From positions 65,320 through 129,319 of the forward strand of contig CAZAYY010000012.1 of NCBI GenBank assembly GCA_964489525.1: DNA of 64,000 nucleotides, read 5' to 3'. The position numbers and the translations under genes were made by a program. This document shows positions 1 to 64,000 of this stretch, in pieces. How positions within the stretch are numbered: position 1 is the stretch's first letter; every line of letters begins with the position of its first letter. This DNA comes from an uncultured Anaerolineales bacterium. GTDB taxonomy: Bacteria > Chloroflexota > Anaerolineae > Anaerolineales > JABWBV01. The notes below the pieces were generated by a model. It worked only from the letters and a program-made list of their open reading frames with translations, ran no database searches and was not told where the DNA came from.

Positions 1-1
1 T

Positions 2-301
2 TCCAAAAGTGCAGGGCTTTTCGTGGCACTATTTGCCCTCCGAACCCAAAAAGTTCGCCTGCCATCGTTCAACCGCAGCCTTTGGCCTGGCATATTCACC
101 GGTTTGTTTGATGTGGGAGGGAATATTTTTTACATCATCGCGACCACGCTTACCCGCCTGGACATCGCCGCGGTTTTATCGTCTTTTGCCCCGGCCCTGG
201 CGGTGTTCTGGTACCGGGTATTTTTACACGAACACACCAGCCGGATGCAGTGGACAGGGGTGGCAATGTGCATCACTGCCGTAATTATGGTAACCCTTTA
301 A
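2..301 (+). CDS. EamA/DMT-family transporter, C-terminal fragment (5' end outside window)
   Basis: Frame is open from the window edge. Hydrophobic helices with an EamA-like C-terminal repeat (GNIFYIIATTLTRLDIAAVLSSFAPALAVFWYRVFLHE). Stop at 299-301. Confidence 0.6.
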   Translation, partial: SKSAGLFVALFALRTQKVRLPSFNRSLWPGIFTGLFDVGGNIFYIIATTLTRLDIAAVLSSFAPALAVFWYRVFLHEHTSRMQWTGVAMCITAVIMVTL

Positions 302-303
302 TC

Positions 304-1338
304 ATGCAGAACCTGCCGGAAACTTTTCTTATCGAAATGCTGCAAAAGGCCCTCGAAGCCCGGTGGGCTCATCTCGAGCCGCCCTACCAGGGAGGGCTGC
401 GGCTGTTCAACGGGCACACAGAAGGACTGCCAGGGGTGGTCGTCGAATCCTACGCCCAAACCCTGTTAATCCATGCCAGTTCAGGCCCTGAAAACCAAAC
501 CGCCCAATCCCATGCCGCGGTATTGGAGACAATCCAGTCCTTTTACCTGGATCATCTCCCCTGGTTAGAGAGTGTGTTGGTGAAAATTCGCAGCAGTTCA
601 GATGCCGCCCTGCGCCGTGGGCAGGTAGTAAATGGCGGCTCGCCCGCCCGTCAGTTAGAAGAAAATGGGGTAATCTACGCCCTGGACCTGCAAATGAACC
701 AGGATGCCAGCTTTTACCTGGATACGGCTGGTTTGCGCACCTGGTTGAAAGAACATGCTGCTGGCTGGCGAGTGTTAAACACGTTTGCCTATACGGGCAG
801 CCTGGGGGTTGCCGCGCTGGCGGGGGGTGCAAAGTATGTGATGCAAACCGACCGCAGCGCCCGGTTTTTGTCGCTTGCCCGTCGTTCGGCCATGCTCAAC
901 CATCTGGACCTGGGTAAAATGCCTTTACGCACTGCAGATTTTTTCAGCCAGATTGCCGCACTCAAAAAAAGCCGGGCCTTGTTTGACTGTGTGATTCTCG
1001 ACCCCCCTTTCTTTTCCAGCACAGCCAAAGGCCGGGTGGACCAGCAGCTTGAAACCGGCAGGCTGATCAACAAAGTCCGGCCTCTCATCCAGGATGGCGG
1101 CTGGTTGGTGGCCATTAACAACGCTTTATTTCTAAGCGGAGAAAACTACCTCGCTCAGGTACAGGCCTTGTGCGCAGATGGTTACCTGGATATTGCGGAA
1201 ATCATGCCCGTACCGGAGCATATCACCGGGCATTTCAAACCCGGCGACCATCCCAACCCTGGCCTGCCAGCCAACCCGGCCCCTTTCAACCACCCCACAA
1301 AAATTTTGCTTTTGCGTGTGCACCGGAAATCGTCTTAA
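304..1338 (+). CDS. Class I SAM-dependent methyltransferase (RlmI/RlmK-like)
   Basis: ATG at 304 is in frame with track ORF 250..1338; the upstream part overlaps the previous gene. Motifs VLNTFAYTGSLGVAA (SAM-binding loop) and ILDPPFFS (DPPF catalytic motif). Confidence 0.75.
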   Translation: MQNLPETFLIEMLQKALEARWAHLEPPYQGGLRLFNGHTEGLPGVVVESYAQTLLIHASSGPENQTAQSHAAVLETIQSFYLDHLPWLESVLVKIRSSSDAALRRGQVVNGGSPARQLEENGVIYALDLQMNQDASFYLDTAGLRTWLKEHAAGWRVLNTFAYTGSLGVAALAGGAKYVMQTDRSARFLSLARRSAMLNHLDLGKMPLRTADFFSQIAALKKSRALFDCVILDPPFFSSTAKGRVDQQLETGRLINKVRPLIQDGGWLVAINNALFLSGENYLAQVQALCADGYLDIAEIMPVPEHITGHFKPGDHPNPGLPANPAPFNHPTKILLLRVHRKSS

Positions 1339-2708
1339 CCCAGGAACACATCTTCCTGGGGGTAAGTGAGGTGGGTGGTGCGGGTGCTGCGCCCTAAGGT
1401 AGCCAATAAGGTGAGCGGCCCCAACCTTCCCCAAAACATCACCAACATAATCACAAATTGCCCAAACCCATTGAGCTGTCCTGTAAAAGACAGCGTAAGC
1501 CCACAAGTCGCAAAAGCAGAAATCACTTCAAACAAAGCCTGGTCAAGGGTAGCCGGATGGGTCATCAGGATAAGCCAGGTCGCAAGCCCCACAACCCCCA
1601 GGGATACCGTCAAAACCGCTGCCGCCCGCCGCATGGAAAATTCTGCCAGCGACCTATCCATGATAATGATCTGTTTATGATTGCGAATGTAGGAAAAGCT
1701 TCCCAGAATCAAAACTGTAAAAGTACCTGTGGTGATACCCCCACCCATACTGACCGGTGCACAGCCAATGAACATCAGCATCATCATCAGCAATTTACTG
1801 GCCGGAGCCAGGCTCTCGAATGGGGAAAGCCCGGCAAACCCCGCCGTGCGGACAGAAATAGACTGAAAGAAAGCCAGTGCCAGGCCGCGCAAGGTGGGCA
1901 CATCCGCCAACACCCCCCCATTCCTTTCGGTAATAAAAATCCCCATCCCACCCAAAAACACGAGCACCACGACCACAATCAGCGTAAGCCGGGTGTGGAG
2001 TGAGAGCCTGCGTTTAAAATCCCAACTGGACAGGTCAAGAATCAAAGGCAGCCCCAATCCACCCACAAAAATCAAGCCGCCAAAAACCAATAAAGTCGGC
2101 GTGTCCGTTGGAAACCCACCCGGAACGCTGCCAAACAAATCAAAACCAGCATTACAGAAAGCCGAAACGGCGTGAAAAATTGCGTAATACAGGGCTCGCC
2201 CGGTGCCAAGGCGCTCAGCCCAGAGTGCCCAAAGCAGCATCGCACCAATTGCCTCAATGACCAGGGTCACCCGAAGCAGCGCCCATGCCAGGCTGATCAC
2301 CTGCCCGGAATTCATCAAGCCCATCTGGTCAGTCAGGGCTGCCCGGTCAAGATAAGAAATTCGCCGCCCCAAAACACCCAGGATAAACACCACCCCAACC
2401 ATGATGCCAACCCCACCCAGTTGGATGAGCGCAAGCACCACCAACTGACCAAAGATGCTTAAATCCACGCCAGGGGTAATGGTTGAAAGACCGGTAACCG
2501 TCAGGGCACTGACCGAAGTAAAAAACGCCTCACGAAAGGTGAGGGAGGTTTCACCCCCAGATACCGGAAGCCTGAGAAGAAAAGCGCCTAAGAAAATCAG
2601 CGCTCCCAGGCCCCCGATAAACCGCGCCGGGGCAGACAGGCGAAAATCCAACATCTGTAGGCGCATATCCGCCAGGAAAGTTTTCAAAGAACGCTGGCGT
2701 TTTTTCAT
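1335..2708 (-). CDS. TrkH/KtrB-family K+ transporter membrane subunit
   Basis: 457-aa polytopic protein with four pore-loop signatures (SALTVTGLST, FCNAGFD, VRTAGFA, FATCGLT). Lies directly downstream of TrkA with a 3-nt gap. Confidence 0.85.
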   Translation of the reverse strand: MKKRQRSLKTFLADMRLQMLDFRLSAPARFIGGLGALIFLGAFLLRLPVSGGETSLTFREAFFTSVSALTVTGLSTITPGVDLSIFGQLVVLALIQLGGVGIMVGVVFILGVLGRRISYLDRAALTDQMGLMNSGQVISLAWALLRVTLVIEAIGAMLLWALWAERLGTGRALYYAIFHAVSAFCNAGFDLFGSVPGGFPTDTPTLLVFGGLIFVGGLGLPLILDLSSWDFKRRLSLHTRLTLIVVVVLVFLGGMGIFITERNGGVLADVPTLRGLALAFFQSISVRTAGFAGLSPFESLAPASKLLMMMLMFIGCAPVSMGGGITTGTFTVLILGSFSYIRNHKQIIIMDRSLAEFSMRRAAAVLTVSLGVVGLATWLILMTHPATLDQALFEVISAFATCGLTLSFTGQLNGFGQFVIMLVMFWGRLGPLTLLATLGRSTRTTHLTYPQEDVFLG

Positions 2709-2711
2709 GGG

Positions 2712-3383
2712 TTAACGAAAATCGTCTAGTTTTTTCAAGTCGCTGTACGCCCCAATTAACAACAGTGTGTCGCCCTCCTCCAACCGGAAATCGGCGTGTG
2801 GAGAAGCGATTAAGTCTCCATTGCGATAGACAACCAGAATGGTGATTCCTAGCCGGTTTCGCAAATCGATCTCGCGCAAAGTTTTGCCCACCAGCCCGGG
2901 GGGCAGTGAGCGTTCAAGCAGGCCGTGGTGTTCATCCACATACAACCGGGAAAAAACACTGGGGGCAACCAGCTCCTGTGCCAGCCTTTGACCTGCCTCA
3001 ATTTCCGGTAAAATGACCCGATCGGCACCTAACCGCATCAAAATGGCTTTCTGGCGGTCAGTGAGCGCCTTGCAAATGACATTACGCACACCCAGGCTTT
3101 TTAACGCCGAGGTAGTCAGGATGTTGCTCTCAAAATCGGTTCCGATGGCTACAATCACGGTATCAAAATGATGAATTCCGGCCTCTACCAACGCGGCTTC
3201 ATGGGTGGTATCCAACGCCATGGTGGTATACTGGTCATTAGCCAGGGATTGGACCAGTTTGGGATCACGATCCACGCCAAGAACGGTATACCCATTTTGT
3301 GCGAGGGCGCTGGCCAGGCTGGCCCCAAACCGTCCCAGGCCAATCACCACATATTCTTGCTGTTGTTTTTTACTCCGAAACAT
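2712..3383 (-). CDS. TrkA/KtrA K+ uptake regulatory subunit (RCK, NAD-binding)
   Basis: N-terminal Rossmann motif VIGLGRFG. Length and layout fit TrkA-N plus TrkA-C. Operonic with the TrkH-like gene. Confidence 0.85.
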   Translation of the reverse strand: MFRSKKQQQEYVVIGLGRFGASLASALAQNGYTVLGVDRDPKLVQSLANDQYTTMALDTTHEAALVEAGIHHFDTVIVAIGTDFESNILTTSALKSLGVRNVICKALTDRQKAILMRLGADRVILPEIEAGQRLAQELVAPSVFSRLYVDEHHGLLERSLPPGLVGKTLREIDLRNRLGITILVVYRNGDLIASPHADFRLEEGDTLLLIGAYSDLKKLDDFR

Positions 3384-3517
3384 ATTTCACCAATTGGGCA
3401 AATCATGATCAAAATGCAGGATGTTTTTCCAAAACCCGGGTCAGCCGCAAGAATAATTATAGCCCGTTTGGCAGGCATAGAATCAAAATTTTTGAACCTA
3501 TCCGGAAGGAAAACCCA

Positions 3518-4312
3518 ATGGAACCCGTAGATATCCGCGCTCACAACCGCCAGGCCTGGAACCAGAACGTTGAACATGGCAGCATCTATACCCTTCCTGT
3601 AACTCCAGAAGAAATCGCTGCAGCGCGCCAGGGAAATTTCCAAATTTTCCTGACAGACCGGCGGCCTGTACCGCGTGAATGGCTGCCCCAATCCATGGCG
3701 GGTGTGGATGTTTTAGGGCTGGCCTCTGGGGGTGGGCAGCAGGGGCCGCTTCTGGCGGCTGCCGGGGCACGGGTGACCATTTTTGACAATTCACCCGCCC
3801 AACTTGCCCAGGATCAAAAAGTTGCTGCACGTGAGAATCTGGAAATCCGGCTCGTAGAAGGGGACATGCGCGACCTTTCGGCATTTGGAGATGCAAGCTT
3901 CGACCTGGTGATCCACCCCATTTCGAATGTGTTTTGTCCTGAGCCAGAGCCTGTCTGGCGCGAAGCATACCGGGTTTTACGTCCGGACGGCGTTCTGCTT
4001 GCTGGCTTTATGAACCCGGATGTATTCATCTTCGACCTCGACCTGCTGGACACGGCTGGAAAACTCAAAGTACGCCACCCCCTGCCCTATGCAGATATTG
4101 AACACCTCTCACCCGCCAAGCGAAAACGCTACCTGGAACAGAAACTTGCTTTTGAATGGAGCCACTCCATGGAAACCCAAATTGGCGGGCAGCTGGCTGC
4201 AGGGTTTTTGATCAGTGGCTTTTTTGAAGACCGCAACCGTCCTGAACTGCGGGACCCAATTTCCGCCTACCTGCCCAACTACTACGCCACCCGCGCCCTG
4301 AAACCCGGATAA
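3518..4312 (+). CDS. Class I SAM-dependent methyltransferase
   Basis: ATG at 3518 (MEPVDIRAHN...) inside track ORF 3299..4312; the upstream part overlaps the trkA start region. Motif I VLGLASGGGQQG, acidic loop IFDNS, and LRPDGVLL post-motif. Confidence 0.7.
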   Translation: MEPVDIRAHNRQAWNQNVEHGSIYTLPVTPEEIAAARQGNFQIFLTDRRPVPREWLPQSMAGVDVLGLASGGGQQGPLLAAAGARVTIFDNSPAQLAQDQKVAARENLEIRLVEGDMRDLSAFGDASFDLVIHPISNVFCPEPEPVWREAYRVLRPDGVLLAGFMNPDVFIFDLDLLDTAGKLKVRHPLPYADIEHLSPAKRKRYLEQKLAFEWSHSMETQIGGQLAAGFLISGFFEDRNRPELRDPISAYLPNYYATRALKPG

Positions 4313-4393
4313 CCAGCACCATCCACTCACCAACAGGCCGGGCAAGCGAGTTTCAGGCGCTGCCCCCTGGTAGATTTCGGGGAATCACTGCTA

Positions 4394-5125
4394 TCAGGCT
4401 GGCAGCCGCCCGCCGGGCATCCACTGGACAAACTCTTCGCGCCGGGGCGAACTGGTCATCCAACTGGTATCGGGTAGTGGGAAGTTGAAGCACTCGCGCA
4501 CAGAGTAAAGCCGTTCAAACGGGGCTTCCTTCCACAAGCCGCGTTTGCTGAGCCAGCGCACAGCCCCCTGCTTCTCAATTTCATGGGCAAGCAGCAGCGG
4601 CTGGCGGACATCTTCCACAAGGTACTTCACCACAGCCTGGGTCTCTCCTTCTGCCCACAACCTGGGCGCCAGGCTGCCATCCATCTTGTCTAAAATTTGG
4701 CCATTTGAAAGGCGTACCTGCTTGGCCTTACCCGCCAACCCGGCTCCTTTAAGCGCTGCATCTAACGAAAGATAATGCCCCTGGCGAAATGTCACCATAA
4801 CCATCATATCCACATGGTCTGCTGCCAGCCGCGCACATGCTTCCCATTCCCCGGTTTCCTCCGCCAAAACCCGAAAATCAAACTTGCAGCCATTCCAGGT
4901 CAGCAGAGTGTACCCCTGGCTGTGGTACTCTTGCAGCGTGGTCAGCATCTCCAGGCAGTCTGGGCGCGACATACGCGGCACCCCCTGCCAGATTACCGGG
5001 TCTGGTTTTCCATCTAGAGCCACTGCTGCGCAGGTAATGCCAAGCGGCCCTAATTTTTGCCAATCGGTGTTATTGTCGGGTATCAATTGAGCGATTTCCA
5101 GGTCAAATGAAGCAAAATTCCGCAT
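4394..5125 (-). CDS. DnaQ-like (DEDDy) 3'-5' exonuclease-fold protein
   Basis: ExoI-like FDLE, ExoII-like WNGCKFDF and ExoIII-like YLVED (Yx3D) motifs in the correct order. AAGGAG RBS upstream of the ATG. Confidence 0.5.
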   Translation of the reverse strand: MRNFASFDLEIAQLIPDNNTDWQKLGPLGITCAAVALDGKPDPVIWQGVPRMSRPDCLEMLTTLQEYHSQGYTLLTWNGCKFDFRVLAEETGEWEACARLAADHVDMMVMVTFRQGHYLSLDAALKGAGLAGKAKQVRLSNGQILDKMDGSLAPRLWAEGETQAVVKYLVEDVRQPLLLAHEIEKQGAVRWLSKRGLWKEAPFERLYSVRECFNFPLPDTSWMTSSPRREEFVQWMPGGRLPA

Positions 5126-5236
5126 TTTCCCTTCTCCTTGACGCCTTTCGGGTTTCCCAGGGCGTAGGGTTTTTTCTATTATCCTGGTAATTGTAACCGA
5201 AAAAAAATGGCGTCAGGGTGAATGGGTTGTGGGCTT

Positions 5237-5261
5237 TCGTCACGGCTTTAGCCGCGTCCCC
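5237..5261. repeat. 25-nt intergenic repeat, copy 1 (reverse orientation of copy at 10618)
   Basis: tcgtcacggctttagccgcgtcccc is the reverse complement of ggggacgcggctaaagccgYgacga, matching 24/25. Contains the internal hairpin GCGGCT-AA-AGCCG. Confidence 0.6.
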
Positions 5262-5267
5262 CGCCCC

Positions 5268-5313
5268 AAAAAAGATATGGCCACCTGGCGGGCTTTGCCT
5301 GCCAGGTGGCCAT
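5268..5313 (-). terminator. Rho-independent terminator downstream of the META-domain gene
   Basis: Perfect 13-bp stem (5277-5289 atggccacctggc / 5301-5313 gccaggtggccat). On the minus strand it is followed by a T6 run (5268-5273). Confidence 0.75.
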
Positions 5314-5342
5314 AGGGAAGGGCTAAGCAGTCCCAGATAGGG

Positions 5343-6230
5343 CTACTTTGCCTGGAAATCCAACATACCCTCATCCGTCACGATGGTCAATCGCTCCCCA
5401 ATCAAGAGAATGGTTCGGGCGGTCTGCATGGCGCTCATGAAGCGCATTTCCTGGGCGTTGACCGATTCCTCACAAGCCATTTTGGTGGAGCCCAACGGGC
5501 TGACCGTAATCATGCTGCCGTCCACCGAGTAGCTGCCAAAGTAGTTGTTGCATCCGGCGGAACCAGCCAGCTGGCCATTTTCAAAGCGTACCGTCAGCTG
5601 AGTATTGTTCACAGGGCCATCCGCCTGGGTGTTGGTGACAAATGCGAGCAGTTCCCATTCCGTGTTTTCAAAGGGGCTGCCCGAAAGGGGCAGGAGCCGG
5701 GCGAAAGTTGCCTGCCCACCTTCAATCGAAAGGGTCAGGGAATCTCCCTCAATTTGATAACCAGTCACTGCGTTCAGGGCCTGCATCAAAGCGGTTTCCA
5801 CATCCATGGCATTGTTATTCTCGCAAAACATCATTGTGGAAAACAACTGGCTCATTACCAACTGCCCATTGCTGAGCGTATAGTTACCGCCATAAGTGTT
5901 GCACCCGGCATGCCCACCCACGGAATCTGTACCAAAGATGAGCGTGGCATAAACCGTCGCGGCCGGGGCAATGATCTGGCCATCTTTTTGAATGGAAATC
6001 AACAGCCAGGAAGAATCTGCCAACGAACCTGTTGAACCGGGAGCAGGATAGGAAATCTCTTCCTCGGTGGGTGGCACGGGTTGGGGATAACCAGTAACCG
6101 GCTGTTCAGTTTCCGGCATTTCCGGGTTTACCGTCGGTTCAGGGGCTTCCGCAGTAGTGCAGGCGGCCATCAGGCCCATCAGGGCGGCCAGGATCAGAAA
6201 AAGCATGGGTAATTTGGTTTTGAAAATCAT
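5343..6230 (-). CDS. Lipoprotein with two META (HslJ-like) domains
   Basis: Signal peptide plus lipobox (LMAAC). Two repeats of the META signature (GCNTYGGNYTLSNGQL and GCNNYFGSYSVDGSMITVSPLGSTKMAC). Confidence 0.75.
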   Translation of the reverse strand: MIFKTKLPMLFLILAALMGLMAACTTAEAPEPTVNPEMPETEQPVTGYPQPVPPTEEEISYPAPGSTGSLADSSWLLISIQKDGQIIAPAATVYATLIFGTDSVGGHAGCNTYGGNYTLSNGQLVMSQLFSTMMFCENNNAMDVETALMQALNAVTGYQIEGDSLTLSIEGGQATFARLLPLSGSPFENTEWELLAFVTNTQADGPVNNTQLTVRFENGQLAGSAGCNNYFGSYSVDGSMITVSPLGSTKMACEESVNAQEMRFMSAMQTARTILLIGERLTIVTDEGMLDFQAK

Positions 6231-6355
6231 TATTTAAGTCTCCTTTTGATTTTGTTTTTTCTAAATTTTCTTTTACGGGTGTATAACGCCGCTGGTCACA
6301 GAAAAGTTCCCAAAATAAATGTATAATTCCAAAATGGATTTAACCTGAGGACGAT

Positions 6356-7402
6356 ATGCCTGCTCTACTCGAAACCCCTCACCGTCGCTATAACGCCCTG
6401 ACCGGCGAATGGGTGCTGGTATCTCCACACCGCACCCAGCGCCCCTGGTTGGGCCAGGTTGAAAACCGCCCACCCGACCAGCGCCCGGCCTTCGACCCGG
6501 CCTGCTATCTTTGCCCGGGCAACACCCGGGCAGGGGGGGCGGTTAATCCTCAATACACCCAAACCTTTGTGTTTCAAAATGATTTCTCGGCCCTGCTGCC
6601 GGGCATGGCAGAACCTCCTCCTGTTTTATCAGACAATCCGCTGTTGGTTGCGCAACCTGTGCGAGGCGAGTGCCGGGTGATCTGTTTTTCCCCCCGGCAC
6701 GACCTGACCCTCCCCGAAATGTCGCTCGAAGACCTGATCCAGGTAGTTCATGTTTGGGCTGAACAAACTGCAGCATTGGGAGAGCGCTACACCTGGGTGC
6801 AAATTTTTGAAAACAAAGGCGCTGTGATGGGCGCTTCCAACCCCCACCCGCACGGCCAGGTTTGGGCTTTGGACAGCCTGCCCAACGAAGCCCTGAAGGA
6901 AGATGCGGCTCAACAGGCCTATTACCAGAAAACGAAACACCCCCTTCTGTTGGACTACCTGGCAGAAGAGCTGCAAAAAGGCGAACGGGTTGTGGTTGAA
7001 AATGATGAATGGGTTGTGCTGGTGCCTTTTTGGGCGATCTGGCCGTACGAAACCCTGCTGCTGCCGCGCAGCCCCAGGCAAAACCTTGCCCAATTGACTC
7101 CCCCAGAGCGCAAATCTCTGGCAGAGATTTTACAAAATTTACTCACTCGCTACGACAATCTTTTTGAAATTTCCTTTCCCTACTCAATGGGCTGGCACAA
7201 TGCCCCTTTTACCAGGGAAACCAACCCCCACTGGCAGCTTCATGCCCACTTCTACCCCCCCTTGCTGCGCTCAGCAACCATCAAAAAGTTCATGGTGGGT
7301 TTTGAAATGCTAGCAGAAGCCCAACGAGATATGACCCCCGAACAGGCAGCCTCCACGCTGCGAGCGCTGTCTGCAGTTCACTTTACACAGCGGGAAAGAT
7401 AA
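6356..7402 (+). CDS. galT: Galactose-1-phosphate uridylyltransferase
   Basis: N-terminal [16 protein letters not shown], zinc-site CYLCPGN, and active-site HPHGQ (HxHxQ) motif. Immediately followed by galK. Confidence 0.9.
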
Positions 7403-8551
7403 ATGCAAGAAACCAGCGCGCGCGAGAAAGCCATATCCGCTTTTGAAAAAACCTTCGGTGAACCAGCCCGGTTCGTGGTGCGCGCGCCAGGGCGGGTAAA
7501 TTTAATGGGTGACCATACGGATTACAATGAGGGCTTCGTCCTGCCAATGGCCATTGACCGGGCCTTGTATCTCGCACTGCGCCCCCGCCAGGATCGGATG
7601 GTCCGGGTGATTGCCTCAGATTTTCAGACAGAAACCTCATTCAACCTGGATCAGCTGCACCCCGGGAAGGGCTGGCAGGAATATTTGAAAGGAGCGGCCT
7701 TTGTTTTGCAAAACGAAGGCCTGGCCACCCTGGGTTGGGAGGGCGCGTTGGCGAGCGATGTACCCATTGGCGCCGGGCTGTCATCTTCGGCCGCAATCGA
7801 ATTGGCAGTGCTCAAAGCCTTCTCGCGGTTGGCCGGGTGGGGATGGAATGGGCGGGTGATGGCATTATTGGCCCAGAAAATTGAGAATTCCTGGCTTGGG
7901 CTGCGCACCGGCATTATGGATCAGATGATTTCGGCCAACGGAGCCGCCGGGCAGGCCATGCTGTTGGACTGCCGGAGCCTGGAATACACCCTGCACCCCA
8001 TTCCTACCAGCATTGCAGTGGTAGTGATGGATACCCAAACCCGACGGGGATTAGTCCACTCCGCCTACAACGAACGCCGGGCGCAGTGTGACACTGCCGC
8101 ACAAATTTTAGGCGTACCCGCCTTAAGAGATGCCTCCCTGTCACAATTAGAAGGCAGCCAGGCGAAAATGGACGCGGTTCTCTACCGCCGCGCCCGGCAT
8201 GTCATCAGCGAAAACGAACGCACCCTCCTTTCCGCCCAGGCACTGGAAGAAAATCAGCCAGCCCAGGTGGGGCAATGGATGAACCTGAGCCATACCAGCC
8301 TGGCCGAGGATTACGAAGTTTCCAGCCCTGCGCTGAATCAAATGGTAGAAATTGCCCGTGCTCAAACCAGCTGTTTTGGAGCCCGCATGACCGGAGCGGG
8401 GTTTGGGGGTTGTGCGGTTGCCCTGGTGGCAGAAGACCAGGCAATCCCGTTTAAATCCAAGGTGGAAACCCAATTCCAACAAAAAACTGGCCAACCCTGC
8501 GCTGTGTATGTGTGCAGTGCCTCGCAGGGTGTTTCAGTGGAAATGGTTTGA
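7403..8551 (+). CDS. galK: Galactokinase
   Basis: Galactokinase signature GRVNLMGDHTDYNEG and GHMP-kinase motif PIGAGLSSSAA. The ATG directly abuts the galT stop. Confidence 0.9.
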   Translation: MQETSAREKAISAFEKTFGEPARFVVRAPGRVNLMGDHTDYNEGFVLPMAIDRALYLALRPRQDRMVRVIASDFQTETSFNLDQLHPGKGWQEYLKGAAFVLQNEGLATLGWEGALASDVPIGAGLSSSAAIELAVLKAFSRLAGWGWNGRVMALLAQKIENSWLGLRTGIMDQMISANGAAGQAMLLDCRSLEYTLHPIPTSIAVVVMDTQTRRGLVHSAYNERRAQCDTAAQILGVPALRDASLSQLEGSQAKMDAVLYRRARHVISENERTLLSAQALEENQPAQVGQWMNLSHTSLAEDYEVSSPALNQMVEIARAQTSCFGARMTGAGFGGCAVALVAEDQAIPFKSKVETQFQQKTGQPCAVYVCSASQGVSVEMV

Positions 8552-8561
8552 GGAAAAACAA

Positions 8562-10472
8562 ATGACAGATATTGCCTCCCATTTCAACAACCTGCTGCAC
8601 CTGATGGAGTTGGAAGCCCAGGCTGAAGAGGAACAGCTGCGAGCCGCACAACAAAAAGCCCTGGAAGCAGGCCTGGACCCGGAAAAAACCGGCATGGCGC
8701 TGCGCGACCTCGTGGTGGTGGACGAAAGTGTGGGGCTGGCCGGTCGTGTGCTGCTGACATTGCGCAAACGGAATCGCACCCTGGCTTTGCCATATCACCA
8801 GCTTGGACCAGGAACGCCTGTGTTGGTTACCGAAGAAACCGGAAACCGTCAAACCGGCGCCACCTGGCGTGGACTGGTGAGCCAACGCAACCGGGAAACC
8901 ATTCAAGTAGCCCTTGAAATCCTTCCCGAAACCGAAAACGACCGGCCCATCTTCCGCCTGGATGCCTCCGGGGACGATACCGCACGCAGCCGGGCCCGTG
9001 AAGCCTTGCAAAAAGCTGCCCAGGCCCGCAGCCGCCGCCTGGCCGACTTACGCGACGTCCTTTTGGGCATCCAACCGCCAGTCCTGGCCTCCCCAGAAGC
9101 CTTCGAACCGTTTGACCCGACCCTGGATGAATCCCAAATTCGAGCCGTTGGGCTGTGCCTGGCCGCTCCAGATGTGGGCATCATTCACGGCCCGCCGGGC
9201 ACAGGCAAAACAACCACCGTGGTGGAAGTGATCCGCCAGGCTGTGGTTCGCGGTGAAACCGTTCTGGCCTGCGCACCATCCAACCTGGCTGTAGACAACA
9301 TCCTGGAACGTTTACTCGCCGCAGGCATTCATGCCGTACGCCTGGGCCACCCCGCCAGGGTAATGCCCATCCTGCGCGAAAACACGCTTGATGAACTGGT
9401 GCAAAACCATCCAGACTATGCCCTATCCCGAAAATTTCACCGGGAAGCCCAGGCACTGCATGCCCGCGCCGACCGGTTCACCCGGGCCAAACCAGCGCCA
9501 GGCGAAAAACGCCACATGCGTGAAGAAGCTGCCGCCCTGGTGGATGAAGCCCGTCAGCTGGAAAATTCCCTTGTGGAGCGGATTTTAGACCAGGCCCAGG
9601 TGATATGCGCAACACTCACCGGCTTAAGCCGTCAGGTGTTGGGCGAGCGAACTTTTGATTTATGCGTGCTGGATGAAGCCGCCCAATCAACCGAACCCGC
9701 TGCCTGGATCCCGATTTGCCGCAGCCGCAGGTTGGTTCTGGCTGGCGACCACAAGCAGCTGCCGCCGACGGTGCTGTCCATGCAGGCCGCTCAAAGAGGG
9801 TTTGGTGTCAGTCTGATGGAGAGGCTGATGGATAGTCTGCCGCCCAATATTGCCTGCCAACTCAATGTTCAATATCGCATGCACAACGACATTATGCAGT
9901 TTTCATCTGAAATGTTCTACCATCATTCACTGTTAGCCCACCCAAGCGTTGTGGCACACCTGCTGCAAGATTTACCCGGGGTGTCCTCCTCAGAATTGAC
10001 CTCTACCCCGGTTCACTTTGTGGATACTGCCGGTGCCAGTTATGATGAAGAGGAAGAAGAAAACAGTGAAAGCCGCTTAAACCCTATGGAAGCCAGCCTG
10101 GTCGTTCGCAAGGTCCAGGCCTTGATCGATTCTGGGCTGGCTGCAGAGTTCATTGGGGTGATTACGCCGTATTCTGCCCAGGTCCGGCTCTTACGCGAGC
10201 AGCTCCCAGAGGGGGTGGAAATTCACAGTGTGGACGGGTTCCAGGGACGGGAAAAAGAAGCCATCATCATTTCCCTGGTTCGCTCCAACACAGAAGGAGA
10301 AATTGGATTTCTCGGCGATGAGCGCAGAATGAACGTAGCGCTGACTCGCGCCCGGCGCAAGTTGGTGGTGATTGGTGACAGCGCCACGATTGGAGCCCAT
10401 GCGTTTTACCAATCTTTCCTGGCATACATTGAACGGATCAACGCCTATCATTCAGTTTGGGAAGAAAGCTGA
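8562..10472 (+). CDS. Superfamily-1 helicase, Upf1/IGHMBP2-like (AAA_11/AAA_12)
   Basis: ATG at 8562 (MTDIASHF...). Walker A GPPGTGKT, Walker B LDEAAQ, then GDHKQLPPTV, QYRMH, VDGFQGREK and NVALTRARRKL motifs. Confidence 0.8.
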   Translation: MTDIASHFNNLLHLMELEAQAEEEQLRAAQQKALEAGLDPEKTGMALRDLVVVDESVGLAGRVLLTLRKRNRTLALPYHQLGPGTPVLVTEETGNRQTGATWRGLVSQRNRETIQVALEILPETENDRPIFRLDASGDDTARSRAREALQKAAQARSRRLADLRDVLLGIQPPVLASPEAFEPFDPTLDESQIRAVGLCLAAPDVGIIHGPPGTGKTTTVVEVIRQAVVRGETVLACAPSNLAVDNILERLLAAGIHAVRLGHPARVMPILRENTLDELVQNHPDYALSRKFHREAQALHARADRFTRAKPAPGEKRHMREEAAALVDEARQLENSLVERILDQAQVICATLTGLSRQVLGERTFDLCVLDEAAQSTEPAAWIPICRSRRLVLAGDHKQLPPTVLSMQAAQRGFGVSLMERLMDSLPPNIACQLNVQYRMHNDIMQFSSEMFYHHSLLAHPSVVAHLLQDLPGVSSSELTSTPVHFVDTAGASYDEEEEENSESRLNPMEASLVVRKVQALIDSGLAAEFIGVITPYSAQVRLLREQLPEGVEIHSVDGFQGREKEAIIISLVRSNTEGEIGFLGDERRMNVALTRARRKLVVIGDSATIGAHAFYQSFLAYIERINAYHSVWEES

Positions 10473-10617
10473 AATGCAGCGCGCTTAATCCCTTCTATCT
10501 CCCAATATTTCTAACCCCTGCGCTGCAACCCGCCCCAAGAAGAGCCTGGTTGCACCTTCGCAGCCGCGCCAAACACCCCAGGGCGACTTTCCACAATCTT
10601 GCCTTCCCGCTGGGGCA

Positions 10618-10642
10618 GGGGACGCGGCTAAAGCCGCGACGA
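10618..10642. repeat. 25-nt intergenic repeat, copy 2
   Basis: ggggacgcggctaaagccgcgacga. Same element as 5237-5261 in the opposite orientation. Confidence 0.6.
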
Positions 10643-10778
10643 CAAGAGAGGGGCCGGGTCAACATTGGTTTGTTCACTGTATACCTTTCTGTCCCGCAGT
10701 TGTTAATAAGTTTGATAAAATAAACGAAATTCACAACAACTACCAGACAATCTGGCTATACGAAACGAGGTGATTCGG

Positions 10779-11732
10779 ATGCAGAAATATAAAGTCTCTT
10801 TTTGGGTTTTACTTGCTATTGTCGGGCTTTTTGCGCTGGCTGGCTGCTCCACCGACAGCCAGGGTGAAGCGAAACCCACCATTAAACTCGCTGAAAATCC
10901 CTGGTCAGCTTCCATGGTAAACGTGGCTGTTGCCAAAATTCTGTTGGAAGAACAGCTGGGGTATACGGTGGAAGTCGTCACCATTGATGAGAATGCACAG
11001 TGGGCTTCACTCTCTACGGGTGACCTGCATGCCAGCTTTGAAGTCTGGCCATCCGGCCATGGGGACAACGTGGCTCGGTATATTGAAGAACAAAAAGTGG
11101 TGGAATATGCTGGCCTGCTCGGCCCTGTGGGTAAAATTGGTTGGTTTATGCCAGCCTACATGCTGGAAACCCATCCCGAATTGGCCACCTGGGAAGGCTT
11201 TCAAAAACCTGAAAATGCCGCCCTGTTTGCAACTGCTGAAACGGGTGAAAAGGGGCAATTCCTGGCTGGTGACCCAAGCTGGGTACAGTACGATGCAGAG
11301 ATTATCAATAACCTGGGGATGAATTTCCAGGTTGTGGTCGCCGGTTCCGAGGAAGCCATTCTATCGGCCCTCGATTCGGTTTACAGCCGCAAAGAGCCGA
11401 TTGTCTTTTATTTCTGGACCCCCCACTCCATCCACGCCCGATACGAGCTTGTCAATGTCCAGCTGCCCGCTTACAGCGATGCGTGCTATGAAAAAATCGC
11501 TTCCGGTGGCGTAGACTGTGACTATCCATCCGATGAATTGTTCAAAATCATGTGGCCCGGCCTGAACACCCTGGCGCCAGACGCAGCTGCGCTGGTTAAA
11601 AATCTGAACTACTCCACGCAGGACCAGATCACCATGATTGCAGCCGTTGAATTGGATGGCAAAACCCCCGAAGAAGCTGCTCGCGCCTGGCTGGATGCTC
11701 ACGAATCTACCTGGAAGGGCTGGCTGCCCTGA
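10779..11732 (+). CDS. proX: Glycine betaine/choline-type ABC transporter substrate-binding lipoprotein
   Basis: ATG at 10779 with a GAGG RBS. Lipobox LAGC. Sequence is OpuAC/ProX-like (ENPWSASMVNVAVAKILLEE, WTPHSIHARY). Confidence 0.8.
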   Translation: MQKYKVSFWVLLAIVGLFALAGCSTDSQGEAKPTIKLAENPWSASMVNVAVAKILLEEQLGYTVEVVTIDENAQWASLSTGDLHASFEVWPSGHGDNVARYIEEQKVVEYAGLLGPVGKIGWFMPAYMLETHPELATWEGFQKPENAALFATAETGEKGQFLAGDPSWVQYDAEIINNLGMNFQVVVAGSEEAILSALDSVYSRKEPIVFYFWTPHSIHARYELVNVQLPAYSDACYEKIASGGVDCDYPSDELFKIMWPGLNTLAPDAAALVKNLNYSTQDQITMIAAVELDGKTPEEAARAWLDAHESTWKGWLP

Positions 11733-11753
11733 TCTGTTTCCAGGCATTGATAA

Positions 11754-11793
11754 AGCCAGCGCACCCGGTTATGGGGTGCGCTGGCTTTTTTTT
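11754..11793 (+). terminator. Rho-independent terminator after proX
   Basis: 12-bp stem (11754-11765 agccagcgcacc / 11775-11786 ggtgcgctggct) followed by a T8 run (11786-11793). Confidence 0.75.
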
Positions 11794-11823
11794 ATATTTA
11801 CAGGGATACATTTGCAATTGAGG

Positions 11824-13866
11824 CTAATGTTTTTGCTTTTGAGCCCAACCCTGGGTAATCCGGTCCAAAATCATCGCGATCAGTGCGATTGCCAGGCCTG
11901 CTTCAATGCCCCGGCCTGTTTGACCCTTGGCCAGGCCAATCACCGCTTCCAATCCCAGGCCGCCCCCACCCACCATACCAGAGATCACCACCATGGACAG
12001 CACCATCATAATGGTTTGGTTGACCCCCAAAAGAATGGAAGGCAGCGCCAGGGGGAGCTGTACTTTCAGCAGCTTTTGCCAATCGGTTGAGCCAAAAGCA
12101 TCTGCCGCTTCAACCACTTCCCCATCCACCTGTCGGATGCCCAGGTTGGTGAGGCGAATGACCGGCGGGATGGCGTAAATCACCGCAGCAATAATTCCAG
12201 GAACCCGGCCAATGTTGAACAGCATAATCACCGGAACCAGGTATACAAACGGCGGAATGGTTTGGAAGAAATCCAAAACCGGGCGTAAAACCTCCTCCAG
12301 CCACCTGCTGCGAGCGCTGGCAATGCCCAGCGGAATGCCAACAACCAGGGCAATCACCACAGCCACAAAAACCTGGCTGAGCGTATCCATGGCATTGGCC
12401 CACATCCCCAACAACCCCACCATTAAAAAGCCAAATGCAGCCAGGTACGCTAACCGCCAACCTGCTGCAGCCAATCCGGCTGCAGCAAATATCAATATCA
12501 GTGCAGGCCAGGGAATGCCTTCGGTTAGAAGTGCCCGTAAGGGGTGGAGAAACTGAATTACCAACCAATCGCTAAACGGGCCGGTGCCAATGGGCAGGCT
12601 GCCTATCTGGTAGAGGTTATCGCGCATCCAAACAACTGCAGCGTCTACGGGTGCGCGAATCGAAATCATCCATGCAGAAGGGTAAGTTTGCAAAGCCGGA
12701 ATTGCCCAGGCCAGCAGAAACACCAGCAGTAAGATGCTCAAGCCAATCAGCCAGTGACGGATTTCAAACAAACGCCGCCAGACACGCTGGTTTTTTTCGG
12801 GCTGGGGAGGAAGTAAACCAAGGACTTTTTTAAGAACCACGTTCTGGGCCAACCGGCTTTGGCGCAAACTGCGCCGTAAGTTAAACGAACCCGCCAGGGC
12901 GCTGCCCAAGCGATCGAGCAGAATGGCCATGAACACAATTGCCAGCCCGGCTTCCATTGCCCGTCCTACCTGGAGCCGTTGTAACGACACCAACACCTCT
13001 TTTCCAAGGCCGCCGGCGCCGATCAGTGCGGCAATAACCACCATCCCCAGGGCCATCATAATCGTCTGGTTGATGCCCGTTACAATTGAAGGGATGGCCA
13101 ATGGAATTTGCACCTTAAACAAAACCTGGCGCGAAGTCGCCCCAAAAGAATAGGCGGCTTCCATAATGGTGTGGGGTACCTGGCGTAGGCCCAGGTTGGT
13201 CAAGCGAATGGCCGGCGGCAGCGCAAATATTACAGTTGCGATGACACTCGGCACACGTGCCACCCCAAAAACCAGCAGCACCGGAATCAGGTATACAAAA
13301 GCGGGAATGGTTTGCATGGCATCCAACACCGGCCGGAGAATTTTTTCAATCCAGGTAAAGCGTGCGCTCAGAATGCCCAGCGGAATGCCCAACAGCAAAG
13401 AAATCAACACCGACACGCCGATTAACGTCAGGGTTTGCATGGATTCAGGCCAAAGGCCAATGGCTGCCATAAACCACAAGCACGCAGCAGCCAGGGCAGC
13501 CAGTTTTTTTCCGCCCCATAAGTAGCCTAATATCAACCCCGCAGTGACCACAACACTCCATGGCAGTGCCATGAGCCCGCGCTCAACCACCCGTAAACTG
13601 GCATCAATGGTGCGGCTTACAGGATTGAAGAAATAAGTAAAGATAGGATGGGTGGTGCGGTGCGTGATCAGCCAATCTTCATAGCGATCAATGCTCTGGC
13701 GCAGCTCCAGGTTCCAGGACACGGGGAAGCCCTGTTCCAATTCCACCTGGTTGCCCAGCCAGGCCAGGGTAAGGACTCCCCCAATTAAAACCAGGGCAAG
13801 CAAGGCTTCGCGCAGCCTGTAGCGAACATCAAGGTCCTGGATGGCCTGGGTAATGATTTGCTGCAT
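11824..13866 (-). CDS. proW: Glycine betaine/proline ABC transporter permease, tandem-fused double ProW/OpuAB
   Basis: 680 aa with two homologous permease halves, each carrying the EAA-type loop (...ARFTWIEKILRPVLDAMQTIPAFVYLIP... and ...ARSRWLEEVLRPVLDFFQTIPPFVYLVP...). Confidence 0.85.
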   Translation of the reverse strand: MQQIITQAIQDLDVRYRLREALLALVLIGGVLTLAWLGNQVELEQGFPVSWNLELRQSIDRYEDWLITHRTTHPIFTYFFNPVSRTIDASLRVVERGLMALPWSVVVTAGLILGYLWGGKKLAALAAACLWFMAAIGLWPESMQTLTLIGVSVLISLLLGIPLGILSARFTWIEKILRPVLDAMQTIPAFVYLIPVLLVFGVARVPSVIATVIFALPPAIRLTNLGLRQVPHTIMEAAYSFGATSRQVLFKVQIPLAIPSIVTGINQTIMMALGMVVIAALIGAGGLGKEVLVSLQRLQVGRAMEAGLAIVFMAILLDRLGSALAGSFNLRRSLRQSRLAQNVVLKKVLGLLPPQPEKNQRVWRRLFEIRHWLIGLSILLLVFLLAWAIPALQTYPSAWMISIRAPVDAAVVWMRDNLYQIGSLPIGTGPFSDWLVIQFLHPLRALLTEGIPWPALILIFAAAGLAAAGWRLAYLAAFGFLMVGLLGMWANAMDTLSQVFVAVVIALVVGIPLGIASARSRWLEEVLRPVLDFFQTIPPFVYLVPVIMLFNIGRVPGIIAAVIYAIPPVIRLTNLGIRQVDGEVVEAADAFGSTDWQKLLKVQLPLALPSILLGVNQTIMMVLSMVVISGMVGGGGLGLEAVIGLAKGQTGRGIEAGLAIALIAMILDRITQGWAQKQKH

Positions 13867-13869
13867 GGG

Positions 13870-14898
13870 TTATGCTCCCTGGCCTGCCAGGGCCTGAAGA
13901 ACCACATCCCGGTCCACATAGCCAATAGAGTGGTTATCTTGATCCACGATGGAAATCGGAGCGTCACTGGCCGCTGTGAGTTGGATGAGCTGTTCCAGAC
14001 GGGTATCTTGCGGAACCCGGACGCCGTGATCGGCAGGAGCACCTTGCCAGGGTCTCATCACGGAACGGGCTGTAAGCACTTTAACCCTGGGGACATCTTG
14101 CGTAAACTCGCGCACATAGTCGTTCGCGGGGTTTGCAACAATGTCTTCGGCTGTGCCCACCTGGATGAGTTCACCATCTTTCATAATCCCAATATGGTCG
14201 CCCAGCTTAATGGCTTCCAAAAAATCGTGGGTAATGAACAACATCGTTTTACGAACCCGCTGCTGCAAATGGAGTAGTTCATTTTGCATATCGCGGCGAA
14301 TCAGCGGGTCGAGGGCGCTGAAGGGCTCATCGCAAAGGAGCAGTTCCGGGTCTACGGCCAGGGCACGCGCCAGGCCTACCCGCTGCTGCATTCCACCACT
14401 TAGTTCACTCGGGTAATGGTTTTCCCAACCCGTCAGGCCAACCAGGTCCAGCATGTGGTGGGCCCGTTTTAACGCAGTGGGTTTTTCCACCCCCTGGATT
14501 TCAAGACCATAGGTCATGTTTTCAATCACTTTTCGGTGAGGAAACAGACCAAAATGCTGGAACACCATGCTCATTTTGTGGCGGCGCATATCGCGCAGCT
14601 GGCGCTTATTCATTTTGGTGACATTTGCGCCATCAAACAAAACTTCGCCAAAGGTTGGTTCAATCAGGCGGCTGACACAGCGAATGAGGGTAGATTTTCC
14701 ACTGCCGGAGAGGCCCATAATCACAAAAATCTCCCCTTCTTTGACTTCAAAAGAAACGTCCTTGATTGCAACCACCATCCCGGTTTGCTTTAAAATTTCA
14801 GCTTTGCTTAAAGCGGGGTCCGGAAGTTGGATGCGCTTCTTTTTGGGAGTGAAGATTTTCCAAAGATTGCGGCAAGAAACTTTTGTGAATTGGCTCAT
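13870..14898 (-). CDS. proV: Glycine betaine/L-proline ABC transporter ATPase with C-terminal CBS region
   Basis: Walker A GLSGSGKST, signature LSGGMQQRV, Walker B LLCDEPFSALD. C-terminal CBS-like extension. 3-nt gap to the permease. Confidence 0.9.
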   Translation of the reverse strand: MSQFTKVSCRNLWKIFTPKKKRIQLPDPALSKAEILKQTGMVVAIKDVSFEVKEGEIFVIMGLSGSGKSTLIRCVSRLIEPTFGEVLFDGANVTKMNKRQLRDMRRHKMSMVFQHFGLFPHRKVIENMTYGLEIQGVEKPTALKRAHHMLDLVGLTGWENHYPSELSGGMQQRVGLARALAVDPELLLCDEPFSALDPLIRRDMQNELLHLQQRVRKTMLFITHDFLEAIKLGDHIGIMKDGELIQVGTAEDIVANPANDYVREFTQDVPRVKVLTARSVMRPWQGAPADHGVRVPQDTRLEQLIQLTAASDAPISIVDQDNHSIGYVDRDVVLQALAGQGA

Positions 14899-14970
14899 TC
14901 TCTAAAATCAGTTAACCATCCGATAACATTCTAAAAAGTAACTATAACACAATTATCCTCGAATCGGTGT

Positions 14971-17025
14971 TTATTTAATCGGTGAAAAGCGAATGGCCAT
15001 GCCCCCACCCGGGGCCAGGGCCAGCTCCAACCGGTCTGCTGAGGTAACTTGTTGTTCTGTGATAACTACAGGCCAGGGGTTGGTATTCCAGTGGGCGTCC
15101 GGACCATCGGCATAGATTTGCGCCAGGTAGGTCACCCCTGGGTCCAGAAAATCGAGCCGGGCAGTCAGGTTTTGGGCATCCTCCGCAGTAACGCTGCCCA
15201 GGTACCAATCATCAGAATTCCGGTCTTTGCGAACAATCGTCAGGGATTCTCCAATCGAAGCATGCAGAACCCGGGTGGTTTCCCAGTCACATGGGACATC
15301 TACAATAAACTGGAAAGCCGGGTTGTTTACATAGTTTTCTGGCAAGTCGGCAGCCATTTGAAGCGGGCTGTATAAAACCACGTAAAACGCAAGCTGCTTG
15401 GCTACAGTCGTGTTGATCTGATTGCGCGATTGGTGTTCTGGATAACGCACATCCAGCATGCCAGGGGTGTAGTCCATGGGCCCGGAGAGCATGCGCTGAA
15501 AAGCCAGGAGCAGCACATGGTTGGGTGGGTTGCCGCCATCGCCGCTCCAGGCGTCATATTCAGCCCCTCGAGCGCCTTCCCGGCTGAGCATGTTTGGGTA
15601 GGTGCGCCTTAGCCCTGTATCTTTAATCGGCTCATGGATATTGATGCTGATCTGATAACGGGCTGCTGTCTCCATCACATGGTTATAATGGGCAACCCCA
15701 AACTGACCATGGTGCCATTCGCCGCCATCCAGGCGCGAACCAACATACCCGGTTTTCACCGTATCCACCCCCAGTCGTTGGTACAGCGCAAAGGCGTCTT
15801 CCATCTGACTTTCGTAGTTTTGCGTATTGGCAGCGGTTTCGTGGTGACCAATCAGCACCACACCTTTTTCACGGGCATAGCGGGTGACCTCTTCCAGGTC
15901 AAAATCCGGGTAGGGTTGGGTAAAGCTGAACGACGCCCCATTGCCAGCCCAATTACCATCCCAACCCAGGTTCCAGCCCTCAACCAAAACGCCTCGAAAG
16001 CCATAAAGAGCCGCAAAGTCAATATATTCTTTGGTTCTGGCAGTCGTTGCGCCATGGTTTGGACCGCTGCCCCAGGTATAAATTCCCAGGTGCATGCCCC
16101 ACCAGATGCCCACATATTTGCCGGGTTTGACCCAGGAAACATCGCCCAATTGGTTGGGCTCATTCAGGTTCAACACCAGGTAAGAAGTGATCAGGTCTCC
16201 CTCCCACTCGGCAACCTGGATGGTGCGCCAGGGGGTTTTCAGCGGAAGCTGGCTCACCACCGCCACACCATTGCGCCAGGGTACCAACCTGGCCTGCAGG
16301 GTTTGCGGGTTACCATTTGCGTTCCCTTCCAGGTACATTGAAGCATAATCCACCAATGCGGCTTCGTGAATGGATAGGAACAGCCCGCTTTGGTTGCGCA
16401 GCGTCAGGGGGGTGTGCACCGGCCGCTTTAGCTCACGGAGACGTACCTGGCTGATGAGGTATTCGTAACGATTCTCTTGCAAAGCCGGGATGCTCCAGGT
16501 GTCGGCGTCTTCCGCCAGGGCAAATTCCGTGCGCTCAGCCCGAATTTGGATATCTTGCAGGTTGGGCTGGGCAGGCAGCTCGTACCGAAAACCCAGGCCA
16601 TCGTTAAATAAACGGAAAACTAACACCATTTGCCGCTGCAAATCACCCGCCTCTTCCAGTGTGACCCGCAGCTCGTTGTAGCGGTTGCGGATAAAACGCT
16701 CTTCACCCCAGGGCTGTTCCCAGGTTTCGTCAAACGAGGCGGTTTCCACCTGGATGATGGCCATATTGTCACCCAAAGGCGGTGCATTGGTGAATTCAAA
16801 TCCGAGGCGGGATGGCAGCACCACCAAGGTCTGGTTGCGCTCCAATTGGTAATGCGGCACGCCGTTGATCAACGCAAGAGTCAGGGCGAGCTGGCCATCA
16901 GGCGAGAGCACCCCCGCTGCAGGCATCTCGTCCCAGGCTGTTTGAGAAGCCCCCTGGCAACCAGCCAGGCCCCCTAAAACTGCCAGCAGAAGCCATGCCC
17001 AAACAAAAAATGGTTGTATTCTCAT
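14971..17025 (-). CDS. Glycoside hydrolase family 97 (alpha-glucosidase-like) lipoprotein
   Basis: Lipobox LAGC. GH97-typical blocks EYIDFAALYGFRGVLVEGWNLGW, VLIGHHETAANTQNYE and VKTGYVG. Confidence 0.8.
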   Translation of the reverse strand: MRIQPFFVWAWLLLAVLGGLAGCQGASQTAWDEMPAAGVLSPDGQLALTLALINGVPHYQLERNQTLVVLPSRLGFEFTNAPPLGDNMAIIQVETASFDETWEQPWGEERFIRNRYNELRVTLEEAGDLQRQMVLVFRLFNDGLGFRYELPAQPNLQDIQIRAERTEFALAEDADTWSIPALQENRYEYLISQVRLRELKRPVHTPLTLRNQSGLFLSIHEAALVDYASMYLEGNANGNPQTLQARLVPWRNGVAVVSQLPLKTPWRTIQVAEWEGDLITSYLVLNLNEPNQLGDVSWVKPGKYVGIWWGMHLGIYTWGSGPNHGATTARTKEYIDFAALYGFRGVLVEGWNLGWDGNWAGNGASFSFTQPYPDFDLEEVTRYAREKGVVLIGHHETAANTQNYESQMEDAFALYQRLGVDTVKTGYVGSRLDGGEWHHGQFGVAHYNHVMETAARYQISINIHEPIKDTGLRRTYPNMLSREGARGAEYDAWSGDGGNPPNHVLLLAFQRMLSGPMDYTPGMLDVRYPEHQSRNQINTTVAKQLAFYVVLYSPLQMAADLPENYVNNPAFQFIVDVPCDWETTRVLHASIGESLTIVRKDRNSDDWYLGSVTAEDAQNLTARLDFLDPGVTYLAQIYADGPDAHWNTNPWPVVITEQQVTSADRLELALAPGGGMAIRFSPIK

Positions 17026-17193
17026 ATAAAATCCCTGCAGATGATTTTTAGATTTTCCTTAATTGTACAATGGAAATGAACTGCTTTCTTGCTGCTCGCT
17101 TACACAAAATCGCATCTCACCCTCAGAAGAGTATAATTTACACAAACTGAACAATCTGCGCTTCCCAAAACACAAATACCCGTGGAGAAGTTT

Positions 17194-18837
17194 ATGCAAA
17201 ACTCATACCTGTGGTGGCAAAAAGGAATCATTTACCAGATCTACCCCCGCTCCTTCCAGGACACCAACGGGGATGGCATTGGCGATTTACCCGGAATTCT
17301 TCAGAGGTTGGACTACATTCAACATCTTGGGGTAGATGCCATCTGGCTTTCCCCCATTTACCCCTCCCCCATGGCCGATTTCGGTTATGACGTTCAAGAC
17401 TACACCAATATTCACCCCATTTTCGGCACCCTGGAAGACTTCGATCAATTGTTGGCAGAAACCCACCAACGTGGTCTAAAACTGTTGATTGACCTGGTTC
17501 CAAACCACACCTCACACGAACACGCCTGGTTCAAAGAAAGCCGCAGCAGCCGCACCAACCCCAAGCGCGATTGGTATATCTGGCGAGACCCGGCCCCCGA
17601 TGGCGGCCCCCCCAACAACTGGGTAAGTTTTTTTGGCGGCCCAGCCTGGACTTTGGACCCCCACACAGGCCAATATTACCTGCACCAATTTCTTCCCGAG
17701 CAGCCCGAGTTAAATTACCGCAACCCGGACGTTTTACCCGCCATGCTGGATATTATGCGTTTCTGGCTCGATCGAGGCGTGGATGGTTTTCGGGTGGATG
17801 TCATCTGGTTAATGATGAAAGATGAAGCCCTGCGCGACGAGCCGCCCAACCCAAACTTCAAACCCGGCGATTGGCCCATCTCTTCCCTGCTGCACATCTA
17901 CACCCAAAACCACCCCGAAGTCCACAATCTGATTCGACAAATGCGGGCTGTTTTGGACGAATATTCCGAGCGAATGATGGTTGGCGAAATTTACCTGCCG
18001 AATGAAGAACTGGCGAAGTATTATGGGGAGCGGCTGGATGAATGCCACCTGCCCTTTAACTTCAGGCTGATTGACCAGGCCAGGGCGGAAAGTTGGAATG
18101 CAGCTGCCTTGCGCCAGGTTGTCACAGAATATCATGCTGCCCTGCCCGCGGACGCCTGGCCCAACTGGGTTTTGGGAAACCACGACCAACATCGAATTGC
18201 CAGCCGGCTGAACCAACCCCAGGCCCGGGTTGCCAATATGCTGCTGCTCACCTTGCACGGCACACCCACCACCTATTACGGTGAAGAACTCGGCCTGGAA
18301 AATGTGCCCATCCCGCTGGATCGCATCCAGGACCCTCCCGCACTCAACCTGCCCGAATTAGCCGATTCAATTGGCAGAGACCCCGAACGCACGCCCATGC
18401 AGTGGGATGCCAGCCAAAACGCTGGCTTTACCCTACCGGACGTATCACCCTGGCTACCGGTTGCATCTGATTCTGTCACCCGCAACGCTGCAGCCCAGGA
18501 AGCGAACCCCTTCTCAATGCTGGCGCTTTACCGCGCCCTTACCCGGCTGCGGCGTGCCGAACCTGCTCTGCACGCTGGAAAAATCCGGGTGTTGTCGCAG
18601 GGCGGGAACGATGTTTTTGCTTACCTGCGTCTGCCCCCCCATGGAAGCGGTGCCGATCGCTACCTGGTTGTACTCAACCTGTCCAACAACACCCAATTTG
18701 TGGATCTGCCCGAAGTAAACAACCAGGGCGTGGTTGAAATGTCTACCGCCCTCGACCGGGCAGGCCTGGTCAAACTGGAGGGACTGTCCCTGCGTCCCAA
18801 TGAGGGCCTGGTTATCCGGCTGCCTGAGTCTGCATGA
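17194..18837 (+). CDS. GH13 alpha-glucosidase / oligo-1,6-glucosidase
   Basis: ATG at 17194. WWQKGIIYQIYPRSFQDTNGDGIGDLPGI, DLVPNHTS, GFRVDVI, VGEI and GNHDQHR catalytic regions. Confidence 0.9.
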   Translation: MQNSYLWWQKGIIYQIYPRSFQDTNGDGIGDLPGILQRLDYIQHLGVDAIWLSPIYPSPMADFGYDVQDYTNIHPIFGTLEDFDQLLAETHQRGLKLLIDLVPNHTSHEHAWFKESRSSRTNPKRDWYIWRDPAPDGGPPNNWVSFFGGPAWTLDPHTGQYYLHQFLPEQPELNYRNPDVLPAMLDIMRFWLDRGVDGFRVDVIWLMMKDEALRDEPPNPNFKPGDWPISSLLHIYTQNHPEVHNLIRQMRAVLDEYSERMMVGEIYLPNEELAKYYGERLDECHLPFNFRLIDQARAESWNAAALRQVVTEYHAALPADAWPNWVLGNHDQHRIASRLNQPQARVANMLLLTLHGTPTTYYGEELGLENVPIPLDRIQDPPALNLPELADSIGRDPERTPMQWDASQNAGFTLPDVSPWLPVASDSVTRNAAAQEANPFSMLALYRALTRLRRAEPALHAGKIRVLSQGGNDVFAYLRLPPHGSGADRYLVVLNLSNNTQFVDLPEVNNQGVVEMSTALDRAGLVKLEGLSLRPNEGLVIRLPESA

Positions 18838-20153
18838 TCGCCAAACCTGCTCCAGGCTGGGACCTGATTGTGGTCGGCGGCGGTGCAGCTGGCTTTTTTG
18901 GCGCAATTGCTGCCTCTGAAAAAAAAGCCGGGCTGAGGGTTTTGATCGTAGAAAAAGCTCGCAAAAACCTGGGCAAGGTGTTGATTTCCGGGGGTGGACG
19001 CTGTAATGTGACCCATGCCTGCTTCGACCCGGCCCGATTGGTGGAATTTTACCCGCGCGGTGGTGCGGCTTTGCGGGGGCCATTCAATCGCTTTCACCCC
19101 TCCCACACCGTGGCCTGGTTCCAACAGCGGGGTGCAGCCCTGAAAACCGAGAGTGATGGCAGAATTTTCCCGGTTTCCGATAGTTCCACCACCATTGCAG
19201 ATACCCTGCAGCACGCTGCCCGGCAGGCCGGCGTGGTCATTTGGAACCAAACTGCGGTTGTTAAAATCGTCCAAAACCCTGGCGAAGGCAGCTTTGAACT
19301 GTGGCTGCGCCATCCTGGTGGCGAAAACAGCCAGGTTTCCTGCAGGGCTGTCTTGCTGGCAACCGGCGGGGAGCAAGGTGGGTTTCTCCTGGCCCAGTCG
19401 CTGGGGCACCAAATTGAACCCCCAGTTCCATCTTTGTTTACTTTTAACATAAAAGACCCGCGGCTGGATGGCCTCGCCGGGGTTTCGGTTCCCATTGTCC
19501 AATTGACCCTGCTCAACCCAGCGGGTAAACCTGCCAGTGCCGGAAAAAAACCGCTCCAACCACAAACCGGGCCTGTGCTGATTACCCATTGGGGGTTGAG
19601 CGGGCCAGCCGTGCTGCGCCTGTCAGCCTGGGGTGCTCGCAGCCTGGCCAACAGCAGATACCATGCCAATCTGCAGGTGAACTGGCTGCACCCCCTGGCA
19701 ACCGGAGAAGCCCTCTCTGCCCTGCAAGCGTTCAAAAACAGCCCTACGACAAACCGTAAAAAGCCAGTCGCACACAGTCCTTTTGACTCAATGCCGCAGC
19801 GCCTGTGGAAACGGTTCGTAGAAACCGCGGGCATCACCGAAACCCAAAATTGGGCCGACCTTTCGCGCAGCCAGCTCACACACCTGGCAGAAGAACTTAC
19901 CGCCGGCCGCTACCCCATCCGGGGTAAAGGTCCTTTCAAAGAAGAGTTTGTCACCTGCGGAGGGGTCTCCCTGGACCAAGTAGATTTCAAAACCATGCAG
20001 AGCCGCCTGATTCCCGGCTTGTTTTTCGCCGGTGAGGTTTTGGACATAGACGGTTTAACAGGCGGATTCAACTTCCAGGCAGCCTGGACAACCAGTTGGA
20101 TCGCCGGGCAAGCCGCCGCTGAACAACTTCAGAAGGCTCCGCTGGGCGCATAG
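18834..20153 (+). CDS. HI0933/BaiN-family FAD-dependent oxidoreductase
   Basis: The ATG overlaps the upstream stop (ATGA). Dinucleotide fold VVGGGAAGFFGAI. Family hallmarks ISGGGRCNVTH and C-terminal FFAGEVLDIDGLTGGFNFQ. Confidence 0.8.
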   Translation: MIAKPAPGWDLIVVGGGAAGFFGAIAASEKKAGLRVLIVEKARKNLGKVLISGGGRCNVTHACFDPARLVEFYPRGGAALRGPFNRFHPSHTVAWFQQRGAALKTESDGRIFPVSDSSTTIADTLQHAARQAGVVIWNQTAVVKIVQNPGEGSFELWLRHPGGENSQVSCRAVLLATGGEQGGFLLAQSLGHQIEPPVPSLFTFNIKDPRLDGLAGVSVPIVQLTLLNPAGKPASAGKKPLQPQTGPVLITHWGLSGPAVLRLSAWGARSLANSRYHANLQVNWLHPLATGEALSALQAFKNSPTTNRKKPVAHSPFDSMPQRLWKRFVETAGITETQNWADLSRSQLTHLAEELTAGRYPIRGKGPFKEEFVTCGGVSLDQVDFKTMQSRLIPGLFFAGEVLDIDGLTGGFNFQAAWTTSWIAGQAAAEQLQKAPLGA

Positions 20154-20313
20154 GATTGGGTGTGAGGGTCTCCCCCTCCAAAATACACAGGGTTGTCATA
20201 TTGAGCGAAGCGAAGCAATCTCCTGGTCATATAGAAACGAGCTCAAGATATCTCAAACCCCACAAATCTGTGTTCTCCAGCACCTGGCTCTCGGCTACTT
20301 AATCATCCCTCAT

Positions 20314-20342
20314 TTGCCAAACCTTGTGATAAACGTTACAAT
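20314..20342 (+). promoter_or_regulatory. Sigma70-type promoter upstream of the ABC exporter operon
   Basis: TTGCCA (20314-20319), a 17-nt spacer, then TACAAT (20337-20342). Confidence 0.5.
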
Positions 20343-20465
20343 ATACCTTGGTTATATTCGATGCAACAAAAAACAACCCTAATTCATCCACAAATCAGTG
20401 GACAAAAAACCAGAATCATTCCAATTTAGCCGCCGGGCGACAGCCGGTTTTTATAATCGAATCTC

Positions 20466-21263
20466 ATGTTTTCCCAGAAAAACCGCACCTATCGCCTAAA
20501 AAACAGCCATCTCCAGGATCCCCACCCTGTGGGGAAAATATCTCTTTCGGATGGTAATCCCTTAATCCGGCTGGTGAACTTATCCAAAGTGTACCGCAGC
20601 GCGGCGGGCAATTTTCCTGCGCTTCAACAGATCAATCTGGAAATTCAGCGAGGCCAATTTGTGGGTGTGGTGGGCAAATCGGGTGCCGGAAAATCGACCC
20701 TGGTGAATATGCTCACCGGAGTAGACACCCTGACCGAGGGAGAGTGCTGGGTAAATGGCACCCCCATTCACACCCTGGATGAAAACCAGGTTGCCCTCTG
20801 GCGAGGCCAAAACGTTGGCGTAGTTTACCAGTCGTTTCAATTGATGCCCATGCTGACCCTGGTGGATAATGTCATGCTGCCCATGGATTTCACGGGCAAG
20901 TTTACCCCACGCCCCAGCCGCGAAAAAGCCATCCAACTGCTCACAGCAGTGGAATTGGAAGAGCATATTCACAAAACCCCCAGCCTGCTCTCCGGCGGCC
21001 AGCAGCAGCGTGTGGCGATTGCCCGGGCACTGGCCAACGAACCTGGCATCCTGGTTGCCGATGAACCCACCGGAAATCTAGACACCGTTACAGCAGAACA
21101 CATCATCCAGCTTTTTGAAAGCCTGGTGGCCGAGGGAAAAACCGTCATCATGGCTACCCACGACAACGCGATGTCCGGGCGGTTTACCCATCTGATTCAA
21201 CTTAGCGATGGTCAGGTTGTGCATCAAGAACACCGCAGCAAACCTGTAAAGAGGGCACCATGA
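20466..21263 (+). CDS. ABC transporter ATP-binding protein (MacB/LolD/DevA-like), ATPase 1
   Basis: Walker [10 protein letters not shown], signature LSGGQQQRV, Walker [12 protein letters not shown]. About 30-aa N-terminal extension of uncertain reality. Confidence 0.85.
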
Positions 21264-22477
21264 ACCGGACTGCCTCCAACCAGACCAACCCACCCGCCCT
21301 GATTGAGATGCGGGATATTACGAAAACCTTTCATACTGCCGCAGGTGAATTCCAGGCGCTAAAAGGTATCAACGTCTCCATCCATGCCGGAGAATTTGTG
21401 GCCGTGGTCGGTAAATCGGGCAGCGGCAAATCTACCCTGATCAATATGATCACTGGAATTGACCGGCCTACCTCCGGAAAAGTTATCATCAACGGTACCG
21501 ACATCCACGCGATGAGTGAAAGCCAGATGGCCATCTGGCGCGGTAAAAACCTGGGCATTGTCTTCCAGTTTTATCAGCTTTTACCGATGCTCAGCCTGCT
21601 GGAAAACGTCATGCTCCCCATGCAAATTGCCAATGTTTTCCCAGCCAACGAACACAAAGACAGGGCTTTGAACCTGCTGGAAATGGTTGGCCTGCAAAAG
21701 GAAGCCTATAAAATGCCTGCCGCAGTATCTGGCGGCCAGCAGCAAAGCGCTGCCATCGCCCGCGCCCTGGCTAACGACCCGACCATCCTGATCACCGATG
21801 AACCCACCGGCAACCTGGATTCGCGCTCGGCAGAAAACGTGTTCCAAATTTTTCACAACCTGGTTCAGCAGGGTAAAACAGTAGTCATTGTGACCCACGA
21901 CAACCAGCTTGCCCAACGCTCTAACCGCACATTGCTGCTCTCCGATGGCGAAGTGATCAACGAAACCATTGCCACCACCCTGCCCTTGTTAAGCCACCAG
22001 CAAATGCTGCGAGCTACCAAATCCCATAAACCTATGCAATACGCCCCGGGGGAAGTGATTATCCGCCAGGGAGAAAGCCATGGGTATTTTTACATGATTA
22101 ACCGGGGTTTTGTAGATGTCACCCTGGAAGAACCCAATGGCGGCGATCGGGCCATTGCCCGGCTTGGTCCTGGCCAATATTTTGGCGAAATCGAGCTGCT
22201 CCACGCCAGCAAACCCGTGGCTGGCATCCGGGCAGCGGGTGGAGAACCTGTTGAGCTGATTGCCCTCGACCGGCAGATATTCAATGAACTGATGGCAGAT
22301 GCAACCGCCATGCGAGCTGCAATTTACAAAGTATCCCAAGAACGGTTGGGCGAACACCAGGCCCGGGGCGGACAGCCCAGGCCAGGCTCAACCATGCAGC
22401 GCAGCCTGTTCTCACGCCTGGCAAAACGGCTGCGCCCGACACGCTCGGCAAGTATTAAGGAAAATGGCGATGTTTAG
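21260..22477 (+). CDS. ABC transporter ATP-binding protein fused to a C-terminal cyclic-nucleotide-binding domain, ATPase 2
   Basis: ATGA overlap with ATPase 1. Walker [10 protein letters not shown], signature VSGGQQQSA, Walker [12 protein letters not shown]. The C-terminal ~130 aa carry cNMP-domain motifs (GEVIIRQGE..., [12 protein letters not shown]..., IRAAG). Confidence 0.85.
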
Positions 22478-24869
22478 ACCCCGCTGGCGTAAAGTAATCA
22501 GCGATTTGTGGGACAATAAGGCCCGCACCCTGTTGGTGATTGCCTCCATCGCCATCGGGGTTTTTGCTGTTGGCATGATTGCCGGCGCCTACATCCTCAT
22601 TCCGGAAGGGATGAACACCAGCTACGCCAGCGCCAACCCCGCAAACACCCGTTTATCCACCACGGGGTTAGATGAAGATTTCGTGCAAAGCCTGCGCCGC
22701 ATTTCAGGTGTGGACCAGGTTGAAGGCGAACGCGCCTTCACGGTGCGGGTTCAACTTGGCCCCGATCAATGGGCATCCTTGGAACTGGCCGCAAAGAAAG
22801 ACTATACCCGGCAAGAAATCAACATTCTTAAACCATTCGCGGGGCAAGCCTACCCCGAACGGCGCGAAGTCGTTTTGTTTGCCCCTGCCCTGGCAGAATT
22901 GAACACCACCATCGGCGAATCCATTACCATCCAACTTCCCGATGGCACCCTGCGCTCCCTCCAGGTGGTTGGCACAACCAAAGATCTGACCGCCGGGCTG
23001 GAAGGCATTTTGAACAAACGCAAAGGGTTTGTCAGCTTCGACACCCTCCCCTGGCTGCTTCAACCCGAAAGCTACAACCAGCTCTTAATCACCATCTCCG
23101 GAGATAAAAACAACCTGGACGACATCCAGGCGGTTTCTGAAAGAATCAATGAACAAATAGAATCGAGTGGGGGCATGGTGTTCAATACCACCAACAATCC
23201 ACAAAACCAACATCCCCTCGGCTACATTGTCCAGGCAGTTCTGGGCGTTCTCAGTTTGCTTGGCGTGCTGGTGGTGTTTTTAAGCAGCTCGCTCATCGCC
23301 AACACGCTAAATTCTTTGCTCAGCCAACAGCTTCGCCAAATTGGCGTGATGAAATTAATTGGAGGGCGCAGCCTGCAAATTATTGGGATGTACCTGACGT
23401 TCATTTTGCTGCTCAGCCTGGTGGCCCTGGCAATTGCCATTCCCAGCGGTGCAGCCGTGGCCTACTGGATGTCGGCCCAACTGGCAGAACTGATTAACAT
23501 TGAATTGGCCCGCACCTCCCCAGTGCCGATCATTCCCGAAGCAGTTCTGCTTCAAATGGTGATTGCAATCGGTGTACCCTTGCTGGCCGGCATCTTCCCC
23601 GTGCGCAGTGGAGCGCGCACCACGGTTCAGGAAGCTGTGAGTGGAGCAGCCAACCTGGGAGACCCCAGCGGCCGGCGCAGCCGTTTTGACCGCTGGATTG
23701 AATCCATCCGCTGGGTAAAAGGCCCCAACCTGGTGGCCATTCGCAACACCTTCCGGCGCAAGAGCCGGCTTGCCCTCACACTGTTCACCCTGGCGCTGGG
23801 CGGGTCCATTTTCATCTCGGTTTTCAACGTTCAAATTGCCCTCAACCGCAAAGTGGAAGATATCACCCAATATTTCACTGCTGATGTAAACATTGATTTC
23901 AGCCAGAGCTACCTGGTGGAAGAAATTCAGCAAATTGGAATGCGTGTTCCTGGTGTGGTGCGAGTCGAAGGCTGGGCAGCCACCGCCGTCGATTGGGTTG
24001 GGTCGAGCGGCGCAACCATAGATACCATTACCATTCTCGCCCCCCCCGGAGAGTCCGACCTGATCACCCCCATTTTGCTTGAAGGCCGTTGGGTGCAGCC
24101 TGGGGATGGCAAAGTGCTGGCCATTAACGAGGCGTTTTACGACCTGGCCCCCGACCTAAAAGCAGGCGATTTCATCACCATCAATATTCTCGGCAAAGAA
24201 GAAACCTGGCAGGTGGTGGGCATTTTCCAATACGCCGGTCTGGACCGTCTTTTTGCCTATTCTACTTATGAAACCCTTTCGCGCACGCTCAACGAACCCA
24301 ACCGGGCCCGCACCTACCGGATTGTGACCGAACAGCACGACCTGGCTTACCAGGAAAGGCTTGCTTCCCAGGTAGATTCGCTCTACCGTGACCGCGGCTT
24401 CCAGGTTTCATCCACCGAGGCCGGGCAGAGTTTTACCGCAACCATCACCGAGCTGCTGGGGGTTCTGACGATTGTGCTGCTCATCCTGGCCATCATGACC
24501 GCGCTGGTGGGCAGTATTGGTTTGGCAGGTACATTAAGCATGAATGTACTCGAACGCACCCGCGAAATTGGCGTTATGCGTGCCATTGGCGCTTACGACC
24601 AGGTTGTCATTCAACTGGTGGTCGTCGAAGGACTGTTAATTGGAGTTTTCAGCTACATCCTGGCTGTGTTGCTTTCTTTCCCAATCACCAGTGTACTCTC
24701 CAACATCATCAGCCAGGCAATGTTTAACAGCCCGGCAAACTTCGCCTTTACCACAAACGGATTTATCATCTGGTTGGTGGTGGTGCTGGCGCTTTCAGCC
24801 TTTGCAAGCGTCATCCCGGCCCGCAGTGCAGCGCGCATGACCATCCGGGAGGTGCTGGCATATGAATAA
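22464..24869 (+). CDS. ABC transporter permease with two FtsX domains (MacB/DevC-like)
   Basis: ATG at 22464 overlaps the end of ATPase 2. N-terminal RWRKVISDLWDNKARTLLV. Two large extracytoplasmic loops, each followed by an FtsX-type 3-helix bundle. Confidence 0.85.
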   Translation: MAMFRPRWRKVISDLWDNKARTLLVIASIAIGVFAVGMIAGAYILIPEGMNTSYASANPANTRLSTTGLDEDFVQSLRRISGVDQVEGERAFTVRVQLGPDQWASLELAAKKDYTRQEINILKPFAGQAYPERREVVLFAPALAELNTTIGESITIQLPDGTLRSLQVVGTTKDLTAGLEGILNKRKGFVSFDTLPWLLQPESYNQLLITISGDKNNLDDIQAVSERINEQIESSGGMVFNTTNNPQNQHPLGYIVQAVLGVLSLLGVLVVFLSSSLIANTLNSLLSQQLRQIGVMKLIGGRSLQIIGMYLTFILLLSLVALAIAIPSGAAVAYWMSAQLAELINIELARTSPVPIIPEAVLLQMVIAIGVPLLAGIFPVRSGARTTVQEAVSGAANLGDPSGRRSRFDRWIESIRWVKGPNLVAIRNTFRRKSRLALTLFTLALGGSIFISVFNVQIALNRKVEDITQYFTADVNIDFSQSYLVEEIQQIGMRVPGVVRVEGWAATAVDWVGSSGATIDTITILAPPGESDLITPILLEGRWVQPGDGKVLAINEAFYDLAPDLKAGDFITINILGKEETWQVVGIFQYAGLDRLFAYSTYETLSRTLNEPNRARTYRIVTEQHDLAYQERLASQVDSLYRDRGFQVSSTEAGQSFTATITELLGVLTIVLLILAIMTALVGSIGLAGTLSMNVLERTREIGVMRAIGAYDQVVIQLVVVEGLLIGVFSYILAVLLSFPITSVLSNIISQAMFNSPANFAFTTNGFIIWLVVVLALSAFASVIPARSAARMTIREVLAYE

Positions 24870-24958
24870 TCGAACCCAACTGCCTTTCCAAGCCACGAAT
24901 GGAGGCCAGGACAGGCATAAAACTAACTACTTTGGGTAAAAAACCAAGGAGCGGAACC

Positions 24959-26125
24959 ATGAAAAAAACGCAATGGATGTTATGGATCGGGCTTGCAGCG
25001 TTTGCGCTGTCTGGCTGCTCGCTGTTTGAAACAGCCTCCCCCACCCCCACCGCGGCTGCGCCTGCGATCACATCGCCTGAAATCGTCATTGCCGAAGGTT
25101 ACCTTGTGCCAGCTCGTTTCATGTCCCTGGCCTTTTCTGCCAACGGGACGATTGTTGAGATTCTGGTAGAAGAGGGGGATGCGGTTGTTGAAGACCAGGT
25201 TTTAGCCCGGCTTGGAGACCGGGAAGCCATCACAGCCCAGCTGTCTGCTGCCCGTCTGGAGCGTCTGAAAACCTCCCAACAGCTCGACACCCTGAACAAA
25301 ACCGCAGCCCTGGCGAAAGCCCAGGCCAACCAGGATGTACTTACAGCCCGGCAGGCACTGATTGAAGCCCAGGCTGCTTTAGACGCGATCAACATGCAGG
25401 ACTTTCGCACCGCCCTGGATGACGCACTGTTAGAAATCAACGATACCAAAACCGCATTGGAAGATGCCCAAGAAGCCTTTGATGATGTCGCCGACCTTTC
25501 AAGCGACAACCCCGAACGCACGGCAAGCGAGGCAACCCTTGAAACCGCCCAGGATGCCTACCAGGCAGCCGTACGAGCCCGTCAACTCATCCAGCTTTCG
25601 TATGACCGGGCAAAAGAGGGGGTTGACCTTGCCCAGGCTGGTTTGGATGAGGCCAATCGGAAAACTGCCCTTCTCGAAAATGGTCCAGACCCAGACGCCC
25701 TGGCCCAACTGACGGCCGCCCTGGCCACCATTGATGATCAGATTGCTGCACTGGAAAGCCAACTTGCCTACCTGGAAATCCGCGCCCCATACGCCGGCAC
25801 TATTGCCTGGTTGGATATGGATGTAAATGAGCAAGCCGCTCCCGGAAAACCGGTAATCACGCTGGCCGATACCCGCACCTGGTATGTAGAGACCGACGAC
25901 CTGACCGAAATTGAAGTGGTGAATATCGCTGTTGGACAGCGAATCAGCATCGAACCAGATGCCCTGCCCGGCCTGGAAATTGCCGGGGAAGTTGAAAGCA
26001 TCAGCAATATCCCGGTTACCAAGCGCGGGGATATTACCTATACTGCCCGAATCCGGCTCGACCCTGTGGATGAAGAGCGCTTGCGCTGGGGAATGACCGT
26101 TACGGTCCGGTTCGACAACCCGTAA
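24959..26125 (+). CDS. HlyD/MacA/DevB-family periplasmic adaptor (membrane fusion) lipoprotein
   Basis: ATG at 24959. Signal peptide plus LSGCS lipobox. Long coiled-coil Ala/Gln/Leu-rich hairpin region. C-terminal beta-barrel segment. Confidence 0.8.
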   Translation: MKKTQWMLWIGLAAFALSGCSLFETASPTPTAAAPAITSPEIVIAEGYLVPARFMSLAFSANGTIVEILVEEGDAVVEDQVLARLGDREAITAQLSAARLERLKTSQQLDTLNKTAALAKAQANQDVLTARQALIEAQAALDAINMQDFRTALDDALLEINDTKTALEDAQEAFDDVADLSSDNPERTASEATLETAQDAYQAAVRARQLIQLSYDRAKEGVDLAQAGLDEANRKTALLENGPDPDALAQLTAALATIDDQIAALESQLAYLEIRAPYAGTIAWLDMDVNEQAAPGKPVITLADTRTWYVETDDLTEIEVVNIAVGQRISIEPDALPGLEIAGEVESISNIPVTKRGDITYTARIRLDPVDEERLRWGMTVTVRFDNP

Positions 26126-26154
26126 CAACCCAACCTGCCTGATGTGAAAATATA

Positions 26155-26190
26155 TCCCTGCCGGTTCGGTTCCCGGCAGGGATTTTTTTT
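26155..26190 (+). terminator. Rho-independent terminator after the exporter operon
   Basis: 10-bp stem (26155-26164 tccctgccgg / 26173-26182 ccggcaggga) followed by a T8 run (26183-26190). Confidence 0.8.
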
Positions 26191-26229
26191 GGGAAACCCA
26201 CTTTGGCCACGTTTTGTTTACAGAAAAGT

Positions 26230-27024
26230 CTACTTCTGTGTGAAACCGCGTAAAAGCAAATAGCCGCCACCCAAAATCAGCAGTATCGCACCCAGGTATT
26301 CCACCCCATCGGTAAACACCAGAAACCCAAGCCCAATAATTGCCAATGGAATTGTGGGATATTTTGCCCAATCTGTAGGTGAGATATGCCTGCGCAGCCA
26401 TAGAACGCCAAAAGTGACCGCCCAACCTAAGAACATGACCCCGACCGCAAACGTACCCTGGCTAAACACCCCCTCAATACCGGTCAGCAGAATCATAACC
26501 CCGATGCTGGTTAGAATCCCCGCAGGAATCATCGCCCACCAATTGGGAATCGAAAGAAAGAACACCAGGAAAAAGGGAGCTGCAACCCCAAACAACACCA
26601 GGGCGGCAATCGCTTCACCTGGTGCATAATCGGCAAAAACCAAAATCAGCATCACCACGAACATTGACCAGGCAGGAATTAAGGCCCACCAATTCGCTTT
26701 TCGATTCACCAGGTATGCTGCTAAAAACGGTAATCCCACACCCGCAATTACCGGAGCAGCAACAATCGCATCCCCAATACCCCGGTCTGCCATAAAAATG
26801 GTTGCTGCGATCCCCATAAAAATGGTAGCCGGGAAAAGCCAACCCCAGGCTGATACTCCCTCTGTAAAGTAGCCAGCCAAAAACAAAAATCCGGCACCCA
26901 GGAAAATCAACGTCCAGGCTGACGGGGCAAAAGCATCCAGCAATCCGAGCGTTTGCGCCAGAAAAAGCCCTCCAGCCCCAATGAGCGCCAGGCCAAGTGG
27001 AATATTACCCTTTTTGGATTTCAT
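26230..27024 (-). CDS. Polytopic membrane protein, unknown function (internal repeats)
   Basis: 264 aa, almost entirely hydrophobic helices. Repeated NWWALIPAW / NWWAMIPAG segments. I did not recognise a family. Confidence 0.6.
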   Translation of the reverse strand: MKSKKGNIPLGLALIGAGGLFLAQTLGLLDAFAPSAWTLIFLGAGFLFLAGYFTEGVSAWGWLFPATIFMGIAATIFMADRGIGDAIVAAPVIAGVGLPFLAAYLVNRKANWWALIPAWSMFVVMLILVFADYAPGEAIAALVLFGVAAPFFLVFFLSIPNWWAMIPAGILTSIGVMILLTGIEGVFSQGTFAVGVMFLGWAVTFGVLWLRRHISPTDWAKYPTIPLAIIGLGFLVFTDGVEYLGAILLILGGGYLLLRGFTQK

Positions 27025-27283
27025 ATCGCATCCTCCGAAATTGATTCGCTGAAAATCAAACGTTCAGCACGTTTTTACTCATCATACCCGCCCGTTCCTC
27101 TTGAAATCATCAACGTGAGGATCTTGGCTTATATTAATTTTAAATGAACATTCCCCAATTTGCAATTGAAAAGCAGACCGATCTCAAGAAAATTCCCCAT
27201 AAAAAGCAAAACTGGTTATAATCGTATCATTCCCAACCCTGGAAGCACCGGGGCTGGTATTTTGTTATGACCGAGGCTGCTTT

Positions 27284-29230
27284 ATGACTTCTAACCGGAA
27301 AATTGGACGCTATGAGGTCACAGGTGAGTTGGGCCGGGGCGGTATGGCCACGGTCTTTCAAGCCTTTGATCCGCAGTTTAAAAGAGATGTGGCGATTAAG
27401 GTGTTGCCCCGCGAATTTCTCCATCAGGAATTGTTCCGGGTTCGTTTTCTTCAAGAAGCCACCACAGTAGCCTCCCTGGAACACCCTTCTATCGTACCTG
27501 TGTATGACTTTGGGGATGATGCCGGGCAGCCCTACCTTGTGATGCGCTTTATGAAAGGGGGGCAGTTGGGCGACCGGATCCGCAAAGGACGCATGAACAT
27601 TGTAGAAACCGCCCAAATTATCGGGCAGCTTGCTCCCGCGTTGGATTATGCCCACCAACGCGGCATTGTCCATCGCGACCTTAAGCCCGACAACATCATG
27701 TTCGACGAACACGGGCAGGCCTACCTGACCGATTTTGGCATCGCCAAGCTCACAGAATCCACCGGAACCTTAACCGGGGACGCCATCATTGGCACGCCGG
27801 CCTACATGAGTCCCGAACAAGCCCGCGGCGATGAAGACATTGACGGCCGCAGCGATATTTATTCCATGGGCGTGATTGTCTTTGAAATGTTGGCTGGTGT
27901 GGTTCCCTACCAGGCCACCTCCCCGATGGGGCAGGCCGTCAAACATATCACCGATCCCGTTCCAAACATTCAGGAAGCAGCAGGCGATTTACCCTACGCC
28001 CTACAAGTCATCATCGAGAAGGTGATGAGCAAAAACAAACACCTGCGTTTCCAAACCGCCCGTGAGTTTGCCAACGCACTGAGGTTGGTGGCTGGTGGTG
28101 AAATGCCCGATTCGATCACCGACGTGGTTAAACCCACCATGGCAAAAATGATGCGGGATGAAGTTGCCTCCATCGAAGGCTCCCGGCCAACCCAACCCGG
28201 CACGCCCATAAACCCCACAGCAGAACAAAGCCAGGCCGCCCCAACCGCCCGGGCGGGCCGCAATAATTTGTTGCTTTATGGCGGTCTGGCCGCCATCGGT
28301 TTGGTGGTTGTACTGGTGCTCGCCTTTGTGTTAGGGCGGGGCAGTTCTGCTGCGCAAAGCCCAACCGATATTCCCCCTACCCAGGTTGAAGTGAATACGG
28401 CAGCCACCCAGGAAGCCCAACTTCAGCAGACACAAACGGTTCTGGCCCTGGAATTGGAAGCAACCCGCACATCCGCAACCGCCGAGGCGCTGGCGGCCCT
28501 GGCCACCCAATCGGCCCAACCCACCCCTGAACCGACTCCAACCAGCATCCCTGAAACCGAGGAGCCAGGCCCAACCGCCAGCAATTCCAACATTCGCACC
28601 TCATTCTCGGAAGATGAGGGTTTCTTTAACCTCTTTGACGGAATTCGGATTGAAAACGATGCCCTATTCATGGGACCGTTTGAAAAGTGTGCCCTGGATG
28701 TGGGCCGGGCGTCGGCTGGCTGCCTGGCCGTTTGCACCGCCTGTGGGTTCGCCACCGATTTTTCGATGACTTATGAATCCAGTTTTGTAGACGGTCGTCC
28801 CTGGAAATTGTTCGGGGTTGCCCTGCGCTTCCTGGATGAAGATGAGGACGGCATTATTGACCCCGAAGATTACTTCCTCGGTTGGGCATACAGTGTTGCT
28901 GTTCGCTCGGAATTCCCCGAAGCCCGTTGGACAATGTACGAACACCTGCCAAACGCAACGAACAACCCCTGGGTTTTCCTGGACAGCGAAATTTCAAACC
29001 TGCCCCCAACCCCGCGCCTGCCCAGCCTGATCCGGATTGAAAGCAGTGAAAACGGAAAATATATCGAAATCTACATGAATGACGTGCGCATGATCCGGTT
29101 CACCAATGAAACCCCCAAGCCGGGCGAAAAACTGGTACGAAACATGCCCCAAAGCGGTTTTGTGGGTTTTTGGGTAGTAGAGAAAGAAATAACCGTCAAA
29201 TACGAAAACTTCCGCTTCGAACCGAAATAA
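27284..29230 (+). CDS. Ser/Thr protein kinase with one TM helix and a ConA/DUF1080-like ectodomain
   Basis: Hanks motifs GRGGMATVF, AIK, HRDLKPDN, DFG and GTPAYMSPE. TM helix LLLYGGLAAIGLVVVLVLAFVL. The C-terminal beta-rich domain ends VKYENFRFEPK. Confidence 0.9.
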   Translation: MTSNRKIGRYEVTGELGRGGMATVFQAFDPQFKRDVAIKVLPREFLHQELFRVRFLQEATTVASLEHPSIVPVYDFGDDAGQPYLVMRFMKGGQLGDRIRKGRMNIVETAQIIGQLAPALDYAHQRGIVHRDLKPDNIMFDEHGQAYLTDFGIAKLTESTGTLTGDAIIGTPAYMSPEQARGDEDIDGRSDIYSMGVIVFEMLAGVVPYQATSPMGQAVKHITDPVPNIQEAAGDLPYALQVIIEKVMSKNKHLRFQTAREFANALRLVAGGEMPDSITDVVKPTMAKMMRDEVASIEGSRPTQPGTPINPTAEQSQAAPTARAGRNNLLLYGGLAAIGLVVVLVLAFVLGRGSSAAQSPTDIPPTQVEVNTAATQEAQLQQTQTVLALELEATRTSATAEALAALATQSAQPTPEPTPTSIPETEEPGPTASNSNIRTSFSEDEGFFNLFDGIRIENDALFMGPFEKCALDVGRASAGCLAVCTACGFATDFSMTYESSFVDGRPWKLFGVALRFLDEDEDGIIDPEDYFLGWAYSVAVRSEFPEARWTMYEHLPNATNNPWVFLDSEISNLPPTPRLPSLIRIESSENGKYIEIYMNDVRMIRFTNETPKPGEKLVRNMPQSGFVGFWVVEKEITVKYENFRFEPK

Positions 29231-29272
29231 CCAGCACCCTGAAAGCACTGCACTCCCAACGGTACAAATTCG

Positions 29273-29302
29273 AAAAACCCCGGCTTCTGGCCGGGGTTTT
29301 TT
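29273..29302. terminator. Bidirectional rho-independent terminator between the kinase gene and rnhB
   Basis: A5-CCCCGGC-loop-GCCGGGG-T6: a GC stem flanked by an A-run and a T-run. Confidence 0.75.
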
Positions 29303-29303
29303 C

Positions 29304-29954
29304 TCAAGAACCAACCCTGGCAAACGTGAATCGGTGTTCCGGGCACGGCCCAAAACGGGCCAGGGCATCCAGGTGGGCTGCCACACCATACCCTTTATTT
29401 TGCAGAAAACCATAAGCGGGATATTGGCTGGCAAGTGAATTCATCCAGGCGTCGCGGCTGGTTTTCGCCAATACAGCGCCAGCGGCAATCGAAAGGCTGC
29501 GGGCATCGCCCTTAATCAGGGTGGTTTGTGGAATGGGCACATCGGGCAGGGCAAGGGCATCCACCAACAGGTGGTCTGGCAGGGGCTCCAGGTTCAACAA
29601 AGCCCGGCGAATGGCCAGCCGCGTGGCAGGCACAATGCCCAACTGGTCAATTTCGGCAGCGCTGGCAAACCCAACCGCCCAGGCAGCAGCTGCCGCTTTT
29701 ACCCGCACCGCAAATTTTTCCCGGCTGTCGGCTTGCATTTCTTTACTATCCCTCAAGCCAATTAAACCGGCTTCTGCCAGGTTCAGCCCACTGGGAAAAA
29801 CCGCACAACCGGCAGCCACCGGGCCTGCCAATGCACCCCGCCCGGCTTCGTCCACACCTGCAACCCAACGCAGTCCACTGCGCCAGAGGGCAGTTTCAAA
29901 GTGCAAATCTGGCGCTGGAGGAAGCTGGCTGAGGTCAAACTTTTGGCGAGGCAT
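29304..29954 (-). CDS. rnhB: Ribonuclease HII
   Basis: Start at MPRQKF (29954). Catalytic GVDEAGRGALAGPV and SKEM motifs, plus the C-terminal KGYG...H signature. Confidence 0.9.
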   Translation of the reverse strand: MPRQKFDLSQLPPAPDLHFETALWRSGLRWVAGVDEAGRGALAGPVAAGCAVFPSGLNLAEAGLIGLRDSKEMQADSREKFAVRVKAAAAAWAVGFASAAEIDQLGIVPATRLAIRRALLNLEPLPDHLLVDALALPDVPIPQTTLIKGDARSLSIAAGAVLAKTSRDAWMNSLASQYPAYGFLQNKGYGVAAHLDALARFGPCPEHRFTFARVGS

Positions 29955-30170
29955 AGATTGGCATGGGCACAACAGCACAAAAGGGTATCTTTCAGGGTTT
30001 GATTATAGTATATTACAGGAGCAAATCAGGTTTGCAGTTGGGCAGTTACCGCAATCACATCCAAGGACCAGTCTACAAGAATTCTATTCTTAAACAGTGC
30101 AGCCCCTGCATCATTCTCAACCGATTTTTTCGGAAGGCAAAAAATACCCTGACCCTGAAAAGGAGCCACG

Positions 30171-30956
30171 ATGAAGATTACCACCTGGAACGTCAATGGA
30201 CTGCGGGCCTTGCTGCGCAAAAATGGCTGGGAGTGGATCCGGCAGCATGACGCAGACATCATTTGCCTGCAAGAAATCAAAGCTCGCCCGGAACAGCTTA
30301 CCCCAGACGAACTGGCCCTTTTTGCCCCCTACCAGGCGTGTTGGAACCCGGCTGACCGCCCTGGATACAGCGGCACCCTCACATTGGTCAAAAACATCCC
30401 GGTTCAATTTGAAACCGGGTTGGGGGTTCCCCTTTTTGACACGGAAGGCAGAGTGGTTAAAACCTTTTTTGAAAATATCATTTTGTTTAATATTTACTTT
30501 CCCAATGGCGGGCGCGACCACAGCCGGGTTCCCTTTAAGTTGGACTTTTACGCAGAGCTGCTCCACCAGTGTGATGCCCTCCACAGTGCGGGGCGCCATC
30601 TGATTATTTGTGGCGACATCAACACTGCCCACCAGGAAATTGACTTAAAAAACCCAAAATCAAACCAAAACACCACCGGGTTTCTTCCCGAAGAACGCGC
30701 CTGGGTAAGCAAATACCTGGAAAGTGGTTTTGTGGATGTATTCCGAAACCTTTATCCCAAAAAAATCCAATATACATGGTGGTCGTACATCGGAAGCGCT
30801 CGTGCCCGCAACGTGGGTTGGCGGTTGGATTACTTCCTGGCGAGCACAAATCTGGTTCCGCAAGTGAGCAGCGTGATGATTCATGATGATGTGCCCGGTT
30901 CCGACCACTGCCCGGTCACGCTGCATCTTGAAACCCGCAGCCAGACAGTCGGTTGA
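30171..30956 (+). CDS. xth: Exodeoxyribonuclease III
   Basis: MKITTWNVNGLRA, LQEIK, ICGDINTAH, WWSY and final SDHCPV motifs. GGAG RBS. Confidence 0.9.
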   Translation: MKITTWNVNGLRALLRKNGWEWIRQHDADIICLQEIKARPEQLTPDELALFAPYQACWNPADRPGYSGTLTLVKNIPVQFETGLGVPLFDTEGRVVKTFFENIILFNIYFPNGGRDHSRVPFKLDFYAELLHQCDALHSAGRHLIICGDINTAHQEIDLKNPKSNQNTTGFLPEERAWVSKYLESGFVDVFRNLYPKKIQYTWWSYIGSARARNVGWRLDYFLASTNLVPQVSSVMIHDDVPGSDHCPVTLHLETRSQTVG

Positions 30957-30995
30957 TTTCCGCTTAAAACAACTATTAATCAGCCTCCTTGCGCG

Positions 30996-31175
30996 CAAAT
31001 TCTGGCAATTCGCGGCAAATGGCTGCGGCCTCTTCCAAAGAAAAGAAAGATTTCTCAGTCGCTTCGCCCTTTCGAAACGACACGCAAAAGATGGTCAAAT
31101 TACCCCTGAACCCGCACACCTGGGATAAAGTCTCCAGACCTTACTTCACACAAATTCGCGCAATTCACGGCAAAT
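30996..31175. repeat. Pair of 25-nt direct repeats in a 417-bp non-coding spacer
   Basis: caaattcTGgcaattcGcggcaaat (30996-31020) versus caaattcGCgcaattcAcggcaaat (31151-31175), matching 22/25. Confidence 0.5.
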
Positions 31176-31373
31176 TAATTACGGAAAAAGCCATGTTTTT
31201 TTCTTAGCCAGCGTTTAACCTCAGCGCATCTTGGTTTAAACCAGTGCAAATATAATACAAAGCTTATTGAGAAAGATTTACAGCCAGCCACACACTGCGC
31301 CTGGTGGGCATCTGCCCTCAGAGACAGTCTTTGACTGGTGCCATTCACATAAACATTGATTGAGGAGAATACG

Positions 31374-32243
31374 ATGAAAAAAACAGTTGCTTTCTTTATT
31401 GGGGTTGCGGTGCTTTTGGTGATTGGAGGCGTTTTTTGGGCTTTACGCCCGGCGCCTGAAGCCAGCGAACCCCTGACAGCCATTTCAATTGCGACGGCCA
31501 CCTCCGCCCCAACCACTGCCCCCCAAAACAGCCAGGCAAATGAAGCCTATCCCGCCAGCACCAGCGCACCCGAAGCCTACCCGGCCGCAAATAATGCCCC
31601 AGAAGCCTACCCTGCAGCCACCCAAGCCCCTGCGCCGGCTGCCGACCCCGCTTATCCCGCCCCCACCGAAACGGGAGCAGGCAGTGAAGCGCCTGTAGCG
31701 GCGGCTGGTTCCACCATTTTTACCCTTTCTGCCTCGGAATCGTATGTACAGTTTTCAATTGATGAAATCCTGCGCAATAATCCTTTTACTGCCGTTGGGG
31801 TTACCAACCAGGTTGCAGCCGAAATCGCAATAGATTTCAATAACCCCTCCCAATCCATCCTTGGCCCGGTCCTGGTCAATGCTCGCACCCTGCGCACCGA
31901 CAGCGAATTCCGCGATAATGCCATTGCTAACCAAATTCTGCAAACCGGCCGCTACGAGTTCATCCAGTTCACCCCAACTGCCCTGGAAGGCATGCCTGAA
32001 ACGGTTGCCGTAGGAGACACGCTCAAATTCAACATCATCGGCGACCTGACCATTCGCGACGTGACTGCCCCGGCGACTTTCGCAGCAGAAATCAAAGTGG
32101 TGTCGGAACAGCGCCTGGAAGGAAAAGCCTCTGCAGTTGTTTTACGATCGGTTTATGGGCTTCAAATTCCGCAGGTCCAATCCGTAGCGGGTGTGGATGA
32201 TGATGTCTTGTTGGAAATCGTGTTTGCAGCCGTACCCAAATAA
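31374..32243 (+). CDS. YceI-like domain protein with N-terminal TM anchor and Ala/Pro-rich linker
   Basis: ATG at 31374 with a GAGGAG RBS. TM helix. EAYPA repeats. The C-terminal ~170 aa are YceI-like (ESYVQFSIDE..., RTDSEFRDNAI..., GDLTIRDVT). Confidence 0.7.
   Translation: MKKTVAFFIGVAVLLVIGGVFWALRPAPEASEPLTAISIATATSAPTTAPQNSQANEAYPASTSAPEAYPAANNAPEAYPAATQAPAPAADPAYPAPTETGAGSEAPVAAAGSTIFTLSASESYVQFSIDEILRNNPFTAVGVTNQVAAEIAIDFNNPSQSILGPVLVNARTLRTDSEFRDNAIANQILQTGRYEFIQFTPTALEGMPETVAVGDTLKFNIIGDLTIRDVTAPATFAAEIKVVSEQRLEGKASAVVLRSVYGLQIPQVQSVAGVDDDVLLEIVFAAVPK
31542..31631 (+). repeat. In-frame 3 x 30-bp tandem repeat (EAYPAxxxAP) inside the YceI-like gene
   Basis: gaagcctaYccNgcc... begins at 31542, 31572 and 31602. 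Confidence 0.8.
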
Positions 32244-32271
32244 CCACAGCGCAATCAAACACAAATTCTTG

Positions 32272-32307
32272 GTGACTGCTCTCCGGCCTGGGGGGCAGTC
32301 ACTTTTT
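32272..32307 (+). terminator. Rho-independent terminator after the YceI-like gene
   Basis: 8-bp stem (gtgactgc 32272-32279 / gcagtcac 32295-32302) followed by T5. Overlaps the stop codon of the convergent GT2 gene. Confidence 0.6.
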
Positions 32308-33061
32308 ATTGCCCAGGATTCACACCCAGGTTGTATACCCCATTGCGCGCGTTTTGCCGAATTTTTAATATGTCGCTGACCATGCCCAGGGTATCCCGCA
32401 CCGGGCTTACTTTACTCTCAGCATTGAAATACCAGGGTACCGGAAGTTCAATCACACGGTAGCCGCGCAAACGCGCGATATATAAAATTTCCACATCAAA
32501 CGAAAACCCTACCATGGTCTGGTGGTAAAACAGGTCCTGGGCGATTTCAGACCGGAAACACTTAAAGCCACACTGGGTATCCCGTAAACCGGGCAGCGCC
32601 ATCAAACGAATGGCAAGGTTCACCAGCCGCCCGCCCCAGTGCCGGTAAACCGGCTCATCATAGCGAACAGCTCCTTGTGCTTCGCGCGATGCAATCACAA
32701 TATCATACCCATCCAAGTGGGGCGGAAAAAACCGGCTGATTTCACTTACAGGCATGGACAAATCGGCATCGCACATGAACCGAAACTGGCCTGTGGCCGC
32801 CAGCATACCCGTTCGTACAGCAAGCCCTTTGCCTTTACCTTTTTCTCGCAATAGTTCCAGGCGCACATTGGGGGCGGTCACCTTGAAAGCCTGGACAATT
32901 TCTGCCGTCCGGTCCTTGCTGCCGTTTTCTACAACCAGCAGTTCGCTTTCATAGGGTTGGGCTTCCAGGAAACTGACGGTTTTATCCAGTGTGCCCGGCA
33001 GTCTCGACTCTTCGTTATGCGCAGGGATGATAATGGAAAGAAAAGGGGTTTGGACAGACAA
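32306..33061 (-). CDS. Family 2 glycosyltransferase (polyprenyl-phosphate glycosyltransferase-like)
   Basis: LSIIIPAHNEE N-terminus, DxD-like VVENGSKD / CDADL, and a typical ~250-aa DPM1/GtrB-like length. Confidence 0.85.
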   Translation of the reverse strand: MSVQTPFLSIIIPAHNEESRLPGTLDKTVSFLEAQPYESELLVVENGSKDRTAEIVQAFKVTAPNVRLELLREKGKGKGLAVRTGMLAATGQFRFMCDADLSMPVSEISRFFPPHLDGYDIVIASREAQGAVRYDEPVYRHWGGRLVNLAIRLMALPGLRDTQCGFKCFRSEIAQDLFYHQTMVGFSFDVEILYIARLRGYRVIELPVPWYFNAESKVSPVRDTLGMVSDILKIRQNARNGVYNLGVNPGQ

Positions 33062-33146
33062 GGATCGATTATTCCTGGTTGATCAAGGTTTTGCCTTATT
33101 ATATTCGAAATTGTGCCTGTGCGAATTTTATCCATGAAAAGATATA

Positions 33147-33512
33147 ATGGATACAGGAGATATACCCATGACACGTAAAGATCTTGGCCCTGCAATCGTT
33201 TTCCTGTCCATTTTCCCGTTCATCTACTATGGCTCGGCGCTGCCCGGCTTTTTCGACCTGGAGTCGTATATTTGGGTCTTTGTACTGCTCAGCCTGGGGT
33301 ACGTGGTTTTTCCCTGGATGGTGATTCAGCCGCCTGAACGGCTGCCTGGGCTTGCCAAAGCCTGGCACTGGATTTACATGGGCTGGGTAGATCTTTCGAT
33401 TGTGTTGTATTTTGTGCTGGGGCGCGAAATATCTGCGCTCGGGGTAGGGGTTGTCATCATTCAGATGGCGCTCTCCGCGCTGATTGTGCTGCATTGGCGA
33501 GCACGCGGTTAA
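33147..33512 (+). CDS. Small membrane protein, unknown function
   Basis: 121 aa with about four hydrophobic helices. No recognisable family. Intergenic context is compatible with a gene. Confidence 0.45.
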   Translation: MDTGDIPMTRKDLGPAIVFLSIFPFIYYGSALPGFFDLESYIWVFVLLSLGYVVFPWMVIQPPERLPGLAKAWHWIYMGWVDLSIVLYFVLGREISALGVGVVIIQMALSALIVLHWRARG

Positions 33513-33535
33513 AAAAATCCCCCTCCCAGAAAAAT

Positions 33536-33946
33536 CTATTTTCGGGTCATTTCAAATGTCCCTTCAACTTCATCGGCGGGGTTTTCCCAGGTGCCAGAAA
33601 TCGTGTCTACGCCTGTAAATCCGCCTGTCATCGCGAAATTCTCCATCCCCAGGATGACCTCGAGGCCATTGACCACGTAAGTTCCCAGGTACTCAACTTC
33701 ATAAAAGTTCAACATACGATACTTCCCCTCGCTTTCCGTCCCCGTGAACGTGAGTGTACCGCTGTCGTAGGCATTCCCGGTTGCCTTTTCCACCAGGGTA
33801 TATTCCCAGGTTCCCAGCACGGAATAAACAGGAACAGCCAGGGTGGGTTCGGGGGTTTGGGGAAGAACATCTGGCTGGCTGGAACAGCCGGAAAAAAGAC
33901 CCAAAAGAACCAGCAGCAACAAAGCAAACGTCATTCTACGCATCAT
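33536..33946 (-). CDS. Lipoprotein, unknown function
   Basis: Signal peptide plus lipobox (LFSGCSS). 4-nt overlap (ATGA) with the upstream gene. Confidence 0.55.
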   Translation of the reverse strand: MMRRMTFALLLLVLLGLFSGCSSQPDVLPQTPEPTLAVPVYSVLGTWEYTLVEKATGNAYDSGTLTFTGTESEGKYRMLNFYEVEYLGTYVVNGLEVILGMENFAMTGGFTGVDTISGTWENPADEVEGTFEMTRK

Positions 33947-34434
33947 TTTATCCTTTGCAAGGCGAATTCAATCCCCTTGGCTTCATCCCCCCCTGGGGGA
34001 ATGTTGTACATGGTAATCATCAACTTATCGTCCAATTCCAGCCGGATTTCTGTGCGCCAGCCCCAATCCGGGGTCGTATCGCCGGTAGGATAGGAGCCCA
34101 TCACAGAAAAACCATGCCCGGCTTCTTCTCCGGTGGAAATCAGCAAGTTCGCACTGGAATGGAAGCTGTCAACCCAGACCGTCTCATACCGCTGTTTAAA
34201 CAAGTTAAAGCTGCACACCAATAACCCATGATAGGGGTTCCCCTGTAAGATGGCTTCATATTCCCACAAGAGGGTGCGGCTTTCCGGTACGAAACGAAAA
34301 ACCCCCTGCACCGGAGATTCGTCCGCCAGAACGCCAGGTTCAAACCAGGTTTGGGCGGTACCTGCCCATTTGCCAGCCAGGGCATTGAACAAGGAAAGCG
34401 CTTTGATGGCAAGGTCAGTTTTCTCGCGGGGCAT
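33943..34434 (-). CDS. DUF1579-like small soluble protein (hypothetical)
   Basis: Start at MPREKT (34434) with a GGAGGA RBS. Pattern ...LAGKWAGTAQTWFEPG...WVDSFH...MGSY... resembles DUF1579. Assignment from memory only. Confidence 0.45.
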   Translation of the reverse strand: MPREKTDLAIKALSLFNALAGKWAGTAQTWFEPGVLADESPVQGVFRFVPESRTLLWEYEAILQGNPYHGLLVCSFNLFKQRYETVWVDSFHSSANLLISTGEEAGHGFSVMGSYPTGDTTPDWGWRTEIRLELDDKLMITMYNIPPGGDEAKGIEFALQRIK

Positions 34435-34538
34435 AATTCCTCCATGGGTAATTTTGTTGAGTATAACACAGGAATTTTTGCGATGCTCGTCTTTCACAAG
34501 ATCCGCTTACTTCACGCAGCGCCTGCGAAAACCTGCCC

Positions 34539-34567
34539 TTGCGAAGTCGGGCAGTTGCCTGTACAAT
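34539..34567 (+). promoter_or_regulatory. Sigma70-type promoter upstream of the Pcs-like gene
   Basis: TTGCGA (34539-34544), a 17-nt spacer, then TACAAT (34562-34567). Implies a ~190-nt leader. Confidence 0.45.
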
Positions 34568-34761
34568 TTTTGGTAAAGGACGGATTAGCCTTTGGTCAGG
34601 TAAATTGCCAGAAAAAATTTTATAAAGTTTTCGGGCATTGCCAACAACTCCGTTAAACAATCGGCCTGGATTGTCCTGAATTTTTATAATGACATTTACA
34701 GCCAGTGACCAAGCACCAACCCGTTCATCATTTGCGAATTGATTCATTCAGGAGCTTGAGG

Positions 34762-35484
34762 ATGCCCGCTTTTCTTGATTCCCAAAAACCAAATAAATTC
34801 ATCGTAGCGCGAGCCTGGTTTGTTCATTTCTATACAAGCCTGGGGCTGATTTGTGCGCTGGTAGCCGTCCTGGCGATTGCCAACAAGGACATTGTGACGG
34901 CTTTTTTTGCCCTGGTGGTCGCACAGATTATTGATGGGTCGGATGGCCCAATGGCACGGGCTTTTGATGTAAAAACCAACACCCCCCATTTTGACGGCCG
35001 CAAACTGGACGATATCATTGATTACATGACTTACACCTTCATTCCGGTGTTTTTTATGTATACCTATGAAATTGTCACCGGGCCATGGCTGGTGGTATTG
35101 TTCATGGTGCTGCTGGCATCGGCCTACGGATTTTGCAGCGATGCCGCCAAGACCGATGACGGCTTTTTCACCGGGTTTCCTTCTTACTGGAACGGCGCAG
35201 CACTGTACCTGTTCTGGCTCAACCTGCCAACGTGGGGAGCGGGGTTATTTTTATTGTTCTTTGTGATCCTGACCTTTATCCCGGTTAAGTACCCCTCTGC
35301 CAACCAGACCCGGCAGTTTCGCTGGTTAACCTACCTGGTTGCGGCTGTGTGGGTTGTGCTGGTCATCTGGATGATTGCCATTGATTGGCAAAACCCACCC
35401 AGGTGGATGTTAATGGCCTCATTCTTCTTCCCCGTTTACTACCTGGGGATGGGTTTTTACCTGACCTACAAAAATCCTGGATAA
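34762..35484 (+). CDS. pcs: CDP-alcohol phosphatidyltransferase, phosphatidylcholine-synthase (Pcs) type
   Basis: ATG at 34762 with a GGAG RBS. Motif DGPMAR-x12-GRKLDDIID, i.e. D-G-x2-A-R-x12-G-x3-D-x3-D (the x12 spacing is the Pcs variant). About 8 TM helices in ~240 aa. Confidence 0.6.
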   Translation: MPAFLDSQKPNKFIVARAWFVHFYTSLGLICALVAVLAIANKDIVTAFFALVVAQIIDGSDGPMARAFDVKTNTPHFDGRKLDDIIDYMTYTFIPVFFMYTYEIVTGPWLVVLFMVLLASAYGFCSDAAKTDDGFFTGFPSYWNGAALYLFWLNLPTWGAGLFLLFFVILTFIPVKYPSANQTRQFRWLTYLVAAVWVVLVIWMIAIDWQNPPRWMLMASFFFPVYYLGMGFYLTYKNPG

Positions 35485-35487
35485 GGG

Positions 35488-36147
35488 TTACCCCTGCCCA
35501 TCCCATTCCGCATAGAATTGAGCAAGATATTCTTCCATAAACGCATGGCGGGCTTTCGCCATGCGTTTTGCTGTGGGGGTATTCATCAGGTCTTTTAACA
35601 AAAGTAGTTTCTCGTAAAAATGGTTGATCGTAGAAGATTTGCTGTTTTTGTAATCTTCAAAACGGGTGTGCATGACAGGCGTCTCATCCGGGTCGTATAA
35701 AGCCCGGTTTTTCTGACCACCATAGGCAAAAGCGCGGGCGATGCCAATCGCGCCGATGGCGTCCAACCGGTCGGCGTCCTGGACAATTTTGCCTTCCAGG
35801 GTAGCCATTTCAGAAGCCACCCCTGCGCCTTTAAAACTAAGCGAGTCAATAATATCAGCCACGTGGTCAATGATTGGCTCCGGAAGGTCATACTGGGCTA
35901 ACCAGGTACGGGCTGCTTTGGGTCCCAGGGTATGGTCGCCGCCGTGAAATTTATGGTCGGCAATATCATGGAGCAAGGCGGCCAGGGTGACCACAAAAAG
36001 GTCTGCCCCGGTTTCCTCTGCGCAAATTGTCCGGGCATTCTGCAGCACCCGGTAGACATGCCACCAGTCATGACCTGCGTGTTCAACCGTCATCACCTGG
36101 CGAACATGGGCCTCGGTTTGAGCAAGAATATCTTGTGGAAGAATCAT
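35488..36147 (-). CDS. HD-domain phosphohydrolase
   Basis: H...HD metal-binding motif (WWHVYRV..., LLHDIADHKF), DADRLDAIGA, and a YedJ-like length. Confidence 0.8.
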   Translation of the reverse strand: MILPQDILAQTEAHVRQVMTVEHAGHDWWHVYRVLQNARTICAEETGADLFVVTLAALLHDIADHKFHGGDHTLGPKAARTWLAQYDLPEPIIDHVADIIDSLSFKGAGVASEMATLEGKIVQDADRLDAIGAIGIARAFAYGGQKNRALYDPDETPVMHTRFEDYKNSKSSTINHFYEKLLLLKDLMNTPTAKRMAKARHAFMEEYLAQFYAEWDGQG

Positions 36148-36168
36148 CGGAACCTGCCTTCATAAACA

Positions 36169-36483
36169 TCAAAATAACAGTGGGAGAAGCCACAGGATGA
36201 GCATCCCCACGACAACTGTGAGCAAAGCATTTTTGGTGCGCCAGGCCATCAGGGCCGCCGCTATACCCGCCAACAGGCGAAAATTTTCCAAAGAGACGCT
36301 CAACGCCCCATCCACTAGCAGAATTTCGGGAAAGATAATTGCGGTGAGAACGGCTGGAGGGACATAGCGCAACGCTCTCCGCAGCCACTCTGGAACCCCG
36401 GCCCTTCCCAATAGATAGATGAATGAAAACCGGGTGGTAAAGGTTAACAGCCCACCTGCAGCCAAAACCAGCCAGGGGTTCAT
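36169..36483 (-). CDS. azlD: AzlD-family branched-chain amino acid transport protein
   Basis: Start at MNPWLV (36483), overlapping the azlC stop by 4 nt. ~104 aa with three helices (TFTTRFSFIYLLGR...). Confidence 0.75.
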   Translation of the reverse strand: MNPWLVLAAGGLLTFTTRFSFIYLLGRAGVPEWLRRALRYVPPAVLTAIIFPEILLVDGALSVSLENFRLLAGIAAALMAWRTKNALLTVVVGMLILWLLPLLF

Positions 36484-37196
36484 TTGCGCCCCTCCAAAGC
36501 CATGCCCACCCCAATGCCCACCAGGGCGGCAGCCAGCAGCCCCAGTTTGTAGGGTAGATGATAGGCGGCCAGGGCGGTGATTCCAGCTGCCAGGGCCGAT
36601 GCCACGCCTGGCCTGTCGGTTAAAAGCGGAACCACGATGGCAATGAAGGTGAGCGCCAGGGTGAAATCCAACCCCCAGGAAGCCGGAATGGCCGCACCCA
36701 AAAAAATGCCTGCTGCTGTGCTGGCCTGCCAACCAGACCAAAGGGTGAAACCTGCCCCCAAAAAGAAGTAATGAGTATTCACCCCTGCCTCACTGCGCAA
36801 ATAGTGCAGCAGCGTCACGGCATATGCCTCATCCGTTAGCAGGTATGAAAGCAGGGTTTTCCAACCCAAAGACAGTTTTTGCACATACGGTGCCATGGAT
36901 GCACTGTACAGCGCATGGCGCAGGTTAACCACGAAAATGGTCAGGACGATTACCATTCCGGGTGCATTGGCAGCAAATAATTGGGAAGCAATGAACTGCG
37001 ATGAACCCGCGAAAACAATCGCGCTCATCGCCTGGGCAGCCCCGGTGGAAATGCCAGCCTGCAGAGCCAGCAAACCATAAATCATCCCAAAGGGAAAAAC
37101 ACCCACCAACAACGGTAGTTCGGCGCGCACACCTGCCCAAAACTGGGCAGCAGGCTGGTCGGCAGGGGCAGCTAGAGAGGAGAGTTGGTTTGGCAT
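36480..37196 (-). CDS. azlC: AzlC-family branched-chain amino acid permease
   Basis: Start at MPNQLSS (37196). GVFPFGMIYG, AQAMSAIVFAGSSQF and LTDEAY signatures. Confidence 0.8.
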   Translation of the reverse strand: MPNQLSSLAAPADQPAAQFWAGVRAELPLLVGVFPFGMIYGLLALQAGISTGAAQAMSAIVFAGSSQFIASQLFAANAPGMVIVLTIFVVNLRHALYSASMAPYVQKLSLGWKTLLSYLLTDEAYAVTLLHYLRSEAGVNTHYFFLGAGFTLWSGWQASTAAGIFLGAAIPASWGLDFTLALTFIAIVVPLLTDRPGVASALAAGITALAAYHLPYKLGLLAAALVGIGVGMALEGRK

Positions 37197-37206
37197 GCGG
37201 TGAGGT

Positions 37207-38451
37207 TTAAGGCGGGCAGGAACCCTCTCCAGGGCAAGCCAGCAGCCATTGACTTTCAAAATCGCTCTCGGCTGTCCAGCCTGTGATGGCCAGGCTGGGG
37301 ACATTCACCTCCCAAAAAACCAGGCCATCCGTACACACAGGGCCTTTGAGCAGTTCCACCACGGTACCAGGGCCTAGAGTAGCGCGCACATCCGTACCCA
37401 CCCCCGCCCCATTGCGCAAACGGTTGCTGGTGGGGGGGTTGGGGTTAACATAAGCCCGTCCGCCCTGCTGCAGCAGGCTCAGGCAAGCGGGGGTCAGTTC
37501 TGGTGAGCCAGTTACGCGCAGGGACATGACCAACGCATCCAGGGTTTCCAGGCTGGGGTTAAAACTGGCTGCGGGCTGGTTTTCGAGCCGGATTTTGATG
37601 GCTTCCAGGTATCTTTCGTAGGCAGCAGGGAAATTGGTGGAACTGTAATCAGGGAAAGGCTCTCCACCGGGGGGGATGGCGGTGTCGGCACTGCGGGCAG
37701 GGAGAATTGCTGAATGAATCGGCAGGATAACAGCAACATAATACGCCCCATCGGCTGTAAGTCCCTGGTATGTATAAAAAAGCGAATGGTTGTTAAGTTG
37801 GCCGGCATCCTGGCCGAATTGGGTCAGATAGCGAATTCCACTGCCATTTTGAAAATTGAGAAAAACCAGGTTGCTGTGAAATACCTGGGCGGCGTTAAAT
37901 ACGGGCAGAAAAGGCAGGGGGCTGCTGGCTGCAGCGCCATCCAACAAACCTCTTAATTGGTTCTCCTGATTGGCCGCACCGGGGTTATATCGGCCTATGG
38001 CTGCCAGCGGATACACAAAAACCACCGGGCTGTGCAGGGTATCTTGCAAAGGGTATCCTTCCAGGGCATACTGCAGGTGGGCGGGCATCACTTCCCAGGG
38101 AGGGCTGCTGCCCCCAGGGGCTACTGCGGGAACGAATAACGCCTCTACCCCCACAGCGAGGCTGGCTGGTAAAACCAGCTGGATTTCATCCGCAAAAAAT
38201 GAAAGGGATTCCGATGTGGGCAGCGGGGAAAGGGTGGCTGTTGGTTCAACACCCGGGTTGGTGGGGGTGGGCAGCACAGGTGAAGGGGGCGGCGTGGGGC
38301 TGACGGGGGCCACCAGAGTAGCAGCCGCTGCCAGGGTAGCCGTAGGCGAGCCAACTGGCTGTTGAACCAGGCTGCGCGCCAGGTTGCAGCCCAGGCTCAT
38401 CAGGATGAGAAACAAAATCCACAGAAAAGGTTTTCTTCGAGTTAATCGCAT
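37207..38451 (-). CDS. Secreted lipoprotein with Pro/Thr-rich linker and C-terminal SH3b-like domain
   Basis: Start at MRLTRRK (38451). Lipobox LGC. The C-terminal ~70 aa (RLRNGAGVGTDVRATLGPGTVVELL...GLVFWEV...GWTAES) resemble a bacterial SH3 domain. Last gene of the cytochrome cluster. Confidence 0.55.
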   Translation of the reverse strand: MRLTRRKPFLWILFLILMSLGCNLARSLVQQPVGSPTATLAAAATLVAPVSPTPPPSPVLPTPTNPGVEPTATLSPLPTSESLSFFADEIQLVLPASLAVGVEALFVPAVAPGGSSPPWEVMPAHLQYALEGYPLQDTLHSPVVFVYPLAAIGRYNPGAANQENQLRGLLDGAAASSPLPFLPVFNAAQVFHSNLVFLNFQNGSGIRYLTQFGQDAGQLNNHSLFYTYQGLTADGAYYVAVILPIHSAILPARSADTAIPPGGEPFPDYSSTNFPAAYERYLEAIKIRLENQPAASFNPSLETLDALVMSLRVTGSPELTPACLSLLQQGGRAYVNPNPPTSNRLRNGAGVGTDVRATLGPGTVVELLKGPVCTDGLVFWEVNVPSLAITGWTAESDFESQWLLACPGEGSCPP

Positions 38452-38566
38452 GCCGATTATTTTATCAAAAAAGTTCAGTACCACCCAAAAAGGCGGGGTG
38501 TTTGCGAGGAGGGCAGCTCGCAAACACCCCATAAAAAACAGGCAGAGAAATCAGCCCGGCTGGTGG

Positions 38567-40675
38567 TCAGGGTGCGGTTGTGGGCAGGAGAATCGTCCAG
38601 CTATCGGTTGTGTGACAGTTAGAACATTGTCCACGTGCATGACCGAGCGGCCGGTCTTTGGCATGGCAAGATTTACAATCGTTATATCCATCGTGATTAA
38701 AATCAACATCAGCCCAATCGGTAAAGTTGTGACACCCGGAACACTGCCCGGGCCAATGGCCCGTTGGCGCTGGATGGCAGTAAATGCAGTTATCTGTTAA
38801 CGAGTGTTTGTAATAGGCGGGTGTCCAGGTAATCGTATTATGACAAAGCGAACACTGAAGGGTGTAATGTTCAGGGGATGTGGCATGGCAGGACAGACAA
38901 TTGGTGCTGACCAGTGAATGGTCAAATACCCACTCTCGCCAATCCTGGGTGTTGTGGCATTTGATACAAATGGTTTGAGAATAATGCATCAGCGGAACCA
39001 CATGGCAGCTTGTGCAAGGGTAGGCCATGTTGGTGTGGCTGTAGTTGGAGTTCGTCCAAGTGGTCATCGCATGGCACGAGCTGCATTCGCCGGGGTAGTG
39101 ATTGGTTGGCTGCTCGCGGAGATGGCAGTTGGAACAAGAATTCAAGGGGTTGTGCTGATAAAGATTTTTCTTCCAATTGTTCAGGTTGTGGCAGTCGGTA
39201 CACAAGCCTGGGTAGTGTTCTTCAGGCGTGGTGTGGCACTGCAGGCAGTTGGTGGACTTGTGATAAAACGGTTCCTCCCAGCTTGTGGTACTGTGGCAAA
39301 GGTCGCAGTTGGGGTTGTAATGGTCTGCGATCGTTTCATGGCAGGTTATGCAGCGTTGGCTTTTGACTTCATGGAAATCTTTGTTGGTTTTCCAGGTGTT
39401 TGTCAGGTGACAATTGGTGCAGCTGCCCAGGTAGTCGTGGTTTGTATTGGGTTCGGTGTGACAGCGCACACAGGATGTGCGGGTATACAATTGGTGGGCA
39501 AACTGGTAAACATTCCAATCGGTTTCGCTTGTATGACAATCCACGCAGGCGCCCTTGGTATAGTGGTTGGCGGGTGTGTCGGGGGTATGACAGGTTTCAC
39601 AGGTATATTCCCCAACATGGACATATTCAATGACCGTCCAGTCTTCCATATCCTGGTGGCAGTTCTGGCAAAAGCCCGGGTTGTGTTCGGGCGGTTCGGC
39701 ATCGGCGTGGCAGCTTTCACAGCGCTCGCCTTCGGTATGTTCAAAAATGGTGAGAGACCAATCTTCGGTGTCTTCGTGGCAGCGTTTACACTCCCCTGGA
39801 TAGTGGGCAGAATCCCCTTGGGGCAAGGTGAAAATTTCTTCTGTGTAACCCACGGAATAAACCGCTTCGGTGAGCATGGTAATCGCATGGCAGGATTGGC
39901 ATTCAAAGACGCCCACGTGGTCAAAAGCAGTTGGTGTCCAGTCCAGGGTGTTATGGCAGTTTTCACAGGCACCAGCAAAGTGGTTGGTATAAATAGAAGC
40001 ACTGGCAAGCAAATCAATGGTGTGGCATTGGGCACAAATCCGGGTGGTGCCTGCATACAGCCCGTTGACATGGCAGTCCTCGCAATTGCCTGAATGACCG
40101 CCTTCCATTGAAAAATTGCTGTGGTCCACATCTGAATCGAGATAGGAAACCGCGACCGGGTTAACGCTCACCACAGAAGGCAGAAGCTGCACCTTGGGCG
40201 TCTCGGCTTTAGGCTCCGGGGTGTTAAGCATGGCGGAAACAAAGGCAAAGAGCGGCGCCGCTGCAGGCTCATTTTCTTTTAGATCGAGTGATTTTACAAC
40301 CACAATGGTTTTGCGAGCCAGGCTTTCAAACTCTGGCTGGAAGCCAGAAACGGATTGGGCTGGAATGGCGTTTTGCTGAACCACCAATACATCCAGTGCA
40401 TCCGCCAAAAACCCCACCGCAAGAGACACCTCCTCAGGGTTTTGCGCACCCGCCAGGTCCACCAGGCGCCGTTCTGCAAGCTGGCAGGCATAAGCGGTCT
40501 TTTCTTCTGGACCCTGGGTCAACTGCATCCGCCAGCTTTCTGCTAGGTGTTGGGATTGAAACCAGGGTTGTTCAAGACAGCTAAAAGGCTCTACCTCGGC
40601 CAGGTAAAAAAGCCCGAGGCCCGCCATGACCAATAAACAGGTTAGCGATAATAATAGGATGACGAGCTTTTTCAT
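38567..40675 (-). CDS. Membrane-anchored multihaem c-type cytochrome, 25 CxxCH motifs
   Basis: N-terminal signal anchor, then a ~190-aa haem-free domain. That is followed by 25 CxxCH motifs, mostly as repeated two-haem modules CxxCH-x(6-8)-H(Y/W)-x(2-4)-CxxCH-x3-W. Confidence 0.9.
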   Translation of the reverse strand: MKKLVILLLSLTCLLVMAGLGLFYLAEVEPFSCLEQPWFQSQHLAESWRMQLTQGPEEKTAYACQLAERRLVDLAGAQNPEEVSLAVGFLADALDVLVVQQNAIPAQSVSGFQPEFESLARKTIVVVKSLDLKENEPAAAPLFAFVSAMLNTPEPKAETPKVQLLPSVVSVNPVAVSYLDSDVDHSNFSMEGGHSGNCEDCHVNGLYAGTTRICAQCHTIDLLASASIYTNHFAGACENCHNTLDWTPTAFDHVGVFECQSCHAITMLTEAVYSVGYTEEIFTLPQGDSAHYPGECKRCHEDTEDWSLTIFEHTEGERCESCHADAEPPEHNPGFCQNCHQDMEDWTVIEYVHVGEYTCETCHTPDTPANHYTKGACVDCHTSETDWNVYQFAHQLYTRTSCVRCHTEPNTNHDYLGSCTNCHLTNTWKTNKDFHEVKSQRCITCHETIADHYNPNCDLCHSTTSWEEPFYHKSTNCLQCHTTPEEHYPGLCTDCHNLNNWKKNLYQHNPLNSCSNCHLREQPTNHYPGECSSCHAMTTWTNSNYSHTNMAYPCTSCHVVPLMHYSQTICIKCHNTQDWREWVFDHSLVSTNCLSCHATSPEHYTLQCSLCHNTITWTPAYYKHSLTDNCIYCHPAPTGHWPGQCSGCHNFTDWADVDFNHDGYNDCKSCHAKDRPLGHARGQCSNCHTTDSWTILLPTTAP

Positions 40676-40715
40676 AAGGATACCCTCATTCTGGGCCGTT
40701 TATTTGAAACAGCCG

Positions 40716-41732
40716 TTAGCGGCCCGATTGCACGGCTGTCTTTAACGCTGCTGCCTCCCCCGCTGCACCTGTGGGATGGCAGGAAGCGCAGTCACTCAAA
40801 TCACCATACTCACCTACGGCAAAGTGTTCTGCAATGGTTTCAACGGGCTGGTGATCGTGGCACCCGTAACAGGTAATTTCGGTGTAGTACTGCTGATGGC
40901 AGGTTTCACAGGCCACCACATCATCACTGCCATGACGAATGTCAAATGTGTGCAGCAGCAGATAGGCTGGCTTCCAGGCCGTTGTTGTGTGGCAGCGGTT
41001 GCAGGCAGCGCCAAACATGACCTTGTCTTTTTCGGCAATGTGGCAATCGGAACAAACCTGGCTGGTGCCCTGGAACACCTGGTTCTGGTGACAGCTGGCA
41101 CACTCCGCTCCGGCATGGGCCCCATCCAGGACATAGGTATCATGGGCAAATTCTGCCATGTTGGCTGTGCCATCATGACAGGCCAGGCAATTCACGCCAT
41201 AGAAATCCATGTGGGCAGAAGTAAAGTCATGATCCATCTCGACATGGCAGGTGACACAATCGGTAGAACCTTCGGCGAAATTCCCCTGCGTATGGCAGTC
41301 TTCACAGGTCATCAGCGAGTTATCCACGCGCAGGTTATGTTTTTCAAGCGAAAAACCTCCCAACTCCTGGTGATTGATGTTGACAAACGGCACATAGCTG
41401 ATGTTGGCATCGGTACCCTGGTGTTCAGTATGGCACGTCTGGCATTTGTAAGTACCAGGCAGTTTGCTGTGCAATCCATCCTGTTCCATTCGCTCTCGGG
41501 CAATTTCCAGGTGGCAGTTCTGGCAGCGATCATCACTGATACAGTGAATGGGAACATGGCAGTGCCCACATTCGTGTTTGAAGGCTTCGTGGTTTGGATA
41601 CCCCCCCAACATCGCTCCTGTCGCCTGGGCTGTGGACAAATTTCCCACCATCCGGTACTTCACGCTTTCAAAGGTGAGAAAACCGGCGGAGAAAACCACC
41701 ATCAGGGCAATAATTTTTATAAATCCTTTCAC
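40716..41732 (-). CDS. Membrane-anchored multihaem c-type cytochrome, 12 CxxCH motifs
   Basis: N-terminal TM helix and 12 CxxCH motifs. The C-terminal 4-haem block is paralogous to the C-terminus of the 6-haem protein. Confidence 0.9.
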   Translation of the reverse strand: MKGFIKIIALMVVFSAGFLTFESVKYRMVGNLSTAQATGAMLGGYPNHEAFKHECGHCHVPIHCISDDRCQNCHLEIARERMEQDGLHSKLPGTYKCQTCHTEHQGTDANISYVPFVNINHQELGGFSLEKHNLRVDNSLMTCEDCHTQGNFAEGSTDCVTCHVEMDHDFTSAHMDFYGVNCLACHDGTANMAEFAHDTYVLDGAHAGAECASCHQNQVFQGTSQVCSDCHIAEKDKVMFGAACNRCHTTTAWKPAYLLLHTFDIRHGSDDVVACETCHQQYYTEITCYGCHDHQPVETIAEHFAVGEYGDLSDCASCHPTGAAGEAAALKTAVQSGR

Positions 41733-41787
41733 AATAACACCTCCAATCCTTCGAAATGCTGGAAGGATTTGAACGGTAAATCAAGAA

Positions 41788-42609
41788 TCATCGCGTTCCT
41801 TTCTGCGCGGGCGGGGCCACCAGTTCCCAATCCCCGGGTTCTCCTGTCAGATGGCAGCTTGTGCAGGCCTTGATGTCGTAGATGTTGGCCTTCAAATGCA
41901 CCGCTAACATGGCATCGGGTTGGTGGTCGTGGCATCCAAAACAAGTGTGCGTATCATACGAATCAATGTGGCAAGAAACACACTGCTGCGTTGTATCTGA
42001 ACCGTGATCCAGGTGAAAAGTGTGGCGGGTGAGTAAGGCTGGTTTCCAGGCTTGGAGCGTGTGGCAGCGCACACAATCCAACCCAAAACGGTCTTTGTGA
42101 ACCTCGGGCTGCTCATGGCAAGCCGAGCAGCGGTGGGGGTCATCCACCACAACATTTAAGAACTCTTCTTCAAGGGCCATTTCAACCAGGGCATACGCTT
42201 CCACTTGACGCTCGCCAGCCAGGGCTTCGACCAGATTCCAGTTCACATTTTGAATGAAAGTAACCAACTGTTCAATTTGTAGGTCACTCAAAATGCCGCC
42301 CTTGTTGGTGTGCCAGGCAGCCATAACCGAGCCATGCGCAGAACGGGCAATAATCTGAAAAAGAGCGTCCGGGTCGGCATCCGCAAGGTAAGGGGAGTTA
42401 AGCGGCGGCATATCCCCAATCCCCTCGCCATACAGCCCGTGGCAAGACACGCAGTTATCCATATACACCACAGCCGCCTCAGCAATATGCTGTTTGCGCA
42501 CTTCTTCCATGGCAATGGCAATCCGTTGGCCTTCTTGCAAGGCATACAAAGGCAGCAAAATGAGGAATCCAAGCAGTCCGAGTGCTGTAATCCAGGAATA
42601 TCGGTTCAT
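41788..42609 (-). CDS. Membrane-anchored c-type cytochrome: class-I monohaem domain fused to a 5-haem module (6 CxxCH)
   Basis: TM helix. CVSCHGLYGEG...M class-I-like domain. Then CSACH, CVRCH, CVSCH, CFGCH and CTSCH. Confidence 0.9.
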   Translation of the reverse strand: MNRYSWITALGLLGFLILLPLYALQEGQRIAIAMEEVRKQHIAEAAVVYMDNCVSCHGLYGEGIGDMPPLNSPYLADADPDALFQIIARSAHGSVMAAWHTNKGGILSDLQIEQLVTFIQNVNWNLVEALAGERQVEAYALVEMALEEEFLNVVVDDPHRCSACHEQPEVHKDRFGLDCVRCHTLQAWKPALLTRHTFHLDHGSDTTQQCVSCHIDSYDTHTCFGCHDHQPDAMLAVHLKANIYDIKACTSCHLTGEPGDWELVAPPAQKGTR

Positions 42610-42618
42610 GGCACCCTC

Positions 42619-43185
42619 CTACCCATACACCAACTGGTCGGGCGAGAAGTGGTCGCGCCGCCGTAAGTAAGAAGTATCGACATACACTTTGCCGCTGTCA
42701 ATTTTGACGGTGTATAAATCTAAGGCCCGGTGAAGGGTAGTTTTTTCTGAATTTCCGTAAAAATCAAAAGCCGAAGCGTGGCAAGGGCAAAGGAATTTGC
42801 CTTCATCGGAAGAATAATTAACTGTGCAGCCCAGGTGGGGGCAGCGGCGGTAGACGGCCATAAACCCGCCATCCGCCGCCCGCACCAAGTAAAAACCTGC
42901 TACTGGAAAATCGGTCACCGAACCAGGGCTAAAGCTATCCACAGTCCCAACGTCCACCTGCCGGGCAACCCGGCTTTCTCCGGTTTGCGGTTTGAGATAC
43001 ATCAGGCCAATGCCGATGAGTTCAACAGCAGCCGCAACACCCGCCAGTTTCAAAAATTCTTTGCGGTTAATGCGCAGCTTCTTCCGAGGTTCTGAAATCG
43101 GGTGGGATACCATAGCTTCCAAACCCTGGATTTCTTCAGGGTCCATATCGGTTGTTGGGGTAGGTTTACTGTTAAGCGTTTGCAT
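42619..43185 (-). CDS. Rieske [2Fe-2S] subunit of a cytochrome bc-type complex
   Basis: AGGAGG RBS. Tat-like NRKEFLKLAG plus a TM helix. Cluster boxes CPHLGC and CPCHAS. Confidence 0.9.
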   Translation of the reverse strand: MQTLNSKPTPTTDMDPEEIQGLEAMVSHPISEPRKKLRINRKEFLKLAGVAAAVELIGIGLMYLKPQTGESRVARQVDVGTVDSFSPGSVTDFPVAGFYLVRAADGGFMAVYRRCPHLGCTVNYSSDEGKFLCPCHASAFDFYGNSEKTTLHRALDLYTVKIDSGKVYVDTSYLRRRDHFSPDQLVYG

Positions 43186-43202
43186 TTTTCACCTCCTGTC
43201 CA

Positions 43203-44558
43203 TTAAGAAAATGGCAGGATAAGAGCCATATTCGCGCCTCGGAAGAAGACGCCAATGATGGTCAGCGCCACCAGGCTGGAAAACTCGAACATAAATAAAC
43301 CCAACAATGCTTCCGAGCGGTTTGCCCGTAAAAGCCTGAATAAACCATAAACCAGGGCCAGCAGCAAAACCGCGACCGCAAATGGAATCACTCCATTCGC
43401 AACCAGGGGATTCAGGGTTGGGAATAGTTCCGGAATTTCGAGCCAGTATTCATCGGCAATCACCAGCAAGGGAATCAGGTTGAAGGCCAGCAGCGCGCCC
43501 AGGGCAAAAGTCCACCTGCCGGTTTTTGACCGGAAATAGATACCAGTGCTTTGATCCTGTCGATCGTAATAAGGAAGCAGTACTGCCATCAAGGTCACCA
43601 AAATCACCAGTGCCATGGCTGCTCGAGCATCCATATGCAGCAGCAGTTCTTGAAGTCCCATGAAATACCAGGCAGCTTTGGCCGGGTTTGGAGAAGAAAG
43701 GGGGTCGGCAACAGCCAACAACGGGGCTGGAAACTGCGTTCCGATTAAGAAAACCCCAAAAGCCACCAGAACCATAATCCCCAGCTCTTTCTGAACCAGG
43801 TTTGGAATGGTGGTTACCTGTTCGGTGATTTCGCCTGGCTTTGAAGGGGGGTGGCTGATTCCACCCGATTTGCGAATTTTCCAAAAGTGGTAGCTCATCG
43901 TTGCCACCAACAAAACTGGCAGCACAGCCACATGAATCGCATAAAAATTCCGCAAGGCCGCCTGGCCAAGATCCGGCCCGCCCAACAAAAAATGAGACAG
44001 AGAATCTCCAGCGAATGGAATGTACTGAACCAGGCTGGCCGCAACAGTTACCGCCCAATACGAAAGCTGGTCCCAGGGCAGCAGGTAGCCAGTGAAATTG
44101 AAGCCAAGAACGATGAACAGCAAAACCATCCCAATCACCCAGTTGAAAGCCCGTTCTTTAACATGGCTGCCCGTCAAAAAGACCCGCAGCAAATGGAGCA
44201 CCACCACAAACACCAGGATGTTTGCAGACCAATGGTGAATGGCGCGAATCAGCGAGCCAAACATCACCTGTGATTCAATCATCTGGATGCTCTGGTAAGC
44301 CCGATCCACACTGGCATCATAGCGGAACATGAGCAAAACCCCGGTAGAAATCAGGACAAGTGTCAGAAAGGTGGCAATCCCACCCAGACCCCAGGTATAG
44401 GTAAAACGCAAAGCCGGGACTGGGACGCGGGTGGGGTGCAGATGTAAAATGACGTTATTTAGAACTTCTCGCAAGCGGCTGCGTTCTTCTTCTGCTGAAA
44501 TGGCAGCCTGGTCTCGCCCAGGAGTACTGGTTTTATTCAAAGGAAGATTGGTATCCAT
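43203..44558 (-). CDS. Cytochrome b (fused b6-like N-domain plus subunit-IV-like C-domain plus extra helices)
   Basis: Helix B H-x13-H (IHHWSANILVFVVVLH) and helix D H-x14-H (IHVAVLPVLLVATMSYH). The Qo-loop region PAKAAWYFMGLQELL sits at the position of the PEWY motif. Confidence 0.9.
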   Translation of the reverse strand: MDTNLPLNKTSTPGRDQAAISAEEERSRLREVLNNVILHLHPTRVPVPALRFTYTWGLGGIATFLTLVLISTGVLLMFRYDASVDRAYQSIQMIESQVMFGSLIRAIHHWSANILVFVVVLHLLRVFLTGSHVKERAFNWVIGMVLLFIVLGFNFTGYLLPWDQLSYWAVTVAASLVQYIPFAGDSLSHFLLGGPDLGQAALRNFYAIHVAVLPVLLVATMSYHFWKIRKSGGISHPPSKPGEITEQVTTIPNLVQKELGIMVLVAFGVFLIGTQFPAPLLAVADPLSSPNPAKAAWYFMGLQELLLHMDARAAMALVILVTLMAVLLPYYDRQDQSTGIYFRSKTGRWTFALGALLAFNLIPLLVIADEYWLEIPELFPTLNPLVANGVIPFAVAVLLLALVYGLFRLLRANRSEALLGLFMFEFSSLVALTIIGVFFRGANMALILPFS

Positions 44559-44570
44559 ATAAGCCCTCGA

Positions 44571-46118
44571 TTATTGGGTAACCAACAAAGGAATAAAAAC
44601 TTTAAAGTTCACTGGTACTTCTGTACCCAAATATAAAAAAGCACTGCCAACCAGGTCAAAATTGACCCGATAAACTGGAGCGCCAACAACCAGGTCGGCA
44701 TGGTTGTCTAGGTCCAGGTCGGTGCCGCCAGAAAACGTAAAACCAAAGGATGCGTCAGCCTTGTTGCCCAGCCCGCGCCAGAGCACACTGACACCCAACC
44801 CACCGGGATAGCCTGCGAAAGCATAGATGGCGCCCTGGTCTGGTTTGTCGCCATCAAACATGGATGCACCCACAAAAACGTCGGGAAAACCATCCTGGTT
44901 GACATCGCCAGCGCTTCCAACAGAACAGCCAAACTGGGAGCCGCCCTGCGGGAAGATGTAACTCCAGACCGGGATGGGGAAAAGTCCATCGCCACTGCCT
45001 AGATAAAAATAAGCGGCGCCCTGGTTCACCAACTGGCTGCTGTGATAGGGCTCACCAATGATTAAGTCCGCATAACCATCCTGGTTGACATCCCCTGCCC
45101 CCGCTAAAGCATAGCCAAACTGAGCTCTATCCTCCTGCCCATAAACAACCTGGGCGGGTGTTTCTGCCAGGCCATTTTCGCCACCCAGGTAAACATAAAC
45201 TGCACCCACCTGAACCGTTTGCGTCACATAATAGGGTGCGGCGATGGCGACATCGGTATAACCATCCTTGTTCAGGTCCCCCACCCCGGCCACCACCATC
45301 CCAAAGTCAGCGCCAGCTTGCCCGCCATACACAACCCAATCCGGCTCAAATGGCAGACCGCTGGCAGAACCATAGTAACCAAAAACTGCGCCTGCTTTAA
45401 GCCCTGAAAGCGGGGACGTAAAATTGGGAGCGCCGATCATCACATCGCCAAAACCATCCTTGTTGACATCACCGGCACTGGCCACAGCATATCCAAATTG
45501 TGCACTTTTGGTGTTGGATTCCACCCGCCAATCCGGGGTGAGTGCAGGCGTTCCAGGTTGGCCGTAGAACAGGTATGCAGCGCCTTCCTCAGCTTCCGGG
45601 TTTGTGGTGCTGGGAGCCCCGATCAGAATATCATCCCGGCCATCCCCGTTAACATCCTGCACAATCGCCAGGCTGCTGCCATAGCGCGAGCCCTGCTGCT
45701 CGCCAGCCGTTTGCCAGGAAGCCGCGTTTCCCGGACCGGAAGGGCCGCTCAGGTATAGGAAAGCCCGGCCTTCGCGGTACACCTGGTCGGTCATTTTCGC
45801 GGCACCCACCAGTAAATCGGCCCGGCCATCACCGTTCACATCGCCTGTGATGCTGACTGCGCTGCCAAATTCATCGCCATTGCTCTCGCCGCTTTGCGAC
45901 CAAACGGGGGTCAGGGAAAAGCCCGCCAGGGTTTGGTTTTGAGACAGGGAAAGGCTTGCGCTTTCAGGAGCAGCGCCCGCCAGGGAAGGGTGAGAAAACC
46001 CGAACGCCAAAAGCACAACCAGGCTCAGCCAGACCCAGGCGGTTGGGCGGGAATGGGTATTTTGGGAAGGGGTTAAGGGGGTTGGGTTCATCAGGTTGTG
46101 CTTTTGGCTGTCTTGCAA
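44571..46118 (-). CDS. Secreted FG-GAP (integrin-alpha-like) beta-propeller repeat protein
   Basis: Signal peptide. About 7 repeats of FG..V...GDVNxDGxxDxxxGAP. Only 12 nt upstream of cytochrome b. C-terminal tail NFKVFIPLLVTQ. Confidence 0.85.
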   Translation of the reverse strand: MQDSQKHNLMNPTPLTPSQNTHSRPTAWVWLSLVVLLAFGFSHPSLAGAAPESASLSLSQNQTLAGFSLTPVWSQSGESNGDEFGSAVSITGDVNGDGRADLLVGAAKMTDQVYREGRAFLYLSGPSGPGNAASWQTAGEQQGSRYGSSLAIVQDVNGDGRDDILIGAPSTTNPEAEEGAAYLFYGQPGTPALTPDWRVESNTKSAQFGYAVASAGDVNKDGFGDVMIGAPNFTSPLSGLKAGAVFGYYGSASGLPFEPDWVVYGGQAGADFGMVVAGVGDLNKDGYTDVAIAAPYYVTQTVQVGAVYVYLGGENGLAETPAQVVYGQEDRAQFGYALAGAGDVNQDGYADLIIGEPYHSSQLVNQGAAYFYLGSGDGLFPIPVWSYIFPQGGSQFGCSVGSAGDVNQDGFPDVFVGASMFDGDKPDQGAIYAFAGYPGGLGVSVLWRGLGNKADASFGFTFSGGTDLDLDNHADLVVGAPVYRVNFDLVGSAFLYLGTEVPVNFKVFIPLLVTQ

Positions 46119-46149
46119 AAAATCTGTTTCAGGATCCTACAAGTCGAGA

Positions 46150-46179
46150 GGGCAGGGGCCAGCAAACCAGCCCCTGCCC
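46150..46179 (-). other. Intercistronic GC-rich stem-loop between the BNR and FG-GAP genes
   Basis: Perfect 10-bp stem (gggcaggggc 46150-46159 / gcccctgccc 46170-46179). No T-tract follows on the minus strand. Confidence 0.5.
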
Positions 46180-46194
46180 ATTATGGCTGGGTTG

Positions 46195-49100
46195 TTACCG
46201 GGTGAAGGGCAGGTATACCCTGTAAAGCGTGTCTGCCACCAGCAAAGGCTGCCAGGCATCCACAGACCAGTTGCCCTTAGCATCTTTCGCCCGGAATTTG
46301 ATGATGTGCAAGCCTGGGCTGAGGCCCCACTGGTTGGGGTTCATGGCAAAACCAGGCTGGTTGCTCATAAGCCCGTCATGGGAGGAAGTCCACTCGTATT
46401 CCACAATGCCGCCACTCAGCTGGTCACAATCCTTGGCAAAGCCCTGGAAATAGACCAGGTCGGTCGTGGCAAGTTCTATGGAAGTTGGAGCAACCACAAT
46501 CCGGGCGGTGGGTACAATCTCGATGGCTTCGTTGTAATATACCCGGCGGTACCACATGTCGCTGTTGGTCACCACTTCTTCGGCGTCTTCATTCCATTGG
46601 TTCCAAACCGCATAGAAGAATGTGCCGCCCGGGTTGGCCACCAGCGCCGCCTCTCCAGAAAGATCGTCCTGGTTGTTTTCAAGCCAGTCAAAGGATTCGC
46701 GATAAACGCCGTTGGCATCTGGAATGTCTGCAAGCACAATGTCATCATAGTTGTCGCCCCAGTCGGAAGCCCGGCTGTAATACAGGTTCAACGGGGTGGC
46801 TTCGCCAAGGGTAACCGTGGTATTGTCGCCGGTTTCATACACCACGAAGAACTTGCTGGGGTCTCGCTCATCATCGGTATAGCGATACTCCGTCTTCAAC
46901 GTATCCGAGAAAATTGCCGGAGCGGTGGGGCTGTAGCGGGGATCCAGGATGGTGATCTTGGTGCCAATAAGCTGTGAAACGTTGCGGGCGGGTTCAAAAG
47001 CGCCTACCCCATAGCAGGTTTCTACCGACAGTTCACTTTCGCCATCAGGGATATCCAGGTAGTTTTCAACGTGGCACGGGCCGATATCGTCTCCCAGCCC
47101 AAGTGGGGTGGTTGTCCAGGTCTGCCCGCCGTCGAAGGAGCGGCGAATGTACAGGTTGTATTTGTCATTTCCAACCGAGTTAGCCATCCAGTTGGGCGAC
47201 CAGGCGTAAAGCACCATGACAAAATCACCATCAATGAAACCACGGTGGCCTTTGGCAATGTCGTAGGGGTTTTCCCAGGTCTGGTCATCCAGGTTTTCTG
47301 CTGTCTGGTCCCAAACGGTCACCTTCGGGAAGGGGGATACGCCGCCATCCCACGGGAAGGCTTGAATGCATTGAGCCGGGTCGGTGCCATCTCCACCCGC
47401 TGGCAGGTTGGTACAGCGCTCAATGCTGGTTCCAGACAGGTTGGTGGGTGTCGAAAGGCAGATGCCACCGGGGTAGTTCGGGTTGATTGCTGCATGGACG
47501 GTTTCGGTGGTGTAGCGGGTATCGGTGATCGGCACATAGTCCCAGATATCACAGGCCATGTTCTCAAAAGCAAAGGGGTTATCGAGCATGGGGTCAAATT
47601 CATCTGGAATGACCAGCCGGCGCATGTAGATATCGGCCGGGCCGCCCTGGTTAATGATGCCCTGCTTGTAGAGCAAGATTGCCGAGGTTTTTTCCACTGA
47701 GTTCAACGTGGCTTTTCCAGATTGGACAATCAGGCTGAAACGCCGGGCAATTTCGGTTTCGTAAAATGCGTTGCCCCAGTCATCCAACTGAAGCTCAAAG
47801 AAATCTCCTGTTTCTGGGTCGGAAGAAGGTTGGTTGAGGATATGGCCTCGGCTGACCAGGTCGGGTTGGAACATGTCGAAGCTGTGGTACCAGATATTCT
47901 TACCGATATCAATGGGTTCCACTTCCAACTCGCTCGATCCTTCACCTAATGCTTTGGTTTCTTCGTAGGCAATCAGCACCCAGGCGCTGGTTCGGGTGTC
48001 GTAGATGGGTTCGGTAATCTCGACGGTATAGGTGATGCCTGAGGTATCGGTGAGAGTAACGGTCTGGGTGATTTCGCCAATGATGGTGTCATAATCATAG
48101 GTGGTGTACCCTTGCAAGCCAATCCGGGGTCGCGAAGCGCCCACCCGCCCTACCAGGGTGCGGCCATCTTCCGTCACGCAAACATTCTTGGGCTGGCCGC
48201 CGGGGTTAAGCCACTCTACTGTGGATGCACAGTACTCAAGAATTCCATCTCCGTTGAAGTCGTGGTGGCAATAGGGGTCTTCGGTCAAAGAGGTGGCATC
48301 ACAAAAGTCGTTGTCGGTCAGGCGAACCGGAACTTCCATGAGCACACCCACTTTGGGCAGGGTTCCTTCCGGATCATAAACATATTCAATCGGGTCGGGG
48401 ATGTTTTCCAGGTTCTCGGTGGTCGGGTCGTCCACCAGGGCAAAATCATCCCAACCAATATAACTGTACCAGACATCGGTTTTGGCGTTGACAATCGCAC
48501 CGCTCCAACCCTCGCCTGGGCCAAGGCCCTGGCCGGGCCGCAGGCCTTCGGGGTCTTCCTGCCAGGTGACAATAAAGCCAGCGCCTTCCACGCCTTTAAC
48601 TTCAATCCGGTGTGCATCCCGGCGTCCAGAGGTCAGGCGTTCGGCTTTGCGCCAAATCATGTCATAATAGGAGGTGCCATCTTCCCGGGTGATTTGCTCC
48701 AAGGTGCCTCGGGCTACCCAAACACAGCCATAAGGGATTTCGCCTATTTCAGGAAAGCCCTGTAGGGTGTAATCTACTGATTTTTGGGTACCCATCACGC
48801 CAAACAGATCTTTTTCCGGATAGATGGTATAGGCGGGCAGGCCGCCATCACAGTAGCGGCTGATCCAGGCCACCATCGCGTACCGCCCGGTAATGGCGAA
48901 TTCACGCGAAACGCCCAGTTCCAGGTAGAAAACATCACCGGGGTAGGGTATGCCATCCACGGTGAATGAGCTCAGATGGGCTGAATCTGACAGGTTGTAG
49001 TTCTTCCAGGTGGCGCCATCGTCCAGCGAGAGAGCGGCAAAGGCATCCCGTGCACCAAAACCAAGGCCGCTGCGCACTTCTTCCTCGTGTTCAATACCAT

Positions 49101-49386
49101 CAATGTATGCGCTCAATAAAGGCCGGGCATAGTCGCGGGTTTCAATCACCGTTTCTGTGTCGGAAAGCAAGACGGTGTACTCAATGGTGGTCAGGCTGCC
49201 ATCGGCTTTTTGGGCTGGGACATAAAAGTTCATCATACCCACAGCGGCTTCCTCGGTTTCACCGTCGGGTGTTCTGGAGACGTTTCTGCGAAACATCACG
49301 CCATCATCACCCAGGGCTGAACCGGTGACAAGGCCGAGGGCCAGGACAACCATGAGCACTGCAAATAATACGGTTTTCGGTTTCAT
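46195..49386 (-). CDS. Large secreted protein with BNR/Asp-box motifs and a C-terminal Ig/PKD-like domain
   Basis: Signal peptide. Two Asp-boxes (SLDDGATW, SFDGGQTW). C-terminal beta-sandwich-like region. Tail YRVYLPFTR. No further family recognised. Confidence 0.7.
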   Translation of the reverse strand: MKPKTVLFAVLMVVLALGLVTGSALGDDGVMFRRNVSRTPDGETEEAAVGMMNFYVPAQKADGSLTTIEYTVLLSDTETVIETRDYARPLLSAYIDGIEHEEEVRSGLGFGARDAFAALSLDDGATWKNYNLSDSAHLSSFTVDGIPYPGDVFYLELGVSREFAITGRYAMVAWISRYCDGGLPAYTIYPEKDLFGVMGTQKSVDYTLQGFPEIGEIPYGCVWVARGTLEQITREDGTSYYDMIWRKAERLTSGRRDAHRIEVKGVEGAGFIVTWQEDPEGLRPGQGLGPGEGWSGAIVNAKTDVWYSYIGWDDFALVDDPTTENLENIPDPIEYVYDPEGTLPKVGVLMEVPVRLTDNDFCDATSLTEDPYCHHDFNGDGILEYCASTVEWLNPGGQPKNVCVTEDGRTLVGRVGASRPRIGLQGYTTYDYDTIIGEITQTVTLTDTSGITYTVEITEPIYDTRTSAWVLIAYEETKALGEGSSELEVEPIDIGKNIWYHSFDMFQPDLVSRGHILNQPSSDPETGDFFELQLDDWGNAFYETEIARRFSLIVQSGKATLNSVEKTSAILLYKQGIINQGGPADIYMRRLVIPDEFDPMLDNPFAFENMACDIWDYVPITDTRYTTETVHAAINPNYPGGICLSTPTNLSGTSIERCTNLPAGGDGTDPAQCIQAFPWDGGVSPFPKVTVWDQTAENLDDQTWENPYDIAKGHRGFIDGDFVMVLYAWSPNWMANSVGNDKYNLYIRRSFDGGQTWTTTPLGLGDDIGPCHVENYLDIPDGESELSVETCYGVGAFEPARNVSQLIGTKITILDPRYSPTAPAIFSDTLKTEYRYTDDERDPSKFFVVYETGDNTTVTLGEATPLNLYYSRASDWGDNYDDIVLADIPDANGVYRESFDWLENNQDDLSGEAALVANPGGTFFYAVWNQWNEDAEEVVTNSDMWYRRVYYNEAIEIVPTARIVVAPTSIELATTDLVYFQGFAKDCDQLSGGIVEYEWTSSHDGLMSNQPGFAMNPNQWGLSPGLHIIKFRAKDAKGNWSVDAWQPLLVADTLYRVYLPFTR

Positions 49387-49430
49387 TTTTTACTCCTCTT
49401 CTAGAAGGTTCAAAGGACTTAAGGGGGCTG

Positions 49431-49640
49431 TCAAAGGGTCTTAACATACTTCATAAAGATTTCCTCCATTTGTTCAGGGGTGGCATTGACCTGTTTGCAC
49501 AAATAATTGAACATCAGTTCAACGGTTGAAAAGTGGATCACTTCCTGGGTGAGGACATTTTGCAGGGTGGCTCGCCAATCCCCACTCTGGCTATCACACC
49601 AGATGCGCATTAAGTAGGATTTGTAAAGTTGATCTTGCAT
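49431..49640 (-). CDS. Small conserved hypothetical protein (69 aa), paralog of 52906-53130
   Basis: Start at MQDQLYKSY (49640) with an AAGGAG RBS. Shares the motif Y-x-S-Y-x-x-R-x-W...W-R-A-x-L-Q-x-x-x-T-x-E-x-x-x-F-S with the second copy. Confidence 0.6.
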   Translation of the reverse strand: MQDQLYKSYLMRIWCDSQSGDWRATLQNVLTQEVIHFSTVELMFNYLCKQVNATPEQMEEIFMKYVKTL

Positions 49641-49679
49641 AGGCTGACTCCTTATAGCCCTCTTAATGTACAAATTGTG

Positions 49680-49708
49680 TTGACAAACTTCACAGTTAAA
49701 TGTATTAT
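49680..49708 (+). promoter_or_regulatory. Sigma70-type promoter for the SARP-STAND regulator
   Basis: Consensus TTGACA (49680-49685), a 17-nt spacer, then TATTAT (49703-49708). About 98 nt upstream of the ATG. Confidence 0.55.
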
Positions 49709-49805
49709 GAGAGTAAGCAGTGATAAAAACGTGAAAAGGGTGTGATTTTAAGAACGTGAAAGATTAAGGTTTTTTTTATACCGTTTCACACTTCAGGGAG
49801 GTTGT

Positions 49806-52736
49806 ATGGAGCGGATCGTGATCAACCTGTTGGGTTCGTTTAACGTCCTGGCAGGCGGCCAAAAAATCAACGACGATTTTCGAACCAGCAAAGAGCGTGC
49901 CTTACTGGCTTATCTGGTTGTTGAGCACCAGCAGGTTCACTTACGAGATGCTTTGGCCGAAATGTTCTGGCCAGGCAAGCCGCCCGGAAGCGCCCGTACC
50001 AATTTACGACAGGCTCTGACGGGTATCCGCCAGGTTTTGACGCAGGGGTTGAACAACCTGGACAACCATCTGATTGTGAACAATGAGAGTGTGCAGCTGC
50101 ACCTGGGGGGGCAGATCCAGGTAGATGCACTCACGTTTGCCGGGCAAATTCATCATGCAGGTCATCATACCCACCTGGAGTTAAGCCAATGCCCAAAATG
50201 CCTGGCCGAGTTAGAAGAGGCCGTGGCTGCATACCAGGGAAATTTTCTTGAATCCTTTTTCCTGCCAGACAGCATTACATTTCAAGAATGGATTACCTAT
50301 CAACGCGAGTATTACAACCGCCAGCTTGGCTCTGCCCTCTGGATGTTAATAAGTGCCCACAAAAAGCGTGTGGATTTTGAGCGGGTCGAGCAGTATGCAG
50401 CCCAAATGAACCGCTTTTTCCCCCTGGAAGAATTTGGCTACCGCGAACTGATGGAAGTGTATGCGGCCACAGGAAGAAGGAACGCCGCCCTGGAAAAATT
50501 TTCTGAATGCGCAAACCTGATGCAGCGTGAATTGGGCATTGAACCTTCTGGGGAAACCCAGGCTCTGTACGAAAAAATCAAAAGAAATCCGGACACAAGA
50601 CCCCTGGCGCAAACCAGAGAGCCACCCGCTGCCCGGATTCCCACGGGTGAGTCACCTGTAAAAACGAACCTACAAGCACCCCTGACCAACTTTTTTGGCC
50701 GTCAAAAGGAATTGAACCGGCTTGCCACCTACCTGGAAAGCCCAAACTGCCGGTTGATCACCATTTTAGGGATTTCAGGCGTTGGCAAAACCCGGCTGGC
50801 CCTGGAAGCAGCCCGGAAAAACGGCCATTTGTTTCCTGATGGGGTTTGGATTGTGTTTTCAAACGAACTCCGAAAGTCGCGCTTCCTGGCGGATACCTTG
50901 CTGCAAACCATGGGGGTTTATATTGCAAACCCGAACGATGTCAAAGCTCAGCTGGCCAGGGTGCTGCAAAACCAGCAGGCACTTTTGGTTTTGGATGGGT
51001 TTGAATTGCTTGAAGACCAGATCCAGCTTGTTTTGGATCTGTTGAGCCAGGCACCCAGGTTAAAAATTTTACTCACCTCTCGGGTACACCTGAACACAAA
51101 AGCCGATTACCCGATCATTCTGGGCAGCCTGGATTACCCGCCCCAAACTACTCAATCCAAAACACTCCAAATTAACGATTATCCTGCCCTACAGCTTCTC
51201 CACGACCGGGCATATCCGTTTTTGCTGCCAGAGCAAATTCCCCCTGCTCATATTCAAGAAATGGCAAAAATTTGCCAGGAGGTGGAAGGGCTGCCTTTAG
51301 CCATTGAACTGATTGCCGCCAACCTGGACGAATTCAGCTTTGGCGAAATCCTGGCCATGTTAGCGAACAACCAACTGCAGATCGAAACCCAACAGCTCGA
51401 TTTTCCAGACAAACACCGCAGTCTTGTGGTCGCGCTCAACAGCCTTTGGGAAAGTCTGTGCTCAGAATGCAAACAAAACGCCCCAAAATTGAACGTTTTC
51501 AAAAGCGGGTTCACATCCCAGGCCGCCCAGGCCTTAGGCGTGTCCAACCACACCCTGCAGCACCTGAGCAGTAAGTTCATTTTGCAAAAAGACATTCACC
51601 AGAGGTACCAGTTTCAACCCATGGTTCAGCGGTTAATCGTATCCATGTTCCCGGTCGCAGCCGAACAAGCCGAAAGGCATGCCCGGCATTACCTGGAATA
51701 CCTTCAAAAACACGAAATGGAACTGCTTTTTGGCTACCCAAACAGCCTTACTTACCTGGAAATCAAACAAGATATCGCCAACATTCGCCAGGCCATAGAT
51801 TGGGCCATCCTGAACACGAGGGCCGACCTTTTATCCCCCTCTCTGAACAGTATTTACGCCTACTATGATACCAGCAACCGTTTTCACGAAGGGGAAGGCC
51901 GGTTTGAAAGAATCAGCAAAGCCTTTGAAAGGCTGCCCCTCACTCCTGAAAACCAGCGCAGCCTGGGCATTGCCATGGGCTACCAGGCCTGGTTCAGCGG
52001 GCGCGGTGGTGCGCTGGAAAATGCCCTGGTAATGCTGGCAAGCAGCCTGGCCCTGCTTGAGGAGTTTGGAACCGAGAGCGACAAAACCTTCATCTATGTT
52101 GCCCTCAGCCAGCTGGAGCTGCGATCAGGGCAGTTTGCCTGGGCAAAAGAACATGCTGATCAGGCGAAAGCCCTGGCCATTCACTACTACCAACCACACT
52201 GGCGCTGGCTCAGTGAACTGACCCTGGCGCAAACTGCCCACCTGACCCACGAGAAAGAATCACCGGTCACAATCTACCTGGAGTGCCTTTCCGCATTTAA
52301 GAACTTAGGCTATGGGTTGGGATATATCCGTACCTTGCTGCTGCTTGCCCGGTACAACCTGGCCACAAACCAGGCGGAAATGGCAAAATCGCACCTGATG
52401 CAAGCCTGGGAATACATTAAAAGCCCGCAGGATACCTGGCTTTCAGCCATCCTGGAGTTGGAGTTGGGAAATGTCGAACTGCAGCAGGGGTTCATTGCCC
52501 AAAGCCAGCTTACCTTAGAGAAAAGCTACGCCTATTTTCAAGATGTGGGAGACAAATATCATATCAGCCTGGCTGCCATCAGCCTGGGCAATCTTTGGAC
52601 AAAACAGGGACAACTCGAAAAAGCCGAGATGTACTACCAGGAAGCCCTGGTTGCTGGCAACCAACAACAGCTGGAACCCATTACCCGAGAAGTTGAGCAC
52701 AGGCTGCTGAAATTGAGAGAATCCCCCACCCGATAA
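49806..52736 (+). CDS. SARP/BTAD-family transcriptional regulator fused to NB-ARC (STAND) ATPase and TPR repeats (AfsR-like)
   Basis: N-terminal winged-helix (SKERALLAYLVVE...) plus BTAD (...YRELMEVYAATGRRNAALEKFSECANLMQRELGIEPSGETQALYEKI). P-loop GISGVGKT, Walker B LLVLDGFE, and a TPR-like C-terminal half. Confidence 0.85.
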   Translation: MERIVINLLGSFNVLAGGQKINDDFRTSKERALLAYLVVEHQQVHLRDALAEMFWPGKPPGSARTNLRQALTGIRQVLTQGLNNLDNHLIVNNESVQLHLGGQIQVDALTFAGQIHHAGHHTHLELSQCPKCLAELEEAVAAYQGNFLESFFLPDSITFQEWITYQREYYNRQLGSALWMLISAHKKRVDFERVEQYAAQMNRFFPLEEFGYRELMEVYAATGRRNAALEKFSECANLMQRELGIEPSGETQALYEKIKRNPDTRPLAQTREPPAARIPTGESPVKTNLQAPLTNFFGRQKELNRLATYLESPNCRLITILGISGVGKTRLALEAARKNGHLFPDGVWIVFSNELRKSRFLADTLLQTMGVYIANPNDVKAQLARVLQNQQALLVLDGFELLEDQIQLVLDLLSQAPRLKILLTSRVHLNTKADYPIILGSLDYPPQTTQSKTLQINDYPALQLLHDRAYPFLLPEQIPPAHIQEMAKICQEVEGLPLAIELIAANLDEFSFGEILAMLANNQLQIETQQLDFPDKHRSLVVALNSLWESLCSECKQNAPKLNVFKSGFTSQAAQALGVSNHTLQHLSSKFILQKDIHQRYQFQPMVQRLIVSMFPVAAEQAERHARHYLEYLQKHEMELLFGYPNSLTYLEIKQDIANIRQAIDWAILNTRADLLSPSLNSIYAYYDTSNRFHEGEGRFERISKAFERLPLTPENQRSLGIAMGYQAWFSGRGGALENALVMLASSLALLEEFGTESDKTFIYVALSQLELRSGQFAWAKEHADQAKALAIHYYQPHWRWLSELTLAQTAHLTHEKESPVTIYLECLSAFKNLGYGLGYIRTLLLLARYNLATNQAEMAKSHLMQAWEYIKSPQDTWLSAILELELGNVELQQGFIAQSQLTLEKSYAYFQDVGDKYHISLAAISLGNLWTKQGQLEKAEMYYQEALVAGNQQQLEPITREVEHRLLKLRESPTR

Positions 52737-52776
52737 TCCGCATCACCACAGACAGAACCAACAACCATGATGAATA

Positions 52777-52831
52777 AAAGCATCTGCCCTTTGGTCACTG
52801 CGATATTCGCAGCCTGGCGGGCAGATGCTTT
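52777..52831. terminator. Compound hairpin in the convergent spacer (likely bidirectional terminator)
   Basis: 13-bp outer stem (52777-52789 / 52819-52831, aaagcatctgccc / gggcagatgcttt). It encloses a 6-bp inner hairpin (ctgcga-tat-tcgcag, 52798-52812). The flanking A/T runs are short. Confidence 0.5.
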
Positions 52832-52905
52832 GCATGGATGTTCTGATGGGGTTCGAAGCGGCAAAGATCAGTTTCGTGGTGGTGGATTCTTTACGATAAA
52901 CCTCT

Positions 52906-53130
52906 TCAAGCAGGCTCAACCCTGCGGGATTTAACCTGTTGGGGTTTGCCAGGTTGGAATTCCACTCCAATTTTGTCATAAATATAAACCGCCATGGCCG
53001 GAATCTCCGAAAATTCTACGATCTCCTTGGTGAAAATATCTTGCAAGGAAGCCCGCCATTGGTTTTCATCTCTTACCCACCACAGGCGAAGAATGTAGGA
53101 CTGGTAAAGGTGGTTAATTCCTGCTGTCAT
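52906..53130 (-). CDS. Small conserved hypothetical protein (74 aa), paralog of 49431-49640
   Basis: GGAGGA RBS. Sequence LYQSYILRLWWVRDENQWRASLQDIFTKEIVEFS matches the motif of the first copy. Confidence 0.6.
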   Translation of the reverse strand: MTAGINHLYQSYILRLWWVRDENQWRASLQDIFTKEIVEFSEIPAMAVYIYDKIGVEFQPGKPQQVKSRRVEPA

Positions 53131-53182
53131 TTTGTTTTCCTCCGGGGGTGAATCACCAAGAATGCCAATTGGGAGGGGAATG

Positions 53183-53224
53183 AAAACCCCTTCGGATTTG
53201 ATGGGCTGCCCAAATCCGAAGGGG
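53183..53224 (-). terminator. Stem-loop with short T-tract between the anti-sigma gene and the small paralog
   Basis: 13-bp perfect stem (53187-53199 ccccttcggattt / 53212-53224 aaatccgaagggg). On the minus strand it is followed by TTTT (53183-53186). Confidence 0.5.
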
Positions 53225-53243
53225 TGATTGTTGAAAAGGGGGG

Positions 53244-54383
53244 TTAAGGTTTTGCAGGCGTTTGTTCGGGAATTCCAGCGCCAGGCTCACCAGGAGTCTC
53301 TTCAGGCTGCCCCAGGGCGGGGTCGCCAATTGGTTCCTCGGGTTGACCTTCGCCGGGTTCACCAGGAATTTCTTCCGGAATGCCCTGTCCAGGGGTTTCA
53401 GGTGTGTCTTCGGGCTTACCCAGGCCGGGTTCGCCGGGCACATCCTCTGGTTTGCCCAGGCCAGGTTCACCGGGCACATCCTCTGGTTTGCCCAGGCCAG
53501 GTTCACCGGGCACATCCTCTGGCTTGCCCTGGCCTGGAGTGCCAGGAACTTCTTCAGGCTTGCCAGACGGGGAATCGGGGTTGACATTATTGTTCGGGCC
53601 TTCGCCATTGAAAACAGGTTCGCCTGGATCTTCGTTGGTGCGGTCGCGTGGCTGCTGTTCAAGCATGTTCATGGTGGGGTCCAGGTTGCCGTTGCCAGCC
53701 TGCAGCAGGCGCAGCCGTTCAATAACCATCTGTCGCACCTGGTTTAGCACAGGGCTGGGTGATTCTTTCTGATCCTGCAGCAGCCGCTCTTGCACCTGCA
53801 GGGCTTGCTGCAGCCGGATGGCAGCTTGTGCCTGGCCTTCTGGGCTGAGTTGGGCAGCATATTGGTAAGCCATTTCCAGGGTGTGGGTGGCCTGCTCCCC
53901 GGCGCTCGCTGGAATCTCAAGCCCGGCTTCTTGCAGGGCTAAAATCTCCATGGTGCGCAGTTCAGAGAGGTGCAACATGCGCTGAAAACGGGCATCATCA
54001 TTGAAGGTGAGGGCAAGGGCAATGTCTTCAGTCAGGGTTTTGACAGGGTATAGAGGTTCGCCGGGCAGGCTGTCTTGGGCCGCATAGGCTGTGGCGCCAG
54101 CGCCACCCAGGGCGAGAACAAAGGCTACGAGAATTGAAGTTAAGAGGGGTACCATTTTATGCTCCTTTCGCATAGGGTTCCAAAAAGAAAACAAAGAAAC
54201 CAGGAATGAGCGGCTGGCCGGGCGAAGCGCATGCGGCGCAGGAAGATGTTCCAATTCATCCAGGAAAGCAGCCCGTTTTTGTGCAGCGATTTCCGGGTTT
54301 CGGGCCGGGGTGGTTTTCGCAAGGGGAGCGAAAAGTTCCCGGGCTTCATCGTCAGACATGGGGGGGGTGTTGAAGGGGTTCAT
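53244..54383 (-). CDS. Anti-sigma-factor-like membrane protein with DUF5667-like domain and repetitive Pro/Gly/Glu tail
   Basis: 4-nt overlap with the ECF sigma gene. Single TM helix (VPLLTSILVAFVLALGGAGA). LPGEPLYPVKTLTEDI block typical of DUF5667. C-terminal 9 x 12-aa repeats. Confidence 0.7.
   Translation of the reverse strand: MNPFNTPPMSDDEARELFAPLAKTTPARNPEIAAQKRAAFLDELEHLPAPHALRPASRSFLVSLFSFWNPMRKEHKMVPLLTSILVAFVLALGGAGATAYAAQDSLPGEPLYPVKTLTEDIALALTFNDDARFQRMLHLSELRTMEILALQEAGLEIPASAGEQATHTLEMAYQYAAQLSPEGQAQAAIRLQQALQVQERLLQDQKESPSPVLNQVRQMVIERLRLLQAGNGNLDPTMNMLEQQPRDRTNEDPGEPVFNGEGPNNNVNPDSPSGKPEEVPGTPGQGKPEDVPGEPGLGKPEDVPGEPGLGKPEDVPGEPGLGKPEDTPETPGQGIPEEIPGEPGEGQPEEPIGDPALGQPEETPGEPGAGIPEQTPAKP
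53247..53564 (-). repeat. In-frame tandem repeat, 9 x 36 bp (GKPEDVPGEPGL-type), three central copies near-identical
   Basis: The protein tail reads GKPEEVPGTPGQ, GKPEDVPGEPGL x3, GKPEDTPETPGQ, GIPEEIPGEPGE, GQPEEPIGDPAL, GQPEETPGEPGA, GIPEQTPAKP. Confidence 0.85.
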
Positions 54384-54919
54384 TCTACCTCCTGGGGGTT
54401 CAAGATCCGGCGCAGTGCGCTGAGCCCACGATGCTGCAGGGCTTTGATCGCCCCAACAGGCTTTTCCAGGACTTCAGCAACTTCTGCTTGCGACCAGCCT
54501 TCTAAAAATCGCAGGGTGACTACCTGGCGCTGCTCTGGGGTGAGCATGCGCAGGGCCTGGCGAAGGTTTTCGGCTTGCATCTCTCGGGCGGCTTCCTCCG
54601 CGGTGGATAGCTCGGCAGGGAGATGGGCTGCGTTTTCTAATTGGGTTTCACCAGGATGGTTTCTGCGATAGTAATCGTTGATCCAGTAGTGAGCAATCTG
54701 GTAGAGATAGGCTCTCAGGTATTTTTCTGGCCCACCGCCGCGCTGGATCGCATGTAAAAAACGGCGGAAGGTCTCGGCCACGCAGTCCTCGGCCAGCAAA
54801 GGGTCACCCAAAAGACGGGCAGCGTAGCGATACAGTTCAGGATTGTAGCGGTCGTAAATTTCTGCCAGGGTTTGGCGGTCAAATTTCCGGGCTTTTTCCA
54901 GCAGTTCTTGTTCCAACAT
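54380..54919 (-). CDS. ECF-type RNA polymerase sigma-70 factor
   Basis: Start at MLEQELLEKA (54919) with an AAGGAAGGA RBS. Region 2 (EIYDRYNPELYRYAARLLGD..AEDCVAETF) and region 4 (LTPEQRQVVTLRFLEGWSQAEVAEVL). Confidence 0.85.
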   Translation of the reverse strand: MLEQELLEKARKFDRQTLAEIYDRYNPELYRYAARLLGDPLLAEDCVAETFRRFLHAIQRGGGPEKYLRAYLYQIAHYWINDYYRRNHPGETQLENAAHLPAELSTAEEAAREMQAENLRQALRMLTPEQRQVVTLRFLEGWSQAEVAEVLEKPVGAIKALQHRGLSALRRILNPQEVE

Positions 54920-55116
54920 GCTCGTTCCTTCCTTGCTGGAGGGGATGATGCTTTCTCCGGTATGTATTGTAATAGATGGTCTGGCAAATTGGGTAAACAT
55001 AATCTTTTCGAGTGAACTTTTGCTTTTATAATATATGACGAGCAGGCACCAAAAAAGATATGGTTTCCAAAAAAGTTCCCTCAAAACTGCTCACCCAAGT
55101 TCATAGGAGGATCCCA

Positions 55117-55356
55117 ATGGGCAAGATAACCATCGAGTTTTGCGTGGTTTGAAACTACACCCCAAGAGCCGTCAGTTTGGCGGACGAACTTCTGCGAAAA
55201 TTTGCTGAGAAACTTGAATCCCTTACGCTGGTGCCATCGGATGGGGGCAGGTTTGAAGTGACCCTGGATGACGAGACCCTTTTTTCGAAAAAATCCCTGC
55301 ACCGCCATGCCGAACCGGGCGAAATTGCCGGGTTGGTTGGCAAACTCTTGATGTAA
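55117..55356 (+). CDS. SelW/Rdx-family thioredoxin-fold protein with in-frame TGA (probable selenocysteine, CxxU)
   Basis: AGGAGG RBS 6 nt upstream of ATG 55117. Translation is MGKITIEFCVV[TGA@55150]NYTPRAVSLADELLRKFAEKLESLTLVPSDGGRFEVTLDDETLFSKKSLHRHAEPGEIAGLVGKLLM. The pattern matches the Rdx family, with TGA at the second redox position. Confidence 0.7.
55163..55194 (+). promoter_or_regulatory. Candidate bacterial SECIS hairpin
   Basis: Starts 11 nt after the UGA. Upper stem CCGUCA/UGGCGG (55169-55174 / 55178-55183) with a GUU apical loop. Imperfect lower stem (55163-55168 / 55189-55194) with a 3' bulge. Confidence 0.35.
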
Positions 55357-55412
55357 CCGGGATAAACGGGGGATGGATTGCGCACAGCTGCATGGGTATA
55401 ATCCGCTTACCC

Positions 55413-56885
55413 ATGCAGAAAACTCCATTTCTTTCCTCCCTGCCCAGGCTAAATCGCTTCTCCCGGCTTGCCCAGGTGCTTGGCCTGGCTGTGCTCCTGG
55501 GTTTAGGATCCGTTGGGGTTGGCTGGGCAAGGCAAGGCCACACCGGGCCTCAGCCTGCTTCCACCCATTCCACATCTGCTCTGGAATTTTTTGTCAGCCC
55601 AACGGGAGGGCCTTCTGGCGATGGCTCATTGGAAAACCCATGGGATTTCAAGACTGCCATTGCCCCTCACCCCGCCATCCAGCCCGGCTCCACCATTTGG
55701 ATGCGCGGCGGCGTATACAGCGGCGGCCCGTACACCAGCCGCCTGAACGGAACCCTGGCCCAACCCATTCATGTTCGCCCATACCAGAACGAGCATGTGA
55801 TTCTGGATGCCTCTTTACTCGTGGATACCTCGGCAGAGTTTTTCCAGGTTTACAGCAACCACACCTGGTATTGGGACATTGAAAGCACCATCCTCAGCCC
55901 TCTTCCCAGAATCGGCGGCGACAACCTGGAAGTCTCCGGGATGGGCAACAAGTTGATCAACTGGGTCATCCACGATACGGCAAACAACGCCTTTGGCCGG
56001 TCGGGCAACGAGATTTATGGCAGCATCCTGTACAACAATGGGGTAGACGGCAATTCCGGGCTGCACCAGCTTTATGTCCAAAACCCCGACCCCAATTTTC
56101 CAACCGTCCTCCGGGACAACATCGTCTTCAACGCCTACGAGTTCGGGATTCATGCCTACGCCAGCGGCAGCGGGCAAATTAACGGGGTGCAGGTGGTTGG
56201 CAATGTACTCTTTCAAAATGGGGCCGCCAAAACCGTGCGCAACCTTAAAGACAATATCATCTTCGCCGGAATCAACGGCCTATCCCAAATTATCCTGCAA
56301 GAAAATATGACCTGGGCCACCGGCCCCAATGTGCGCAGCCTGGCCCTGGGGCGCTATTGGAACCTGAACCACGATATTACCCTCACCAACAACTATATTT
56401 ATGGGGACACCTGGTTTGCCAATCCATTCGAATCTGTCACCATGAATGGCAACACTTTTTACAACCCGCCCAGAGGAATCAACACCGTCCTGTATCCAAA
56501 CAACACCTACCTGACCACCGCCCCAACCAGCAATAAAATTTTCATCCGCCCCAACGTGTATGAACCCAAACGGGCACACATTGTGGTCTATAACTGGCAA
56601 AACCTGGATTTCGTTTCGGTGGACCTTTCTGGTGTGCTGTCCCCAGGCGATTGGTACGAAATTCGGAATGCCCAAAATTTTTATGCGCCGCCATTGGTTA
56701 TTAGCAAATATACCGGGGGCACAATCCAACTGCCCATGAGCGGGCTTAGCCCTGCCCAACCTACCGGCCCCGGGCTGATTGAAAACGTGGAAATGACTGG
56801 AAAGGCTTTTAACGTATTCGTGCTGCTGCCCCGCCAACCCATTGAAACCTTTTATGATATCTATCTACCCCTGGTAGCCCGTTGA
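55413..56885 (+). CDS. Secreted right-handed parallel beta-helix (pectate-lyase-fold) repeat protein
   Basis: Start at MQKTPF (55413). Signal peptide. Repeated ...N.I..N... beta-helix rungs (NKLINWVIHDTANNAF, GSILYNNG, LRDNIVFNAY, GNVLFQNG, LKDNIIFAG). C-terminal tail FYDIYLPLVAR. Confidence 0.7.
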   Translation: MQKTPFLSSLPRLNRFSRLAQVLGLAVLLGLGSVGVGWARQGHTGPQPASTHSTSALEFFVSPTGGPSGDGSLENPWDFKTAIAPHPAIQPGSTIWMRGGVYSGGPYTSRLNGTLAQPIHVRPYQNEHVILDASLLVDTSAEFFQVYSNHTWYWDIESTILSPLPRIGGDNLEVSGMGNKLINWVIHDTANNAFGRSGNEIYGSILYNNGVDGNSGLHQLYVQNPDPNFPTVLRDNIVFNAYEFGIHAYASGSGQINGVQVVGNVLFQNGAAKTVRNLKDNIIFAGINGLSQIILQENMTWATGPNVRSLALGRYWNLNHDITLTNNYIYGDTWFANPFESVTMNGNTFYNPPRGINTVLYPNNTYLTTAPTSNKIFIRPNVYEPKRAHIVVYNWQNLDFVSVDLSGVLSPGDWYEIRNAQNFYAPPLVISKYTGGTIQLPMSGLSPAQPTGPGLIENVEMTGKAFNVFVLLPRQPIETFYDIYLPLVAR

Positions 56886-56987
56886 CCCGCCCATCCCGAT
56901 CTTCCGCTGCAAATGGTAATATAATGACAACCAACCGCAGGTCCGAACCATGCCCTTGAATCATCCTGTGGTGTATCTGGAGGAATC

Positions 56988-57449
56988 ATGCGTCTTGTAA
57001 TCCAACGTGTACAGCGAGCCCAGGTTTCTGTATCCGGCGAAGTCATTGCGGCCATTGGGCCGGGGATGTTAATCCTGGTGGGGGTTGGGCATGGCGACGG
57101 GGAAGAACAGGCCCGTTTTCTGGCAGAAAAAGCCGCCACCCTGCGCATTTTTGAGGATGACCAGGGCAAAACCAATCGCGCTCTACTGGATGTGCAAGGG
57201 GAAGCGCTGGTGGTTTCGCAGTTCACCCTGTACGCCGACACTCGCAAAGGCCGCCGGCCTTCGTTTACCGACGCGGCGCTGCCAGAAGCAGCCGCCCCAC
57301 TGGTGGAGCGGTTTGCAGAAATCCTGCAAGGGTTGGGGGTTCCGGCAAAAACCGGTGTTTTTGGAGCGTATATGCAGGTGGAATTGGTCAACGATGGCCC
57401 AATGACCATTTTATTAGAACGTGGGCCAGGGACCGCGCCACAAAACTAA
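56988..57449 (+). CDS. dtd: D-aminoacyl-tRNA deacylase
   Basis: MRLVIQRV...[10 protein letters not shown]...[15 protein letters not shown]...NDGPMT motifs in ~150 aa. Confidence 0.9.
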
Positions 57450-58190
57450 ATCGAGCTGGACAGCCGCCGCGCCTGCCTGCAGCATGGCATCTACCTGAGA
57501 TGGGTGAAAAACCCCACAGCCGCCAATCACCATCGTCGAAAACCTGGACAAAAACCGGACTGCCTCAAGCGCCTGGGGAAACAAACCCGGCCCGTATAAC
57601 CTGCCGCTAACCAACCCACCCCCAGGAATGGGCAGCGCCCCACGGGGCGGGCCCAGGCTGAGTGCGGAAGCCCCGGCCCCTAACACAGCCTCTGCAAGGG
57701 CCTGCACCTGGTCGAGCGACAAACGCACCACAAGCGGGGTTTCACCCACCGCCGCCTGAATCAGCTCAACTGCCCGGCCCGCTTCCACTCCCGGCGGCAA
57801 ACCCAGCTCGAACGCACTGACGCCGGGTTTATTCTCTAACCTTGCAGCCAGCCGGGCAATGGTATACGGCTCTTCACCCACCAAATGGACAATCACCGGC
57901 ACACGCTGCCTGGCCCAGCGCCGGCTATATTGGCGCAAGATTTCATCCAGGCCAGGGTTGGGCAAACCCGTGTGGAGCAGCAAACCACCAGGGTAAGACA
58001 CCAGGCGCGTTCCAGCAGCCGGGGTTCGGGCAGTAAGGCTGATTGGGTTCGTCACAAACGCCCCAAGTTCCCCTGGCGAAACAGGCCCTTTGAGCGAAGG
58101 CGCAAAACCCAACATGCCCGCAGCGTTCATCAACCGGCCCTGCAGGGGCACATCTGCAATCGGAATTCCTGTTATTTCATCCATTCTCAA
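57414..58190 (-). CDS. Dihydroorotate-dehydrogenase-like TIM-barrel protein lacking the canonical catalytic loop
   Basis: DHOD class-1-like blocks ([23 protein letters not shown]...AGAAAVQL). At the position of ELNxSCPN the sequence reads [10 protein letters not shown]. 36-bp convergent overlap with dtd. Confidence 0.6.
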
Positions 58191-58231
58191 TCCATTTTAA
58201 CCTGACACTCAAAATTGCGCATTATAATCCA

Positions 58232-58331
58232 TTACAGTAAATGCTTAACCTCACCCCCAATTCCTCGCCCCAATCTTGGTGCGAAGGTCCGAACGTCAAT
58301 TTCATTGGGGGTTGGGTTACCGTTACTGTAA
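58232..58331. repeat. 100-nt nested inverted repeat (long imperfect hairpin) in a divergent intergenic region
   Basis: Three helices: TTACAGTAA/TTACTGTAA (58232-40 / 58323-31), TAACC/GGTTA (58246-50 / 58315-19), and CCCCCAAT/ATTGGGGG (58254-61 / 58304-11). Confidence 0.55.
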
Positions 58332-58353
58332 GTATATAACCAGGAGCTGAATT

Positions 58354-59343
58354 TTGAACCACGATCTGAACCTTGAAGACCAATCGCCCCGCAAAACAGA
58401 AAGCGAAGAAATCGAACTTGACCACTACCCTACCCAGTCCGCACCGGACGAGATGCCCCAAACGGTGCGCCTCAACCAATCCTTCCTTTTTGGGCTGTTG
58501 ATTCCCCTGGTTTTTCTTTTGGGGCTTGGCTTTGGCTACTGGTTTTGGGGCCGCACTGCAGCCAGCCAAACTGCTTTAGATATTGCCCGGGTTGAAACTG
58601 CCGCCAACCAGGCGCTGCAGGCTGCCCAGGAGGCACGCAGCCTGGCCGCCCAATTTGCCAACGCCCAGGCGGCTGTTTCCGCTGCGACCGGCAGTTCGAG
58701 CAGCCCCAACAGCGGAGAAGGCACCCCCAACACACAAACCACCCAACCCACTGCTGCTGCCGCAAACAATCCGGAACCCACAGAAACGCCTGCTGAAACA
58801 CGCAGCGTGGTGCGCTACGACGTGCCTGTGGATGACGACCCGGTTATCGGGGCCGAAGATGCCGTGATTACCATCATCGAATTCAGCGACTACGAATGCC
58901 CATTCTGCACCAAGTGGCACGAAGAAGTGTTCCCCAAAATCCTGGCAGAATACCCCACCCAGGTGCGCATTGTGTACCGCGACTTCCCCCTGGAAAATAT
59001 CCACCCCAATGCCATTCCGGCCGCTGAAGCCGCCAACTGCGCTTTTGAACAAGGGAAATTCTGGGAATACCACGACTTGCTGTTCAGCGGGGGTAAATCT
59101 TTAAACCGGACCACGTACATGGCCTATGCCAGCCAGCTTAACTTGAACCTGGAAACCTTCGCCGACTGTCTGAGCTCCAATAAGTACGAGCAAGAAGTTC
59201 TGGGTGACTTTGAATTTGCCGCCAATCTCGGTGTGCGCTCTACCCCGACCTTCTTCATCAATGGCATTGCCCTGGTTGGCGCCCAGCCCTACGAAGTGTT
59301 CAAACAAATCATTGATGGTGAGTTGAACGGGGAATTTGAATAA
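58354..59343 (+). CDS. DsbA-family thiol:disulfide oxidoreductase with N-terminal membrane anchor
   Basis: TTG at 58354 lies 7 nt after an AGGAG RBS; the alternative ATG is at 58453. TM helix. Thioredoxin-fold active site SDYECPFCTKWH. Confidence 0.8.
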   Translation: MNHDLNLEDQSPRKTESEEIELDHYPTQSAPDEMPQTVRLNQSFLFGLLIPLVFLLGLGFGYWFWGRTAASQTALDIARVETAANQALQAAQEARSLAAQFANAQAAVSAATGSSSSPNSGEGTPNTQTTQPTAAAANNPEPTETPAETRSVVRYDVPVDDDPVIGAEDAVITIIEFSDYECPFCTKWHEEVFPKILAEYPTQVRIVYRDFPLENIHPNAIPAAEAANCAFEQGKFWEYHDLLFSGGKSLNRTTYMAYASQLNLNLETFADCLSSNKYEQEVLGDFEFAANLGVRSTPTFFINGIALVGAQPYEVFKQIIDGELNGEFE

Positions 59344-59393
59344 ATCCCAGGCAAACTACCAGCCTCGAAATCATCAAGAATTCACCTCTACCC

Positions 59394-59426
59394 CCGACAG
59401 GTTTTCGAAAACCTGTCGGTTTTTTT
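59394..59426 (+). terminator. Rho-independent terminator after the DsbA-like gene
   Basis: ccgacaggtttt / aaaacctgtcgg palindromic stem (59394-59419) followed by T7 (59420-59426). Confidence 0.8.
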
Positions 59427-59445
59427 AGAAAACTGGGCTGCTGGG

Positions 59446-60342
59446 CTACATTCTGAAATCGTAAATTCCATCCCGAACCGGCCACTCAACCTGGCAGCCC
59501 GAACACACCAGCGCCTCTGGCTCGGATCGCAGGTGGGTGCTGCCGCACTTTGGGCATTGGAACAAAACCCCCAGTGGCACGGTTGTGCTGGCACCTCTCG
59601 CCCGGCTGCGCACAAAAACACTGGGCGAAAGCTGCCACCAGTTCCCGGTAAGCTGGGCCAGGCTGTCGAACCAGACCAAAAGCCGGTGCGGCACTAGCCG
59701 TTTGAGCAATCCAATGCGAAAATGAGAAACCGTGAGCTGCCGCTCCACCTCAAAGCCGCTGTCAGCCAACCACTGCCGGGTTGTGCGAGGGTGAAAATCA
59801 AAGTTCAACTCAACAAATTCGACCGGCTCAGGTGAGAAAGGGCTCCATTTTTGGCGGCCTAACAACCAGCGGAAAATCGCTTTCAGGTTCAACTTGTTGG
59901 CAAATTCCAGGATAAAAAGCCCGCCCGGCTGCATCACCCGGCGAATTTCGCCAAGGGCCAGCGGGCCATCTTTTAGATGGTGTAGAACTCGAATCATCGT
60001 AGCCCGGTCGAAGGCGCTGGCCACAAACGGCAGGTGGTAGACATTGGCCGCCACGTAAATATACTGGCTGCCCCGCCCCAACCGCGCCTGGGCTTGCTGA
60101 AGCTGGGTGAGGGAATAATCCAGCAGCACAATTTGATCCATTTTGGGATACCGCGCTGTATTTCGCCCGGCGCCTGCGCCCACCTCTAACAACAGCTTGC
60201 CGCCCGGGGGCAGCAGCCGCTGGATCGCAATGGCCTCGGCTGCGTCTTCGTAGGCGCGGCCGCCTTTGTCCCAAAACGTTTCCTGGTATGTGGAACCTTC
60301 ATAATCGCACACTGGTGGTGTGTTGGATGAGGATGTTGTCAT
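59446..60342 (-). CDS. Class I SAM-dependent methyltransferase with C-terminal zinc-ribbon (Trm112-like) tail
   Basis: Motif I LLEVGAGAGRN and post-I VLLDYS. C-terminal CPKCGS...CSGCQ...DGIYDF. Confidence 0.8.
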   Translation of the reverse strand: MTTSSSNTPPVCDYEGSTYQETFWDKGGRAYEDAAEAIAIQRLLPPGGKLLLEVGAGAGRNTARYPKMDQIVLLDYSLTQLQQAQARLGRGSQYIYVAANVYHLPFVASAFDRATMIRVLHHLKDGPLALGEIRRVMQPGGLFILEFANKLNLKAIFRWLLGRQKWSPFSPEPVEFVELNFDFHPRTTRQWLADSGFEVERQLTVSHFRIGLLKRLVPHRLLVWFDSLAQLTGNWWQLSPSVFVRSRARGASTTVPLGVLFQCPKCGSTHLRSEPEALVCSGCQVEWPVRDGIYDFRM

Positions 60343-60355
60343 GGATTTTCCCTTA

Positions 60356-60526
60356 TTATGGTTTCAGGCTGCTGCGCTGTCCATTTTTTTGAGACCAACG
60401 CAGCAGCGTTAAATTTTCTTCAAGTGAGCCAGCCGGCCATTTTTTGTAAATGTTCCCAAAAAAGGTACCCGGAATCTTCACCGCGCTGCTCGCATTGGGT
60501 GGGGCAGGTGTTTCGTCAGTAGTCAT
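60356..60526 (-). CDS. Possible 56-aa upstream small ORF (hypothetical)
   Basis: ATG at 60526. Ends 13 nt before the methyltransferase ATG. Non-repetitive sequence (..FFGNIYKKWPAGSLEENLTLLRW..). No clear RBS. Below the ORF-track cutoff. Confidence 0.25.
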   Translation of the reverse strand: MTTDETPAPPNASSAVKIPGTFFGNIYKKWPAGSLEENLTLLRWSQKNGQRSSLKP

Positions 60527-60646
60527 TTTAGAAAATTCGGGTTCATAGCGGCGAAACCCTGGGGCAAACCGCAGTTTTCAGGGCGATATCACCTGAGGTA
60601 AACGCCAGTTCACCCAACATTTACCCTGATTTTACCAAAAACGAAA

Positions 60647-61504
60647 TTACTGCAATGCAATCAGCAAGATTCCAGCAAAGATAACCGCAGCCCCTAAAGC
60701 CCGGATTTTCCCCAACCCTTCCCCCAACAACAGCCACCCGGCCAGCGCCCCAAAAACGATACTGATTTCGCGCACTGCACCGGCATAGCTGACTGGTGCA
60801 ATCCGGTAGGCAGCCAGCGCCAGGGCATACGACCCAAACGAGGCCAACCCCATCCCCAGGTAGCCGCGCCAATGAGCCCGCCAGGCCCTGGCCAACACCG
60901 GCCGGGGGAATCGCCTGAGAACCACGGGCGTCAGCCCCAGGGCAATTCCCTGGTACACCAATACATTATAGCCAATGGGGTGAAGGCTTTTCATGGCTGC
61001 GCCGTCAATCGCCGTGTACACCGAAATGCTGAATGCTGCCAGCAGCGCCCCGGCCACTACCCACGGGTTGGGTTTCTTTTGACTTGCGTTCTGGCGAACC
61101 AGACCGCTGCCGCCCACCACCAAAAGACCCACCACCACAACAGACAGGCCCAAAGCACCACCGGCTGTGGGGGTTTCTCCTAAAAACACAACCGCCCAAA
61201 CCGCCAACAAAGCCGGTGCTGCACCCCGGGCAATTGGGTAGACCACAGAAAAGTCACCATCACGGTACGAGGTCAGCAAAACCCCCAGGTATACAAACTC
61301 AGCCACCAAACTGGGTACAAGGAAAACCCAGGCCGTTGCCAGCGGAACCGGAAAAAACCACAGCAAAGGTGTGGTCAGGGCTGCAACAATGAGCAAAGCC
61401 CACCAGGTGGCCGCCAACCGGTCCCCGGCCTGTTTAATAAACAGGTTCCAACTGGTGTGCAGCAAAGCCGAAAGCAGTAAAAAGACCAGGGCAGCAGCAG
61501 GCAT
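60647..61504 (-). CDS. EamA/DMT-family transporter
   Basis: 285 aa, 10 predicted helices, two EamA repeats (...YPIARGAAPALLAVWAVVFLGE... and ...YAGAVREISIVFGALAGWLLLGE...). Confidence 0.8.
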   Translation of the reverse strand: MPAAALVFLLLSALLHTSWNLFIKQAGDRLAATWWALLIVAALTTPLLWFFPVPLATAWVFLVPSLVAEFVYLGVLLTSYRDGDFSVVYPIARGAAPALLAVWAVVFLGETPTAGGALGLSVVVVGLLVVGGSGLVRQNASQKKPNPWVVAGALLAAFSISVYTAIDGAAMKSLHPIGYNVLVYQGIALGLTPVVLRRFPRPVLARAWRAHWRGYLGMGLASFGSYALALAAYRIAPVSYAGAVREISIVFGALAGWLLLGEGLGKIRALGAAVIFAGILLIALQ

Positions 61505-61543
61505 GCGTGTTTTGTATATTAATGGAAATGAATAAGGGTGGGG

Positions 61544-64000
61544 TCAGGAAACGCCGCTGAAATAATCCTGGACGAGGCGGTTGATGAAAATATATCCACC
61601 GCCCACACGGCGCAAAATCGCCAGGTCGGTTGCGTGCTCCAAGAACCCGGCCAGGTTCCAGGGCACACCCTCCAACCACAAGAAAAGGCGCAAGAACAGG
61701 TGGTTGACAGCACCCGAACCGCCAAAGCCAAAGAACCGGGCCAGAAAAATCATCCCGGCCTGGATAATTCCAAAAGAAGCGTCTGGGGCATACAGGGGAC
61801 CAAACCCCCAAAACAATACCCCGAGGGCAGCACCAGTAACCACACCTGCCTGAAAATCGGCCCGGAGCGAGATCCAGGTAGCCTGGTTGGGTCTGCTGGT
61901 GCGTTCAATCCGGCGGCCGCGCAGCCCACCCGTCACAAAAAAGACCAGGGTCCAGGGCATCACCCACAGCATCACTGCCAACGGTGCAGGGTAAGTCCAT
62001 TCCGCGAGATCATCGGGAAACATCAATAGTTGAAGCAGGCCAAACAAAAGCCCGATGATTAAACCAATCGGTGCCTGGCGCAGCGCTTCGCGCCACGACC
62101 ACTGCAGCGATTCGCCCAACTCAATCAGACCGCGCAGGCTGATATTGCTGTTGCTAAAGCCAATGGTGTAAAACGCCCCCTGCCAGATTGCAATAAACAA
62201 GGTTTCTTCCAGGGTTGAGCCACCCAAATTGAGATAAATGATGGTAACCAGTGTGGCAAGAACACCCATGCCTGCGGCTCGCAGCCATTTGAGCCGGGCG
62301 CTGATTTGCGCGGGTTTCCCCATCCGGTCCCACCACTCTGCAAGGCCAATTTGAAGGGGGATGAAAACTGCGGCAATGACCAGGTTGATTTTTAGCAATA
62401 CCCACAGGCTGGCCAGTGTACCTGTCAGCAAAGGCTGTGTACCCGGGATCAGGGTAAAGCCAAACGAGATCAATACCAGCAAATTGAGCATCGTAGTGAC
62501 CAGGCAAACCAACAAGGTGCTGGCCGCAGCAAACCCCCAACGCAGCCATTTCTTCTGAATCCAGGATGGCTGAAGTGCCTCCACCAGGAAAACCGCCTGG
62601 TTTGAGGTGGTCATATTGTGGGCAAGCCACTTAAGCAGTGCATCGGTTTTCTCATTGTCATGGGCAAACACAGTCTGGCGGCGATAGCCCCGGTGAACAT
62701 ACGCTTCAATCAGGCGCTGGCGGCGCGAGTGGCCAGCATTGGCTGCCAGGCTGACAGGGGTGAGGCCGGTTTTTTCTAACGCGGCAGCCTCGTCCCGGTA
62801 GGCGCTGCGCATAATGTTCAACCACAGAGGTGTTTTTGCCAGCCCGGCCAGTTCAGTGTCTTGAGATATCAAGGTCTTTAACCCGGCAGCGTACAAACCC
62901 TGGGTGGTCAGGTATTGATTTACCTGGTCGGGCTGCAAGGGCATCAGTTCGATCGCCCCACCCATGCGCAGTTTTACTTTCGCATTCTGGTAATCGCCCT
63001 GGCGCGTTGTAATCACCAGGCCTGCCAGGCCGCGGCTTTTGCGAAATTCATTGATCGCCCGAATCGCTTGGGGCAAGATTGCATCGGGAATTTCATCCAA
63101 CCCATCTAACAGCAGCACCAGTTCGTTGGCTTCCAGCCAGGCCTTACCCATCACCCGGGGAATCTGGTACTTGGCGTTGAGTTCTTCAACCAACCAGTCT
63201 TCAAGCGAGCCGCGTTCCTCCGCCCAGGACGCCAACTGGAGCACAACCGGAACCGGTTGGCTGGAATCTTTCTGAGCGCGTTCCACCAGGTCACGAGCCA
63301 GCTTGAGCAAAGTGATGGTTTTACCGGTACCCGGCCCCCCTAAAATAAGCAAACTCCGGTCACTTTCTTGAAATAACTGCAAGGTATCTTTTGGAACCGG
63401 TTCCTCTTCGCCAGAATCACCCCCTAACCCACCCCAAGGGCGCTCCACCCAGGCGTTGGCAGGTCGTTTATGCAGTTCGATCAAGGCACCACTTGGAATA
63501 GACTGTTCTAAAACGCCATTGACCCAAAAATTCTTGACCTTTTCGAGCAGAATGTGCTGATTGCGGCGTTCCGCAGGGGACGGCTGAGCCTCAGTTTGTG
63601 CCGGGCGAGGGGCAAGCAAGGTGGGCAATGGCGGGGTGAAAGCCGTTTGAGCAGGGGCCTGGACAGGCTGGTTTTGCAGAATTGCCTCAAGGCGGGCAGC
63701 CACCATCCGGGCGCTGCCCAGGCGCAGTTCGAGTGGTTTTTTCAGCATCTGGTTAATCAATTCGGCCAGGGCTGGCGGACAATCGGGCCGGTAGGCAAGA
63801 ATATCCTGCGGGGTTTGGGTGAGAATGGCGGTGATGATTGCGGCGACGCTTTCCCCCTGGAAGGGCTTGACGCCTGCCAACATTTCGTAAAGCATCACCC
63901 CAAAAGACCAGATATCCGCCCGGCTGTCGAGTATCTCTCCGCCGCAGGCCTCTGGGCTGAGATAGTTGATGGTGCCCACAATCATGCCCGACTGGGTGAG
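61544..64000 (-). CDS. Ser/Thr kinase - NACHT (STAND) NTPase - polytopic membrane domain protein (5' end outside window)
   Basis: The frame stays open to the window edge. Kinase subdomains VIII-XI (GTINYLSPE, DIWSFGVMLYEMLAG). P-loop GGPGTGKT and Walker B LLLDGLDE. About 8-10 hydrophobic helices. C-terminal LRRVGGGYIFINRLVQDYF wHTH-like tail. Confidence 0.8.
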   Translation of the reverse strand, partial: LTQSGMIVGTINYLSPEACGGEILDSRADIWSFGVMLYEMLAGVKPFQGESVAAIITAILTQTPQDILAYRPDCPPALAELINQMLKKPLELRLGSARMVAARLEAILQNQPVQAPAQTAFTPPLPTLLAPRPAQTEAQPSPAERRNQHILLEKVKNFWVNGVLEQSIPSGALIELHKRPANAWVERPWGGLGGDSGEEEPVPKDTLQLFQESDRSLLILGGPGTGKTITLLKLARDLVERAQKDSSQPVPVVLQLASWAEERGSLEDWLVEELNAKYQIPRVMGKAWLEANELVLLLDGLDEIPDAILPQAIRAINEFRKSRGLAGLVITTRQGDYQNAKVKLRMGGAIELMPLQPDQVNQYLTTQGLYAAGLKTLISQDTELAGLAKTPLWLNIMRSAYRDEAAALEKTGLTPVSLAANAGHSRRQRLIEAYVHRGYRRQTVFAHDNEKTDALLKWLAHNMTTSNQAVFLVEALQPSWIQKKWLRWGFAAASTLLVCLVTTMLNLLVLISFGFTLIPGTQPLLTGTLASLWVLLKINLVIAAVFIPLQIGLAEWWDRMGKPAQISARLKWLRAAGMGVLATLVTIIYLNLGGSTLEETLFIAIWQGAFYTIGFSNSNISLRGLIELGESLQWSWREALRQAPIGLIIGLLFGLLQLLMFPDDLAEWTYPAPLAVMLWVMPWTLVFFVTGGLRGRRIERTSRPNQATWISLRADFQAGVVTGAALGVLFWGFGPLYAPDASFGIIQAGMIFLARFFGFGGSGAVNHLFLRLFLWLEGVPWNLAGFLEHATDLAILRRVGGGYIFINRLVQDYFSGVS

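Follow-up and report, generated by a model that had tools for sequence, protein, structure and literature searches.

Gene content and limits of the operon

The 64-kb window (the whole stretch of DNA that was analysed) derives from a filamentous Chloroflexota host of the Anaerolineae, in which a Rieske/cytochrome b pair, three multihaem cytochromes and two secreted propeller proteins are encoded in one conserved operon (Table 1). The genes follow the order small protein, BNR protein, FG-GAP propeller, cytochrome b, Rieske protein and the 6-, 12- and 25-haem cytochromes. A check of the open reading frames across the window bore out the gene order, strand and lengths of the original prediction. 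The intergenic gaps, counted from the small ORF through to an 'SH3' ORF beyond the last cytochrome gene, are 44, 76, 12, 17, 9, 55, 40 and 34 nt, and the values of 12, 17, 9, 55 and 40 nt given earlier match those recomputed here. Pfam confirmed the FG-GAP, Cytochrome_B, Rieske and c3/c7-type multihaem domains. Each cytochrome and each propeller protein has a single N-terminal hydrophobic segment, which may be a retained anchor or a signal peptide that is cleaved off.

Table 1. Features of the multihaem operon and its surroundings, with positions in the window
Feature	Position	Strand	Evidence or remarks
Unit overall	49640 to 38567	-	eight co-oriented genes
BTAD/SARP-like regulator, NB-ARC + TPR	49806..52736	+	Pfam BTAD 5e-18, NB-ARC 4e-13, TPR
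Small conserved protein, first gene of unit	49431..49640	-	69 aa from ATG 49640, the most likely start and in line with the end coordinate given originally
'Choice-of-anchor O' BNR protein, 1063 aa, secreted	46195..49386	-	NCBIfam NF040591
FG-GAP (integrin-alpha-like) beta-propeller, secreted	44571..46118	-	Pfam FG-GAP E 1.9e-55, 7 repeats; real start may be ATG 46091
Cytochrome b	43203..44558	-	Pfam Cytochrome_B 2e-45
Rieske [2Fe-2S] protein	42619..43185	-	Pfam Rieske 2.5e-9
Hexahaem cytochrome c (cytochrome c1/f-equivalent)	41788..42609	-	6 CXXCH
Dodecahaem cytochrome c, N-terminal hydrophobic helix	40716..41732	-	12 CXXCH; Pfam c7/c3 domains
25-haem cytochrome c	38567..40675	-	25 CXXCH
Intrinsic-terminator-like hairpin	38494..38531	-	15-bp stem, 9 G-C pairs, T-rich tail

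The reading of these genes as an operon follows from their gaps of 9-76 nt, their common strand and the strong hairpin after the last cytochrome gene. This hairpin lies 36 nt past the 25-haem stop codon, is the strongest terminator-like site in 36000-53500 and is predicted to close the operon; as terminator-like sites overall are not above chance, the call rests on its strength and position. Nine genes had originally been assigned to the cluster. Eight of them stand, and the ninth, the 'SH3' lipoprotein, which had been taken as part of the module, is better regarded as a bystander, since the terminator precedes it, related clusters have no counterpart of it and its homologues occupy unrelated contexts. 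Its annotated start at 38532 falls in or at the hairpin, directly after the 25-haem gene, and the likely start is Met28 (38451), which widens the gap to about 115 nt. Pfam gave no SH3 domain in the protein itself; its full-length homologues carry a precomputed match to PF08239 (SH3_3).

Upstream, the divergently transcribed BTAD/SARP-like regulator probably controls the operon, and a sigma-70-like promoter match (11/12) is found at 49680-49708. BTAD-family regulators fused to GGDEF, PAS or NB-ARC hold the same position in eleven of the related loci described below (L020, L021, L024-L028 and L081-L084). Such adjoining sensory regulators (BTAD with NB-ARC, GGDEF or PAS, or a PAS/GAF kinase with LuxR) imply that expression is conditional. 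The small protein, which has no significant Pfam match, is represented in L020, L021 and L024-L028 by homologues of 77 aa (36-51% identity) that likewise lie between regulator and BNR gene, and in L084 an ORF of 79 aa matches it by position. Elsewhere in the window, carbohydrate genes (GH97, alpha-amylase, GalT) are plentiful.

The cytochrome b and Rieske core

Cytochrome b is a fusion of a b6-like N-terminal half with a subunit-IV-like part and two extra helices, with about nine hydrophobic segments in all, and its Pfam Cytochrome_B_C match lies just below the cut-off. Alignment to cytochrome b6 structures showed that 4/4 haem-ligand histidines are kept with b6-type spacing, and that Cys35, associated with haem ci, is replaced by Trp. 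The Qo motif is NPAKAAWYF, in which the canonical Pro-Glu of PEWY is missing (KAAWY). The best NCBIfam models, ExtP (259, cut-off 290) and ExtQ (51, cut-off 150), are both below cut-off. In the Rieske protein the boxes CPHLGC and CPCHAS supply the CxH/CxxH ligands and the disulfide cysteines, and Phe replaces Tyr after box II. Its N-terminus carries a Tat-like signal or anchor, NRKEFLK, with RK for the RR of its relatives (SRRxFLK). Overall the residues of this pair appear to be those expected of a working complex, and we assume here that it is catalytically competent.

The multihaem cytochromes

The three cytochromes contain 6, 12 and 25 CXXCH motifs, so that the predicted total of 43 c-type haems is upheld. 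Not one CXXCH occurs in any other ORF of at least 100 aa in the window, and their confinement to these three proteins is far beyond chance. Neither CXXCK nor any other variant haem motif was found in them, and the non-motif histidines number 26, 16 and 11 in the 25-, 12- and 6-haem proteins, respectively. One spare His per haem segment and the lack of variant motifs fit electron-transfer haems rather than a catalytic site, and the best reading of these sequences is a haem wire, all bis-His, that would reach into or beyond the envelope.

The hexahaem protein links this wire to the redox core. It is composed of an N-terminal hydrophobic helix, one class I (His/Met-type) haem domain (residues 42-122; Pfam Cytochrome_CBB3 and Cytochrom_C) and a pentahaem module. 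By alignment, the class I domain corresponds to domain one of the trihaem cytochromes that ordinary bc operons of Anaerolineae encode. From this homology the hexahaem protein is judged to be the usual cytochrome c subunit remodelled, with the transmembrane helix and first class I domain kept and the other two domains replaced by the pentahaem module. The 12-haem protein carries a related module at its C-terminus (46% identity), and this recurrence suggests a matched interface. The count of 12 haems is itself kept in nine related loci (L005, L017, L020, L021, L024-L027 and L029).

The 25-haem protein has an N-terminal transmembrane helix, a helical bundle of about 130 aa (DUF5667-like) and about 12 dihaem repeats, with 20 aa per haem and exactly one extra His in 23/24 inter-motif segments. 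The AF2 model is confident at residues 1-155 only, where it places the transmembrane helix and five helices, and the haem region has a pLDDT of 40-60. The repeats match the Shewanella small tetrahaem cytochromes 6hr0 and 1m1p. Homologues of this protein contain 22-38 haems, and some have a precomputed match to PF18915.

Conservation of the cluster and its propeller proteins

The cluster arrangement, with 6, 12 and 22-38 haems, recurs in 14/80 of the best cytochrome b loci, in different Anaerolineae MAGs. Four further loci of the same arrangement (L081-L084, representing 3 distinct clusters) were reached by way of the BNR protein, giving 18 cluster loci in all and identifying the cluster as one conserved unit. 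The named cluster-bearing records are MAGs throughout, without any cultured organism, and those named below class level carry mostly Anaerolineaceae or Leptolinea labels.

The BNR protein scores 705 bits against NF040591 (cut-off 125), with a sub-threshold Pfam BNR match, and has more than 1,250 homologues. It is a BNR/Asp-box sialidase-like beta-propeller with large insertions and a C-terminal Fn3/Ig-like domain (AF2 pLDDT 77.7, pTM 0.80). The best Foldseek matches are to propellers of sialidases and other glycoside hydrolases, and to Fn3; the propeller matches are weak (E about 1e-4, TM below 0.35). These matches, together with the carbohydrate genes of the window, might indicate that the propellers are ordinary glycan-binding or glycoside-hydrolase-like surface proteins and that the functional unit is formed by cytochrome b, Rieske and the cytochromes alone. 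The structural matches behind this idea are weak, however, its catalytic residues are putative, and the distribution of the propellers makes it highly improbable. Propellers varying independently of the bc genes, which would have spoken against the original prediction, were looked for; what was found is their presence in 14/14 multihaem loci (13 complete and 1 truncated) as against 0/66 other loci (Fisher p = 4e-14). FG-GAP homologues are present in all related clusters, and the BNR homologues traced to contigs, 3/3 (4 loci, L081-L084), lie inside the same cluster. The association holds although gene order differs among loci (FGGAP...BNR-cytb or BNR-FGGAP-cytb), and in the window FG-GAP and cytochrome b are only 12 nt apart. 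The propellers are thus obligate companions of the cytochromes in the loci examined. Their C-terminal tails (BNR ...YRVYLPFTR, FG-GAP ...FKVFIPLLVTQ) have in common a sorting-like motif, and most likely they are scaffold or docking parts of the envelope or surface.

An ordinary bc operon is also found in Anaerolineae. The two types have in common cytochromes b that are 45-60% identical with the same fused b6 and subunit-IV architecture, the NPAKAAWYF Qo motif, Trp for the haem-ci Cys, the Rieske type, the gene order and a homologous first class I domain in the cytochrome c subunit. In the ordinary operon (cytb-Rieske-trihaem cytochrome c) the partner is one trihaem protein of three class I domains and propellers are never present (0/66 loci), whereas the cluster described here has the hexahaem (class I plus pentahaem), 12-haem and 25-haem cytochromes, and only this type adds the two secreted propellers, the upstream small protein and a dedicated regulator. 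Rieske box I is CPHLGC in most loci of the multihaem type and CTHLGC in the trihaem type. As one MAG, JBNKZT01, has both the cluster (L005) and a second cytb-Rieske operon (L009), the multihaem cluster is an extra, specialised complex.

Proposed path of electrons

It is suggested here, with a probability of roughly 0.55, that this operon encodes a regulated and specialised paralogue of the menaquinol:cytochrome c oxidoreductase of Anaerolineae, whose output passes into a long c-haem chain leaving the cytoplasmic membrane. The Qo site of the b6-like cytochrome b would oxidise menaquinol. The first electron would move through the Rieske cluster to the membrane-anchored hexahaem subunit, entering at its only class I haem and passing on to the pentahaem module and the 12-haem and 25-haem cytochromes. 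From there it could be handed to a redox partner located within the cell wall or outside it; candidates are Fe(III) or Mn(IV) minerals, humics, an electrode and a partner cell. The second electron would be recycled through the two b haems in Q-cycle fashion, which would make the exit step energy-conserving. An intact redox core joined to a remodelled cytochrome c subunit reads most naturally as quinol oxidation that feeds a long haem chain. The coupling to electron export put forward originally thus gains from the conserved unit, the redox residues and the hexahaem homology; its other elements, namely reach past the membrane face and beyond the envelope, the direction of flow and the propeller scaffold, we infer, as we do the formation of a complex and the identity of the partner.

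Flow direction is not fixed by sequence. The chain may instead take electrons from an external donor (Fe(II), reduced minerals, a cathode or a syntrophic partner) and pass them to the class I haem and Rieske centre. The bc complex, reversed by proton-motive force, would then reduce menaquinone, or the electrons would branch off to a terminal oxidase or a nitrate reductase whose genes lie elsewhere. The usual potential of bis-His multihaem chains is low and that of a Rieske centre or His/Met haem higher, which would favour inward flow; outward flow would need a fairly oxidising acceptor or uphill steps. Acidophilic iron oxidisers are an established case of bc complexes running in reverse. However, there are no oxidase, nitrate reductase or carbon-fixation genes in the operon or the 64-kb window, and no Cyc2-like or other iron-oxidase marker was found with Pfam or NCBIfam. 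Cultured Anaerolineaceae, the family to which many of the cluster-bearing labels point, are, as far as is known, anaerobic fermenters. Although Ardenticatena maritima shows both anodic and cathodic extracellular electron transfer (EET) (PMC5808234), we consider inward flow distinctly unlikely.

It is also conceivable that the haems form a network or electron store (capacitor) in the wall zone, feeding soluble-substrate reductases or detoxifying oxyanions and oxidants (selenite, tellurite, nitrite, sulfur compounds, humic analogues), rather than a conduit to solid acceptors. The nearest NCBIfam cytochrome b family is named for the Geobacter selenite/tellurite reduction operon (PMC5877670), for the Methanoperedens and anammox multihaem clusters delivery to soluble-substrate enzymes has been proposed (PMC4683180, PMC12954380), and the three cytochromes seem tethered by N-terminal helices, so that their reach is limited unless a rod is formed. 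Yet a reductase or catalytic-type haem motif is present in or adjoining the operon in 0/18 loci, 43 or more haems far exceed the need for reaching a neighbouring enzyme, and the secreted propellers, with their strict co-inheritance and sorting-like tail, speak for a structure of the envelope or cell surface. On balance a store of this kind seems rather unlikely. Export through the haem chain is the preferred reading, and it makes the unit a good candidate for the route by which Anaerolineae common in sediment and sludge pass electrons outside the cell.

Comparison with known systems

The cluster is not unprecedented, as Geobacter (extKLMNOPQS), Methanoperedens and anammox bacteria pair Rieske/cytochrome b with multihaem cytochromes. 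A description of a 43-haem Rieske/cytochrome b/propeller cluster was not found in the literature searched. In Geobacter sulfurreducens, GSU2930-2937 encodes a Rieske protein (ExtO), a split cytochrome b (ExtP, ExtQ) and multihaem cytochromes of 5, 12, 10 and 2-4 haems (PMC2825233, PMC5877670), so that the earlier view of multihaem partners as having far fewer haems needs correcting. This bc cluster is conserved in the genus, and a role as the site of quinol oxidation in extracellular respiration has been proposed for it (PMC2825233), although its function is itself unsettled. The likeness lies in cytochrome b, for which ExtP and ExtQ are the best, sub-cut-off models, whereas the Rieske protein and cytochromes here match no Ext-named NCBIfam model. 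The porin (ExtI), rhodanese (ExtH) and selenocysteine cytochrome of Geobacter are absent, the Anaerolineae host is a probable monoderm where Geobacter is diderm, and propellers occur only in the Anaerolineae cluster.

The clusters of Methanoperedens (ANME-2d) and anammox bacteria (Kuste4569-4574, Kustd1480-1485; PMC4683180, PMC12954380) similarly combine a b6-like cytochrome b, a subunit-IV-like protein and a Rieske protein, with a penta-, hexa- or octahaem protein in place of cytochrome f or c1. They contain 6-16 haems and are tied to nitrate/nitrite chemistry or NAD(P) reductase modules, whereas the Anaerolineae cluster has 43 haems and propellers, with no catalytic or NAD(P) module and no haem ci/cN Cys.

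The operon encodes no porin or outer-membrane component, which is consistent with the view, cited in PMC7399161, that Chloroflexi probably lack a Gram-negative envelope. Monoderm EET, as outlined for Thermincola, Carboxydothermus and OcwA in PMC6703420 and PMC5808234, uses stacked multihaem cytochromes of membrane, wall and surface. The likeness to Thermincola and Carboxydothermus is one of concept, in that cytochromes span the distance from the membrane through a thick wall with no porin. To our knowledge those chains are not built on a Rieske/cytochrome b quinol oxidase and have no propeller partners. The sole Chloroflexi isolate with demonstrated EET, A. maritima 110S, is reported to have at most seven haems per protein (PMC5808234), and its phenotype is for that reason not informative on the 43-haem cluster.

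Anaerolineae cytochromes of at least 20 haems and their possible role in EET have been published previously (PMC3971608, PMC7399161, bioRxiv 10.1101/2021.08.23.457424). These papers describe two PetAB complexes with a decahaem and a 24-haem cytochrome in the Anaerolineae MAG RBG-9 (PMC3971608), Anaerolineales cytochromes with a variable haem number (PMC7399161), and 88/124 proteins with at least 20 haems in 'Anaerolinea' of the Chloroflexi supergroup (bioRxiv 10.1101/2021.08.23.457424). The large MAG cytochromes concerned very probably belong to the same family as the 25-haem protein. An operonic link to Rieske/cytochrome b, to 6- and 12-haem partners or to propellers is unmentioned in the parts of these papers that were searched, and the papers take the cytochromes in isolation.

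Organization of the gene cluster

Eight co-oriented genes occupy the minus strand from 49640 to 38567 in an operon-like layout, with intergenic gaps of 44, 76, 12, 17, 9, 55 and 40 nt, the hexahaem cytochrome gene starting 9 nt past the Rieske gene. The original prediction described nine genes and 43 c-type haem motifs. Counting of CXXCH confirmed 6, 12 and 25 in the three cytochromes, and this concentration is not a chance feature because no other ORF of at least 100 aa in the 64-kb window has even one. Pfam identified seven FG-GAP stretches, Cytochrome_B, Rieske, class I cytochrome c and c3/c7-type domains, of which the c3/c7-type domains are found in all three cytochromes and the class I domain opens the hexahaem protein. 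The order, strand and spacing of the eight genes stood as predicted; the ninth gene, an SH3-like lipoprotein proposed as a component of the cluster, is a neighbour rather than a part of it. The strongest terminator-like site of the region, a hairpin beginning 36 nt past the stop codon of the 25-haem gene, lies upstream of this ORF and overlaps its annotated start, no homologue of the lipoprotein occurs in any related cluster, and its homologues elsewhere have neighbourhoods unrelated to respiration. Translation of the lipoprotein probably begins at Met28 (38451). No Pfam match was obtained for the window protein, PF08239 (SH3_3) being detected only in full-length homologues. The family is widespread in Chloroflexota; its core, some 290 aa long, has no Pfam model, and a subset adds a C-terminal SH3_3 domain.

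Features of the window, with positions in window coordinates
Feature	Position	Strand	Size or motif	Remark
Small protein		minus	69 aa	first gene of cluster
Secreted BNR / choice-of-anchor O protein		minus	1063 aa	second gene
FG-GAP protein		minus	515 aa	third gene
Cytochrome b	43203-44558	minus	451 aa	
Rieske protein	42619-43185	minus	188 aa	
Three c-type cytochromes		minus	6, 12 and 25 CXXCH	last of the eight genes
Terminator-like hairpin	38531-38494		15-bp stem	past the 25-haem gene
Lipoprotein (ninth ORF)	37207-38451 (from Met28, the probable start)	minus	lipobox-like LMSLGC after Met28	
BTAD/NB-ARC/TPR regulator	49806-52736	plus		upstream of cluster, divergent transcription
Terminator hairpin	53225-53186			closes the ECF sigma/DUF5667 pair
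ECF sigma and DUF5667 anti-sigma-like pair	53244-55084	minus		just past the BTAD regulator
Unrelated protein	55392-56885		497 aa	no Pfam match
C-terminal tail, BNR protein	46195-46230		...YRVYLPFTR	
C-terminal tail, FG-GAP protein	44571-44606		...FKVFIPLLVTQ	
C-terminal tail, 497-aa protein	56850-56885		...FYDIYLPLVAR	

The remainder of the window consists of ordinary housekeeping, transport and carbohydrate genes, and tRNA and Rfam scans of the window returned no element. The GC content of the cluster (0.52-0.55) is the same as that of the rest of the window, which is uniform, and there is therefore no sign of recent transfer. Just past the divergent BTAD regulator lies an ECF sigma factor with a DUF5667 anti-sigma-like partner, a pair closed by a strong terminator hairpin of its own. 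It was considered as a conserved regulator of the cluster and rejected, since a comparable pair (47% identity) recurs only in L081 and L082, where it precedes the cluster, and is missing from the other clusters.

Conservation across genomes

A scan for the cytochrome b with one genome per species gave a best 80 loci, almost all from Anaerolineae MAGs and with identity of up to 60%. In 56 of these a single cytochrome gene follows those for cytochrome b and Rieske, with a CXXCH count of three, or of two in truncated or split ORFs; this is the ordinary operon of the Anaerolineae. The extended, multihaem cluster is found in 14 of the 80 (L005, L008, L012, L016, L017, L019-L021 and L024-L029). Most of these repeat the 6- and 12-haem counts, the large cytochrome ranges from 22 to 38 haems, and some clusters have a second large cytochrome of 24-26 haems. 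One MAG has both an extended cluster (L005) and a second cytochrome b-Rieske operon (L009). The regulators vary by locus: some are BTAD proteins with a GGDEF, PAS or NB-ARC fusion, and others pair a PAS/GAF histidine kinase with a LuxR-type response regulator. In several clusters the sensor kinase has as its neighbour a protein of about 170 aa resembling FKBP-type isomerases (L021 28-528, L020 136-672, L027 1-531), absent from the window, which ends in a Cys/Gly-rich tail (...SCGSNSDGCGGGCG).

It could be argued that the two propeller genes are unrelated neighbours of the respiratory genes. Their distribution makes this highly improbable, as all 14 extended loci have choice-of-anchor O and FG-GAP genes and none of the 66 others does (Fisher p = 4e-14), and the association holds across two gene orders, BNR-FGGAP-cytb and FGGAP-kinase-regulator-BNR-cytb. 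The BNR protein has more than 1,250 homologues, and all three that were traced to contigs sit in the same cluster, at four loci (L081 to L084). Two of these, L081 and L082, represent a single cluster that is almost the same in two assemblies, and the L081 cytochromes have 6 and 27 haems. The synteny is thus conserved and the propellers do not vary independently of the Rieske/cytochrome b genes, so that on this point the original prediction withstood the comparison. A more general tie of the 25-haem family to Rieske/cytochrome b outside the Chloroflexota was rejected, as two distant homologues, from a KSB1 MAG and an unclassified metagenome scaffold, have no bc genes nearby and lie beside other cytochromes and Fer4/Pyr_redox genes.

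Among the best 80, most Gemmatimonadota loci have a different partner, a heptahaem protein following the cytochrome b and Rieske genes, and this arrangement is another multihaem variant of the Rieske/cytochrome b type. The heptahaem cytochrome is 765-810 aa long in L042, L046, L052, L060, L063, L072 and L078.

Cytochrome b and Rieske subunits

Judged by sequence, the predicted complex belongs to the bc1/b6f superfamily on each of three counts: the histidine pairs of cytochrome b, the ligands of the Rieske protein and a membrane-anchored c subunit. When aligned to the cytochrome b6 structures 2zt9 and 1vf5, the window cytochrome b keeps IHHW/VLH and AIH/SYH with b6-type spacing, and these two pairs (helices B and D, haems bL and bH) are retained in 80 of 80 related loci. 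The protein is composed of fused b6-like and subunit-IV-like parts plus two extra helices, with about nine hydrophobic segments in all. The alignment also places Trp56 at the position of b6 Cys35, the haem ci/cN cysteine, and the window protein has no Cys at all.

The Qo site departs from the canonical PEWY motif (or PDWY/PVWY/PPWF). The corresponding stretch, at residues ~291-299, reads NPAKAAWYF and retains W-Y alone; the Pro and the catalytically discussed Glu of PEWY are absent throughout the Anaerolineae/Gemmatimonadota clade represented by the 80 loci. Since this variant (KAPWYF in Gemmatimonadota) is common to all 80 relatives, among them every trihaem and heptahaem one and those with ordinary partners, it is a trait of the clade and not a defect of the window copy. 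In a neighbour-joining tree of cytochrome b, calculated without support values, the multihaem type falls near one trihaem subclade and is not cleanly apart from it.

The Rieske protein (Pfam Rieske, E 2.5e-9) has the expected cluster ligands, CPHLGC ... CPCHAS, together with both disulfide cysteines. Box I reads CPHLGC in most multihaem-type loci and CTHLGC in the trihaem type. High-potential Rieske proteins have Tyr after box II; the window protein has Phe there, which, in the light of mutagenesis work on bc1 complexes, fits a lower-potential centre of the menaquinol type. Residues 41-47 form a Tat-like NRKEFLK with Arg-Lys, and every relative examined has the twin arginine, SRRxFLK. The window complex is a predicted quinol:cytochrome c oxidoreductase with a Q cycle.

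Multihaem cytochromes

The N-terminal helix and first class I domain of the hexahaem protein are homologous to those of the trihaem proteins of ordinary operons, and a pentahaem module stands where the latter have their second and third class I domains. This module shares 46% identity with the C-terminal part of the 12-haem protein. The 25-haem protein consists of a transmembrane helix, a five-helix bundle and then about 12 dihaem repeats of 38-40 aa. The bundle (residues ~39-151) was confidently modelled by AF2, and some homologues carry DUF5667; the haem region was modelled with low confidence (pLDDT 40-60). Sequence matches to the 25-haem protein in the PDB were confined to the small tetrahaem cytochromes of Shewanella.

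Exactly one extra His is present in 23 of the 24 segments between motifs of the 25-haem protein, which has 20 aa per haem, and non-motif histidines number 26, 16 and 11 for 25, 12 and 6 haems. Variant haem motifs were not found in any of the three cytochromes. These counts fit bis-His haems with an electron-transfer function rather than a catalytic centre, and with one distal His per haem and no variant motif the possibility that the cluster encodes a catalytic haem or terminal reductase was rejected. The large cytochromes of many homologous loci (L021, L024, L005, L029 and L081) end in low-complexity tails rich in Pro, Thr and Glu, for example ...TEEPTEEPTEEPTG, and the window protein ends merely in ...LLPTTAP. 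Such tails could be wall-spanning linkers.

Propeller proteins and a shared C-terminal tail

The BNR protein is a member of the choice-of-anchor O family (NCBIfam NF040591; 705.5 bits for a cut-off of 125, the match spanning model positions 1-670 of 670). AF2 (pLDDT 77.7, pTM 0.80) models it as a beta-propeller rich in insertions, with an Fn3/Ig-like domain at the C-terminus. The Foldseek matches, to sialidase-type and Fn3 structures, were all weak, so no enzymatic function is assigned. The family has eight invariant cysteines, and the stretch WQEDPEGLRPGQGLGPGEGWSGA is almost entirely invariant. The FG-GAP protein contains the seven repeats sought, PF01839 matching in 7 stretches (184 bits).

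The C-terminus of each propeller, like that of its homologues at every locus (L005-L029), has the short tail [FY]x[IV][FY]LPxxx[RK]-COOH, which no hydrophobic helix follows. In a set of 1,043 ORFs drawn from the window and the related loci, the tail was found at 25 C-termini compared with 0.7 expected from its internal frequency, and its carriers are the two propeller families and the unrelated 497-aa protein listed in the table. It matched no named sorting system. We regard it as a candidate sorting or anchoring signal of the Chloroflexota, and it is the main reason to think that the propellers share a destination in the envelope.

Proposed function

The best-supported interpretation of the sequences is that the cluster encodes a specialised, regulated paralogue of the menaquinol:cytochrome c oxidoreductase of this lineage. 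Its cytochrome c subunit would have been rebuilt so as to pass electrons into a chain of 42 further haems borne by three N-terminally tethered cytochromes, with the two tagged propellers as envelope partners. The subunits may form a physical complex, and the haem chain is predicted to extend beyond the membrane face. The host probably has no outer membrane (PMC7399161, citing Sutcliffe 2011), in which case no porin would be needed. The concept resembles the stacked cytochromes of Gram-positive electrogens (PMC6703420).

We give a probability of roughly 55% to an envelope-spanning electron-transfer module, in either direction, with the outward direction favoured. Rieske centres and His/Met haems normally lie above bis-His multihaem chains in potential, so that the export of electrons would require an acceptor that is fairly oxidising. 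The gene content agrees just as well with electrons entering from Fe(II), a cathode or a partner cell, although taken as a whole the inward version of the module seems distinctly improbable to us. It is also unlikely, if somewhat less so, that the haems form a network or capacitor in the wall zone that serves soluble substrates. The direction of flow, the identity of the partner and the part played by the propellers are accordingly put forward here as predictions from gene content. If the envelope-spanning module does work outward, the energy conserved per electron on exit through Rieske/cytochrome b would exceed that obtained with the CymA-, ImcH- and Cbc-type quinol oxidases of model electrogens, and the organism would be limited to acceptors that are relatively oxidising.

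In anoxic sediments, aquifers, anaerobic digesters and electrode biofilms, Anaerolineae rank with the most abundant bacteria. To our knowledge they have repeatedly been suspected of extracellular or interspecies electron transfer with no pathway assigned, and the earlier work that we know of noted only their very large cytochromes. The cluster is a specific, conserved and testable candidate for what joins the quinone pool to these cytochromes. It also opens to direct experiment a capacity that has long been suspected in this very abundant lineage. The co-inherited propellers and their shared tail may in addition indicate how monoderm Chloroflexota place envelope proteins. A bolder suggestion, which we consider doubtful enough to offer only tentatively, is that the cluster is the core of an undescribed extracellular respiration machine of monoderm filamentous Anaerolineae. 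This would be the first conduit for extracellular electron transfer (EET) driven directly by a Q-cycle Rieske/cytochrome b complex, its wire of at least 43 haems held in the wall or sheath by two propellers that are targeted through a new C-terminal sorting tail. Were this so, energy would be conserved at the exit step, and there would be an explanation for the electroactivity and the capacity for DIET long suspected in Anaerolineae from sediments, digesters and anode biofilms.

Comparison with known systems

By composition the closest characterised analogue is the Geobacter cluster GSU2930-2937 (extKLMNOPQS), which has a Rieske protein, a split cytochrome b and cytochromes of 5, 12, 10 and 2-4 haems, is kept across Geobacter, and was proposed as a site of quinol oxidation and later tied to selenite/tellurite reduction (PMC2825233, PMC5877670). 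In NCBIfam the window cytochrome b is most similar to ExtP and ExtQ, both under cut-off (259.4 versus 290 and 51.3 versus 150). Ext-named models, which NCBIfam may not have for every Ext protein, gave no match to the Rieske, 6- or 12-haem proteins at E<=10 or to the 25-haem protein at E<=0.01, and no porin (ExtI) or rhodanese (ExtH) domain is encoded in or beside the window operon. With the cut-offs not reached and the companions missing, orthology was rejected; by analogy the window cluster may work as the ext cluster may, yet it is not a member of that group.

Other known systems differ more clearly. The b6f and Firmicutes-type bc complexes are set apart by the haem ci/cN cysteine that the window cytochrome b lacks. 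Compared with the MtrCAB/Pcc porin-cytochrome conduits, the window has no porin and the decahaem family models score far below their cut-offs; the MtrC/MtrF domain falls just short on the 12-haem protein (29.7 versus 30). The GSU1996-like c7 'nanowire' cytochromes are likewise distinct (TIGR04257, 16.3 versus a cut-off of 40), the repeat of the large window cytochrome being a dihaem unit of ~38-40 aa like that of the small tetrahaem cytochrome STC.

Within the Chloroflexota, large Anaerolineae cytochromes have been reported before: RBG-9 has a 24-haem protein besides two PetAB complexes (PMC3971608), haem numbers are variable (PMC7399161), and 88 of 124 Chloroflexi proteins with at least 20 haems come from Anaerolineae (bioRxiv 10.1101/2021.08.23.457424). 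The passages searched in these sources do not give the genomic context of the window cluster. EET has been demonstrated in a single Chloroflexi isolate, Ardenticatena maritima, which is reported to have at most seven haems per protein (PMC5808234), and its phenotype is therefore not evidence for the window cluster. Full-text searches, with most subscription journals outside their scope, turned up no account of the cluster, nor of choice-of-anchor O in such a role.

The original prediction saw here a module running from a quinol oxidase to a haem wire, with no characterised precedent. Such a module is the natural reading, and the cluster is conserved; the claim of no precedent was too strong. 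Besides the Geobacter cluster, Methanoperedens has a Rieske/cytochrome b cluster with two pentahaem cytochromes (PMC4683180), and anammox bacteria have hexa- and octahaem versions (PMC12954380). Rieske/cytochrome b complexes with multihaem output are thus of a kind already known, and what is new in the present cluster is the hexahaem c1-equivalent, the 12-haem and 22-38-haem partners and the two obligatory tagged propellers.

Follow-up and report, generated by a model that had tools for sequence, protein, structure and literature searches.

A 25-haem cytochrome at the end of a Rieske/cytochrome b operon in Anaerolineae as a probable membrane-tethered electron conduit

What does an uncultured Anaerolineales bacterium do with a single protein that carries 25 haem-binding motifs? 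The gene lies on the minus strand at 38567..40675 (stop codon included) of the window, the 64,000-nucleotide stretch of DNA analysed here, and from its ATG start it encodes 702 amino acids. Is the haem count real? Our recount agrees with that of the earlier note: 25 CxxCH motifs fall between residues 198 and 684, and 5000 shuffles of the protein averaged 0.27 and never exceeded 3. Neither CxxCK nor CxxxCH was found in the 702 residues, and two C-x15-CH matches are by-products of neighbouring CxxCH motifs, leaving no genuine CX15CH. Open reading frames on the opposite strand (38918-40093 and others) were treated as shadow ORFs. Three Pfam models score above their cut-offs, Cytochrome_C7 (PF14522; 62.8 bits, gathering cut-off 24.8), Cytochrom_c3_2 (PF14537; 53.9 bits, cut-off 25) and Cytochrom_CIII (PF02085; 44.5 bits, cut-off 22.9), and by these HMM cut-offs the protein can be assigned to the class III / c7-type cytochromes. 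Large as it is, the protein taken singly is nothing out of the ordinary for the c3/c7 multihaem class.

How are so many haems arranged in one chain? The haem region opens with a c7-like lead-in (40037..40123, minus strand; residues 185-213) that holds H185, H194 and the first, unpaired haem site (C198-H202). Module alignment resolves the remainder (38570..40036, minus strand; residues 214-702) into twelve tandem two-haem modules, in which haems 2-25 form 12 A/B pairs. A Trp stands at +5 or +6 after the B haem in all 12 units and a His follows 5-6 residues past this Trp in 11 of them, the last module having no closing His and ending in a short Pro/Thr tail. The H[YW] pair is present in 8 of the 12, and the spacing from the A haem to its His is 5-7 residues in 10 units, with 13 and 27 in the first two. 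The regular two-haem unit described in the earlier note from about residue 200 is real, but looser than it was drawn: the literal pattern fits one unit (514-547), a relaxed pattern picks up 8 stretches, and only alignment recovers all 12. Could the regularity be a coincidence, as the same note allowed? The same two-haem unit recurs in orthologues, with the consensus DCxxCHxxPxxHYxGxCSxCHxTxxWxxxxFxH over 56 family windows, so chance is not the explanation. By profile comparison the repeat appears to be of the Pfam Paired_CXXCH_1 / c7-c3 type. Paired_CXXCH_1 (PF09699, whose unit of roughly 41 aa contains two CxxCH) matches 18 of the 56 family windows at E<0.01 (best 2.9e-8) and has precomputed matches on six relatives (P0024 and P0027-P0031), the corresponding window of the 25-haem cytochrome itself scoring 18.0 bits against a cut-off of 20.6; Cytochrome_C7 also matches module windows. 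Did the chain then grow by module amplification? The tandem modules and the variable haem numbers of orthologues agree with this part of the initial reading, but the amplification is ancient, not recent, because the modules are 25-41% identical to each other and no DNA tandem repeat survives. Self-comparison gave 12 aligned units in the protein; in the gene, TRF found no tandem repeat and a repeat search returned only short matches of 16-28 nt at haem codons, and on these grounds recent amplification was rejected.

Could all of these haems be bis-His ligated? The protein has 51 His, 25 within motifs and 26 outside; all of the latter fall in the haem region (residues 185-679) except H43, which belongs to the N-terminal domain. 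Since the spare His (25) equal the haems (25), bis-His ligation of all 25 haems is arithmetically possible. The count thus suffices for the bis-His ligation throughout that was first proposed. Most CxxCH motifs and spare His are conserved across 27 orthologues, and spare His are at least as many as the haems in 47 of 52 family members. Met residues number only 10, none at a conserved module position. The same features bear on whether the protein could be a catalytic multihaem enzyme fed by a bc complex, resembling a nitrite, hydroxylamine or sulfite reductase (NrfA, HAO, MccA). MccA does appear among the matches of the family profile in the PDB (7.8e-8), yet there is a candidate distal His for each haem, and the equality of spare His and haems, together with the absence of CxxCK as well as of a genuine CX15CH, leaves no open or unusual haem site. 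The haem density, about 21 residues per haem, means too little protein for a globular enzyme and no space for an active-site domain. NCBIfam offers no enzyme family, its sole match being STC/CctA (NF047727) at 22.4 bits against a cut-off of 180. With none of the features of NrfA, HAO or MccA found in the protein, membership in a compact catalytic family, which the earlier note had named as fatal to its reading, finds no footing, and we consider an enzymatic role highly improbable. The sequence evidence supports a modular electron-transfer protein instead.

Is this electron-transfer protein a linear wire? Used singly against the PDB, it finds STC best (2e-5); the family profile finds GSU1996 (2.4e-13, the best) and HmcA (5.6e-13), also OmcA, MtrA and STC, and at lower significance OmcS (1.7e-4) and OmcZ (5.9e-4). 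These matches are driven largely by the CxxCH/His pattern, and the per-domain E-values are only 1e-6 to 1e-2. In the profile search residues 185-213 align to GSU1996 205-274, and in hhalign the repeat profile is collinear with all four haems of STC (89.5%, E 2e-6). Judged by these alignments, the best solved relatives are elongated haem-chain electron carriers. GSU1996 is a soluble, periplasmic protein that repeats a three-haem c7 domain, one haem of each domain being His-Met ligated, and is proposed to be a wire or a capacitor; STC is a linear bis-His haem chain. The former, a dodecahaem protein of Geobacter sulfurreducens (PDB 3ov0), shares with the protein studied here its tandem small c7-type modules and its little protein per haem. 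In contrast, the unit here comprises two haems and shows no conserved Met ligand, and the 25 haems come with an anchor and a putative DUF5667-type stalk; with a period of two haems, this is not a c7-domain polymer of the GSU1996 type. Two consecutive modules match the four haems and two distal His of STC/CctA from Shewanella (PDB 1m1p, 6hr0), one distal His occupying a different position in the module, but STC is a soluble tetrahaem periplasmic shuttle of 91 aa as against 702 aa and 25 haems here.

What does structure prediction add? AlphaFold2 (AF2) run without haems on the full length with 27 orthologues gave a haem-domain pLDDT of 40-60, and a 6-haem fragment with 56 paralogous windows reached 72; deepening the fragment alignment with jackhmmer broke up the repeats and left only 4 usable matches. 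Foldseek found no match for the AF2 haem domain or the 6-haem fragment, a fold comparison without haems being uninformative. Of the linear wire proposed at first, for which HHpred and Foldseek had been suggested as checks, the modular electron-transfer cytochrome with haem-chain relatives stands on the profile matches, whereas linearity can only be inferred from the weak homology to STC, GSU1996 and MtrA and from the residues spent per haem. Might the chains instead assemble with each other? OmcS, OmcE and OmcZ form end-to-end filaments, and a protein acting like them, or bridging septa along the Anaerolineae filament, would be a self-assembling or cell-to-cell conductor. The hosts are filamentous, the profile matches to OmcS and OmcZ point weakly the same way, and a neighbouring subunit could in principle supply the His missing from the last module. 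But spare His already balance the haems inside one chain, the likeness to filament cytochromes stops at the haem motifs, and an N-terminal anchor and stalk favour a tethered monomer. Given this weak homology and the predicted anchor helix, the protein is not classed with the filament-forming cytochromes, and we think such a conductor very unlikely.

What, then, would tether the monomer? Residues 1-27 (MKKLVILLLSLTCLLVMAGLGLFYLAE; 40595..40675, minus strand) form a hydrophobic helix that is conserved in orthologues (AF2 helix 2-27, pLDDT 90-94) and is predicted to serve as a signal anchor, or perhaps as a signal peptide. Behind it lies a haem-free helical domain (40211..40588, minus strand; residues 30-155), probably of the DUF5667 (PF18915) family. 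The DUF5667 HMM (cut-off 27) gives 14.5 bits on this N-domain and 29.6-32.1 on those of four orthologues, and orthologue N-domains are homologous to it by phmmer (down to 8e-24). Residues 1-184 hold no haem motif and AF2 places helices at 39-151 (pLDDT about 90), which bears out the haem-free, helical stretch first noticed at about 30-190. Does this domain dock onto the bc complex, as was also suggested? Of the 262 family proteins retrieved, 101 carry it, DUF5667 also occurs in an anti-sigma-like protein elsewhere within the 64-kb window, and Foldseek against the PDB returned generic helical bundles only (best E 0.1). Apparently of DUF5667 type, and retained in paralogues beside non-bc redox modules or with no bc genes (loci L088, L089 and L006), the domain has the appearance of an anchor or stalk for general use rather than of a bc-specific dock, and docking finds no support in the form first proposed. 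Contact with the dodecahaem subunit is still conceivable, because in distant paralogue loci the long cytochrome is accompanied by a partner with 12 haems (L088) or a related one with 8 (L006).

Which proteins could feed such a tethered chain? The 25-haem gene closes an operon on one strand, with intergenic gaps of 9-76 nt, in the order choice-of-anchor O, FG-GAP, cytochrome b, Rieske, 6-haem, 12-haem and long multihaem cytochrome (all on the minus strand). The 'choice-of-anchor O' surface-type protein of 1063 aa (46195..49386; NCBIfam NF040591, 705 bits) has no sequence relative in the PDB. The FG-GAP repeat protein (44571..46118; Pfam FG-GAP, 184 bits) is conserved as first or second gene of the cluster. 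Cytochrome b (43203..44558; Pfam Cytochrome_B, 155 bits) is a b6-like part fused to a subunit-IV-like part that matches cytochrome b6 in the PDB (E 1e-45), and 17 nt separate its gene from that of the Rieske [2Fe-2S] subunit (42619..43185; Pfam Rieske, 37 bits; CPH...CPCH motifs). By these signatures the operon is predicted to encode a bc-type Rieske/cytochrome b complex. The hexahaem cytochrome (41788..42609; 273 aa, 6 CxxCH) joins a class-I monohaem domain (residues 42-122, Pfam Cytochrome_CBB3/Cytochrom_C) to a pentahaem C-terminal module, and over its last 112 aa it shares 46% identity with the C-terminus of the dodecahaem cytochrome (40716..41732; 338 aa, 12 CxxCH, N-terminal hydrophobic segment) encoded upstream of the 25-haem gene. 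The three cytochromes of the window thus bring together 6 + 12 + 25 = 43 haems. A BTAD/NB-ARC/TPR regulator identified by Pfam (49806..52736, plus strand) is divergently transcribed, with a homologue upstream in 8 type-B loci. On the downstream side, a 441-aa ORF (37207-38532) was rejected as part of the system, having no Pfam or NCBIfam match and no homologue in 87 loci.

Is this arrangement peculiar to one genome? Related loci (n=87) were compared for gene content. Relatives of the cytochrome b, at 54-60% identity, belong to Promineifilaceae, Ardenticatenaceae and other Anaerolineae; a search with the 25-haem protein returned only distant relatives in species-representative genomes. The operon is conserved in at least 16 Anaerolineae genomes, with the long cytochrome last and sometimes duplicated. 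The order cytochrome b-Rieske-6-haem-12-haem-long is found in L001, L005, L007, L012, L019, L024, L027, L028, L031-L034 and L036, with variants in L015, L023 and L035. FG-GAP homologues are present in 16 of the 87 loci and choice-of-anchor O homologues in 15, all but one of each (15 and 14, respectively) in type-B loci, which are those with this operon. Dodecahaem homologues, each with 12 haems, occur in 12 related loci and also beside long-cytochrome paralogues in L088 and L006. Haem counts of 6 and 12 are fixed in 12 of the operon loci and in the window, and only the last cytochrome varies, from 22 to 38 haems where it closes the conserved operon. About 100 proteins have the same layout as the 25-haem cytochrome, the full-length family members carrying 19-38 haems. 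The earlier note had asked whether module number differs among orthologues, and it does (19-33 haems, and 38 in L023). Most orthologues end in Pro/Thr-rich tails, which are typical of wall-spanning linkers. Among distant paralogues, one adjoins a b-type Ni_hydr_CYTB cytochrome (L089) and another Fer4 and FAD oxidoreductase genes (L088), while the orthologue of L006 has no adjacent bc genes; paralogues beside other membrane redox modules fit a reusable output wire. A search for a cultured host (query P0006) returned MAGs only.

Do so many haems conduct charge, or mainly store it? A tandem second long paralogue in L007, L028, L031 and L034 raises the total to 62-66 haems per cluster, and with the very high haem density this is what one would expect if the 25 haems (43 with partners) served as a capacitor outside the membrane, bridging gaps in acceptor supply; such a role was suggested earlier for dense multihaem cytochromes (PMC7399161). 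Storage leaves unexplained the strict 6-12-long order, the anchor and stalk, the Pro/Thr tails and the surface-type proteins, and it can coexist with conduction, the two not being mutually exclusive. As the main function we find it quite unlikely. We think it probable, though well short of certain, that the 25-haem protein is an extracytoplasmic, membrane-tethered electron conduit tied to a quinol-oxidising bc module. What the sequences show are the haem motifs, the architecture of the repeats, the family and the synteny; haem ligation, linear geometry, location, partners and direction are what we infer. Electrons from menaquinol would pass to the Rieske cluster and on to the hexahaem subunit, entering at its class-I haem, then hop from haem to haem through the pentahaem module and the dodecahaem protein into the 25-haem chain. 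This chain would extend from the membrane across a thick monoderm-type envelope, and the end acceptors, at or beyond the cell surface, might be metal oxides, humics, electrodes or partner cells.

Which way would the electrons run? Bis-His c3/c7-type haems are usually low-potential, and a Rieske/cytochrome b complex normally passes electrons to acceptors more positive than quinol. Because of the low potential of such haems, forward flow would work only if the haems were tuned in an unusual way or the end acceptor had a high potential. Flow through the same chain could also reverse: the chain might take electrons from donors outside the cell, be they Fe(II) or reduced humics, a cathode or a partner cell, with the Rieske/cytochrome b complex reversed to reduce quinone or an oxidase fed through the hexahaem subunit. 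The operon architecture is symmetrical as to direction, and lithotrophic Fe(II) oxidisers do operate their bc complexes in the reverse direction. Ardenticatena maritima, a Chloroflexota relative presumed to be monoderm, shows both anodic and cathodic transfer (PMC5808234). Set against uptake, the scan of the cluster genes revealed neither a Cyc2-type nor any other known Fe(II) oxidase, low-potential bis-His haems would be better donors than acceptors from Fe(II), and the sequence holds nothing that fixes direction; we regard inward uptake as unlikely. To return to the conduit as an outward path, a bolder version is that the operon makes one physical supercomplex, a bc quinol oxidase hard-wired through 43 haems (up to 66 with duplication) to the exterior of a monoderm, filamentous bacterium, with the FG-GAP and choice-of-anchor O surface proteins at its outer end. 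We offer this tentatively and judge it rather doubtful. If true, it would be a bc-dependent extracellular or filament-wide cell-to-cell route unlike the systems of Geobacter, Shewanella and Thermincola.

How does the conduit compare with what is known? In the Geobacter sulfurreducens ext cluster (extHIJKLMNOPQS, PMC5877670), ExtP/ExtQ-like cytochrome b genes adjoin multihaem cytochromes, as here. In NCBIfam the window cytochrome b is closest to ExtP (259 bits) and ExtQ (51), both below the equivalog cut-offs (290 and 150). The cytochromes of the ext cluster are small and are accompanied by the outer-membrane porin ExtI, whereas here they have 6, 12 and 25 haems and no porin family was matched among the cluster genes scanned with Pfam and NCBIfam. 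By these family scans the locus lacks the adjacent beta-barrel porin of porin-cytochrome conduits (MtrCAB, Pcc, Ext), and the MtrC/OmcA family scores are below cut-off. The cell-wall cytochromes of the monoderm metal reducer Thermincola potens have about 6-10 haems and, to our knowledge, are not encoded with a Rieske/cytochrome b complex; the likeness lies in the concept of a relay. That relay is reported to run from the membrane across a thick wall and on to external acceptors (Carlson et al. 2012, as cited in PMC5808234). A. maritima does not use the 25-haem system, because its largest protein is at most 7-haem (PMC5808234); no other electroactive Chloroflexota isolate was found in the literature searched. 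Large, variable multihaem cytochromes of Anaerolineae are already known from genome surveys. Anaerolineae are rich in multihaem cytochromes of at least 20 haems, varying in number and apparently in pairs (PMC7399161; bioRxiv 10.1101/2021.08.23.457424), those of Anaerolineales having been surveyed by Arbour et al. 2020 (PMC7399161, Fig. 5) and West-Roberts et al., and RBG-9 has a 24-haem protein (Hug et al. 2013, PMC3971608). These surveys proposed that such proteins take part in extracellular electron transfer (PMC7399161; bioRxiv 10.1101/2021.08.23.457424; PMC3971608). They belong to the same phylogenetic group and the same size class of at least 20 haems, a likeness drawn by description, but the survey papers make no mention of the DUF5667 anchor, the two-haem module or the operon link to Rieske/cytochrome b and the 6- and 12-haem cytochromes. 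No paper describing a bc-linked multihaem operon in Chloroflexota was found in the literature searched.

Why does this matter for the Anaerolineae? Sediments, aquifers, digesters and anode communities all hold many of these bacteria, and extracellular electron transfer has repeatedly been suspected in them, with no molecular route known so far. The operon is a concrete, conserved candidate, in which a proton-motive quinol oxidase of a well-understood kind and a haem relay are kept in fixed order and the last element varies. If confirmed, it would mean that bc-type complexes can be coupled to the passage of electrons out of or into the cell through a monoderm-type envelope, and it would provide a natural series of wires, from 22 to 38 haems, in which haem number could be set against envelope thickness. 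In Chloroflexota metagenomes the operon would also serve as a marker from which electroactivity could be predicted.

The long cytochrome that closes the cluster, 702 aa long, is encoded on the minus strand from 40675 down to 38567. How much of the modular wire proposed in the earlier note does it bear out? Its 25 CxxCH motifs are confirmed, all between residues 198 and 684, against a mean of 0.27 and a maximum of three in shuffles of the protein. All but three of its 53 cysteines lie within these motifs, and of its 51 histidines 25 belong to the motifs, another 25 are spread over the rest of the haem region (185-679) and a single one is in the N-terminal domain. Because of those 25 non-motif histidines a second ligand is available in number for every haem, and bis-His ligation throughout, as first suggested, would be possible. 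An enzyme role for the protein is essentially excluded; a motif scan of it found no CxxCK or other catalytic-type motif. Two C-x15-CH matches turned out to be by-products of neighbouring CxxCH motifs.

A hydrophobic helix behind MKK occupies residues 1-27, and the N-terminal part thought to be helical is indeed predicted as such by AlphaFold2 (residues 39-151, pLDDT ~90), ahead of the first haem motif at 198. The haem region opens with a c7-like lead-in (H185, H194 and haem 1), followed by twelve two-haem modules, CxxCH-x5-7-H(Y/W)-x3-4-CxxCH-x3-4-W-x5-6-H, of which modules 1 and 2 hold insertions of 13 and 27 residues and the last has no closing His. The regular unit described earlier was thus right in substance, but its literal pattern matches one module only. 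Since the modules share 25-41% identity, chiefly at ligand positions, and no tandem repeat is left in the gene at the DNA level, the module amplification must be old. The plus-strand GC skew rises abruptly to +0.18 across the gene (38001-40000), and long shadow ORFs run in other frames (38918-40093 and 39010-39366 on the plus strand, 39403-40131 on the minus strand); both features probably reflect the Cys/His/Thr-rich repetitive coding sequence, the shadow ORFs not being real genes. The 441-aa ORF that starts 34 nt further downstream (37207-38532, minus strand) probably does not belong to the system: its product, hydrophobic at the N-terminus and with one stretch rich in Pro and Thr, matches nothing in Pfam or NCBIfam, and none of the 87 related loci encodes a homologue.

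Is the regularity peculiar to this protein? An exhaustive HMMER search returned 1680 relatives at E<=1e-3, of which 178 pass E<=1e-30 (280 in a word-indexed search). Across 56 three-module windows from 28 proteins the consensus positions C, C, H, H, C, C, H, W, H are invariant and in register, which makes the regularity a property of the family. Module number does vary: members with at least 19 motifs carry 19-33 haems, most commonly 22, 23 or 25, and the long cytochrome of one genome locus carries 38. Spare histidines equal or exceed haems in 47 of 52 members. Most orthologues end in ...CSxCHTTDSW and a Pro/Thr-rich tail, which in the 25-haem protein is only nine residues long.

Pfam places the protein in the c7/c3 class III group, with scores above cut-offs. 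The catalogued doubled-CXXCH repeat Paired_CXXCH_1 (PF09699) matches 18 of the 56 module windows (best E 2.9e-8), the protein's own window falling slightly under the cut-off. By single sequence the nearest solved structure is STC, the small tetrahaem cytochrome of Shewanella (2e-5), with whose four haems the repeat profile is collinear (hhalign 89.5%, E 2e-6); by family profile the nearest are GSU1996 of Geobacter sulfurreducens, HmcA, a 16-haem cytochrome, OmcA, MtrA, MccA and STC. These proteins are haem chains for electron transfer, none of them closely related to the 25-haem protein. Structure prediction gave no help with the proposed linear wire (haem-domain pLDDT 40-60 at full length, 72 for a six-haem fragment), nor did Foldseek, which found nothing significant in the PDB with the predicted models; it is the homology to haem chains and the low protein-to-haem ratio, ~21 residues per haem in the haem region, that suggest a linear geometry. 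Solved chains (MtrA, OmcS, GSU1996) extend ~0.8-1 nm per haem, and at this spacing 25 haems in line would span roughly 20-25 nm. Could such a chain polymerise or conduct between cells? The predicted membrane anchor makes this unlikely.

The cluster lies on a single strand with intergenic gaps of 9-76 nt, in the order choice-of-anchor O, FG-GAP, cytochrome b, Rieske, 6-haem, 12-haem and 25-haem. The first two genes span 44571-49386 (-), and the choice-of-anchor O protein (1063 aa) has no Pfam or PDB relative. In the ExtP/ExtQ-like cytochrome b the b6 portion is fused with one that resembles subunit IV, and the 6-haem protein joins a class-I domain to a pentahaem module; the pentahaem C-termini of the hexahaem (41788-42270, minus strand) and dodecahaem (40716-41054, minus strand) proteins are 46% identical. 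This 'cap' (W-KPA..HTF..HG..CxxCH..CxGCHDH..CxxCH) also forms the C-termini of the distant DUF5667 cytochromes P0024 and P0027-P0029, and is absent from the 25-haem protein and its close orthologues. A BTAD/NB-ARC/TPR regulator (49806-52736, plus strand), conserved in eight related loci, diverges from the cluster, and the window holds further signalling proteins: a truncated kinase with a NACHT protein (61544-63985, minus strand) and a Ser/Thr kinase (27284-29230, plus strand).

The cytochrome b sequence was searched against 185,579 species-representative genomes, and ORFs and haems were counted in 80 loci. These fall into two operon types, a majority in which cytochrome b and Rieske are accompanied by a 3-haem cytochrome c, and 13 with cytochrome b, Rieske, 6-haem, 12-haem and a DUF5667 long cytochrome (L015, L023 and L035 being variants); three metagenome contigs (L001, L005, L007) show the identical order. 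The counts of 6 and 12 are fixed in the window and the 12 loci with both genes intact, and the last protein has 22, 23, 25, 27 or 38 haems. One Anaerolineaceae-type clade carries a second tandem DUF5667 cytochrome of 24-26 haems after a first of 22 (L007, 12395-14623; L028, 16541-18634; L031, 16442-18670; L034, 16581-18788), giving 62-66 haems per cluster. FG-GAP homologues occur in 16 of 87 loci and choice-of-anchor O in 15, all but one each being long-cytochrome bc operons (L007, L012, L015, L023, L027, L028, L031-L036); both are missing from most ordinary 3-haem loci and perhaps form the outer end of a conduit. The closest cytochrome b relatives (54-60% identical) come from MAGs of Promineifilaceae, Ardenticatenaceae and other Anaerolineae, and in a neighbour-joining tree (83 sequences, no bootstrap) Anaerolineae cytochrome b forms two major clades, one containing all long-cytochrome operons. 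At least one MAG, D1.bin.20.strict (JBNKZT01), carries two bc loci, L012 with such an operon and L016 besides; this agrees with an earlier description of RBG-9, an Anaerolineae genome with two PetAB complexes and a protein of 24 haems (PMC3971608). According to genome surveys, most of the Chloroflexi supergroup's proteins of at least 20 haems belong to Anaerolineae (bioRxiv 10.1101/2021.08.23.457424), and large Anaerolineales multihaem cytochromes differ in haem number, apparently by pairs (PMC7399161). Repeat unit and N-domain are both already catalogued in Pfam; searches of the literature found no description of an operon with this fixed succession of bc, 6-haem, 12-haem and long-cytochrome genes and two surface-type proteins, nor of the DUF5667-anchored architecture.

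What, then, does the N-domain do? Its orthologues place it in DUF5667 (PF18915): its own 14.5 bits fall short of the cut-off of 27, but four orthologous domains score 29.6-32.1. The same domain is found in 101 of 262 retrieved relatives, whose haem motifs begin around residue 190-250. Docking onto the bc complex, one of the two possibilities first raised, is not supported, as the domain is kept in distant family members beside different redox modules: a b-type Ni_hydr_CYTB cytochrome and a 9-haem protein at L089, a Fer4 protein, an FAD oxidoreductase and a 12-haem homologue of the dodecahaem protein (31% identity, E 8e-51) at L088, and an 8-haem relative of the latter at L006, which has no bc genes. 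DUF5667 also occurs in a 379-aa anti-sigma-like protein (53244-54383, minus strand; 44.7 bits) whose gene shares 4 nt with that of an ECF-type sigma-70 factor (54380-55084, minus strand), in what looks like an anti-sigma/sigma pair; the family is thus a generic extracytoplasmic module in the host genome, and the N-domain, not being specific to bc, has the look of an all-purpose anchor or stalk. What does accompany the long cytochrome throughout is the mid-size cytochrome, which it may contact.

The main objection to an outward relay is thermodynamic: bis-His haems of the c3 type tend to have low potentials, an awkward fit for a relay downstream of a Rieske centre. Electrons may run either way along the same haems, so inward uptake is a live rival. 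An electron capacitor is compatible with the data but accounts less well for the architecture than a relay does. We consider it reasonably probable that the long cytochrome is a tethered haem chain ending a 43-haem relay, whose distal part it would form, and that electrons taken from menaquinol by the bc module would travel along this relay through the envelope to redox partners outside.

Follow-up and report, generated by a model that had tools for sequence, protein, structure and literature searches.

What is the role of two small genes that lie on either side of a large transcription regulator, and which of their neighbours do they act upon? This question was raised by a locus in the window, a 64,000-nt stretch of a contig from an uncultured Anaerolineales bacterium (Chloroflexota). 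A sequence-only reading had proposed that the two ~70-aa products, hereafter copy 1 and copy 2, are regulatory or adaptor proteins that partner the regulator or a nearby ECF sigma/anti-sigma pair and tie expression of a cytochrome cluster to an envelope signal. The features of the locus are collected in Table 1.

Table 1. Positions of the genes and signals discussed, numbered from the first letter of the window
Feature	Position	Strand	Basis or remark
Cargo operon behind copy 1	37207..49386	-	ORFs and Pfam
Copy 1, 69-aa family member, first gene of the operon	49431..49640	-	ORF, RBS and profile match
Sigma-70-like promoter TTGACA-17-TATTAT facing the regulator gene	49680..49708	+	Consensus match only, 11/12
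Copy 1 promoter, -10 hexamer CATAAT	49704..49709	-	Predicted from promoter layout
Putative SARP box, three 11-nt direct repeats AAAATCACACC / CTTTTCACGTT / TTTATCACTGC	49717..49749	-	Repeat scan
AfsR-like large SARP regulator (wHTH + BTAD + NB-ARC + TPR), 976 aa	49806..52736	+	Pfam
Copy 2, 74-aa orphan paralogue, convergent with the 3' end of the regulator gene	52906..53130	-	ORF, BLASTP and profile match
Terminator-like hairpin, 16-bp stem then UUUUCAUU	53186..53225	-	Between anti-sigma stop codon and copy 2
DUF5667 anti-sigma	53244..54383	-	Neighbour, outside module
ECF sigma	54380..54922	-	Neighbour, outside module

The two small genes and their family

Both ORFs have the strong ribosome-binding sites that had been claimed for them, AAGGAG for copy 1 and GGAGG for copy 2, each located 8 nt 5' of the ATG. 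The paralogy of their products is real: the formal alignment is significant (BLASTP E = 2e-14, 34% identity, 50 residues aligned), and both match one family profile (copy 1, E 6.7e-23; copy 2, E 6.2e-19), which was built from 125 unrelated representatives. The genes around them are also those listed earlier, namely the BTAD+NB-ARC+TPR regulator, the ECF sigma and anti-sigma genes and the BNR/FG-GAP/cytochrome b/Rieske/multihaem cluster. Copy 1 is divergent from the regulator gene, 165 bp from its start, and copy 2 is convergent with it, 169 bp from its stop.

The sequence-only reading could assign the shared motif to no named family, and this holds, as Pfam, NCBIfam and the PDB, including a PDB sequence profile search, gave no match. 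Word-indexed searches with single copies retrieved the queries only. The family, with the motif YxSYLLRLW...WRASL, emerged from a full HMMER scan, which yielded at least 3,599 representatives at E <= 1e-3. It comprises 5,553 clusters at 90% identity, every one of which is named 'hypothetical'. By profile match, both ORFs are members of this very large, unnamed Chloroflexota small-protein family. An Rfam search of positions 49300-53400 gave no match.

The conserved positions of the family are Y, Y, R, W, W, R and F; both copies have all of them, and the same aromatic and arginine residues are retained across thousands of diverged sequences. The family domain is a three-strand-plus-helix domain of ~50 residues followed by a variable, often acidic tail, and the AF2 model of copy 1 (pLDDT 87) has three strands plus a helix. 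Because the family proteins are acidic (79% net negative), DNA binding is unlikely. Most members, including copy 1 and copy 2, are soluble without membrane helices. Membrane-anchored variants also occur, in which the family domain is N-terminal and is followed by membrane helices, and one of these carries a cytochrome c domain in addition (PF00034, E 4e-10). There is a tandem two-domain member as well; its model is only moderately confident (pLDDT 68.5, pTM 0.56) and gave no usable information on domain packing. Foldseek of the small-protein model against the PDB found nothing significant (best E 0.88). Chromo-shadow and SH3-like three-strand folds of the PDB have a TM of ~0.45 to the model in Foldseek. 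Apparent fusions to long ORFs, such as a 504-aa frame in locus L014, turned out to be antisense overlaps and not true fusions. A reading as RiPP precursors was rejected, because Cys-, Ser- or Thr-rich cores are missing from the tails and genes for modifying enzymes from the surroundings.

The SARP neighbourhood of the family

The regulator has Pfam matches to BTAD (5e-18), NB-ARC (4e-13), TPR_12 (2e-9) and Trans_reg_C (6e-4). It has the layout of AfsR-like large SARP regulators, with N-terminal wHTH+BTAD, a central NB-ARC/NOD ATPase and C-terminal TPR in the expected order. Neighbourhood statistics for BTAD regulators had been named earlier as a check. Our locus collection came from a 15-sequence subset of the alignment, and every locus in it contains YQSYLLRLW, so that the sample is biased to one part of the family. 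In this collection, a SARP (wHTH+BTAD) regulator lies divergent from the small gene in 38 of the 50 named loci, compared with ~0.1 expected. The spacer between them has a median of ~190 bp in the named loci. In this genome, four of the five family copies are divergent from a wHTH-BTAD regulator, and all of the 27 genomes with the family, among 201 Chloroflexota genomes sampled, also have BTAD genes. The convergent layout of copy 2 is also found at L093/94 and L057; in these cases the regulator is adjacent and no cargo gene lies behind the small gene.

The sensor parts of the regulators beside the small gene vary, being BTAD+NB-ARC/TPR, BTAD+LRR or BTAD+beta-propeller. With sensor-less small SARPs the small gene is co-directional, directly before or after, and genes for membrane-anchored family members directly follow that of a small SARP of this sensor-less kind. 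Since SARPs with LRR or beta-propeller parts and sensor-less SARPs have the same companion, the companion is tied to the SARP part (wHTH+BTAD) and not to NB-ARC/TPR. The earlier proposal of partners for the STAND regulator therefore stands as far as a regulatory module with a conserved SARP neighbourhood is concerned, but the probable partner is the SARP part. For the same reason, we abandoned the idea of tail docking, in which the acidic tails (with a terminal EEEV in some members) would occupy the TPR domain in the way EEVD peptides do. The family is probably a dedicated companion of SARP-type transcription activators. The companion is not obligatory, because it lies beside only four of the eight N-terminal SARP regulators of this genome. 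In a tree of the SARP domain, regulators with and without the companion form no separate clades.

The promoter of copy 1 and its operon

Copy 1 heads the BNR/FG-GAP/bc/multihaem cluster, as had been proposed. The gene order is confirmed, and two loci of other Chloroflexota (L036 and L038) keep its first part, from the small gene through BNR and FG-GAP to cytochrome b. The cargo operon encodes a BNR protein of 1063 aa, whose gene is separated from copy 1 by a 44-nt gap, an FG-GAP protein, cytochrome b, a Rieske protein, cytochrome c, two multihaem proteins and a 441-aa ORF. Cargo differs between loci and includes BNR proteins, subtilisin, giant proteins of 3,571-9,148 aa and lipoproteins. Because the cargo is variable, the constant parts are the regulator and the box, and the cytochrome cluster is just one among many cargoes.

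In the intergenic regions of the family, exact 6-mer direct repeats at 11-nt spacing were observed 102 times against 2 expected (z ~51), and harmonics appeared at 22 and 33 nt. The repeat tract is directed at the small gene in 28 of 41 regions, and a fixed distance of 12 nt leads from the repeat core to the -10 hexamer, in the direction of the small gene. A combined repeat/-10 score of >= 14 was reached by 15 of the 41 regions, compared with 0.1 in shuffles. The copy 1 promoter has the identical layout with a combined score of 12: its -10 hexamer begins 12 nt beyond the core of the proximal repeat, and 63 nt separate the end of the hexamer from the ATG. Transcription is predicted to start ~7 nt past 49704 on the minus strand. 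The core A residues of the putative box are at 49743, 49732 and 49721. This triple TCAC array is the only one at the locus, and the genome has two in total, compared with 0.5 expected. The -10 of the putative promoter facing the regulator gene overlaps that of copy 1 on the opposite strand.

AfsR-like large SARPs typically recognise 11-bp direct repeats placed over the -35 region of a target promoter. According to the published rule, SARP promoters have repeats 11 or 22 bp apart, the 3' repeat being ~8 bp from the -10 (PMC10936776). The layout conserved in the family agrees with this rule, and the copy 1 promoter has the same SARP-activated layout. The best reading is that copy 1 is a direct target of the regulator, which would bind the repeats. 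Upstream of copy 2, no SARP box (score 8, equal to background) and no recognisable promoter were found, and copy 2 may be a second, differently controlled partner of the regulator.

A companion that may act back on its regulator

With moderate confidence, we favour the explanation that the family members are SARP companions and that copy 1 is co-activated with its operon and feeds back on the regulator. The regulator would bind the 11-bp repeats upstream of copy 1 and recruit RNA polymerase, which would activate copy 1 and, with it, the BNR/FG-GAP/cytochrome genes. The small protein would then tune SARP activity by binding either the SARP domain or the complex of SARP and polymerase. Such binding would create a feedback loop of the kind that AfsS forms with AfsR, with a positive or a negative sign.

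AfsS binds AfsR and increases the affinity of AfsR for DNA; two to five repeats of a ~12-residue sequence mediate the binding (PMC10832544). The locus resembles this system in that the regulator shares wHTH+BTAD, NB-ARC/NOD and TPR (976 aa vs 993 aa in AfsR) and in that an adjacent small gene encodes no DNA-binding domain and a promoter has 11-bp direct repeats beside the -10 (PMC10936776, PMC10832544). By analogy, copy 1 probably acts back on the regulator in the fashion of AfsS on AfsR. However, the family appears unrelated to AfsS in sequence and fold. AfsS is built of the repeats described for it, and these set it apart from the compact three-strand-plus-helix domain of the present family; AfsS-type internal repeats are absent from the sequences of copy 1 and copy 2, and the model is a single compact domain. 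The layouts differ too: afsS is a solitary downstream gene, but here the small gene points away from the regulator gene and is the first of a long cargo operon. The organisms also differ, Streptomyces there and Chloroflexota here, where several paralogous cassettes occur per genome and where we infer the interaction with the regulator.

Some anti-activators are under the control of their own target regulator, such as TraM for TraR, and MalY, Aes and MalK for the STAND regulator MalT. Likewise, the small protein could create feedback by binding a transcription activator, although those families are unrelated to the present one. Some members of the family also resemble anti-sigma or co-component transducers, as they consist of the N-terminal family domain and membrane helices (and once cytochrome c) and are encoded after a small SARP, in the manner of a sigma/anti-sigma operon. 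Their probable partner, however, is a SARP activator and not a sigma factor, and they have no similarity to anti-sigma domains.

Partnership with the ECF sigma/anti-sigma pair itself, by which the small proteins would make the cytochrome cluster respond to an envelope signal, appears most improbable. Copy 2 does lie on the same strand as the anti-sigma gene, 113 nt 3' of it, and in three other loci (L072, L079 and L086) an ECF sigma gene follows the regulator gene. But the family neighbourhoods show no excess of ECF sigma genes, which are present within 6 kb in 2/50 loci against ~1.5 expected; this is close to chance and leaves the proposed link unsupported. The position, strand and convergence of copy 2 had been described correctly. 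Nevertheless, it is not simply the last gene of the sigma/anti-sigma operon, because the 16-bp terminator-like hairpin intervenes; this region folds with -36.8 kcal/mol over a 126-nt stretch. The best relative of copy 2 among the loci fetched has ~45% identity, and since none is close, no second sigma/anti-sigma-copy 2 arrangement was found there.

A role on the side of the cargo, for example as an export or folding escort of exported or giant proteins that is merely co-regulated by the SARP, is rather unlikely. In its favour, the first downstream product is usually exported (a hydrophobic N-terminus in 25/36 loci vs 31% background), which leaves room for such a role, the proteins encoded after the other copies of this genome measure 3,571, 5,081 and 9,148 aa, and some secretion chaperones are likewise small and acidic. 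The cargo families are mutually unrelated, however, members stand beside a regulator without cargo (copy 2, L093/94, L057 and the small-SARP operons), and membrane-anchored forms with a periplasmic cytochrome c domain are ill-suited to escort. Still less likely is a leader ORF that acts in cis through translational coupling, mRNA stabilisation or anti-termination of long transcripts. The small ORF is always promoter-proximal and in several cases belongs to a very long operon (12 kb to 27 kb), as a leader would have it; yet the genes that follow it are in many cases short, some members are tandem two-domain or membrane-fused forms, and the fold is conserved and confidently predicted, with its aromatic and arginine residues kept in diverged sequences by the thousand. 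SARP companionship, with feedback by copy 1, therefore remains our preferred explanation.

To our knowledge, SARP activators have been studied almost solely in actinomycetes, as switches of antibiotic production. They are common in Chloroflexota, with a BTAD gene in 127 of the 201 genomes sampled, and share promoter geometry with Streptomyces. Judging from the sequences, SARP-type promoters of Chloroflexota appear to head operons for exported, often giant, surface proteins, and the operon at this locus is a candidate extracellular electron-transfer cluster. Targets of the regulators can be predicted directly from sequence by means of the conserved repeat box and the fixed 12-nt geometry. Many Chloroflexota SARPs are accompanied by a protein from a family of thousands that is nameless in Pfam and NCBIfam. 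Should this companion prove to bind the SARP domain, the regulator class would have in it a general accessory factor, and silent SARP-controlled operons could be turned on by way of it. More tentatively, the family domain may be a module that binds SARPs in general. Its soluble form, made from the target promoter of the SARP itself, would provide feedback, and its membrane form, with helices and a periplasmic cytochrome c or other domain, would convey an outside signal, such as redox state, to a sensor-less small SARP. If so, the domain would be the counterpart of anti-sigma domains for SARP activators, and an undescribed class of two-protein signal transduction would exist across Chloroflexota.

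Two paralogous small proteins and their family

The sequence-only reading had described two paralogous small ORFs on either side of a SARP regulator gene (SARP, Streptomyces-type activator with wHTH and BTAD domains). Both ORFs, here copy 1 and copy 2, were present at the places described, each with a Shine-Dalgarno sequence 8 nt before the ATG, and their paralogy was upheld by BLASTP (E = 2e-14, 34% identity over 50 residues). The neighbours were also those claimed: the regulator gene, the adjoining genes for an ECF sigma factor and a DUF5667 anti-sigma factor, and a BNR/FG-GAP/cytochrome b/Rieske/multihaem cluster behind copy 1. The anti-sigma gene contains a 36-nt tandem repeat (53407-53564; 3.2 copies, 95% matches), which encodes a Pro/Glu-rich tail of repeated GKPEDVPGEPGL-type. 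The source sequence is present only in DNA metagenomes from sediment.

Neither copy had a match in Pfam or NCBIfam, and the HMM search that the same reading had proposed defined a large family. With E <= 1e-3 as threshold, a full HMMER scan with three source-genome copies as queries gave 3,599 cluster representatives, nearly all of 60-95 aa, and a profile search of 90% clusters gave 5,553 matches, of which every named one is 'hypothetical'. The family consensus is YxSYLLRLWxxxxxxxWRASLxxxxTxExxxFAxLExLFxFLxxQ, and two-domain tandem members occur. Net charge is negative in 79% of the members, and in 45% of them the charges of the final ten residues sum to -2 or lower, compared with 11% of other source-genome proteins. 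The AlphaFold2 model of copy 1 is confident (pLDDT 87, 56-sequence alignment) and predicts strands at residues 9-15, 22-28 and 34-37, a helix at 40-50 and another one in the tail. A PDB profile search with the family gave no match, and Foldseek of the model against the PDB gave no significant one. Literature searches on SARP/AfsR biology and on SARPs in Chloroflexi gave no description of the family.

Features of the window, of other contigs of the source genome (C4, C32, C41) and of a locus from another genome (L098)
Feature	Position	Strand	Details
Copy 1	49431-49640	minus	69 aa
Copy 2	52906-53130	minus	74 aa
Regulator	49806-52736	plus	976 aa, wHTH/BTAD + NB-ARC + TPR
SARP box	49749-49717	minus	AAAATCACACC CTTTTCACGTT TTTATCACTGC
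Copy 1 -10 hexamer	49709-49704	minus	CATAAT; 7 nt after SARP box; ends 63 nt before copy 1 ATG
Putative regulator promoter	49680-49708	plus	near-consensus sigma-70; -10 TATTAT
Extra core copy	49755-49761	minus	TTTCACG; 25 nt upstream of middle repeat, out of phase
Inverted core copy	49781-49789	plus	CCGTTTCAC; 17 nt before regulator ATG
Giant gene behind family copy	C32:18834-34079		5,081 aa, signal-peptide-like N-terminus
Giant gene behind family copy	C41:4572-15287		3,571 aa, signal-peptide-like N-terminus
Giant gene behind family copy	C4:54407-81853		9,148 aa, signal-peptide-like N-terminus
L098	G229:C2:276800-279800		

Neighbouring SARP genes and the promoters between

The source genome has five family copies, two in the window and the others on C32, C41 and C4; four of the five are divergent from a regulator of 1,000-1,180 aa with N-terminal wHTH+BTAD. 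A pattern search of species-representative genomes provided 50 loci, nearly all of them in MAGs of Chloroflexota (Chloroflexia, Anaerolineae, Caldilineales, Thermoflexales, Ardenticatenaceae). In 38 of these, the small gene has a regulator N-terminus at most 1 kb away on the other strand, with a median spacer of ~190 bp in divergent pairs. Since there are ~10 such regulators per 4.1 Mb, about 0.1 loci would be expected by chance, so the neighbourhood statistics suggested by the sequence-only reading bear out its association with a regulator. Within the phylum, the family was found in 27 of 201 genomes and BTAD genes in 127, including all 27 family-bearing genomes. In contrast, ECF sigma genes occur in only 2 of the 50 loci, not enriched over the expected number of about 1.5, which leaves the proposed link to the sigma/anti-sigma pair unsupported. 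In loci L072, L079 and L086, the gene directly 3' of the SARP-STAND regulator gene, and co-directional with it, encodes an ECF sigma factor; this order is unlike the window's layout and rare overall.

When 41 regulator-to-small-gene spacers were pooled, exact 6-mer direct repeats with 11-nt spacing numbered 102 against 2 expected (z about 51). Harmonics of this spacing stood out as well, with 29 repeats at 22 nt and 14 at 33 nt (2 expected for each). A further peak at 41 nt (41 against 2), not a multiple of 11, is probably due to longer repeats in a single locus or a few loci. A repeat tract of at least 20 nt is present in 28 of the 41 spacers. The aligned tracts have a common core (..TG ACG..), a TAnnnT hexamer reading into the small gene follows the promoter-proximal core A at a distance of exactly 12 nt, and the combined score reached at least 14 in 15/41 spacers, compared with 0.1 in shuffles. 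In SARP-activated promoters, the repeats are spaced at 11 or 22 bp, and ~8 bp separate the 3' repeat from the -10 element (PMC10936776). Judged from their sequences, the family spacers share this published layout, and there is good support for the small gene as the first gene of a unit activated by the neighbouring SARP.

The window's own copy 1 promoter fits the same layout. Its triple TCAC array is one of only two in the source genome (0.5 expected). The other, a triple TTCAC array with 11-nt spacing, is at ~56089 of contig C13 (minus strand); TAAGAT and an ATG come after it, and it possibly marks a further SARP target. The -10 elements of the regulator gene and copy 1 overlap on opposite strands within 49680-49709, which suggests that the two promoters may compete, activation of one occluding the other. 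Two additional core copies lie nearby, of which the one near the regulator ATG might serve autoregulation.

Cargo genes and the second copy

The cargo gene, that is, the gene behind the small gene in its operon, usually starts 0-150 nt after it on the same strand. Cargo families vary between loci, and 25 of 36 loci have a cargo product with a hydrophobic N-terminus versus a background of 31%. On C32, C41 and C4 the cargo is a giant gene, and each giant gene with its family copy has a separate SARP-STAND regulator facing it. The window's cassette is conserved elsewhere: in the tree its regulator forms a clade with those of L036-L039 and L043 (support 100/99), a BNR homologue stands behind the small gene in L036, L037, L038 and L043, and the order small gene, BNR, FG-GAP, cytochrome b is kept in L036 and L038. 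The closest relative of copy 1 is in L043, a locus of an Anaerolineales MAG (51% identical).

Copy 2 genuinely belongs to the family. No SARP box lies within 250 nt of it (score 8, background), it has no close orthologue among the loci compared (best match about 45% identical), and it starts 55 nt past a 16-bp terminator-like hairpin directly after the anti-sigma stop codon. Family genes convergent with the 3' end of a regulator gene, as copy 2 is, also occur in L093/94 and L057, and SARP boxes are present at other orphan members (L057, L068, L069).

The SARP module as the probable partner

On Pfam-annotated contigs, the same companion adjoins three types of regulator: BTAD with AAA/NB-ARC and TPR, BTAD with LRR (cargo, a subtilisin), and BTAD with a PD40/Tricorn beta-propeller. 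It also adjoins small SARPs (250-450 aa) without a sensor part, and there the family gene is co-directional and immediately 3' or 5' of the regulator gene. Because the sensor parts vary and sensor-less SARPs keep the companion, the invariant neighbour of the family is the SARP module. Thus, the earlier idea of a regulator partner holds as to the constant SARP neighbourhood, but not as to the STAND part, since NB-ARC/TPR is replaceable. Three members linked to small SARPs (L098, L099/L104 and L101/L103) have membrane helices after the family domain, a layout like that of anti-sigma factors. In L098, the first helix is followed by a PF00034 cytochrome c domain (E 4e-10) and a second membrane helix. 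Its gene is directly 3' of a SARP gene. In the product of that gene, wHTH+BTAD is preceded by a weak GAF-like match (below the Pfam cut-off), and L098 and this SARP may be a redox-sensing pair.

AfsS is made under AfsR control, binds AfsR via its repeats and raises the affinity of AfsR for DNA (PMC10832544), and is a precedent for the family as a small partner of a SARP. However, AfsS has 12-residue repeats whereas the family has none and a different predicted fold, so the family would be unrelated to AfsS. Feedback of the small protein on the SARP has its weaknesses in the companion-less half of the source genome's N-terminal SARPs and in the tree, where companion-bearing and companion-less regulators are not separated. 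We nevertheless favour it because nothing but the SARP module and its box is a constant partner, the family gene shares operons with small SARPs, there are membrane-anchored forms, and some members that adjoin a regulator are not followed by any cargo gene. The small protein would be made under control of the neighbouring SARP and would then act in turn on the SARP domain, or on the complex of SARP and polymerase.
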